IMG/VR virus record: IMGVR_UViG_3300032462_002418
Span: 1 to 27,950 of that record
Direction: 5' to 3' (one strand)
DNA from: a virus
Taxonomy: Duplodnaviria; Caudoviricetes
DNA length: 27,950 nt
Below the pieces are notes generated by a model. The model was not told the origin of the DNA and made no database searches. It saw only the letters and a list, made by a program, of their open reading frames with translations. Positions 1-27,950 of the stretch are shown here, one piece after another. The translations under genes were made by a program, and so were the position numbers. How positions within the stretch are numbered: the stretch's first letter is position 1; the number at the start of each line of letters is the position of its first letter.

Positions 1-3000
1 GCGTAGCACCGATAGTTTTTCGTCTAATATTTTTGGCGCTTCAAGTTGGGTAATCGCTTCTTGAAACATTTCAAGATTTTTGATAGCAATGTCGGTTTGT
101 ATGCCCTTCATTTGCGCCGCTGTAAGAGTGATGGCCATCCCCATTTTTTCTAAAACATCGGTAAAAGACATGCTTGCATCCATAAGATTGACATTCATCG
201 TCCGTGCAAGATTCTCAACTTCCATTTCTGATTTTCCAGAAATCCGCCCTAACTCTTTGACCCGTTTGCCGTAAGTCTCACTCAGCGCAGTGCCAACCTT
301 CATTCTTTCCCCTTGTTCTTTTACTAACTTTTCCAAAAACTGTTTTGGTGTTACTAGTGCAGATTTGGATTCTTCTTCCGTTAGTTTTGAGCCGTATTTA
401 GCTTGATTGTCTACAATGTCCTTAGCGGCCGCGCGCTGACGCCCTGCCTGAACCTCCCCAGAGCCTGTGGACACAAGTGCCGATGCCGCCAACTTGCTCA
501 AGACCTCTCCCTGCCCCAATATCTCAGGAAAGATATTTTTTATAGACGAATCGCCGACCCCTTTTTGATTTGCAATTGCTAAACCCGCTTTCGCAAAAGC
601 GCCCCTTTGTTGACTGGCGAGCATTGAAGATGCAGCGCCCTGTGCTGCTTTATTTTGTGCTTTTTGCTGGTTGATGTGGCCCATGATGCCGCCGCCAACA
701 AGCCCGATAAAGGCACCAACGGCAGTTCCGATACCCGGGGCAATCATGCTTCCGATTGCTGCACCAGCCGCCGCACCCATCCCCGCACCGCCCTTGGCAT
801 TTTTGGCATTAAGGGCAGCACCGCCAAAACCAATTGCAAGACCTAACAATGGATTAAACATTGCGATAGATGCACCGAGAGCCATGGCTCCCTGCGCGGA
901 TGGGTCCATTTTCTGAGAAAGCAACCCCATCCCTATTGATGCCCCCATGCCAGCACCCATTCCCCTGTTGGCCTTTTGGACCGCTTGCCCGGCACGGCTT
1001 TCTCGGATGCCACGCGCACCTGAACCTATTTTCTGAAGTCGCCTACCCATCAGAGTTTTGCGTTCTCGCGGACCAGTCTTCTCGGGGTCAGCACTATCGG
1101 GGGCCCACCAGTTGTTGTATGCACTGCCACCGTAAAACTTGTGCATTCTTGAGCCAAGCCTAGACTTTGGGTTGAATGTGCTTGAACCGGGACCAGTTGT
1201 CGCACCAACGCTAAGGGGCCATAGTCCCTTGGCGCCACCGCCCGTACCAAGATACTGCGAACTCCCCACTAGCCTTTTGCGATATTTATCTGCAGCCCAG
1301 TTTGTAAATCTTCCGCTGCTGGCCCCAGGACTACTTGGGCCAGACCCGAACCCTGTGGCACCATGCCTTTGAGATTCCCCGTATCTTCGTGCTATCCAAC
1401 TTTCTCGCCCGCGGATTATGCGCCCAGACGCAGTTACGGTTTTTCGCCCAGTTACCGGGTCAACGCGCTGGTCCGCAGGAACAAATACACCGGACCGAAA
1501 CCGTTGACCAGTTATATTTAATTGGCTTCGGTCAATTGGGCCCGTGCCGCGCCCAGTTTCGGAAAAACTTACCATCCGGCCCCCAACGCGCTGTTGGCTC
1601 AATGGTACCGCCGGTGCACGAACACGAGTACTCGGACCAGAACCGGGCCCTGCGCCCGGTCTGCCGTAACCCAGGGACGGAGTAGTTACATTGTTATTTG
1701 CTATTTGGTATCCAGGGTTTGATTTAAGGCCGTACGAGGCGACAGGTCTACCGTTGACGTTTACCACGCCTGCGGTTACATTCATATTGGCCGCCTGCCG
1801 AATTCCACTCTGGGATTGGCCAACCCACCCGCCAGCATTGTTTTTCATTTTTCTTGACATAGCAATAATTCCGGCTAATCCAGCGAACGAACCAATACCG
1901 CCCTCGCCCCCACCGGTCATGGCCTTCATCACCTTAGTGAAAATGCCTAGAAAGCTTGTGAATTTATCTACCATCAATGTGATGCCATCAACGATTTTTG
2001 TGATGAACGGCATTGCTTCTATGAACATCGCTCTAACGACACTTACGTAATTGCCGATTCTCGTTATCAATGTTCCGACCGCTGTTCCGAATTCAAGAAA
2101 GCTAGTTCGGTGCTTTATAAGTTCAGCGTTAAATGTTCCGAATTTTTCTTTTAGTTGTACCCATATTGGGCCGAGAATGTTTTTGAGCATATCTTCAATT
2201 ACCCCAGCGCCGTCAGTTAACGGTCTCAGGAAGTCAAGCATTCGGTTATAGCCCTCTGTGAACATTTTCCATTTGTCGGCCATTCTGGAAAACATGTCGA
2301 CCGAATCCGGTAGATAATCGCGGGTTAGGTGAATAATTAAATCTGAAACCTTTTGGGCCGCATCGGAAATCTTGTCAATAAACCCGCCCGTGCCAAAGGC
2401 CTCAATTTCGCCAAAAACCCTTTGAAATGTGGACTTAAAAATGCGCGAAACTTCCTCAAGTTCTTTTTTGACTGGTGCCAAAAATACCTGACCAAAATCT
2501 GCAAACTGATTTTTGAATCCAGTCATCGTTGCTTTAAACATGCTTATCAAGGTTGAGTTGACTGCCGCAAATTGCCCCTCAACGCCACCCATCTTTGCCA
2601 GTTCTCCGCTGGTAATGGCTTTAATTAAGTCGTCTTTGCTTTTTTTTCCGCCCCTAGTTTTGACTAATTTCTCGTATTCATCTAAAGCCTTTTTCATTTG
2701 TGGTCCAAGCTTTAGGGCCGATGCTTTAATTGAGTCGTATGAACCACCTACTTTTTGCAGTTCCCCAACAAGGTCGGCGGCTGCTTTTGTGCCCGTTTTC
2801 AGGTCTTGACCGGCGGATGCAAAATCCATCAACCCCTTGAGCATTGACGCACTTGAGGCATTAAATTTCCCAGTCTTATTAATAATTGCCCCATAAGCAG
2901 CGACGAGGTTATCCGTGCCGACAGCGGCCAATTCTGTATCATGAGTAAGCATCCGCATGTTTACTCTGGCCTGGTTTAGGGTGCTACCAAATTCTTTGCG

Positions 3001-3492
3001 ATTTGTTGTTGCAAATGCGTACATTGCTGCTTGCTGTTCGCGCATCGCTGCCGCCAGTGTGCCCGCGGCGATAGTCAGACCAGCCATTGCACCAGCGGTC
3101 ATTTTCATGGCACCGCGATAAAGCTTCATTATGCCCTGACCAATGGCAAAAAAGCCGTGAACCAACATCATTGCGGCACCCAACAGGACCATTTCGGCAA
3201 CGACGATTTTCAAGCTTCCCGTGACGAATTTCATCAAGCCCTTGCCCATCATTTGGACCATCTTGTCAAGACTGTCAAAATGTTTCTTCCATTTGCGGCT
3301 TGTATTTTTTAGGGTGTCAGCCGTTTTCCCATAATCCTGTATGGTCTTTTTCGCAGCGGCGGCATTATTGGCATTGCGTTTGCGAGACGTTCCTTCCGAC
3401 CTGGCAAGGCGCTCAAGTTTCCGGCGAGTTTTGTCAATGGCAGAATCATCAGACGATACTTCAATCTTGATTGTGACTTTTTCGTCAGCCAT
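1..3492 (-). CDS. Tail tape measure protein, 3' end beyond the left edge (>=1164 aa)
   Basis: ATG at 3492 reads MADEKVTIKIEVSSDDSAIDKTRRKLERL. No long minus ORF is listed here, consistent with a frame that stays open to the edge (spot-translated, not fully). Ala/Gly/Lys-rich helical sequence, with hydrophobic glycine-zipper stretches near 660-900. Lies directly downstream of tube and chaperone genes. Confidence 0.9.
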   Translation of the reverse strand, partial: MADEKVTIKIEVSSDDSAIDKTRRKLERLARSEGTSRKRNANNAAAAKKTIQDYGKTADTLKNTSRKWKKHFDSLDKMVQMMGKGLMKFVTGSLKIVVAEMVLLGAAMMLVHGFFAIGQGIMKLYRGAMKMTAGAMAGLTIAAGTLAAAMREQQAAMYAFATTNRKEFGSTLNQARVNMRMLTHDTELAAVGTDNLVAAYGAIINKTGKFNASSASMLKGLMDFASAGQDLKTGTKAAADLVGELQKVGGSYDSIKASALKLGPQMKKALDEYEKLVKTRGGKKSKDDLIKAITSGELAKMGGVEGQFAAVNSTLISMFKATMTGFKNQFADFGQVFLAPVKKELEEVSRIFKSTFQRVFGEIEAFGTGGFIDKISDAAQKVSDLIIHLTRDYLPDSVDMFSRMADKWKMFTEGYNRMLDFLRPLTDGAGVIEDMLKNILGPIWVQLKEKFGTFNAELIKHRTSFLEFGTAVGTLITRIGNYVSVVRAMFIEAMPFITKIVDGITLMVDKFTSFLGIFTKVMKAMTGGGEGGIGSFAGLAGIIAMSRKMKNNAGGWVGQSQSGIRQAANMNVTAGVVNVNGRPVASYGLKSNPGYQIANNNVTTPSLGYGRPGAGPGSGPSTRVRAPAVPLSQQRVGGRMVSFSETGRGTGPIDRSQLNITGQRFRSGVFVPADQRVDPVTGRKTVTASGRIIRGRESWIARRYGESQRHGATGFGSGPSSPGASSGRFTNWAADKYRKRLVGSSQYLGTGGGAKGLWPLSVGATTGPGSSTFNPKSRLGSRMHKFYGGSAYNNWWAPDSADPEKTGPRERKTLMGRRLQKIGSGARGIRESRAGQAVQKANRGMGAGMGASIGMGLLSQKMDPSAQGAMALGASIAMFNPLLGLAIGFGGAALNAKNAKGGAGMGAAAGAAIGSMIAPGIGTAVGAFIGLVGGGIMGHINQQKAQNKAAQGAASSMLASQQRGAFAKAGLAIANQKGVGDSSIKNIFPEILGQGEVLSKLAASALVSTGSGEVQAGRQRAAAKDIVDNQAKYGSKLTEEESKSALVTPKQFLEKLVKEQGERMKVGTALSETYGKRVKELGRISGKSEMEVENLARTMNVNLMDASMSFTDVLEKMGMAITLTAAQMKGIQTDIAIKNLEMFQEAITQLEAPKILDEKLSVLR

Positions 3493-3534
3493 TGGGTGCC
3501 CCAAGTAGTGGTAATAAGCCGACAGGACTAAATC

Positions 3535-3735
3535 TTAGGATTTGGCCCGCTTTGCTTCAGCTTCGCGGTCTTGTGATATAACTTTACCACATGCTAGGCG
3601 TATCAGCCATTCCTCATCAGTGCAATCAAGTAATCGGATTGGGTCGCAGCCGAATAGTTCTCCGAGCCGCGCCGCCGTGACGACGCGGGTGTCATCTACT
3701 AATTCGTCGTAGACCCCTTCGTAGGGTCCACGGCC
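3535..3735 (-). CDS. Tail assembly chaperone C-terminal extension (lambda gpGT-like), probably reached by -1 frameshift
   Basis: Open frame of 66 sense codons (..YEGVYDELVDDTRVVTAARLGELFGCDPIRLLDCTDEEWLIRLACGKVISQDREAEAKRAKS*) in the -1 frame relative to 3699..4244. It has no ATG/GTG/TTG and lies between chaperone and tape measure genes. Confidence 0.75.
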   Translation of the reverse strand, partial: GRGPYEGVYDELVDDTRVVTAARLGELFGCDPIRLLDCTDEEWLIRLACGKVISQDREAEAKRAKS

Positions 3736-4244
3736 TCAATTGTGTCCGAATACCCTGAGGCATCAAGAATTGCAACTGCGGCGGCCTCTACGTGTGGGTC
3801 GAGCCCGAAAAATGCTCGTACCGCTTCTGGGATTGGACGAACTTGGTCGGTCATGTGTAAAACCTCAGTTGAGGCGAAATTAAGTTCATAGCCATCGTTG
3901 TCAAGAACCTCATCATCATTGAAATGAATGCCCTGAGTCGTGTTGCCAACTACCCATGCCGCGAATTTCGTCGCATCCATCCCCGCGCGTGTCTCATCGC
4001 CGGCATTTTTGCGCCAGTGCTTCATTTGCTGCTGAGTGATATTTGGGCTGATGCGGAGTTTCACACCTGGTCGTTCTGGGACGTCAACGTAAACGTCTGG
4101 GCGAATAACTTTTGCCTGAATTGCGGCGGTCAATTTGCTCAATACCGTATTGCCGATATCCTTGCCGGATGTTTTCGCTTTAGCCGATACGGGCTTTTCA
4201 TCCTTTGTCGCTGGCGTGTCGTCTTCGTATAGTTCACTGACCAT
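3699..4244 (-). CDS. Tail assembly chaperone (gpG-like)
   Basis: Position between tube and tape measure genes. SD-like AAAGGA upstream. Ends ...VDPTKGSTTN and overlaps a -1 frame ORF. Confidence 0.75.
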   Translation of the reverse strand: MVSELYEDDTPATKDEKPVSAKAKTSGKDIGNTVLSKLTAAIQAKVIRPDVYVDVPERPGVKLRISPNITQQQMKHWRKNAGDETRAGMDATKFAAWVVGNTTQGIHFNDDEVLDNDGYELNFASTEVLHMTDQVRPIPEAVRAFFGLDPHVEAAAVAILDASGYSDTIEAVDPTKGSTTN

Positions 4245-4283
4245 ATGGGTGTGTCCTTTGTTGTAATTGGTTGGCTTGATGTA

Positions 4284-4320
4284 AACCTAGCACGGCAGAT
4301 GCGCGCAATATTGCAACTAA
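4284..4320 (-). promoter_or_regulatory. Putative promoter TTAGTTGC-N23-TAGGTT upstream of the chaperone gene
   Basis: Same box, 23-nt spacer and TANNNT -10 as at 6373-6407 and 18625-18661. Confidence 0.55.
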
Positions 4321-4354
4321 AGAAACGCCCAATTTCGCCCCAAGGGGCTATTTG

Positions 4355-4837
4355 TTAGACTTCTGCCGGGACGCTCACGTCGCTGACCGCAAAGGTCAGT
4401 GCAAAGGTTGCCGGGGCACCAGACGACGAGTCGCCGTCTGGCTCGGTAAGACCCACAAGGAGTGCATTTGTATAGACCCTATCGGTCCCCTTGACTTCAA
4501 TGTTGCAGTCATATGTTTTGATGTTTACATCGTAAAAAACTTGACCAATCAGGGGGCGCAGGGCACGAATGCTTCTTGCGATACCCGTTGCCGCTGCATC
4601 ATCGTCATAATGGGCCGTCAGCGTGATGTCACCAATTTCGGCTGGTGCGCACAATACGGTCGGGCGACTCGCGCCGCCTTCGTAGATTTTCTCCACGGAT
4701 GCCGTAATCTCCCCGCCCGAAACTTGGGCGAACCTGAATGAAGGGGGGAAGCTTGGTGCCGATGCGCCGGTCGTGACAGTGTTGCGGTTGCCCTTAACGA
4801 TTTCAGCCAGTACTTGTCTTTGTGCTACTTTTGCCAT
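4355..4837 (-). CDS. Tail tube protein
   Basis: 160 aa, beta-rich (FAQVSGGEI...GDITLTAHYD...DGDSSSGAPATFALTF). Immediately downstream of the sheath gene. SD GGAGG/AAGGA. Confidence 0.8.
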   Translation of the reverse strand: MAKVAQRQVLAEIVKGNRNTVTTGASAPSFPPSFRFAQVSGGEITASVEKIYEGGASRPTVLCAPAEIGDITLTAHYDDDAAATGIARSIRALRPLIGQVFYDVNIKTYDCNIEVKGTDRVYTNALLVGLTEPDGDSSSGAPATFALTFAVSDVSVPAEV

Positions 4838-4855
4838 TTCCTTATTCCTCCGTTA

Positions 4856-6316
4856 TTAAACGACTGATGTGGTCAGGTTTGATTTAATGATGTTGACTTC
4901 AATCTTGTCGCCGATGCTTGAAACCCTGACACCGATGCGGGCTTTTACTAGACCCGTAGCCAACTGGGCTACTGGGTTTAGCGAGTTGTCGCACTTAACC
5001 GTGTAGCCGTAGTCAAGTCTAACACCATTGGTGTTGAATGCTTCGTAAAGGGCTCCCTTAATTCTGAATCCCTCAAGCACCGCAATAAGGCGTGCCTCAA
5101 TATTGGCAAACGAATGGTTCCGACCATCAATGGTGTGGAACAAGATGTCCTCAAGGGTGCGATAGCCCTGCGTGACAACATCGTTGACGGTGTCCTGTGA
5201 TGTGATGAAGCGGTAATTTGAGTCATCGGTTGAAAGTGAACGAGCGCCATAAATACGCACCGTATTCGCAATTACCCGAATCGCATTTACACGCTCGTCA
5301 TCCAATAGGTCCCCGTTGGCTTTGCTCACATCGGTGACCACGCCGTTGACCCATTGAGCCACTGATGGTAAACCAGCGTATGGCTGGTGAGTACCGGTAG
5401 TGTTGACAACAGCAGAACGCTTTGCCGCAACATATCCATCTGGCGGAGTAAGATTGTTTACACCAGCGACTGCTGATGGTACATACACCCATGGGTAGTA
5501 CAGCGCGGCGTGTTCGGCATCATCAAGGGCGGACATTGTCTGACCGAGCGTCTTTGTTGTGGCAATGGAGTCAGATGAACCACCGTGCAAAATAGCGATG
5601 CGGTTGAAGTCATTTGCATGGTCAACAAGACCGGTATAAACGTCCGCGTGTGAAGATTCCGGACATGCAACAGCGCCCGTGCCGAATGAATCACTGAATA
5701 ATGCAAGACCGGTAACCAACTGGGCATTAGATGGAGTTGAACCAGCAGCCCCGGAGGCAAGAGAAGTAGCTTCGACGGCGGCGGCAATTGTATCAACGCC
5801 AACGCCACTAGATGCAATTACATACTTGCTCAAAGTGGCATCCGAATTAATTTTGCCGATTGCAATTAGGTTTGTTGCACAGTTGCCAGTATTACCAATT
5901 TTGGTACCATTGTACGTGAATGAAATATTAATGGTGCCACTTAGTGTTCCGGCCGTAACCGTAACTGCTAAATCGTCGCCCCAAACTCCATGACCGTTGG
6001 CGGTAATGATGATTGCGGTCGCAGGGGTGGCATTTTCAATATTGAGCGTTGACGACGCAGCGCTGGTGCCAGTTACTCGCGCAACGTAACACTGGGTGCC
6101 ACCTTCTTCAAAAAATGTCTCAACCGTCGGTTGCAGGTAGGCGGAGGATGAGTACGGACCGTAAAGAAGTGCGAACTCCTCAATGTTTTTGACGAGGGTT
6201 GCCGCCGCGGTTGGACCACGGTCTGCGATGCCGACAAAGAATGCCTGCGCGGCCTCAACTGTTGAGGGGGTGTTGGGACCTGTTCTTACTGCTGTGTTAA
6301 TGACTACGCCTGGCAT
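4856..6316 (-). CDS. Contractile tail sheath protein
   Basis: MPGV start, FVGIADRGP, FFEEGGTQCYVARV, ALYYPWV, PPDGYVAA, VNAIR..IYGARSL: typical sheath-family motifs. Confidence 0.93.
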   Translation of the reverse strand: MPGVVINTAVRTGPNTPSTVEAAQAFFVGIADRGPTAAATLVKNIEEFALLYGPYSSSAYLQPTVETFFEEGGTQCYVARVTGTSAASSTLNIENATPATAIIITANGHGVWGDDLAVTVTAGTLSGTINISFTYNGTKIGNTGNCATNLIAIGKINSDATLSKYVIASSGVGVDTIAAAVEATSLASGAAGSTPSNAQLVTGLALFSDSFGTGAVACPESSHADVYTGLVDHANDFNRIAILHGGSSDSIATTKTLGQTMSALDDAEHAALYYPWVYVPSAVAGVNNLTPPDGYVAAKRSAVVNTTGTHQPYAGLPSVAQWVNGVVTDVSKANGDLLDDERVNAIRVIANTVRIYGARSLSTDDSNYRFITSQDTVNDVVTQGYRTLEDILFHTIDGRNHSFANIEARLIAVLEGFRIKGALYEAFNTNGVRLDYGYTVKCDNSLNPVAQLATGLVKARIGVRVSSIGDKIEVNIIKSNLTTSVV

Positions 6317-6325
6317 GGCACCTCG

Positions 6326-6700
6326 CTAGTTTGTCGTCTTAGGTGACGAATTTTGTTCGTCGGTTTCATTAGATTGTACCCAATTTTTTGCTTCAGTTGA
6401 TGCAACTTCCACAACTTGCTCTGCGGGAACACTTTTCGCATATTTTTTTGATGGGGCGCTGGCCGCTTTTGGCACGTCCCCGTGAACCTTTATCGCGCCA
6501 GAAGCAATGGCCGCAATCATCTCCGGGGAACCAGAGCAGTAGTCCGCACTAATAATTGCCGAACTGCGTGGGGGGAAAACCACCCCGTTGTTCCCGATAT
6601 CAAACCTGTCCCCGGTGGTGTTACTGCATAGGCAAACAACATCTGGGGTATCTGGAATCTTTGCTCCCAGTTTAATTTCCTGAAATGTCTTGCAATTCAT
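6326..6700 (-). CDS. Hypothetical protein (124 aa)
   Basis: ATG at 6700 is preceded by AGGAG and preferred over the GTG at 6736. TACAAT -10-like hexamer at 6728-6733. Confidence 0.6.
   Translation of the reverse strand: MNCKTFQEIKLGAKIPDTPDVVCLCSNTTGDRFDIGNNGVVFPPRSSAIISADYCSGSPEMIAAIASGAIKVHGDVPKAASAPSKKYAKSVPAEQVVEVASTEAKNWVQSNETDEQNSSPKTTN
6373..6407 (-). promoter_or_regulatory. Putative promoter AGTTGC-N23-TACAAT for sheath/tube genes, inside the upstream CDS
   Basis: Same box and spacer as the other two copies. Near-consensus -10 about 57 nt upstream of the sheath ATG. Confidence 0.55.
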
Positions 6701-6744
6701 AAATCTCCTGTTACCAACAACTCCTATATTGTACACGCTTATTA

Positions 6745-7362
6745 TTAGGCATCTAACGAGAGGGCGGAATTCGGCCCGCCCGTCAGTTTTACCTTCATGT
6801 CAATTTCTTCTATCGTCCCAATCGTCCGTCGTCTGACTATTTCGTCAATTGTGAAATCGTAAGACAGGTAAGCGCCAGCCAGAACCCTGTCGCCCTTTAA
6901 TAGGGTTAGGTCAGAAAATTCCTCCCTCAATGAGTTTTCGTCCATTTTCGCCAACCATGACACCCTGTCGTCGGTTGACCTCATTGACGGATAGTCCAAA
7001 AGGGCGGTTCGGACTACGGTTGTTAGCCTGTCACGCATGATGGTAACCTCCTCGGAACCGTCCGCCCGAACCCAGACGTATGTCCGAAGAGAATAGGTGA
7101 CCCGATAGATGGGGTCGGTTGCATTGTAGTCAATTAGGTCAAACTTATTGGTTGAGATGGCTACGGTAATGATGGTTGGCCATGTATCAAGTGCAATTGG
7201 CTCGTAGGTAAGGTATTTGATTGGCGTCGGCAACTCCGTCCCATCCGCTTGCCACTCATTCTGGTAATCAATAATCCGCAACGGGATGTCGCTCTGAAGG
7301 TAGTCGCTGACATACGATTTAGCGAACTGTGGTCCGTGCATCAACTCCGTAATGGCGGCCAT
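6745..7362 (-). CDS. Putative tail terminator / tail completion protein
   Basis: 205 aa between virion morphogenesis and sheath genes. The call rests mainly on synteny. Confidence 0.5.
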   Translation of the reverse strand: MAAITELMHGPQFAKSYVSDYLQSDIPLRIIDYQNEWQADGTELPTPIKYLTYEPIALDTWPTIITVAISTNKFDLIDYNATDPIYRVTYSLRTYVWVRADGSEEVTIMRDRLTTVVRTALLDYPSMRSTDDRVSWLAKMDENSLREEFSDLTLLKGDRVLAGAYLSYDFTIDEIVRRRTIGTIEEIDMKVKLTGGPNSALSLDA

Positions 7363-7366
7363 AGTG

Positions 7367-7861
7367 CTAGATGTTGGTGTTCAGTAGGCTGGATGAATCA
7401 ATTAACCCATGCGCCTGGTACCGTGCCGCAGCTTTACCCATGCGACGGGCAAACATCGGCGGCTCAAACACGATTTTGCGCTTAGGCATCCGTGTTGTGC
7501 CGTATTGATGAAACTTTGCATACTCAAGGTCTGTTCCAAATTCCGCATACAACGGGGTAATAACATTTGGGTTGCCACGGAGACTGACCAGACTCCTGAA
7601 TAACCTCCCACTCCTGACCATCAGGGGTGCGCCGGGGCGCGTTAGACGTTTCCATGAAGAGTAATCCGCACTAAGAGCATTCCACCGCTTGCCGCTGGGC
7701 AACCCCCCCTGGGTGAAGTTGGCGGAATTCCATGCCTCCATAGCGATTCTGGCTTCTTCAAAAAGTGGCACGAAATCGCGCCCTCGACGCTTCATGTCGT
7801 GCATTCGTTGAATTGCCCGTTTGGCATCCACTGTTATTTTAATTTTTGTATAAGTTGCCAT
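7367..7861 (-). CDS. Phage virion morphogenesis protein (Mu gpG / P2 gpS-like neck protein)
   Basis: Basic protein with W..LS..Y, L.RSGRL..SL and GTDLEYAKFHQYGT..MPKR motifs. Confidence 0.8.
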   Translation of the reverse strand: MATYTKIKITVDAKRAIQRMHDMKRRGRDFVPLFEEARIAMEAWNSANFTQGGLPSGKRWNALSADYSSWKRLTRPGAPLMVRSGRLFRSLVSLRGNPNVITPLYAEFGTDLEYAKFHQYGTTRMPKRKIVFEPPMFARRMGKAAARYQAHGLIDSSSLLNTNI

Positions 7862-8524
7862 TTATATCCTATTGCGTCTAAATTTCTTTAGAGCCATTAA
7901 CTCCGACTCCATAAACCCTGTCGTCAATGGGGCCACATTGCGGGTTTCTAGGTCCTTCAGTCCAACGACATCATCATGCATATTTTGGATTTCTCGTGTC
8001 GCCGCCCGAAGAATCATTAATTTGAAAATTGGGATTGTGGTGCCATTAAGACCCGCCGTATAGACGATGGTCACTTTGTCGTCTGAAGATGCCCGGTATA
8101 CATCGACACCGAATTTGCGAACCACGTAGTCGGTTTCTTCAACCAATAGTGTCCCCGAGGTCGCCCTTAGCGCTTGATAGGTGACGCTGCTAACACTTAT
8201 AATAGGGGCATTCTCAACATACACGGTCATTGGCGGCTCTAACCATGTTGTCATACTGCCGCCGGCGTTCGTCCCATAGTTCGTCCCATAGAATGATGAC
8301 TCATTCCGACTTGAGTTTGTAAAAAACGATGACATCGGAATTCCCGTGAACTCAGAATTCAGCCTAATTACTTCGGTAAACTCGGTTAGTTCTACGGGTC
8401 TGCGTAGGTATGTCTCAAGTTCGCTCTGGAGCCCTGCGAGGACGAAGTCAACGGCATCCATCTGACGGTTCGTCAGACTGATGTCCATGTATGTTTTAAG
8501 TTCCGCTAGAGAGACTAATGCCAT
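7862..8524 (-). CDS. Head-tail connector/adaptor (HK97 gp6 / SPP1 gp15-like)
   Basis: N-terminal LVSLAELKTYMDI, LETYLRR, VTIVYTAG, C-terminal L.KFRR; first gene of the neck cluster. Confidence 0.7.
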   Translation of the reverse strand: MALVSLAELKTYMDISLTNRQMDAVDFVLAGLQSELETYLRRPVELTEFTEVIRLNSEFTGIPMSSFFTNSSRNESSFYGTNYGTNAGGSMTTWLEPPMTVYVENAPIISVSSVTYQALRATSGTLLVEETDYVVRKFGVDVYRASSDDKVTIVYTAGLNGTTIPIFKLMILRAATREIQNMHDDVVGLKDLETRNVAPLTTGFMESELMALKKFRRNRI

Positions 8525-8536
8525 GGTGTTGTTCCT

Positions 8537-8725
8537 TTACCCTGTTCCGCGCTGGACATCTCGTCGCCCGCGCCTAAAGTCACCCCTGCGAGAACGAGCC
8601 CTTGCTCGCGGTCTCCGGAAATCTCTAATTCCACCCCTAAGACCCTGTGTGAATAATTGCGCAGCGCGGCCAATGCGCTTCAGTAAACTTGTACCCTCTT
8701 CGCCACCAACTTCTGGGGTAGGCAT
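8537..8725 (-). CDS. Small Arg-rich basic protein (62 aa)
   Basis: ATG at 8725 lies 7 nt after GAGGAG and fills the intergenic gap. C-terminal half is RDFRRPRARARSRRGDFRRGRR. Confidence 0.65.
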   Translation of the reverse strand: MPTPEVGGEEGTSLLKRIGRAAQLFTQGLRGGIRDFRRPRARARSRRGDFRRGRRDVQRGTG

Positions 8726-8761
8726 AGACAAACTCCTCGGACCGTTATTATCGACAAGCCG

Positions 8762-8770
8762 ATTTTACCA
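8762..8770 (-). promoter_or_regulatory. Extended -10 promoter candidate TGGTAAAAT for the neck/tail operon
   Basis: TGn-TAAAAT in the intergenic gap, about 37 nt upstream of the ATG at 8725. Confidence 0.45.
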
Positions 8771-8792
8771 TTGATTCGCCAAACGAACCGTG

Positions 8793-9338
8793 TTATCGGT
8801 CATCGTTTGGTGGGCGCTCTATGACCACACTGCCCAATTCCGCAGCCGGAACCTCAATGGGGACCCATGCCCTTGAGTAGGTGTGTTGGTGGATTTTTCG
8901 CATCTTCACCAGTGTCCCCTCTAGCAGGAGTTCTAGTTCGTCATGTTTCATGCAAAATAGGCGGTCGAACTCGGCCGTTGATACCGCTTTTGAAAAAGAC
9001 AGCTTTCTGACAATCTGCGATAGCCGTTTTGCTACGATGCTGCCCCGCGCCCTATTCATCTGCACATGAAGAATCATCGCCTGTAGGGCTCCACAGTCAA
9101 TATACGTCACTGGTAAAACGCCATTAATCTTTTCTCTGATGTGATGATTCTGTGATGCCAGATAGAACCGTTGATGCCCGTCAATAATTTCCCCCGTCCC
9201 CCGGCGCACCAATAATGGAGACAAAATCCCGTTGTCGGCTATTGACACGGACAGAACAAGGAGGTCGGGTCTGAGGATATATGTGGCCGCCCACTCCGAT
9301 GGCTTAATATCTTCTATTTTTACCATTTCAACTTTCAT
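8793..9338 (-). CDS. ParB/Srx N-terminal domain protein (IbrB-like)
   Basis: SIADNGILSPLLV...IIDGHQRF...MNRARG; directly downstream of an IbrA-like gene, overlapping it. Confidence 0.85.
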   Translation of the reverse strand: MKVEMVKIEDIKPSEWAATYILRPDLLVLSVSIADNGILSPLLVRRGTGEIIDGHQRFYLASQNHHIREKINGVLPVTYIDCGALQAMILHVQMNRARGSIVAKRLSQIVRKLSFSKAVSTAEFDRLFCMKHDELELLLEGTLVKMRKIHQHTYSRAWVPIEVPAAELGSVVIERPPNDDR

Positions 9339-10467
9339 CTAATATCACGTCCACCATTTCCGTTTTTCGTATTGTGTGCGCCCGTGTGCCGGGGCCTATC
9401 GGCGACGCCGATGTTACATTTATTTCGTTCAGCAATAAATTCCGAATCAGCCAACTAATAGGATATGAGTATTCGTCAAGAACATGCTTTTTCCTGAACT
9501 GAGCAACAAATGCCCTCGCTCGGCGCTGTTTTGTTTCTCCAACAATAAAATCATCAATGAACTTTCCGGCCCCACCGAAGCCGTCATGCGAATACATATT
9601 AATGAGTCCATCAACGTCAAAGTCGGGCCACAAGCGCCGTTGCGAGTCAATTCGGGGATACACGGTTACGAGTCGGTCATAAAACTCCGGCTCAGTCGCA
9701 ATGACATCCCCGATTCTGCGAATCGCAACAGAGTGCAGGGGTATGCCGACACGAGTGTTGCTTCCCGTCAGCGCGGCGAGGTCGTAATACTCGCAATACT
9801 CGGCCCCGTGTTCTTCGGTGATAAATTTGAGAACATCGTCCATTTGCCAGTCGTAAATTATTTTAGCAAACCTTAGGGGAATTCCCTTTTTCATTCTGAA
9901 TGGAATGACTATGTAGTTTTCATGCAATTTTTGCACACACGACCTATACCGAATCATTGATTCGTTCGCCCTAACGCCAGTAATGAATGCAACCCGGCCC
10001 GCCTTCCCCTGCATCGTGTAGTAATCAACCGATTCAGGCAAAGGGGCATCGTGGGTCAAGCCAAAGTGGGTTGCATTGATTGCGAAATCTGGCATTGGGC
10101 GAATCCAGTCACCACTTAACCGTCGTCGCTCGCTCCACAAAATGGCGGACTCTCGTCTGCCGAGAATCCAAATTTCCGCACCGTACGGAAGGCAGTACCA
10201 CTCAAGGTCAACCCAGTCATAATCACGTACCTTCATTACGTAATCAATCACCACCGGGGACACCATTTCCTCGTCCCGGAAAATTACTTTCACCGGACCA
10301 AGTCCGCGTTCTTCGTGGATTTCTTTCGCTAGATAAAGTACGGCAGTAGAATCTTTACCGCCAGAAAACTGTATACATACGGTGTCAAAGGTATCGTAAA
10401 CATGACGAATGCGAGCGCGCGCAGCATCCACACAAGACATATCAAGAAACAGACGTTGACGAGTCAC
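9328..10467 (-). CDS. PAPS-reductase-like PP-loop protein (IbrA-like)
   Basis: PP-loop QFSGGKDS, GVRANESMIR and IYDWQMDDV motifs; GTG start overlaps the upstream TAG. Confidence 0.88.
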   Translation of the reverse strand: MTRQRLFLDMSCVDAARARIRHVYDTFDTVCIQFSGGKDSTAVLYLAKEIHEERGLGPVKVIFRDEEMVSPVVIDYVMKVRDYDWVDLEWYCLPYGAEIWILGRRESAILWSERRRLSGDWIRPMPDFAINATHFGLTHDAPLPESVDYYTMQGKAGRVAFITGVRANESMIRYRSCVQKLHENYIVIPFRMKKGIPLRFAKIIYDWQMDDVLKFITEEHGAEYCEYYDLAALTGSNTRVGIPLHSVAIRRIGDVIATEPEFYDRLVTVYPRIDSQRRLWPDFDVDGLINMYSHDGFGGAGKFIDDFIVGETKQRRARAFVAQFRKKHVLDEYSYPISWLIRNLLLNEINVTSASPIGPGTRAHTIRKTEMVDVILDES

Positions 10468-11222
10468 TAAATTTCGCAGTGCTCGGCGATGAAATTCATC
10501 AATCTTTCCGAAGTTGTGTTGCCGTCAATTGACGGGCTACTTCTAAGCCACCGAATAAACGCGTACCACTTAGCCTGTTGCTCAACAGCATCAAAGACAA
10601 TCGTGTATTGGACAATTGCATTGGCGGATTTAGAGCCAGTTGCGACCGTGCTCCCAGTGGCTGCCATCTCGGCATGCGAAAACTCATCCGTTGCTTCAAG
10701 GCTCCCGTTCATTTCCTTGACGAGTTCAGACACTGGGCGCTGGATGATTGGGGGGGTAAACGACGTACTTGTTGCAAGGTCGCTTTCTTCTATTGAGGAC
10801 ATCTCTTCAAGTGCAGCAATATCAAACTCGTCCCATCCGAGCCCTGCCATCAGTTCAGAAAACTCATCGGAGATTTCCAGTAACAAGCCCGAGAGCATGG
10901 CTTCATCGGTCTCACCCAACTGAGTGGTCCGGTTGTCCGCAATCGCAAAAGCAATAGCCCGAGACTCATCACCTTCAAAAAATATACATGCAATGTCTTC
11001 CCATCCAAGCCTTATCGCCGCTAATAATTGGTGGTTGCCAGCGATGACGGTTGCCGTACCGTCATCGTTGCGCCGAGCGACTATCGGTTTGATTTGTCCG
11101 AATTCATAATAAGACGCGACAATGGCATCAACATCACCCTTGTGGGGATTGTTCTCAAGCGGCTTGAGTGACGAAACCGGAACGGCAAGGCCAGATAATG
11201 ACTCGTGGATATTACCCTTCAT
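10467..11222 (-). CDS. ParB-like N-terminal domain protein
   Basis: LKPLENNPH, FGQIKPIV, VIAGNHQLLAA, AIADNRT motifs. Confidence 0.85.
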   Translation of the reverse strand: MKGNIHESLSGLAVPVSSLKPLENNPHKGDVDAIVASYYEFGQIKPIVARRNDDGTATVIAGNHQLLAAIRLGWEDIACIFFEGDESRAIAFAIADNRTTQLGETDEAMLSGLLLEISDEFSELMAGLGWDEFDIAALEEMSSIEESDLATSTSFTPPIIQRPVSELVKEMNGSLEATDEFSHAEMAATGSTVATGSKSANAIVQYTIVFDAVEQQAKWYAFIRWLRSSPSIDGNTTSERLMNFIAEHCEI

Positions 11223-11554
11223 ACCTGCGCCCTCACATTTGCATTAAGGGTTCGCAGTGCGTCAATACTCGTACGCAGGGATAGCAATTTTTCCCTCTTT
11301 GCCTTAACAAGCGCCTCGGCGATTTTAGATTCAAAGTCTTGGTCGGCAAGTTTATAGTCGGCCCATGCCTCGCGCTCGCGGATTGAACCCTTTGCGGAAA
11401 GATATTCTGTCGCCCATGCGCCCTTAAGCCTGGAATCCTTTTTGGCACCGTCGACGGCGAGGGTTTCAAATGCCTCAGTGTGACTCTCTAGTTCTTTAAG
11501 AAACCGCAATATCTCTTGCTCAATTTCCACCTGACTAATAGGCGCGCTCCGCAT
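11219..11554 (-). CDS. Hypothetical coiled-coil protein
   Basis: 111 aa helical ORF, tightly packed and co-oriented with its neighbours. Confidence 0.7.
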   Translation of the reverse strand: MRSAPISQVEIEQEILRFLKELESHTEAFETLAVDGAKKDSRLKGAWATEYLSAKGSIREREAWADYKLADQDFESKIAEALVKAKREKLLSLRTSIDALRTLNANVRAQV

Positions 11555-11556
11555 GT

Positions 11557-12084
11557 CTAGTTATCCTTTCGTGAAACATCTAGTGAAGACCAATCTACTG
11601 CCTTTAAGCCTTCTTTATTGACCTTTGGCCATTCAATTTGGCTCAACCCCAAATAGCAACGCGCCATCTCTTCCAGAATCCACGCATCACATTTGTCGTC
11701 GGCACCAGGGTTTTGCCACACAATCCCAGTTCGGGCAGACACCGCCGAAACAACTTCGTTTTTGGATGCATTACCTTTGCCCGTAGCAAATTTTGCCCTA
11801 CAGGTTGGTGGCACCTCAATGTATGGAATCCCCAATTTATGTATGACCACCCTAACCGCCCCGCCCAGTTCGCCGATTGAAAACGCCTGACCGCTTCGGG
11901 AGGCAAACGAATAACCCTCGATTACCACGACATCAATAGAGAATTCACGAATAAGGTCAGAAATTGCTTCCGATAATACAACCAGACGCTCAACACCGCG
12001 CTTTGGGGTTCCGAGCACACCCGTCACCCCGTTGTGGCAATATCCCGTTGAGACAAGGGAAAGGTCCAATGCAAGCAGGTTCAT
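11557..12084 (-). CDS. RuvC-like Holliday junction resolvase
   Basis: LALDLSLVSTG, VVIEG, ATGKGNASK and ADDKCDA catalytic-type motifs. Confidence 0.88.
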   Translation of the reverse strand: MNLLALDLSLVSTGYCHNGVTGVLGTPKRGVERLVVLSEAISDLIREFSIDVVVIEGYSFASRSGQAFSIGELGGAVRVVIHKLGIPYIEVPPTCRAKFATGKGNASKNEVVSAVSARTGIVWQNPGADDKCDAWILEEMARCYLGLSQIEWPKVNKEGLKAVDWSSLDVSRKDN

Positions 12085-12106
12085 GACTACGAATACTAAT
12101 CCAACG

Positions 12107-12148
12107 GACGAAAAAACTGAGCAAGTTTCCTCACCCAGTTTTTTCGCC
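12107..12148 (-). terminator. Intrinsic terminator hairpin
   Basis: Minus strand reads CUGGGUGAG-GAAA-CUUGCUCAG-UUUUUU (G-U pairs, GNRA loop). An upstream A6 tract extends the stem to about 19 bp. Confidence 0.75.
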
Positions 12149-12256
12149 TATAACGGTCCTAAGGATTACAAGTGTACATAACGAGTTACCCTCAAAAGTG
12201 TAAGCCATTGACTTTTTTTATAATTTATTTAAATGTACACTTAGTATATCCGTGCC

Positions 12257-12565
12257 TCAGTCGGCTTCCCATCCGTGCTTCGCTAAGCCCAGGTCAAATG
12301 CCAATTGGGGATAATTCCCAATTCGCGCGTGACAGGGTCTGCAAACCGCGAGGACATTAGCTGGGTCAAGTATTGAACCGCCCTGTGAGCGCCTTTTGAG
12401 TTCATGCACATCGGTAGAATATCTGCACACGTATGTAACTTTTTCATCATGTTTGGCAAATATCGGGCACGCCTGACAAGTCGGATATAAAGAAAGAATC
12501 TCGGCAACGAATGGACGGCGCAGTTTGTATTCTTCTTCTTTTTTTGCACTCCGTCTACGAATCAT
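12257..12565 (-). CDS. HNH endonuclease-like zinc-finger protein (102 aa)
   Basis: CQAC...DVHELKRRSQGGS...NVLAVCRPCH. The ATG at 12565 overlaps the upstream gene end, so it is preferred over 12727. Confidence 0.8.
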   Translation of the reverse strand: MIRRRSAKKEEEYKLRRPFVAEILSLYPTCQACPIFAKHDEKVTYVCRYSTDVHELKRRSQGGSILDPANVLAVCRPCHARIGNYPQLAFDLGLAKHGWEAD

Positions 12566-13064
12566 TAAAAACCATTGCCACCGTATCAAACTCCCATTTT
12601 TTATCAAGCGCGGCCCAGAGGGCCTTGTCAATAGGGGTTTCTTCAAGGTCGTACTCTCGTAACAGAACTCTATGTTCGTTGATGGCGCGCCGATAGAAAG
12701 CGACATCATCCCATCCGGCTGATTCAAGGACTACATCGGTTTCAATCATCTTGGTTACATCGTCAAGACGTCTTTCAACATGGAATTTAAACCTGTTGAT
12801 TTTTGAGGCTCTACTTTTGTAGGCATGCGATGACTCGTGCATTAATTTTTCTCCGTCAGACCCGAATGCCGCGTAGCGCTCTTTGTCCGTTTTTTCATCA
12901 GCATTAATTTGTTGTATCTGCGACTCAAGGTTTGACGCTAGAGACACCAGGGCATCTCGCCAGCCCCCCCAATTCTCTTTTTGTAATAGCACGGCGCGCT
13001 GCATGGGGGATAGTTTATTTTTGACTTCTTCCGCTACCAATTTTACAAAAGTTTCGTTTGTCAT
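12555..13064 (-). CDS. Hypothetical helical protein
   Basis: 169 aa with a 4-nt overlap to the upstream nuclease gene. Confidence 0.75.
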   Translation of the reverse strand: MTNETFVKLVAEEVKNKLSPMQRAVLLQKENWGGWRDALVSLASNLESQIQQINADEKTDKERYAAFGSDGEKLMHESSHAYKSRASKINRFKFHVERRLDDVTKMIETDVVLESAGWDDVAFYRRAINEHRVLLREYDLEETPIDKALWAALDKKWEFDTVAMVFNDS

Positions 13065-13882
13065 ACAAGTGCTTTCCGTGGTTTGTTGTGTGCCGGGCAG
13101 ATTGGCTTAAACGAGCACCAATTACATAGTTTTGATACCGTTGTTGGGAACTCTCGTGTTTCGCATGCGCTTAAGATGTCGGCGTGAACCGCAACGATGT
13201 CCGATGCGACTTCATCAATTTCCCGTTCCGTTGGTTTTTTGGTGAATTTTATGGCTTCTTTAAGGAATAGTAACTCCAACTCTTCAATAGGTAAATTGGT
13301 TTTTGCCTTTAGCAATATGGCATAAATTGTTAATTGATACCATTTTTCGTCAAGCCATTCTTTTTTCTTTGGGGCCTTGCCGGTTTTGTAATCGCTAATC
13401 CTCAATGCACCCGCATCTGTTAATGAGTACCTGTCAACAAATCCCTTAACGGGAACACTCCCGCCAATTGGGCCGTTGACTTCAATCTCAATACCCGCCG
13501 GAACAATCAACTCGGGATTCTCTATAATCCATAGGTTTTCTAGACACCACCACGAATTCCATCGGAACTGTCGCACCTGTCCACCAGTAGAGAGGACCTG
13601 TTTGACCTGTTCGCCCCATTCGGATTTTGTCCACACATAGGAACACATTGCTTTAGCGTTTGCTAAATTACGCTCACCCGCAGGGCGTGCATAAAAGTGC
13701 TCCAAGACCTCGTGCACAAACGAACCCATCAACAGCGCTTCACTAGTCCCCTCGGGGATTTTGTCCAGCCTGCTGTACTTGTATTTAAGTTTGCATTGCT
13801 TCCATGTTGAAATAGAAGATGCCGATAAATACGGCGGTGGGTTTATTGGGTCAGGTAATTTACTTTGTGATGAGAGTTCCAT
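13061..13882 (-). CDS. PD-(D/E)XK exonuclease, RecB/AddB/Cas4-like
   Basis: LSASSI..WKQC, GSFVHEVLE, GFVDR, ISDYKTGK, QLTIYA, and C-terminal CNWCSFKPIC. The 1+3 Cys pattern matches Fe-S nucleases. Confidence 0.9.
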   Translation of the reverse strand: MELSSQSKLPDPINPPPYLSASSISTWKQCKLKYKYSRLDKIPEGTSEALLMGSFVHEVLEHFYARPAGERNLANAKAMCSYVWTKSEWGEQVKQVLSTGGQVRQFRWNSWWCLENLWIIENPELIVPAGIEIEVNGPIGGSVPVKGFVDRYSLTDAGALRISDYKTGKAPKKKEWLDEKWYQLTIYAILLKAKTNLPIEELELLFLKEAIKFTKKPTEREIDEVASDIVAVHADILSACETREFPTTVSKLCNWCSFKPICPAHNKPRKALV

Positions 13883-14531
13883 GGAAGGACAACCTTACTG
13901 CCTCGTCATGGAGTGCCTTGAGCATCTCCACGGGGGCGTCGGTTGCCTTACGAGGCTTTGGCAGGTCTCCTGCAATCTCAAGCCACTTGCTGTTCATCTC
14001 ATCTTTCTGTTCCTTGTTGAAAGTTTTGCTTAGTGCCACAATCGTATTGAATGCTTCAATCGCTTCGTCCGATACAGCCGGTGCGTCCATCGCTAGCTCA
14101 ATCTCTATCGCATCATCAGAGCGAGCCAAGTACAAAGCAACGCCAAGTGTTTGTGCTGCCTTTTTCAAAGCATCCGACACCGCGCCCTTGTAGTCATTGC
14201 CCAAATCAACGATGGCACCAGCTTTGGTGCGGTTAATTTTTTGCCCACCAATTCCGTCGCGCACCACGCGCCGAGCATATGCACCCTCACTCTCGGGGAC
14301 GGTATTCCATACAAGGCGAACACGAGCGATTACGAAATCAGTATCAATTGCATCGCGTTCGCACATCTCTACCGTGAAAGACCACTGGTCGACGCCGAGG
14401 GTTTTATTCAATCGGTTGATTACCTCGCTCACTGGGATGTAGGTGAGGTTCGTGCCCCCCTTGCTTAAGTTCCGTTCCATTTCTGGTGGGAATGCCTCAG
14501 TTAATTGCTGATATATATCAGTTGTTGTCAT
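13860..14531 (-). CDS. Rad52/Rad22-family (Sak-like) single-strand annealing protein
   Basis: LTYIPVSEVINRLNKTLGVDQWSF and KGAVSDALKKAAQTLGVALYL motifs. Confidence 0.88.
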   Translation of the reverse strand: MTTTDIYQQLTEAFPPEMERNLSKGGTNLTYIPVSEVINRLNKTLGVDQWSFTVEMCERDAIDTDFVIARVRLVWNTVPESEGAYARRVVRDGIGGQKINRTKAGAIVDLGNDYKGAVSDALKKAAQTLGVALYLARSDDAIEIELAMDAPAVSDEAIEAFNTIVALSKTFNKEQKDEMNSKWLEIAGDLPKPRKATDAPVEMLKALHDEAVRLSFHGTLITK

Positions 14532-15030
14532 GCCCTTGTCCTCCCTTTCGGATAATGATACTTACTTTTGTTTCTCCCGCAATACAGTAGTTATCTGCAT
14601 TCAGACCTAATTTTTGGAGCGCCGTCACTTTCCAGTACGCGGGCTGCACGTAATCAAGCAGTTGTGCAATTAGGTCACCGGGGCTGACCTGAACCTCACC
14701 CGTGTCCATATCAATGGACATCTGATACAACTTCCCCGCCACCACTCGCGCTAAATCTTTGTGTTGCCACCCGGTTCGTTTGGTGCTATAACTTTTTTCC
14801 ACTTCGCTACCGCTGACGAATATTGATGCGTTGTCCTGCATGACCTGGCTCACACCGTGCGAGAAACCATCATACACAACCCTCATGTCGGCTTTTGCTT
14901 GATGCAACTGAACCAATAGTTCGCAGGCTTCTTCAGCCGGTGGCTTTGTCGCTGTATAAAGACCAATCTCGCGGTCTAGTTCCATGAGTAAATCGCTTAT
15001 CTGTTTAATGCGCTCTTTTAACATGTTCAC
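14518..15030 (-). CDS. Hypothetical protein
   Basis: 170 aa, GTG start with GAAGG, overlapping the downstream gene. Confidence 0.7.
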   Translation of the reverse strand: MNMLKERIKQISDLLMELDREIGLYTATKPPAEEACELLVQLHQAKADMRVVYDGFSHGVSQVMQDNASIFVSGSEVEKSYSTKRTGWQHKDLARVVAGKLYQMSIDMDTGEVQVSPGDLIAQLLDYVQPAYWKVTALQKLGLNADNYCIAGETKVSIIIRKGGQGHDNN

Positions 15031-15045
15031 CCTTCTAATAAGTTA

Positions 15046-16350
15046 CTAACAGATGATACTCACTCTTTTCCTCTGCGGCAACCCCAAACCGGTTAAATGT
15101 GTAAACGCACCAGTCGCAGAGTCAACTTGGTCGTCGTGGTCAACGGCTTCAGGAAATGAGCATAATTCGTCCAACCACGCCGTCAACCATGCCCCCCTAA
15201 GCAACCTGACGTTGCCGTTGGCGACCGCAGCCGCAAATGGACGGGCGCGGGTTAATTTGTCGCCCGTTGCCCGCATCCCCCCAAAATCAAACCCAGGAAG
15301 AATATATCTGGCATATTGGTCAATAATAGCCTTACCAGACGAACCCGGTTCTTGCTCCATGCGGACCGGAACCCCATGACCGTCCTCATAGGCGGTTTGA
15401 CTCACCAATTGTTCGACCTTCTCCCCGCTAACCCGAGCGCGCTTGACATCCAAAATGTACGATATGCCCTGGTCAAACAACATCAACGTACCAACGGTCC
15501 AGTCGGGATTCGGATTACTGGAACTTGGCTCGGTGGCGGCAAGGTCCCAAAATCTAACCGTTCTAGCAGACGATGTAATTTGCGGAATTTCATGTTGGTC
15601 CATAATGACCATTGATGTTCTGTCAAATAGGCTGCCGAGGGTTGTCGCCCACCAGTCCCCCTCTTCAAGCCGTTTTCTCTCAACGGGGTCCAGGGCTTGA
15701 AGGGCCTGTCGGTACGAGACAGCATCAATTCCGGGGTTATCCGTCAATTTGGACGGAACAAATATGCGATTCTCGGAGATTCCCTCAACGATGAACCGCT
15801 GTCTAACCCAATTGGGCGCTGGGTTTGAGGCACACCTCATCCTGAGCGGGACCTGTGAAAGCGGACCGCCAGATGGACGGCGCAAACGAGAAAACAGGTA
15901 CCTATAGTCCGATTCTCGGATTTCCGTAACCTCGTCCATTCCGATGAATTGAAATTCGCTGCCCTTATAACGCAGATAGTCATCTTTATTATTAAGGTAA
16001 CCGAATGTTACGCGAGCACCAGACGGGAATGTGGCGATGAAACTGTTGTTGTTCCAGTGGACATCATCGTACGCTGCGACCCATGTTCGGAAACGGTCCA
16101 TGAGAGCACCGGGGAGCGAGAGGTCGGCAAATGTGCGCCTGAACAAAATTGCAGAGTACCCAGGGACATCTACGTACTGAAGCGCCGCCATTAATAGGGC
16201 GCTGGATTTGCCGCCGCCTGCGGCACCTCCGAATAGGGCCTCAAGTGCGTAACACCTGAGAAACACCCGTTGGTTTAGCGACGCATCTTCAGGGCAATAC
16301 GGTGCTTCCTTGGGTTCGAGGTATTCAAGTACTTTTTCCCAGTCGGGCAT
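15046..16350 (-). CDS. terL: Terminase large subunit
   Basis: Walker A GGAAGGGKS, Walker B FIGMDE, coupling motif ASNP, nuclease motifs WDLA and HDDQVDS. Confidence 0.95.
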   Translation of the reverse strand: MPDWEKVLEYLEPKEAPYCPEDASLNQRVFLRCYALEALFGGAAGGGKSSALLMAALQYVDVPGYSAILFRRTFADLSLPGALMDRFRTWVAAYDDVHWNNNSFIATFPSGARVTFGYLNNKDDYLRYKGSEFQFIGMDEVTEIRESDYRYLFSRLRRPSGGPLSQVPLRMRCASNPAPNWVRQRFIVEGISENRIFVPSKLTDNPGIDAVSYRQALQALDPVERKRLEEGDWWATTLGSLFDRTSMVIMDQHEIPQITSSARTVRFWDLAATEPSSSNPNPDWTVGTLMLFDQGISYILDVKRARVSGEKVEQLVSQTAYEDGHGVPVRMEQEPGSSGKAIIDQYARYILPGFDFGGMRATGDKLTRARPFAAAVANGNVRLLRGAWLTAWLDELCSFPEAVDHDDQVDSATGAFTHLTGLGLPQRKRVSIIC

Positions 16351-16418
16351 TGTGTCTCCGTTTACAGTGTCCTCCTAGGTTAGACCATGATAATGGACTA
16401 CAGTAGTAAGGAACAATT

Positions 16419-16601
16419 ATGAACAAATTCATCGAGGGCACAAAAACGGCATTAAAAAATCGCAATACTGTAACAAATTTATTAATGGCATCATTTATAC
16501 TGTGTACGGCTATAGGCGCTGGTCTCATATTCCCCCCAGCGGGATTAATCGTGGCTGGCATTACATGTGGGATTCTCGGAATTCTGTTAGGTCTTGAATA
16601 A
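16419..16601 (+). CDS. Small membrane protein preceding the portal
   Basis: 60 aa with two hydrophobic segments and SD AAGGA. Small membrane ORFs are common just upstream of HK97-type portals. Confidence 0.75.
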   Translation: MNKFIEGTKTALKNRNTVTNLLMASFILCTAIGAGLIFPPAGLIVAGITCGILGILLGLE

Positions 16602-16603
16602 AT

Positions 16604-18583
16604 ATGGCATGGAACTCGTCTAGGAACAAGGGCCTCGGTCCATCGGCACTAAAGTCCCTGATTGGGCCTGGCGCGCCCATCGCACAAAACATGGGGTTGG
16701 CTGGCAAGGCGTACACGGACTCATGGGACATTGAACGTGCATACAGAGAAGGGATGCAACGAGTTACATGGGTTGCAAGATGCATTGATGCCATTGCTGG
16801 CAACCAGGCCCGCCTGCCCATCATGCTACGAAAAGATAACTCTCCCGATGGCGAAATAATCTCACGCAAAAACGCCAAGAAATCATCGCTTCTTGAGGTT
16901 CTAAATACCAAATCAAACATTGGCGAAAACTCATTCATCTTTCGTTATCGGCTTTCATCCCAATTACTGCTTGGTACGCGCGGCGCATTCATTGAAAAGG
17001 TACGGGGTCGCAACGGCGAGATTATAGGGCTGAACCTTCTCCCCCCGCAGCACACCGCGCCAATCCCTGATGCCAAGAAATTTGTCTCCGGATATGAAGT
17101 AACAATGCCAAACGGCGGGGTAATCGTCATGAGGCCGGAGGATGTCGTGTGGGTACGCAGACCTCACCCGCTTGACCCGTATCTCTCACTTACCCCAATG
17201 GAGTCGGCTGGTATTGCCATTGAAATTGAGACCTTTGCAAAACTCTACAACCGTAATTTTTTAATGAACGATGGCCGCCCAGGCGGGATACTCGTGGTCA
17301 AGGGCGAAATCAGCGATGACGACAAGAATGAGTTAAAGAATCGATTTAGAGGTAATTTGGCACACACGGGCACGACAACGGTTCTCTCTGCGGACGATGG
17401 CGCCGATTACGTTGACACCAGTGCATCACCACGAGATGCCGCTTATATTCAAATGCGGCAAATTACCAAAGAGGAAATTCTCGCATCGTTCGGCGTGCCA
17501 GAAACGGTTATTGGAAATGCGGCCGGTAGAACATTTAGCAATGCGGCCGAGGAAATCCGAGTGTTCTGGATGGAAACAATGTTGCCCCATCTTGAGCCAC
17601 TCGCTCGCGCCCTGGACGAACTTGACCCCGACAATTATGTGGACTTTGATTTAAGCGAGGTCCCCGTATTGCAACTCTACAAACAGGAACGTGAAAGATA
17701 CTCAAAAGATGAATTGTCTCAGGGTCTCATAAGTGTCAACGAATATCGGCTTGCCAGCGGAAGAAAAGAAGTAGATGCCGACCTTGCGGATTCATTGTTA
17801 ATGAACCCGAATCTAACCCCAATTGCAAACACAAAGAAAAAGATGGAAGAACCGCCAGTGATGATGGGCGGAGAGGGCGGTGCGCCTCCTCCTGGAATGC
17901 CACCAGAGGCTCCACCGGGAATGCCATCAGATGCCCTGCCACCAACAGAAGGGGCGCCTGACCCCAGCACCATGGCGGGTGCACTTGCTGCCGCAGCATC
18001 CGGGGTTGCGGGTGGTGCCCCCGAGACGGCAATTGAGCCAACGCCGCCAGGGTTGGCGGTCGCATCCGGCCCGATGTCGTTCAAGAGTGAAGAAATGGAA
18101 AATGCCCTTGAACGGTGGACTCAAATCCTAGACAGGTCACTTGAACGGGTTCTGGAAAGACAGCAACGAGTGGTTACGGAAAAATCGGCAGGCGCTAAAT
18201 CCAGAAAAGCGCTATTTGCTGGGACCCTTGACATAGAGTCAATTTTCGGCATAGATGTTTGGGGAAAACAAATGGACGAGGACATCAAACCCGTTCTATC
18301 CGCAATCATCAGGGATTCAATGGAGATGCAACAAATGCCCGTTGATGCAACGGAGGTTTTTGCGAAAGCCAACACCCATATGCTCAATATCAAAGAAATA
18401 AATACGGACACACAGTCACAAATCCGAAGCGCTATTACTAGGGCGACATCGGTTTCCGGGGAAGAGGCCCGTCATGAGTACTTTAGGAACGAGATAGTTG
18501 AAATATTCACAAATGTATTAGGCAAGGTTAGATTCCAGGTTGTTGCCAACGAGGCACGACAGGCATGGGAGCAAACCATTTAG
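16604..18583 (+). CDS. HK97-family portal protein with long C-terminal extension
   Basis: WVARCIDAIA, LLLGTRGAFI, NFLMNDGRPGGIL, EEILASFGVP, FSNA and ISVNEYR motifs, then a Pro/Gly-rich linker and a helical C-terminal domain of about 165 aa. Confidence 0.93.
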   Translation: MAWNSSRNKGLGPSALKSLIGPGAPIAQNMGLAGKAYTDSWDIERAYREGMQRVTWVARCIDAIAGNQARLPIMLRKDNSPDGEIISRKNAKKSSLLEVLNTKSNIGENSFIFRYRLSSQLLLGTRGAFIEKVRGRNGEIIGLNLLPPQHTAPIPDAKKFVSGYEVTMPNGGVIVMRPEDVVWVRRPHPLDPYLSLTPMESAGIAIEIETFAKLYNRNFLMNDGRPGGILVVKGEISDDDKNELKNRFRGNLAHTGTTTVLSADDGADYVDTSASPRDAAYIQMRQITKEEILASFGVPETVIGNAAGRTFSNAAEEIRVFWMETMLPHLEPLARALDELDPDNYVDFDLSEVPVLQLYKQERERYSKDELSQGLISVNEYRLASGRKEVDADLADSLLMNPNLTPIANTKKKMEEPPVMMGGEGGAPPPGMPPEAPPGMPSDALPPTEGAPDPSTMAGALAAAASGVAGGAPETAIEPTPPGLAVASGPMSFKSEEMENALERWTQILDRSLERVLERQQRVVTEKSAGAKSRKALFAGTLDIESIFGIDVWGKQMDEDIKPVLSAIIRDSMEMQQMPVDATEVFAKANTHMLNIKEINTDTQSQIRSAITRATSVSGEEARHEYFRNEIVEIFTNVLGKVRFQVVANEARQAWEQTI

Positions 18584-18624
18584 TTTCATTATATCCATAT
18601 AGTGAAACACTTGAACAAATCGCA

Positions 18625-18661
18625 TTAGTTGCGTTGGCGCTCACCAATTTTGGCTTACTAT
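18625..18661 (+). promoter_or_regulatory. Putative promoter TTAGTTGC-N23-TACTAT upstream of the giant ORF
   Basis: 8-nt box identical to 4313-4320 (minus strand), same 23-nt spacer, -10 ends 28 nt before the ATG. Confidence 0.55.
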
Positions 18662-18689
18662 TTAAAACAGCCTTAACGAATGGTGACAA

Positions 18690-19193
18690 ATGAATCAAGA
18701 AATAAAATACAAATCTGGAACTGGTCAGGTCAACATTGACGAAGCCACGGGGATTGTTGAGTGTTTCGTAGCCGGTATCGGCAATAAGGATTCCGTTGGT
18801 GACATCGTAATCAGTGGTGCGTTTGCCAAAAGCCTCACCAGGCGCAAGCCAAGAGTCGTGTGGGGTCACAGTTGGAACGACCCAATCGGCAAAGTTCTTG
18901 AAATGTACGAAGTTCCACTGGGCGACCCGCGCCTTCCAGCCAAAATGAGAGATGCCGGCGTAGGCGGACTGTATGCAAAAGTCCAGTTTAACCTTAACTC
19001 CGAAAAAGGCAAAGAAGCATTTGCAAGCGTCGCTTTTTTCGGCGAAGACCAAGAATGGTCAATTGGTTATAAGACACTTGACTCAATTTTTGATGCCAAT
19101 CTGCAAGCAAATGTGCTTAAAGAGGTTGAACTTTACGAGGTTTCTCCCGTGCTCCATGGGGCCAATCACCTAACTGGCACAATTTCCATCAAA
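18690..19193 (+). other. HK97-type prohead protease domain (peptidase S78-like), aa 1-168 of the giant ORF
   Basis: DSVGDIVISGAF, VVWGHSWNDPIGK (catalytic His), EWSIGY (catalytic Ser), LYEVSPVLHGAN. Lies directly after the portal. Confidence 0.92.
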
Positions 19194-22100
19194 CACGCCG
19201 AGGAGACCCCATTAGTGACGGGGAATCCGTTCGCCAGCATGCTGCGGATGATTTCACCAGAACAGATGCCCCGCATTATTGCAGTGCCAGCGTCTACGGA
19301 AGGCGAAGAAAACGGAGAAGAGGATATTTTCTCGGAAGGACTGGCTCAAAAACTTTCAAAGGAGCAGCAGGGTAAAATTCAGCAAGAACTGTCAGAGCGG
19401 ACCAACTCACAAGTAGAAATTATTTCAGCAACGGAAGGTTCGTTGATTTTCAAGCGCACCGAGGACAGCGGAAAAACATCAACATTCAGAGTTGGCTATC
19501 ACACGCCAGATAATTATGAAACATTTATGTTTGGCAAACCAGAGGCCTATACATCTGTCGTAAAACCAGAAGTAGAGCAAAACATCGTGACAAAGCCAAA
19601 CCCAGACGAATTAGTCGTTGTGCCAAATGCGGGTGCGGCATACAGAAATGATGACGAAGACGAAATGAGTTCGTTGCTTGATGCTGTTAGTTCATCGTAC
19701 GGGAAATCTGCCGTTACACACTTGATTGAGTTACCGCAATATGCCATTAAGGATGCACTATCAATGTTGGAACCGGTTTTTCAATATCACAAACTGGAGA
19801 CATACACGTCCGATAAGGGAATTGGTATCAACGGCGTTGTGTCCGCGCAAGCGATGGATGCACTTCAGACAGCAGTTAAGGCCATTGGTCAAACAATCGG
19901 ACAGACCGCTGGAACATTGCGGACAATAGCGCAAGGATTCAACCCCAATGCAATTGACGGTGATGCTGACGGTTTCGCGCAAGACAACACTGCATTCATG
20001 CGCCCTTACATCCCCATCAAGAAACCCAATGTTGACCTACCTGATGTCGGCGGGAAGAAACGCAATGCCACGGAGTTACTGGACAAGCCAACAATAGACA
20101 CGGGTCCAAAATCAACCGTTGACCCCGCAACACTCGCTGGTCAACCGCGTCAAAGGGCATTGGCTGCCGGGACACTACAGCCACGGACGCGCGAAGACAT
20201 GATGTTCCTTGCTGACAGGCGACCACTAAACGCTGGTCTTGCCAAGTACTGGGACATGAACGATTCTGAATTAAATCTTGCGGGTCAAAGGTTACTTAGC
20301 ACCCGTCGCTCAACTGGCGCCGAGGGTCGTGATGCCGTTGATACCGAATTATATAAGGTCTCGCATGAGTTTGCCCGTAGAACTTCCTATGAACAGCAAT
20401 TCGGCAAAAAGTTTGTTCCACCAAAGAGTGCAGCCGCTCCCACAAAGTCGCCGGTACGGGAAGATGCTCCGAAGCCAGTAACGAAACCCGAAACCATTGC
20501 CGCCCGCAAACTGCGCGCCGAACTCGACCAGGAGGAAGAGGACGCCCTAGACGATGACGACAATTACCGAGACAGTCTTGACGAAGATGATGGGGGTGCC
20601 TCACTTCTTGATGGTGACGATTTTGCTTCACGTGGCGATGATAAACCCAAGTACAGCATTGACACGTACAACGCATTCAACGATGCGGTCCGTGACTTGA
20701 GCGAATTGCCAATGACCGATGAACATGAAGACCGGATTTCGGATTTCATAGAAGAAGCAGCGGCGAATATTGCCCCCAAGGACCGTCACCTTACGTCATC
20801 CCCCTTCTATATCGAATACATGCGCGAGGAAGCCATTGCCTCGTTGCTGGGAGATGTCCAATCAGCAGACGACCCATCTTTCCACTACCCCGACATCGCC
20901 GATGCCTGGATTGAAGCCAACATTGCAGATGTAGAACCAGACGACGGATTTGCTTCAGCTGGCAAAAAGAGCTCGTGGGGTGAAATTCTAAGAGCGCAAC
21001 ACCCCGACTTAGAGCGCAATATGGTGGCCCAAGCACTGCGTTCAAGCTTCATGGACGACAAGAACAATAGGTCCCGAATTTTGAGAATGAATGACGAGGA
21101 CCACGCAGACTTCAACAACATGGTGCGCAACGAAGCCCAGAGCATAGTTGATTACCACAACGCAAACGATGAGGGTAATGTCCGCACGGCAACCCTTCCG
21201 GACCATATTACACAAATGATTGATAAGTACGAAAAATCTTTGACGAATTACGAACCAGATGAGGGTCTTGGTTCACGCACTGATACAACGCCGTTTGATA
21301 AAATTGACACAGAGTTCAGCGGGGCACTTGACGGCGCTCACTACGATGCCCAAAACCAAGAATTGCATGTCGGTTTTAAGCGCACGGATGGCCCAACAAG
21401 TTGGTACACATATTCAGGGGTAACCCAAAAAGAAGTTGATGCACTTCACGATTCAAACTCTAAGGGCAGAGAAATTAACAAAATTAAGGGCAAGCACGAT
21501 GTAGAAAAAGCCCGCCCAGAAACCATTGACAAGATTACGAGCCCGCCAAAGGCGAAGTCCCCCATTGAACCAATAGATGTCGCGGATAGCAAGGCTCTTG
21601 CTTCCGCCCATTACGATTCGGGCGCTCAGGAGCTTGTAGTTACCTACAACGGGCCCGACGGAGAACCGGGCGGAACATATATTTACGAAGGTGTAACACA
21701 AGCAGATGCGGATGCATTTGACAGTGCTCCGTCTAAGGGTCGTGCAATTAATGAAATCAAGCGCACCAAAGCATTCCGTAAAGCCAATGCCGATGAGGTT
21801 GAAACCAGAGAATCAGCGCCATCGTTGGACTGGGCTTCAGCGGACCCAGACGACAACACAATAGAGAGTGGCTCTGGGTTATCGTACGAAATTCAAGAAA
21901 TAAGCTACGGCGGCGAGTTCAATGTCCGTGTCGGCAAGCGCACAAACAGTTATGCCGATGGACCCGGGTTTGATGAAATAGAAGAATCACCGACATTCAC
22001 GAGCAGGGAAGCCGCTCAGAGTTGGGCCGAAAGATACGACCACGAGGTTGTCCTCAGTGAACAACGAGCCGACAAACTCGCAGATGGGCGCACCGAAAAG

Positions 22101-25100
22101 ATTGATGTCTCACGCAGTTCTGCTTTGGAAAAAGCATCATGGAACGACCGCGACCAGGAACTGACGGTTAAGTACCGTGGCGGCGGAACCTACGTTTACG
22201 AGGGCGTGACCGAAGACGATTTTGATGACCTGAATACTGCCAAGAGCAAGGGCGCGGCAATCAACAGAATCAAGAAAACGCACACCTTCCGCAAGGCCGA
22301 TGAAGGTCTTGCTTCGCGCGGCGATGGTATGCCCCCGCAAAGTTATTTTGAGCCGCCCGACTACGACGAAGTAGAAGTAACTGATGACGACATGGACGAT
22401 TACTTTGAGAATAATGTCTACGGTATGGATGACGGAGAAAATGAGTTCCTAACGCGTTACTTCTCTGGTGGTCAACTTGGCACGGGGATTGCACCACTGG
22501 ATACTGAATCCGACCCTTACATGGAAGTGCTATTTGATAAGCGCCCCGACTACAAAACCACGGATAGGGCGCTTGTAGAAAAGCGCATCGCTGAGTTCCA
22601 ATCGTATCTTGAAGAGGGTCGACGGCGTTCGTACCGTGCCAATCTTGAAAGAAAGAAAAATCCAGATAAATACGAACAGGCGTACCAGGATTGGCTGGAT
22701 GCATCCGTTGACCCCGATGATGTTGGGCAGTATCTCGCTGATAACCCGGAGGAATACGACGGCGGTTTCGGTTCACGTGGCTTTGGTCGCGCTTATGACG
22801 AGCCACCAGATGACTATGATTTTAATAATGACGACTACGAGGAATACTTTTTTGACAGAGTTTATGACGGAAACGGTTCGGTTCTACGTGAATCGGAGGA
22901 TGAATTTCTAACGCGTTATTTCTCCGGCGGTGAACTTGGCATTCTTAATGCCGCCGATGAGACCGACCTGGGTTATATGGAAGAACTCCATAATAAGCGC
23001 CCTGACTACAAAACTACGGATAGGGCGCTTGCAGAAAAGCGCGTTGCCGAATTCCGTTCATACGTTGACAAAATAAATACACGGGATGCATTTTCTAATC
23101 CAGAAATGGAGAAGGCTTTCCGCGATTATTTCAATCGAGTAACCGATGCTGCGGACTACGACGATTTGATGGAGGTCGTAGAACGTAGGGGTGGGCGTAG
23201 CCGCTACGATAGTTTCGGTTCACGTGCATCAACGGAACAGTGGCCGACACCGTACGGCGATGAGCCAAGTGAATTCAACACCCGGGAAACACTAAGCCAA
23301 ATCGGCCGAGGAAATCTCGGGGCAATTTCTGGCGGGCGCACAAAGATGCGTGGCAATGAAATGGTTCTTCCTGTCAACAAGGACCAACAGGTAATTGTTG
23401 GATATAACGGCGGCGCTGATACTTATTACGTGCGCGCAGAAAAGATTATAAATAGCGGCAAGGACAAGGGTAAGAACCGTGTTCTCGCACAATGGAACGA
23501 TGTTTATGCCGAAGATGTCGGTGAAACCGCCTACAACGCTTCCCTGAGACCAGAATACCTAAGCGATGACAACAAAACTTTCTGGGAGCCAGCCCTAAGC
23601 GGTTCGGCTATTAACAAATTGGTTGACAAGCAAACGGGCAAATATTACGGCGCAGACGATGATGGTTTTGCCTCACGCGAGAGCATCCAAATCGACGAAA
23701 ATATACTTGACTTTAACGAACTTGACCGCGACACACAACGCGATTGGTTGCAGGACTATTACGAAGAGTTCGGAGGACTACCCCCAAGTAATCGGAACCA
23801 TGATTCGGATGCCGCGGAGGAAGAGTGGAATCGGATAGCGCAGAAAGAGCGCAGTGCGATAGCCGAGGAAATTCTTGCAAGGGTTGATGCTTTGCGTGCA
23901 GAAGGGGCTGACGAAGGTAATCCATTCCAGAAAAACGGCAACATACTTTATGTAGAGGAACTCGTCAAAAATGTCACGAATGTTGAATCGTCTCAAATTT
24001 ATGAGGCACTAGAAATACTTGAACGCTTTGATAATGCAGGCGAGGGTTTCGCCTCACGTGGCAAGAAAAAATGGGACGACCTATCTAGCGATGAGCGCTG
24101 GAACTTAACAGAGAGCCAGTTTGAGGAAGCAGAACGAATTCGGTTTGAGGAACTCTTTGACGAGGGGTGGCCCGACGACGAGATGACCGACAGGATGGAT
24201 AGTCCCCGCCTGACCGAAATTGCAGAAGAACTCGCAGAAGCCGCTTATGATAAAGACGGCGGCGGTTTCGCCTCACGTGGCAACACGTCTCCTGGTAACA
24301 GATTTGACAAACAACATTACGATGAATTCAGCAACCTCTTAGAAGAGGGCGGGATTACTAGCCTGCCCGTCAGCGATGACAATGTTTGGGATGCACTCAA
24401 CGAACGGGTTATGAGCTACGGAACAACTGGTAGTCGGCGAGATAAATGGAACGAAGCTGAACGCGACCTTATTAGACAAATGTCCAGTGACCAGAATAAC
24501 GGTAAAGACGTAATATCGGAATACAGAGACATCGTTGATGCTTGGCTTGCCGATAAATACCCGGACGATGATAAATTGCCGTTTTTCAAGGACGAAGAAC
24601 CTCTTGACCTTGACAGAGATGCATTCACGGAGCGGGCAAATCGTGAGGGCTTGGCCTCGCGTGGTGCACGCCGTTCAACTGCCGAAATGCTTGATGAGTC
24701 ACGCAATCTTATTGAAGACCCGTCTCGTTTCCGCAAGCGCGGTTACGAACTCACCGAACTAAATGATGCCGACAATGCACAACGCGGTCTTGACGGACTT
24801 CTTGAATACCGCAAACAATTAATTGAAGCACGCAACCGCGCCGCTGATGAGATGGGGACGGCAAATGGATACAACGGTCCACCGCGCGGTAAAAACTCGC
24901 GTAATTACGACATCATTGAGCAAATTGCGGCCGGCGATGACGATGATTGGACCCTGCTAGACGAGTATGGGTCTGCAATCCAAGCCGCTGATGATGTACT
25001 TGATAAGTACCGCGCAGACCAACAGTTGGCGAGAGACAGAGAAGAACACTCATCGGGAATCTGGAGCGAGTTGCAGAAGCACGGAAGGGCGAATGTTGAC

Positions 25101-27950
25101 ACTGACCTAGACCACCCAAAGTGGGGAGCAACACACGAAGAACAAATAGACTCAATGAGGGATGAAATGTCGTCTCATCTTCTCGGCGCTCGTGACATGG
25201 TTACGAACATGCCGCTTGACGATAACGATAATGAGACACTTAACGACTATGACTATATAAATTCAGAGCAAATCGCACAAATTGACGAACTCGATAAGAA
25301 GATTCGCAACGCGAAATCCCCTGATGACATAGATAAACTTAGTGACGAAGTTGACGCGATAGTCAGCCAACTTACGGACCAAGCCGAGGAACAGTATCGC
25401 AGGAATGAGGCATTCCGCAACTACGAAATGGTCAGCGCCCCGGAGGAAAGTGAATGGAGTGAGGCCTATCCGACCGACCTTTATTCGTTTAGTGGCGGAG
25501 ATGATGACAGTTTCGCCTCGCGCGGCACGGGGTCAAAAAAGTATTCTCCTTTTGGCGAAGGTCAAATAGCGCAACACATGGATGAACTTGAAACTGGAGG
25601 TCGTAATGCCGATGGACCTCTGCCACAACAATATAATCGCCGTGCCAAAACAATTCTCGATAACTGGAACAGCCTAAGCACTGAAGAAAAAAGACAATAT
25701 ATCAATTTAGCCGATGACGATGAATACAGCGATGATTTGGGGGACTTGGGTAGCATTGAGGAATTTGTCAGCGCACTAGAAACAGCGTACATGGATTCTC
25801 CCGGTTACGAAGATGACCGCGCGTCATACATGGGTTCCGGTGGTGACGATTTCGCCAGCAGGGGCGCTCAGCCAGATTATTCCTCAATAGAAGTTGTTGA
25901 TGTATCTGGTTCAAGTGCTCTTGAAGATGCCTATTACGACCCAGAGGTATCAGAACTGATTGTCATGTATCCCGGTGGAAGAATCTACATTTACGAGGGT
26001 GTAACTCAAGACGACCTCGCCGAATTCCGCGACAACACCAGCAAGGGTCGTGCTATTAATGACATTAAGCGCACGCACTCTTTCCGACGGGCCGATGAGG
26101 GAGACAGGGGAAATAGGTTCGCGCGCGAAGGTTCAGATGTCGCTCAAGAAATGGAAAAAAATCAACTTGATTCAATCTGGAATAGACTAAAACCAGAACA
26201 CCAAATCAGTTATCTCAAGAGGGTAACGGACCACGCAATAAGCAACGGTTCTGGCGAGTCAGCAGACGACCTTGTAGAAGCCGCCAAACGACGCGCACTC
26301 GACGACAGAGAGATGGCATCGCTAGAACGCCAAGCCGACGCCGCCGGATTGGGTGGTCGCAAAATTGATGTTTCCTCAAGCCAAGCCTTGAATTCAGTCG
26401 CGTACGATAAGGACAATCGGGTTCTATCGGTTGAATACCGTGGCCGCAACGGTGAGGGCACTGGCAAAATCTACGACTACGCCGATGTCCCAGAGTCTGT
26501 AGTAAGCGATTTGGAAAACGCTGACAGTCGTGGTGGTGTTCTTCGGACCATTCGCGACGATTACGAGTTCACAACCCGCGATGCACTCCCGGCGCACGCT
26601 TACGAAGGTTTTGGTTCACGCGATGATTCCAATAAGCCAGACCCAATTGATGGCATATTTGACGATGCTTCTACCGAAGCAGAATACCAAGCCCGCATGG
26701 ACGCGAGACGAGATGCACGCCGCGCAAAAAGTCCAGGCGGACTCACTCCGCCTCAGATAACTGCTAAAAAGCGGGCGGAAACTAGGGATGCGAGGGAGCG
26801 TGAAAGAGTAGCCGCTGAACGCGCAAACTGGACTCCAGAAGATTGGGCAAACCTAAACGCTGACCTTGAAGAAGATAGGGGCCGCGACGAAGCAGGCGAC
26901 GCCCGCAGCGGTTTTGCCTCACGTGGAAGAAATCCGCAACGCGGCATACGACGGGGCAGACTCATTGATAACGACAACACATTGAGCAAACTTCAAGAAC
27001 AAATGGAGAATGACCTTGACGACGGGGACGCCGTTAATAACTTTGCCCTTGCCGTCACCGAAGCAGTTATCCCAAGCGGGACCGGAAACCCACGACGACG
27101 CGAAGGGCGCGGGTTCCAGGCTGAACAGATGGACCAACTTGACGCTATTCGTGATTCACTAGAGCGACTCGGAATTGAATACCTAGCTGGTCGCCGCGGT
27201 CGTGGGCGAGCAGTCGATGGCGAACTTGCGCAACGTTGGGTAATCACAGATGCAGACGGGTTTGTATATGACCTAGACAACGGAACCGTACCGGCGCTCG
27301 CGTGGGCAGGAATGAGCCGTAACGACAGGGCTGCATTTGCAAATCAACAAATTGACAGAGTGCTTGCTGGTGGTGGATTTAATTCCCGAGACGAATTGGG
27401 CCGCGGTGGTGGTCGCCCAAAAGATGACCCATTAGCCTCATTTAAGGATTTACCCGAAGGCGCAATAGTCACACTTGTAGGCGACGAATTTACAATCAGC
27501 GGTTCTGACGGTTTTGGTTCCAGATTTACATATGGTTCTGAAACCGGCATCAAAACAAAAGATGAAATGTTTGAGTACCTCAATGCGCAATTAATTGAAG
27601 CCATTGAGCAAGCCGACCCAACATCTTGGAAAATGCCGTGGCGCGTTACATCAATGCCAAATAACCCGACCACCAAAAAACCTTATTCTGGTTCTAACTT
27701 TATGACACTGGCGATTATCGGGTCTGCGCGTGGGTACGAGAGCAAACAGTGGGCCGGATACGGACAATGGGAATCAGCCGGTGGTCAGGTGCGCAAGGGC
27801 GCTAAAGGCGTGCCAATTTTTGTTCCGATTCCGTTTAAATCAAAGGACAAAAAAGGCACCCTTGACCCCGCAACGGGCAAAGTAGCAGAGCGCAGTGGAA
27901 TGTCGTGGAGGGTGATTCGGGTTTTCAACCGCGATGAGGTTGATGGTCTT
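18690..27950 (+). CDS. Giant multidomain protein (>=3087 aa, runs off the right edge): prohead protease + linker-separated modules + 5 KTSC + ArdC-N
   Basis: Translated by hand from the ATG at 18690 (MNQEIKYKSGTGQVNIDEATG) to the window end (..RVFNRDEVDGL) with no in-frame stop. Missing from the ORF track because its stop codon lies outside the window. Confidence 0.93.
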   Translation, partial: MNQEIKYKSGTGQVNIDEATGIVECFVAGIGNKDSVGDIVISGAFAKSLTRRKPRVVWGHSWNDPIGKVLEMYEVPLGDPRLPAKMRDAGVGGLYAKVQFNLNSEKGKEAFASVAFFGEDQEWSIGYKTLDSIFDANLQANVLKEVELYEVSPVLHGANHLTGTISIKHAEETPLVTGNPFASMLRMISPEQMPRIIAVPASTEGEENGEEDIFSEGLAQKLSKEQQGKIQQELSERTNSQVEIISATEGSLIFKRTEDSGKTSTFRVGYHTPDNYETFMFGKPEAYTSVVKPEVEQNIVTKPNPDELVVVPNAGAAYRNDDEDEMSSLLDAVSSSYGKSAVTHLIELPQYAIKDALSMLEPVFQYHKLETYTSDKGIGINGVVSAQAMDALQTAVKAIGQTIGQTAGTLRTIAQGFNPNAIDGDADGFAQDNTAFMRPYIPIKKPNVDLPDVGGKKRNATELLDKPTIDTGPKSTVDPATLAGQPRQRALAAGTLQPRTREDMMFLADRRPLNAGLAKYWDMNDSELNLAGQRLLSTRRSTGAEGRDAVDTELYKVSHEFARRTSYEQQFGKKFVPPKSAAAPTKSPVREDAPKPVTKPETIAARKLRAELDQEEEDALDDDDNYRDSLDEDDGGASLLDGDDFASRGDDKPKYSIDTYNAFNDAVRDLSELPMTDEHEDRISDFIEEAAANIAPKDRHLTSSPFYIEYMREEAIASLLGDVQSADDPSFHYPDIADAWIEANIADVEPDDGFASAGKKSSWGEILRAQHPDLERNMVAQALRSSFMDDKNNRSRILRMNDEDHADFNNMVRNEAQSIVDYHNANDEGNVRTATLPDHITQMIDKYEKSLTNYEPDEGLGSRTDTTPFDKIDTEFSGALDGAHYDAQNQELHVGFKRTDGPTSWYTYSGVTQKEVDALHDSNSKGREINKIKGKHDVEKARPETIDKITSPPKAKSPIEPIDVADSKALASAHYDSGAQELVVTYNGPDGEPGGTYIYEGVTQADADAFDSAPSKGRAINEIKRTKAFRKANADEVETRESAPSLDWASADPDDNTIESGSGLSYEIQEISYGGEFNVRVGKRTNSYADGPGFDEIEESPTFTSREAAQSWAERYDHEVVLSEQRADKLADGRTEKIDVSRSSALEKASWNDRDQELTVKYRGGGTYVYEGVTEDDFDDLNTAKSKGAAINRIKKTHTFRKADEGLASRGDGMPPQSYFEPPDYDEVEVTDDDMDDYFENNVYGMDDGENEFLTRYFSGGQLGTGIAPLDTESDPYMEVLFDKRPDYKTTDRALVEKRIAEFQSYLEEGRRRSYRANLERKKNPDKYEQAYQDWLDASVDPDDVGQYLADNPEEYDGGFGSRGFGRAYDEPPDDYDFNNDDYEEYFFDRVYDGNGSVLRESEDEFLTRYFSGGELGILNAADETDLGYMEELHNKRPDYKTTDRALAEKRVAEFRSYVDKINTRDAFSNPEMEKAFRDYFNRVTDAADYDDLMEVVERRGGRSRYDSFGSRASTEQWPTPYGDEPSEFNTRETLSQIGRGNLGAISGGRTKMRGNEMVLPVNKDQQVIVGYNGGADTYYVRAEKIINSGKDKGKNRVLAQWNDVYAEDVGETAYNASLRPEYLSDDNKTFWEPALSGSAINKLVDKQTGKYYGADDDGFASRESIQIDENILDFNELDRDTQRDWLQDYYEEFGGLPPSNRNHDSDAAEEEWNRIAQKERSAIAEEILARVDALRAEGADEGNPFQKNGNILYVEELVKNVTNVESSQIYEALEILERFDNAGEGFASRGKKKWDDLSSDERWNLTESQFEEAERIRFEELFDEGWPDDEMTDRMDSPRLTEIAEELAEAAYDKDGGGFASRGNTSPGNRFDKQHYDEFSNLLEEGGITSLPVSDDNVWDALNERVMSYGTTGSRRDKWNEAERDLIRQMSSDQNNGKDVISEYRDIVDAWLADKYPDDDKLPFFKDEEPLDLDRDAFTERANREGLASRGARRSTAEMLDESRNLIEDPSRFRKRGYELTELNDADNAQRGLDGLLEYRKQLIEARNRAADEMGTANGYNGPPRGKNSRNYDIIEQIAAGDDDDWTLLDEYGSAIQAADDVLDKYRADQQLARDREEHSSGIWSELQKHGRANVDTDLDHPKWGATHEEQIDSMRDEMSSHLLGARDMVTNMPLDDNDNETLNDYDYINSEQIAQIDELDKKIRNAKSPDDIDKLSDEVDAIVSQLTDQAEEQYRRNEAFRNYEMVSAPEESEWSEAYPTDLYSFSGGDDDSFASRGTGSKKYSPFGEGQIAQHMDELETGGRNADGPLPQQYNRRAKTILDNWNSLSTEEKRQYINLADDDEYSDDLGDLGSIEEFVSALETAYMDSPGYEDDRASYMGSGGDDFASRGAQPDYSSIEVVDVSGSSALEDAYYDPEVSELIVMYPGGRIYIYEGVTQDDLAEFRDNTSKGRAINDIKRTHSFRRADEGDRGNRFAREGSDVAQEMEKNQLDSIWNRLKPEHQISYLKRVTDHAISNGSGESADDLVEAAKRRALDDREMASLERQADAAGLGGRKIDVSSSQALNSVAYDKDNRVLSVEYRGRNGEGTGKIYDYADVPESVVSDLENADSRGGVLRTIRDDYEFTTRDALPAHAYEGFGSRDDSNKPDPIDGIFDDASTEAEYQARMDARRDARRAKSPGGLTPPQITAKKRAETRDARERERVAAERANWTPEDWANLNADLEEDRGRDEAGDARSGFASRGRNPQRGIRRGRLIDNDNTLSKLQEQMENDLDDGDAVNNFALAVTEAVIPSGTGNPRRREGRGFQAEQMDQLDAIRDSLERLGIEYLAGRRGRGRAVDGELAQRWVITDADGFVYDLDNGTVPALAWAGMSRNDRAAFANQQIDRVLAGGGFNSRDELGRGGGRPKDDPLASFKDLPEGAIVTLVGDEFTISGSDGFGSRFTYGSETGIKTKDEMFEYLNAQLIEAIEQADPTSWKMPWRVTSMPNNPTTKKPYSGSNFMTLAIIGSARGYESKQWAGYGQWESAGGQVRKGAKGVPIFVPIPFKSKDKKGTLDPATGKVAERSGMSWRVIRVFNRDEVDGL
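21303..22292 (+). other. Three KTSC domains (21303-21497, 21573-21779, 22101-22292)
   Basis: Pattern S.AL..A.[YW]D...QEL.V.[FY]...Y.Y.GV.......SKG..IN.IK, matching the KTSC consensus as I recall it. Confidence 0.85.
25896..26570 (+). other. Two KTSC domains (25896-26087, 26364-26570)
   Basis: SSALEDAYYDPEVSELIVMYPGGRIYIYEGV..SKGRAINDIK and SQALNSVAYDKDNRVLSVEY..IYDYADVPESVVSDLENADSRG. Confidence 0.85.
27561..27950 (+). other. ArdC N-terminal ssDNA-binding domain (DUF1738-like)
   Basis: WKMPW, PNNPTTKKPYSGSN, GYESKQWAGYGQW, GGQVRKGAKG and VFNRDEVDGL: the ArdC-N motif series in order. Confidence 0.88.

Follow-up and report, generated by a model that had tools for sequence, protein, structure and literature searches.

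How is a protein of several thousand residues that begins with a prohead protease addressed and processed, and what would the rest of its chain do? The window, that is the whole stretch of 27,950 nucleotides analyzed here, holds such a protein next to the portal gene, in a frame of 3,087 codons without a stop and with an open 3' end.

15046..16350, minus strand: large subunit of the terminase, divergent from the portal gene
16604..18583, plus strand: portal protein, directly upstream of the polyprotein
18690..27950, plus strand: protease-headed polyprotein, first 3,087 of 3,834 residues

All 3,087 residues are identical to those of protein P0002 (3,834 aa), whose stop codon was located in an identical 50.9-kb contig (L001, genome G001), so that the single uninterrupted frame in the portal-protease slot that an earlier note on this DNA had described is confirmed. 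Extending the contig, a check proposed there, gave both the stop codon and the capsid gene, which does not directly follow the protease frame but is separated from it by seven genes. The read check also proposed there agrees: contigs from 4/4 sequencing runs (each of which may be the source of the DNA) give depth in 30/30 bins of the stretch with zero indels listed, no single contig piece covering it entirely. Together, the identical longer contig and this indel-free cover rule out an assembly chimera or a hidden stop. The runs with this DNA are freshwater and estuary metagenomes, with no RNA run among those listed. We found no slippery site behind the protease that could yield a short form by Gag/Gag-Pol-like frameshifting, the sole run of at least seven bases being A7 at 26155 (aa 2489). 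By searching the window frame with Pfam, we recovered the KTSC and ArdC-N domains that had been claimed, that is Peptidase_S78 at aa 21-165 (E 3e-9), five KTSC domains and ArdcN at aa 2962-3079, to which the full protein adds the zincin half of ArdC past the window end (MPTase-PolyVal, aa 3105-3228).

The divergent arrangement of terminase and portal (15046-18583) is found alike in relatives, with neck and tail genes pointing away from the head operon. A row of ParB-like, PAPS-reductase-like and ParB-like genes (8793-11222, minus strand), situated between the replication and the neck genes and also present in the complete relative G002, looks like a DNA-modification cassette. At 13-28 kb of G002 (L096-L097), a long run of 2OG-Fe(II) oxygenase, PhyH and desaturase-like genes adjoins the tail-fibre genes.

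The first 397 residues comprise the protease and a conserved region behind it.

18714..19193, plus strand: S78 (HK97-type) protease domain, aa 9-168, with His60 at 18867, Ser124 at 19059 and Glu150 at 19137
18711 and 19191, plus strand: Lys8 and Lys168, invariant, flanking the S78 domain, putative self-cleavage sites
19194..19880, plus strand: conserved post-protease region, aa 169-397, ending with a hydrophobic-Lys-Ala site (Lys397), matched in 118 of the 119 relatives listed

The protease domain is intact, as had been claimed: His60, Ser124 (in WSIGY) and Glu150 are invariant in 11/11 aligned proteases, while the TIGR01543 model gives the S78 head 52.3 bits, under its cut-off of 59. Lys8 and Lys168 are kept in the same 11 proteins, including three cultured-phage proteases at 36-39% identity, and an equivalent of Lys168 is present in 119 of the 120 fusions listed. 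The sequence xEFK[AST]L ends the delta domain of the capsid protein in 61/61 capsid proteins, whatever the linker variant of the genome; the HK97 capsid protein is cut at K103/S104 (PMC10275583). From these sequences, the S78 sites of the family appear to be hydrophobic-Lys followed by a small residue, unlike the linker described below. No known family was found for aa 169-397. We also considered whether Lys sites are purged from the cargo (266 vs 543 expected before dereplication), but the effect was weak after dereplication (0.69 vs 0.81 in control proteins) and was dropped.

Behind this region, the chain is punctuated by a recurring motif. By searching for [GDS][FL][AG]S[RA] with 2,000 shuffles as null, we found 15 linkers in the window and 18 in the full protein (shuffle mean 0.13, maximum 2), the 15 being in the coding frame and none in either of the two other forward frames.

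20619..27524, plus strand: 15 linkers, with first codons at 20619, 20946, 21264, 22305, 22764, 23211, 23664, 24045, 24264, 24648, 25509, 25848, 26607, 26910 and 27510
21318..22301, plus strand: KTSC domains 1-3 (about 21318-21503, 21588-21773 and 22116-22301) in a single linker-bounded segment
22314..23219, plus strand: two neighbouring modules, paralogous at 44% identity and each with linkers on both sides
25911..26564, plus strand: KTSC domains 4-5 (about 25911-26096 and 26379-26564) in one segment
27573..27926, plus strand: ArdC-N domain, its zincin half lying past the window

Linker-bounded segments measure 73-347 aa in the window, and the full 3,834-aa protein has 18 linker-bounded modules. 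Several observations indicate that the motif, which the earlier note had proposed as a module divider, marks true borders. First, across 143 KTSC or ArdC-zincin domains of 25 close relatives, 0/482 linkers fall inside a domain compared to 65 expected. Second, alignments to P0002 start (45%) or end (48%) within 10 aa of a linker in 200 cases, vs 12% at random. Third, modules are shuffled: their order differs between relatives, the ArdC module lying near aa 900-1,100 in one subclade and at 2,350-3,300 in another. Also, in relative P0017, linkers flank a module whose counterpart, at 82% identity, is a stretch within a giant of phage DSL-LC01 that has no such punctuation. Since KTSC domains 1-3 occupy one segment, a domain is not always its own segment. 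The 457 segments of the 25 close relatives have a median of 136 aa, so that cutting at linkers would release small acidic pieces. Internal starts at linkers find little footing, with in-frame ATG or GTG codons close to just 2/15 linkers in the window. In the linker, two positions are fixed, one hydrophobic and the other Ser, and the residue separating them is A, G, S or R; the motif has no fixed Lys or Arg and takes lineage-specific frames such as GFASRG, PLGSRS, GLASST, GLSSGR and TLRSSG, among others. We consider it likely that the linker is a cut site.

As for the modules themselves, 9/18 of P0002 have no match among the 119 relatives listed, and searches of PHROGs, NCBIfam and Atlas identified nothing of use besides KTSC and ArdC. 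No stand-alone small homologs of cargo modules were found among 2,941 ORFs of the relatives' loci, a limited set; G002 has one stand-alone KTSC gene.

The linker was also examined as DNA. Of 204 sites, 95% encode their Ser by TCN, compared with 69% in the background, and the codon preference is genome-specific; the sites vary synonymously, and 5% of them use AGY.

24045..24283, plus strand: 73-aa module between two linkers that have 20 identical bases in common, with a junction and raised depth in 3/4 runs
13860..14531, minus strand: Rad52/22-family recombinase

In 3/4 runs, which may stem from one campaign, a 40-base contig joins the end of this module (24254-24283) to its own start (24065-24074) via the 20 identical linker bases, and the contig depth of the module is 1.5-1.7x that of its flanks; the fourth run has one copy. 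This fits an in-frame tandem duplication of the module in part of the population, although the junction may instead stem from an excised circle. Thus, it is shown in part that linker DNA doubles as a recombination point for module gain, loss and duplication, and the Rad52/22-family recombinase would be a plausible agent of such shuffling.

Of 7,990 candidates scored in a search with aa 1-450, which covered proteins of 1,697-5,403 aa only, 279 were hits. Across the 120 relatives listed, for which cargo is described, it includes ArdC, KTSC, HTH, UvrD helicase, exonuclease, WYL and pentapeptide repeats. In the best 80 of 599 viral loci, 38 protease ORFs are complete (997-3,061 aa) and 42 extend past the end of their stretch; overall, S78 polyproteins of the family measure 997-5,358 aa. 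The fusion is not universal, since two related marine MAG contigs encode short proteases of 438 and 444 aa at 74% identity. Near-complete relatives are 132-173 kb long with sheath and baseplate genes. Given that G002 has two WhiB genes and that the closest cultured S78 proteases come from Gordonia phages, the host is probably an actinobacterium. These phages form a large family of 130-170 kb myoviruses. GTDB was not used for the host, since its four close hits come from MAG contigs assigned to unrelated phyla and are probably mis-binned. No cultured member of the family was found among the GenBank phages searched.

The fusion had been proposed in the earlier note as the address to the prohead. 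It may not be required for this: giants without the protease have the same N-terminal tag and linker.

19956..20009, plus strand: DGDxDG..QD.T tag, aa 423-440, candidate head-addressing signal
1..3504, minus strand: tape measure (1,571 aa in G001), called by its length and its position behind sheath, tube and chaperone

The tag is present in 108 of the 120 fusions listed and in seven protease-less giants of G002-G004, and as a head-addressing signal it is thus a stronger candidate than the fusion by itself. In the complete G002, the linker variant occurs in 2/169 ORFs, the polyprotein and a 2,693-aa giant 27 kb away, and the tag is found in these two only. Linker variants are genome-specific, and unlinked giants of the same genome have the same one. 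Besides the polyprotein, G002-G005 encode a tagged giant with linkers at a site apart from the head operon (L099:4525-12606, L104:1-9903, L112:10352-19690 and L109:5349-11000), with two or three more HExxH motifs. We think it probable that the cargo is packaged into the virion.

Is the linker confined to these giants? We trained a profile solely on each genome's head-side giants and scored it on the central part of tape measures, using 14 of 23 tape measures, those from genomes with long cargo sequence; related genomes among them are not independent. The genome's own variant was found in its own tape measure in 13/14 genomes (shuffle p <= 0.03), and the own tape measure ranked first in 10/14, with two ties (permutation p 5e-5; control region p 0.98). 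The window genome is the exception (rank 12 of 14, p 0.6), its tape measure having weak linker-like sites only, with the hydrophobic residue at 1348-1350 and 1156-1158. Tails normally attach to heads after packaging (PMC10052503), and a protease confined to the prohead would thus be an awkward reader of a linker that tape measures also have. Close to the N terminus (about aa 40-60), a hydrophobic-A/G-S site also occurs in most of the tape measures in L116-L132.

Which enzyme could then read the linker? Behind the S78 polyprotein come a gene with a PepSY domain, which is a zincin propeptide domain by its Pfam description, and then a second giant with HExxH at about aa 500-720. In the best 80 of 599 loci, HExxH is present in 68/68 zincin domains found; the remaining 12/80 stretches also lack the PepSY gene and seem to end before that point. 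Among 1.84 billion proteins searched with a profile, 97 zincin clusters were recovered, 96 with HExxH, nearly all of them giants with the domain at aa 500-720. The zincin model (pLDDT 72.6) matches zincins throughout its structure list, best, at a middling score, a peptidase domain of lethal-factor type (Z 8.3, rmsd 4.9, 176 aligned), and with Z 6.2 PPEP-2; Foldseek gave no hit for it at E <= 0.001. A linker lies just upstream of the zincin domain in 44/90 cases vs 8.3 expected, and inside it in 3/90. Linker type gave no whole-domain signal of covariation with zincin sequence once relatedness was allowed for (partial r -0.005 in 24 genomes and 0.03 in 14), a test weakened by the mean identity of 24%. 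Also, some loci with the zincin have few or no linkers within the available stretch, zincins are common among the cargo of the family, and part of the zincin subfamily has no obvious third-ligand Glu at the aligned place. From its position and sequence, the neighbouring zincin two genes downstream is probably the best candidate for the linker cutter, and this is the weakest step of the model. ArdC's own zincin was rejected as a general reader, relatives without it keeping linkers, as was a Prp-type protease (0/5 genomes). Zincins have been proposed as processors of polyvalent proteins (Iyer 2017, PMC5512222), and a conserved zincin of group 1 jumbo phages could aid maturation (PMC7824862).

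The PepSY-domain gene (L086:9338-10723, minus strand) lies directly behind the polyprotein in nearly all loci reaching that far; two Cys clusters and the C-terminal domain of its product are conserved as well. An N-terminal RCPxG...FTD...C motif, possibly a second addressing signal, is common to the zincin giant (L086:5029-9318) and a 662-aa head protein (L086:2025-4013), both on the minus strand, and occurs in 90/97 zincin giants.

Our leading reading, held tentatively and just short of even confidence, is that the cargo chain is towed into the prohead, freed at Lys sites, cut at its linkers by the zincin, and ejected in pieces. First, as HK97 biology and its position suggest, the S78 head would join the delta domain of the capsid protein during assembly. 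Second, S78 would cut the hydrophobic-Lys/small sites that are present at Lys8, Lys168, Lys397 and the xEFK/[AST]L of the capsid protein. Third, the remainder, that is the tag and the linker-bounded modules, is built like the protease-less giants of the family. Fourth, the zincin at the head of the second polyprotein, sequence-specific in its action, would cut the linkers of the proteins that exit through the tail, the tape measure included. Fifth, the pieces released may act early in infection, as ArdC, KTSC, HTH, helicase and exonuclease cargo suggests; an anti-defence function would be in line with ArdC (phrog_7245) and with the analogy to the Dar proteins of P1. The model leaves the access of a head-borne zincin to the tape measure unexplained, which we count against it.

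In the earlier note, the prohead protease itself cut the chain into small proteins. The data do not support S78 as the linker cutter: its apparent sites are hydrophobic-Lys/small, the linker has no fixed Lys or Arg, and the variant recurs in the tape measure of 13/14 genomes. A version in which S78 cuts both the Lys sites and the linkers, with a hydrophobic P2 and a small P1' in common and a relaxed P1, is unlikely in our view, although in each motif a small residue stands two positions after a hydrophobic one, and Arg-containing linkers (GMRS, GLRS) occur. Ejection proteins are substrates of the prohead protease in SPN3US and P1 (PMC10052503, PMC12810830), and linker type is weakly correlated with S78 sequence (partial r 0.27, p 0.047, 14 genomes; 0.12 with the neighbouring region as control). 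However, the putative P1 of the linker varies between A, G, S and R within one genome whereas Lys is fixed at S78's own sites, 103/161 S78 columns are invariant over 14 genomes despite their different linkers, tape measures have the linker, and in the available passages on SPN3US the protease yields N-terminal propeptides only, self-cleavage aside (PMC10052503).

We regard as quite unlikely that the linker is not cut at all but serves as a binding, unfolding or ejection signal, or is an in-frame recombination scar, the chain leaving the virion whole. The virion RNA polymerase of N4 and ArdC are delivered unprocessed (PMC5512222), and DNA-level copying, to which the TCN preference and the head-to-tail junction point, can spread a variant. 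The conserved 662-aa head protein could be a non-cutting reader: one of its domains is JAB-like (Z 6.6) and another part folds like the HipA/CtkA kinases (Z 14.2), with degenerate catalytic motifs, and by alignment, without the zinc-binding histidines and the catalytic Asp, it would be a binder at most. Against this stand the confinement of the motif to the coding frame, the synonymous variation and the AGY codons; a lone matched site in a tape measure 15 kb off would be hard to keep without selection.

A cut after the hydrophobic residue, made after injection by a phage peptidase of the HslV/proteasome-beta type with Thr1 or by a host protease, seems distinctly improbable. The HslV family prefers a hydrophobic P1, and an intact-looking gene of this family is present in G002-G005 with invariant Thr1, Asp and Lys. 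Its location, however, is away from the virion genes, and contigs that lack the family S78 also have it (15/19; 2/4 near-complete), while phage DSL-LC01 has the peptidase and a module-sharing giant with no repeated linker. Genome-specific linker variants fit a host enzyme poorly, and the absence of a Prp-type protease from the five genomes weighs here too. The HslV-family gene (L096:2846-3469, minus strand) adjoins WhiB and metallophosphoesterase genes, with no partner ATPase alongside, and the peptidase has 291 relatives in viral contigs.

It is very improbable that the modules, never packaged, are cleaved from S78 in the cytoplasm and act late in the producing cell: several 420-kDa chains would be demanding to fit in a prohead and related marine contigs do with short proteases, but the head-operon position, the common tag, the ArdC cargo and the limitation of the linker to giants and tape measure argue for packaging.

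The closest known systems each resemble part of this reading. In polyvalent proteins (Iyer et al. 2017, PMC5512222), as here, a large and variable multidomain head-gene protein has ArdC-N and a zincin MPTase, and co-delivery and zincin processing were predicted there. Their traits of unrelated domains in a variable chain, ArdC-N and MPTase hubs and a portal-terminase neighbourhood are all found in our family. In contrast, assemblin-like peptidases are described there as "always" C-terminal while S78 is N-terminal here, although this position is a reported feature that does not define the group. KTSC is not mentioned in that paper, and its available passages have neither a repeated linker nor a tape-measure link (PMC5512222). 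HK97-family prohead proteases likewise have intact His, Ser and Glu, a portal-adjacent gene and a Lys-type delta-domain site in the capsid protein, but are about 200-500 aa long as against the 997-5,358 aa and the distant capsid gene of our family. S78 is the sole head-maturation protease detected in the complete G002.

T4 gp21, SPN3US gp245 and P1 Pro belong to phages with head-packaged, ejected proteins, some of them proteolytically matured (PMC10052503, PMC12810830), the Dar proteins of P1 being anti-restriction cargo (PMC12810830). According to the available parts of these papers, the cargo proteins there have genes of their own and are trimmed of N-terminal propeptides at the motif that the prohead protease itself recognizes, whereas in our family a second motif links as many as about 20 modules into one chain. 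The cargo junctions have no such prohead-protease motif if S78 cuts at Lys-type sites, which the linker does not resemble.

The closest cultured S78 proteases (36-41% identity) are those of the Gordonia and Brevibacterium myoviruses ChisanaKitsune, GMA6, DalanDe and Cantare, which share the flanking lysines and have HExxH proteins in the head cluster, but whose proteases measure 417-502 aa (1,633 aa in DalanDe) with no repeated linker. In Gordonia phage DalanDe, S78 lies near the C terminus of its protein (L217:14632-19533) with about 1,120 aa before it, which makes this phage a tractable test of protease-towed cargo. Streptomyces phage Gilgamesh (L220:1-13635) and DSL-LC01 (L235:4801-14670) have head-cluster giants of 4,600 and 3,289 aa without the family linker, that of DSL-LC01 having modules in common with the family.

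The passages available from PMC3482391, PMC9503650, PMC7824862 and PMC10611076 have no such fusion, and no description of the family was found in the literature; subscription papers, bioRxiv supplements and the supplementary domain lists of the 2017 paper could hold one. Polyvalent proteins are already known; what this analysis adds is to tell the two motifs apart, to test the tape measures, and to describe the tag, the zincin in its fixed place and the apparent duplication at read level.

In its broadest form, which we consider possible but doubtful, the proposal is a virion with two proteases: a Lys-specific one that tows the chain, and a zincin that reads a genome-private barcode on all ejected giants and on the tape measure, so that genes recombined between barcodes become injected effectors. 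If true, this would be a natural plug-in cassette for protein delivery. It would answer how polyvalent virion proteins are addressed and processed, the latter a prediction of the 2017 paper, and it offers named candidate enzymes, named sites, and pairs of cognate and non-cognate linkers. It also points to a modular route for loading protein into capsids and to a large pool of small, unassigned early effectors in freshwater phages.

Follow-up and report, generated by a model that had tools for sequence, protein, structure and literature searches.

A giant polyprotein headed by a prohead protease is punctuated by a short repeated peptide at the borders of its modules, and this peptide is probably a cut site of some kind, judging from sequence patterns. 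It would be a second, lineage-specific cut site; its reader may be a conserved zincin encoded downstream rather than the fused prohead protease, an assignment that we make tentatively. A cleavage role, part of the original prediction, is still the likeliest reading of the peptide, which lies in predicted linkers, marks module borders and is kept in homologues.

Linker peptide and module chain of the polyprotein

The analysed stretch (the window, 27,950 nt) contains the first 3,087 of the 3,834 aa of the polyprotein, whose gene (18690..27950, plus strand) is open at the window end. The full sequence with three further linker motifs (19 in total) is supplied by an identical 50.9-kb record, G001, which also adds an MPTase-PolyVal domain (PF18818) beyond the window, followed by linker 17. 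Genes in G001 are ordered portal, polyprotein, PepSY protein, 1,429-aa protein, small genes, capsid protein. The chain comprises an S78 prohead protease, five KTSC domains, an ArdC-N/metallopeptidase part and modules without known family, for which no name was obtained from Pfam, PHROGs or the ESM Atlas.

The Peptidase_S78 domain (HK97-type prohead protease; aa 21-165, 18750..19184, plus strand) matches Pfam PF04586 with E 6e-11 and 43.2 bits, the cut-off being 21. Its catalytic His and Ser segments are intact, and residues H60, S124 and E150 are invariant in an alignment of 40 sequences. The gene is placed between portal and capsid genes, and the capsid protein's N-terminal domain ends in Lys and is putatively cleavable. 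The portal gene (PF04860; 16604..18583, plus strand) lies directly upstream of the polyprotein; it contains Lys-type sites and lacks the linker motif. Portal protein carries a Pro/Ala/Gly-rich insert, then the Lys-type site SFK/SE (slashes denote putatively cut bonds) and then a C-terminal helical extension, which may be cleaved off.

An earlier reading of the letters had listed sixteen heptamers between nt 20616 and 27527, and all of them were recovered by motif match on the plus strand in the same order and with exactly the same spacings. The pattern [GDS][FL][AGN]S[RA] occurs 16 times in the polyprotein; 2,000 shuffles gave 0.18 matches on average and never more than 2. In 17 other ORFs of the window it has two matches, which is the chance level.

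The module chain begins at linker 1 (DDFASRG, aa 643, 20616..20636). Linker 2 (DGFASAG, 20943..20963) is devoid of Arg and linker 3 (EGLGSRT, 21261..21281) stands 14 aa before KTSC1. The module with KTSC1-3 (PF13619; 21303..22301, plus strand) has no linker between the three domains and is directly followed by linker 4 (EGLASRG, 22302..22322). This linker and linker 5 (GGFGSRG, 22761..22781) open one each of two tandem paralogous modules (22302..23207, plus strand), in which 63 of 144 aligned columns are identical. Then come linkers 6 (DSFGSRA, 23208..23228), 7 (DGFASRE, 23661..23681), 8 (EGFASRG, 24042..24062), 9 (GGFASRG, 24261..24281), 10 (EGLASRG, 24645..24665) and 11 (DSFASRG, 25506..25526). 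Linker 12 (DDFASRG, 25845..25865), predicted to be disordered, lies 17 aa before KTSC4 and linker 13 (EGFGSRD, 26604..26624) about 11 aa after KTSC5; they enclose a module composed of KTSC4, a helical domain and KTSC5 (identified with Pfam; 25896..26573, plus strand), modelled with pLDDT mostly >88 and one dip to 71-74. After linkers 14 (SGFASRG, 26907..26927) and 15 (GGFNSRD, 27372..27392), linker 16 (DGFGSRF, 27507..27527) precedes the ArdC-N domain (PF08401; 27573..27926, plus strand). The positions relative to KTSC1, KTSC3, KTSC4, KTSC5 and ArdC-N agree with those originally predicted.

The AlphaFold2 model of aa 2370-3087 places all five modelled motifs in or at the edge of stretches with pLDDT<50, the last of them being borderline (block mean 57), and the adjoining domains exceed pLDDT 90. 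None of these motifs is thus buried in a folded domain.

Serine of the motif is encoded by TCA (10), TCG (3), TCC (2) and AGC (1), and arginine by CGT (7), CGC (5), CGA, AGG and AGA, with one Ala in its place. This codon variety had been taken as a sign of selection on the peptide. The motif does hold as a selected peptide signal at module borders, but its codons are less mixed than the background of the gene: the identical-codon fraction among linker copies is 0.46 versus 0.30 for the gene background (p=0.001). The linker copies are therefore also partly related by descent.

Lineage spellings of the linker

Eighty loci with a close protease were fetched as relatives; the whole family is estimated at about 900-1,200 matching viral stretches. 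Among cultured phages, those of Gordonia, Brevibacterium and Streptomyces match best, with approximately 40% identity over the protease only. WhiB was detected in all five long records tested (120-158 kb), so the hosts are likely Actinobacteria and the relatives likely actinophages. Their protease-headed proteins span from about 455 aa to 5,494 aa.

The motif is conserved among relatives as a class. Each genome has one repeated motif: GFAS(R), PLGSR, RLSSG, FSSG, GFSS, GMRS, GM[RS]S, SMRS or STRS, and in more distant relatives GSKSTT, SSRSQR, G[VI][ST]G[KA]M or DSGAM. The same spelling is found in two to five giant head-cluster genes per genome, including genomes where the protease gene is short and without cargo, and it recurs on both sides of the PepSY gene. 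Head clusters of G010 and G011 (L088, L089, L095, L096) extend over about 45 kb from protease to capsid, with four or five giant genes, more than 13,000 aa of cargo and one motif. The distant relative G037 (C1:4009-32384) has the DSGAM linker in a 3,750-aa protease polyprotein and in two more giant genes.

Serine is the sole constant linker residue in the main family. It is preceded by Ala, Arg, Ser or Gly, with the exception of the GSKS lineage, which has Lys. Residue counts were made on 346 long ORFs after removal of redundant contexts. At position x of G[FLM]xS, Ala occurs 8.8x, Arg 7.6x, Ser 6.0x and Lys 0.6x as often as expected. In G[FL][AG]S, the residue after Ser is Arg in 147 of 303 cases (49%) and Lys in only 6 of 303 (2%).

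Codon identity among copies exceeds the background in 8 of 15 genomes, the window genome among them, so a spelling can spread by copying without any change of its reader. No excess was observed in the remaining 7 genomes, one of which has 44 copies. Copying between motifs and selection on the peptide both act.

Candidate readers of the linker

Cleavage could be attributed to several enzymes. The likelihood that we assign to cutting is divided among the zincin, which takes the largest share, the fused S78 protease, and a host protease, which is counted below together with other host and non-cutting readers. Candidate bonds that would fit lie before the hydrophobic residue (gluzincin-like) or before Ser (prohead-protease-like). 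A cut before a hydrophobic residue suits many gluzincins.

The S78 domain is flanked by two predicted sites of its own: IKYK/SG before it (18702..18719, plus strand), with a Lys conserved in 16/16 records, and ISIK/HA after it (19182..19199, plus strand), where K168 is an invariant column in 40 sequences. Sites of the form [FYI]K/x and S[IV]K/x flank the domain in 16/16 records and the junction xK/D is present in 12/12 capsid proteins, all of these having been located by searching for Lys. No linker motif was found in the capsid proteins examined. Unlike the linker spelling, this Lys code is identical across lineages.

Hydrophobic-K-[SAG] sites are enriched in small head-cluster proteins (250 versus 175 expected), neutral in 81 non-head proteins (101 versus 93, 1.08) and depleted in motif-bearing cargo (128 versus 194; 4 versus 11 in cargo of the window protein). 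Because an Arg control is likewise low in cargo (167 versus 219, 0.76), this depletion is moderate evidence. The sites are not depleted in large proteins of a clade without zincin (1.12).

The S78 domain itself hardly varies: across 38 sequences with 8 different spellings, 90 of its 145 columns are invariant, and identity between spellings is 74-97%. The original prediction had proposed a cut after SR, with reference to HK97 protease. The separate, unchanging Lys code, used at the protease borders and at the capsid junction, together with the near-invariant S78 disfavours such a cut by the fused HK97-type protease. Moreover, only Ser is constant in the linker, Arg follows it in just half of the cases and Lys hardly ever, and a basic residue is not required at one fixed position, as an S78 site with basic P1 would demand.

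In a broader form, the fused S78 protease would cut the linkers as slow, sub-optimal Lys sites, either before Ser (F-A/S, M-R/S, S-K/S) or after Arg (F-A-S-R/G). We regard this as rather unlikely, although it has the advantage that the protease resides on the same chain. HK97 protease cuts at K103/S104 (PMC10275583), and SPN3US gp245 prefers Ser at P1' (PMC10052503). The series GSKS, STRS, GMRS, GLSS and GFAS is built around a constant Ser, F-A-S-R and L-G-S-R share the hydrophobic-x-x-basic spacing of Lys sites, and S78 beside its catalytic His is not the same in clades with and without the motif. Against this reading, the active-site segments of S78 are invariant despite the differing spellings, and neither of the two candidate P1 positions admits Lys in the main spellings. 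Genomes of the GMRS type have Met in 85% of linkers, whereas Lys is preceded by Phe, Ile or Val in their own Lys sites, and most RLSSG, GMRS and STRS sites are without Arg after Ser. Inspection by eye revealed no charge complementarity between variable positions of S78 and the spellings.

The preferred candidate, the zincin, is encoded by the giant gene that follows the PepSY gene, second downstream of the polyprotein. HExxH occurs at approximately aa 480-600 in 16 of 17 records (G022 nearly duplicates G025). Only G018 is without it, and in that record no motif is enriched. The HExxH residues and those of an ExxxE further on (H296, E297, H300, E377, E381), a pattern expected of gluzincin metallo-endopeptidases, do not vary among 15 aligned domains, which share just 16-29% identity. 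A profile search retrieved 99 relatives. Of the 88 that exceed 1,000 aa, 84 carry HExxH where it is expected; among the remaining four, two are N-terminally cut yet have HExxH and two are without it.

The structure model of the zincin (pLDDT 69.7) is nearest to zinc endopeptidases, most top matches being zinc peptidases. Its best match is the lethal-factor catalytic fold (VIA Z 8.8, which is modest; rmsd 5.1, 192 aligned), followed by Pro-Pro endopeptidases, aminopeptidases and thermolysin with Z 5-6. Foldseek gave no PDB match at E<=0.001, Pfam gave no match and a sequence search of solved structures returned nothing credible; against viral models, Foldseek retrieved one orthologue and weak, capsid-associated zincin-like entries. 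The linker motif is nearly absent inside the zincin domain and peaks just before it. The zincin's own upstream motif is disordered (pLDDT 29-37) in this single-chain model, which is uninformative on binding.

Distribution of zincin and motif was compared in 50 loci with enough sequence. Both were present in 33, zincin without clear motif in 8, neither in 9, and motif without zincin in none. Zincin presence was scored from HExxH in the local gene, since a genome-level profile search was insensitive (it missed L260). The nine zincin-less loci form one S78 subclade that is also different beside the catalytic His, so the correlation reflects roughly a single event and cannot tell zincin and S78 apart. 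Clusters of spelling on the zincin tree only reflect kinship. In G[VI][ST]G[KA]M relatives, S78 is still 72-75% identical and the zincin far diverged. The GSKS lineage counts against the zincin as reader: its linker has Lys before Ser, like an S78 site, and is without the hydrophobic residue. In G037, which is outside the table of 50 loci, the DSGAM motif is strong (20 SGAM-type copies) and 53 kb contain no clear zincin orthologue (best weak match E 1.5e-4). Polyvalent proteins commonly carry zincins as cargo (PMC5512222), so being conserved is not enough to mark this zincin as the processing enzyme.

Alternatively, a host factor or a non-cutting partner might read the motif, as a site for a host protease after ejection, a site of Ser modification, or a docking or unfolding tag for packaging or tail passage. 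The constant Ser and the S/T exchange in [ST]G[AK]M lineages suit modification, a spelling that goes with the genome might go with the host, and G037 has the motif without clear zincin. We nevertheless consider such a reader unlikely: Ser is not exchanged for Thr in the main family (0.9x) and a docking tag need not mark every exchangeable border. Phosphorylation of linkers by a kinase-like gene of the cluster was rejected, because this gene has no conserved catalytic Asp in 12 aligned copies.

Module exchange, known systems and neighbouring genes

Modules change position, gene and lineage, and they bear the spelling of the genome in which they reside. Alignments of the window protein with its relatives have 122 distinct ends, of which 43 lie no more than 10 aa from a motif (random mean 14, p=0.0004), an excess partly inflated because the motif itself aligns. 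The position of the ArdC module varies widely, and it is found in another gene as well. A motif lies at most 45 aa upstream of ArdC-N modules in 39/39 cases (background 16%) and at most 50 aa downstream in 21/38. Among 240 borders shared across spelling groups, the partner's own spelling is present in 114 and the foreign one in 5, with both in 1 case; the partner shows no spelling in 120. As many of these are vertical relatives, the count means that spelling follows genome, not that each border is a transfer.

The clearest example is L184, an RLSSG genome, which shares with G001 a single block of 1,095 nt and 77% identity covering the ArdC module. Inside this block, GFGSR of G001 (linker 16) is replaced by RLSSG between homologous flanks, and the block extends as far as the next motif. 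This respelling is one case, and gene conversion could account for it. A strict search for respelled motifs with homology on both flanks gave 7 uninformative pairs and missed L184, as the frame restarts just upstream there. An in-frame TAA (L184:4352-4357) lying shortly upstream of this respelled linker interrupts the polyprotein frame, through sequencing error or as a real split.

Genes for a PD-(D/E)XK nuclease (PF12705) and a Rad52/22-type annealing protein (PF04098), both assigned by Pfam, are located at 13061..14531 on the minus strand and are candidate machinery for module exchange. Together with tail and recombination genes, the terminase is on the minus strand and is transcribed away from the portal and head genes on the plus strand (window region 15046-18583).

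That the motif is mainly DNA micro-homology left and spread by module shuffling, with the peptide a merely tolerated flexible linker, would fit the codon identity above background in eight genomes, the homology blocks ending at the motif and the annealing and nuclease genes, but is very unlikely, as seven genomes lack codon excess (even the one with 44 copies), TCN and AGY serine codons are both used, the motif is always in frame as the same peptide, and Lys is excluded though one transition away from the frequent Arg.

With the zincin as reader, the observations could be united in the following scheme. The polyproteins would be packaged in the head, as gene context and the pattern of Lys sites suggest, and S78 would cut Lys sites during head maturation, freeing cargo chains from their leaders. 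By avoiding Lys sites, cargo would be kept in large pieces for as long as the head leaks. Once released from its leader, the zincin would cut at the linkers, either late in the head or following ejection, and the packaged polyproteins would be split into separate working modules. Zincin and spelling would drift together, and recombination at the short motif DNA would shuffle modules and help to spread a spelling. With less confidence than the assignment itself, we put forward a further reading of this scheme: a two-protease, two-code head, in which S78 matures the shell at Lys sites and a co-evolving zincin reads a private linker password, cutting dozens of exchangeable cargo modules apart. 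The password would act as a compatibility standard, imported modules needing to be respelled to work in a new lineage.

The closest known counterpart is the group of polyvalent proteins, for which Iyer et al. (2017, PMC5512222) propose release of domains by embedded peptidases, likening them to viral polyproteins. Judged by its domains, the protein described here is itself a polyvalent protein. According to the main text, they too are long multi-domain chains encoded among head genes, with ArdC-N (PF08401) and zincin MPTase (PF18818) domains; here PF13619 is also present five times. The assemblin-like peptidase is described there as always C-terminal, whereas S78 is N-terminal here (aa 21-165). 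That main text contains neither "linker" nor "KTSC" and names no repeated border motif (PMC5512222).

T4 gp21 and phiKZ gp175 process internal head and ejection proteins. SPN3US gp245 does so too (PMC10052503). In these systems a prohead protease similarly cuts many head proteins at a short motif, several copies of which can occur per substrate. These use one code (AXE) and remove N-terminal propeptides; here two codes are present, and the second one punctuates module chains and varies while the protease does not. HK97 gp4/gp5 shares the S78 domain and the Lys junction of the capsid protein (NVK/DV here, K103/S104 as given for HK97 in PMC10275583). In contrast to the present arrangement, gp4 is a small stand-alone protease; here the linker motif is absent from capsid and portal proteins.

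Polyproteins of eukaryotic RNA viruses consist of one translation product with repeated sites and a co-encoded protease. The chain described here would be alike if its linkers are cut, with the differences that it belongs to a DNA phage, that its cargo is exchangeable, that the signal is common to several genes and that there is no homology.

We found no report of these linkers in the open-access literature, and the accessible portions of PMC7824862 and PMC4351075 contain nothing on the motif. What the present analysis adds is the lineage spellings, the separate code based on Lys, the module that was respelled and the candidate zincin. Dismantling of polyvalent phage proteins has been an open proposal since 2017, without named sites. 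Candidate sites are now explicit, numerous and lineage-specific, with two candidate enzymes, and the question can be reduced to an assay of cognate versus non-cognate peptides. If the zincin is the reader, nature would have supplied in this family a collection of orthogonal protease-site pairs, on which plug-and-play protein evolution could be modelled. For many unknown modules, domain boundaries can moreover be read off the motif.

Several other genes of the head cluster deserve mention. The PepSY gene (L082:9338-10723, minus strand) encodes a conserved protein that hardly any relative lacks. It has Cys-rich segments, and Lys-type sites border its two PepSY-like domains. A role of PepSY as dedicated zincin inhibitor was rejected, because the gene also occurs in the zincin-less clade. 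The kinase-like gene (L082:2025-4013, minus strand) encodes a conserved head-cluster protein of 650-680 aa (only 396 aa in G018), kinase-like in its C-terminal half and with an outline that we take to be HipA-like.

A short conserved RCP(P/E)G...(AN/GG)xFTD is found near the N-terminus of several head-cluster proteins (L082:5029-9318 and 2025-4013, minus strand), and DGDGDG-like motifs occur in leaders; both are candidate packaging tags. Elsewhere in the window, genes for a ParB-like, a PAPS-reductase-like and again a ParB-like protein (Pfam) are consecutive at 8793-11222 on the minus strand, a row that resembles phage DNA-modification clusters.
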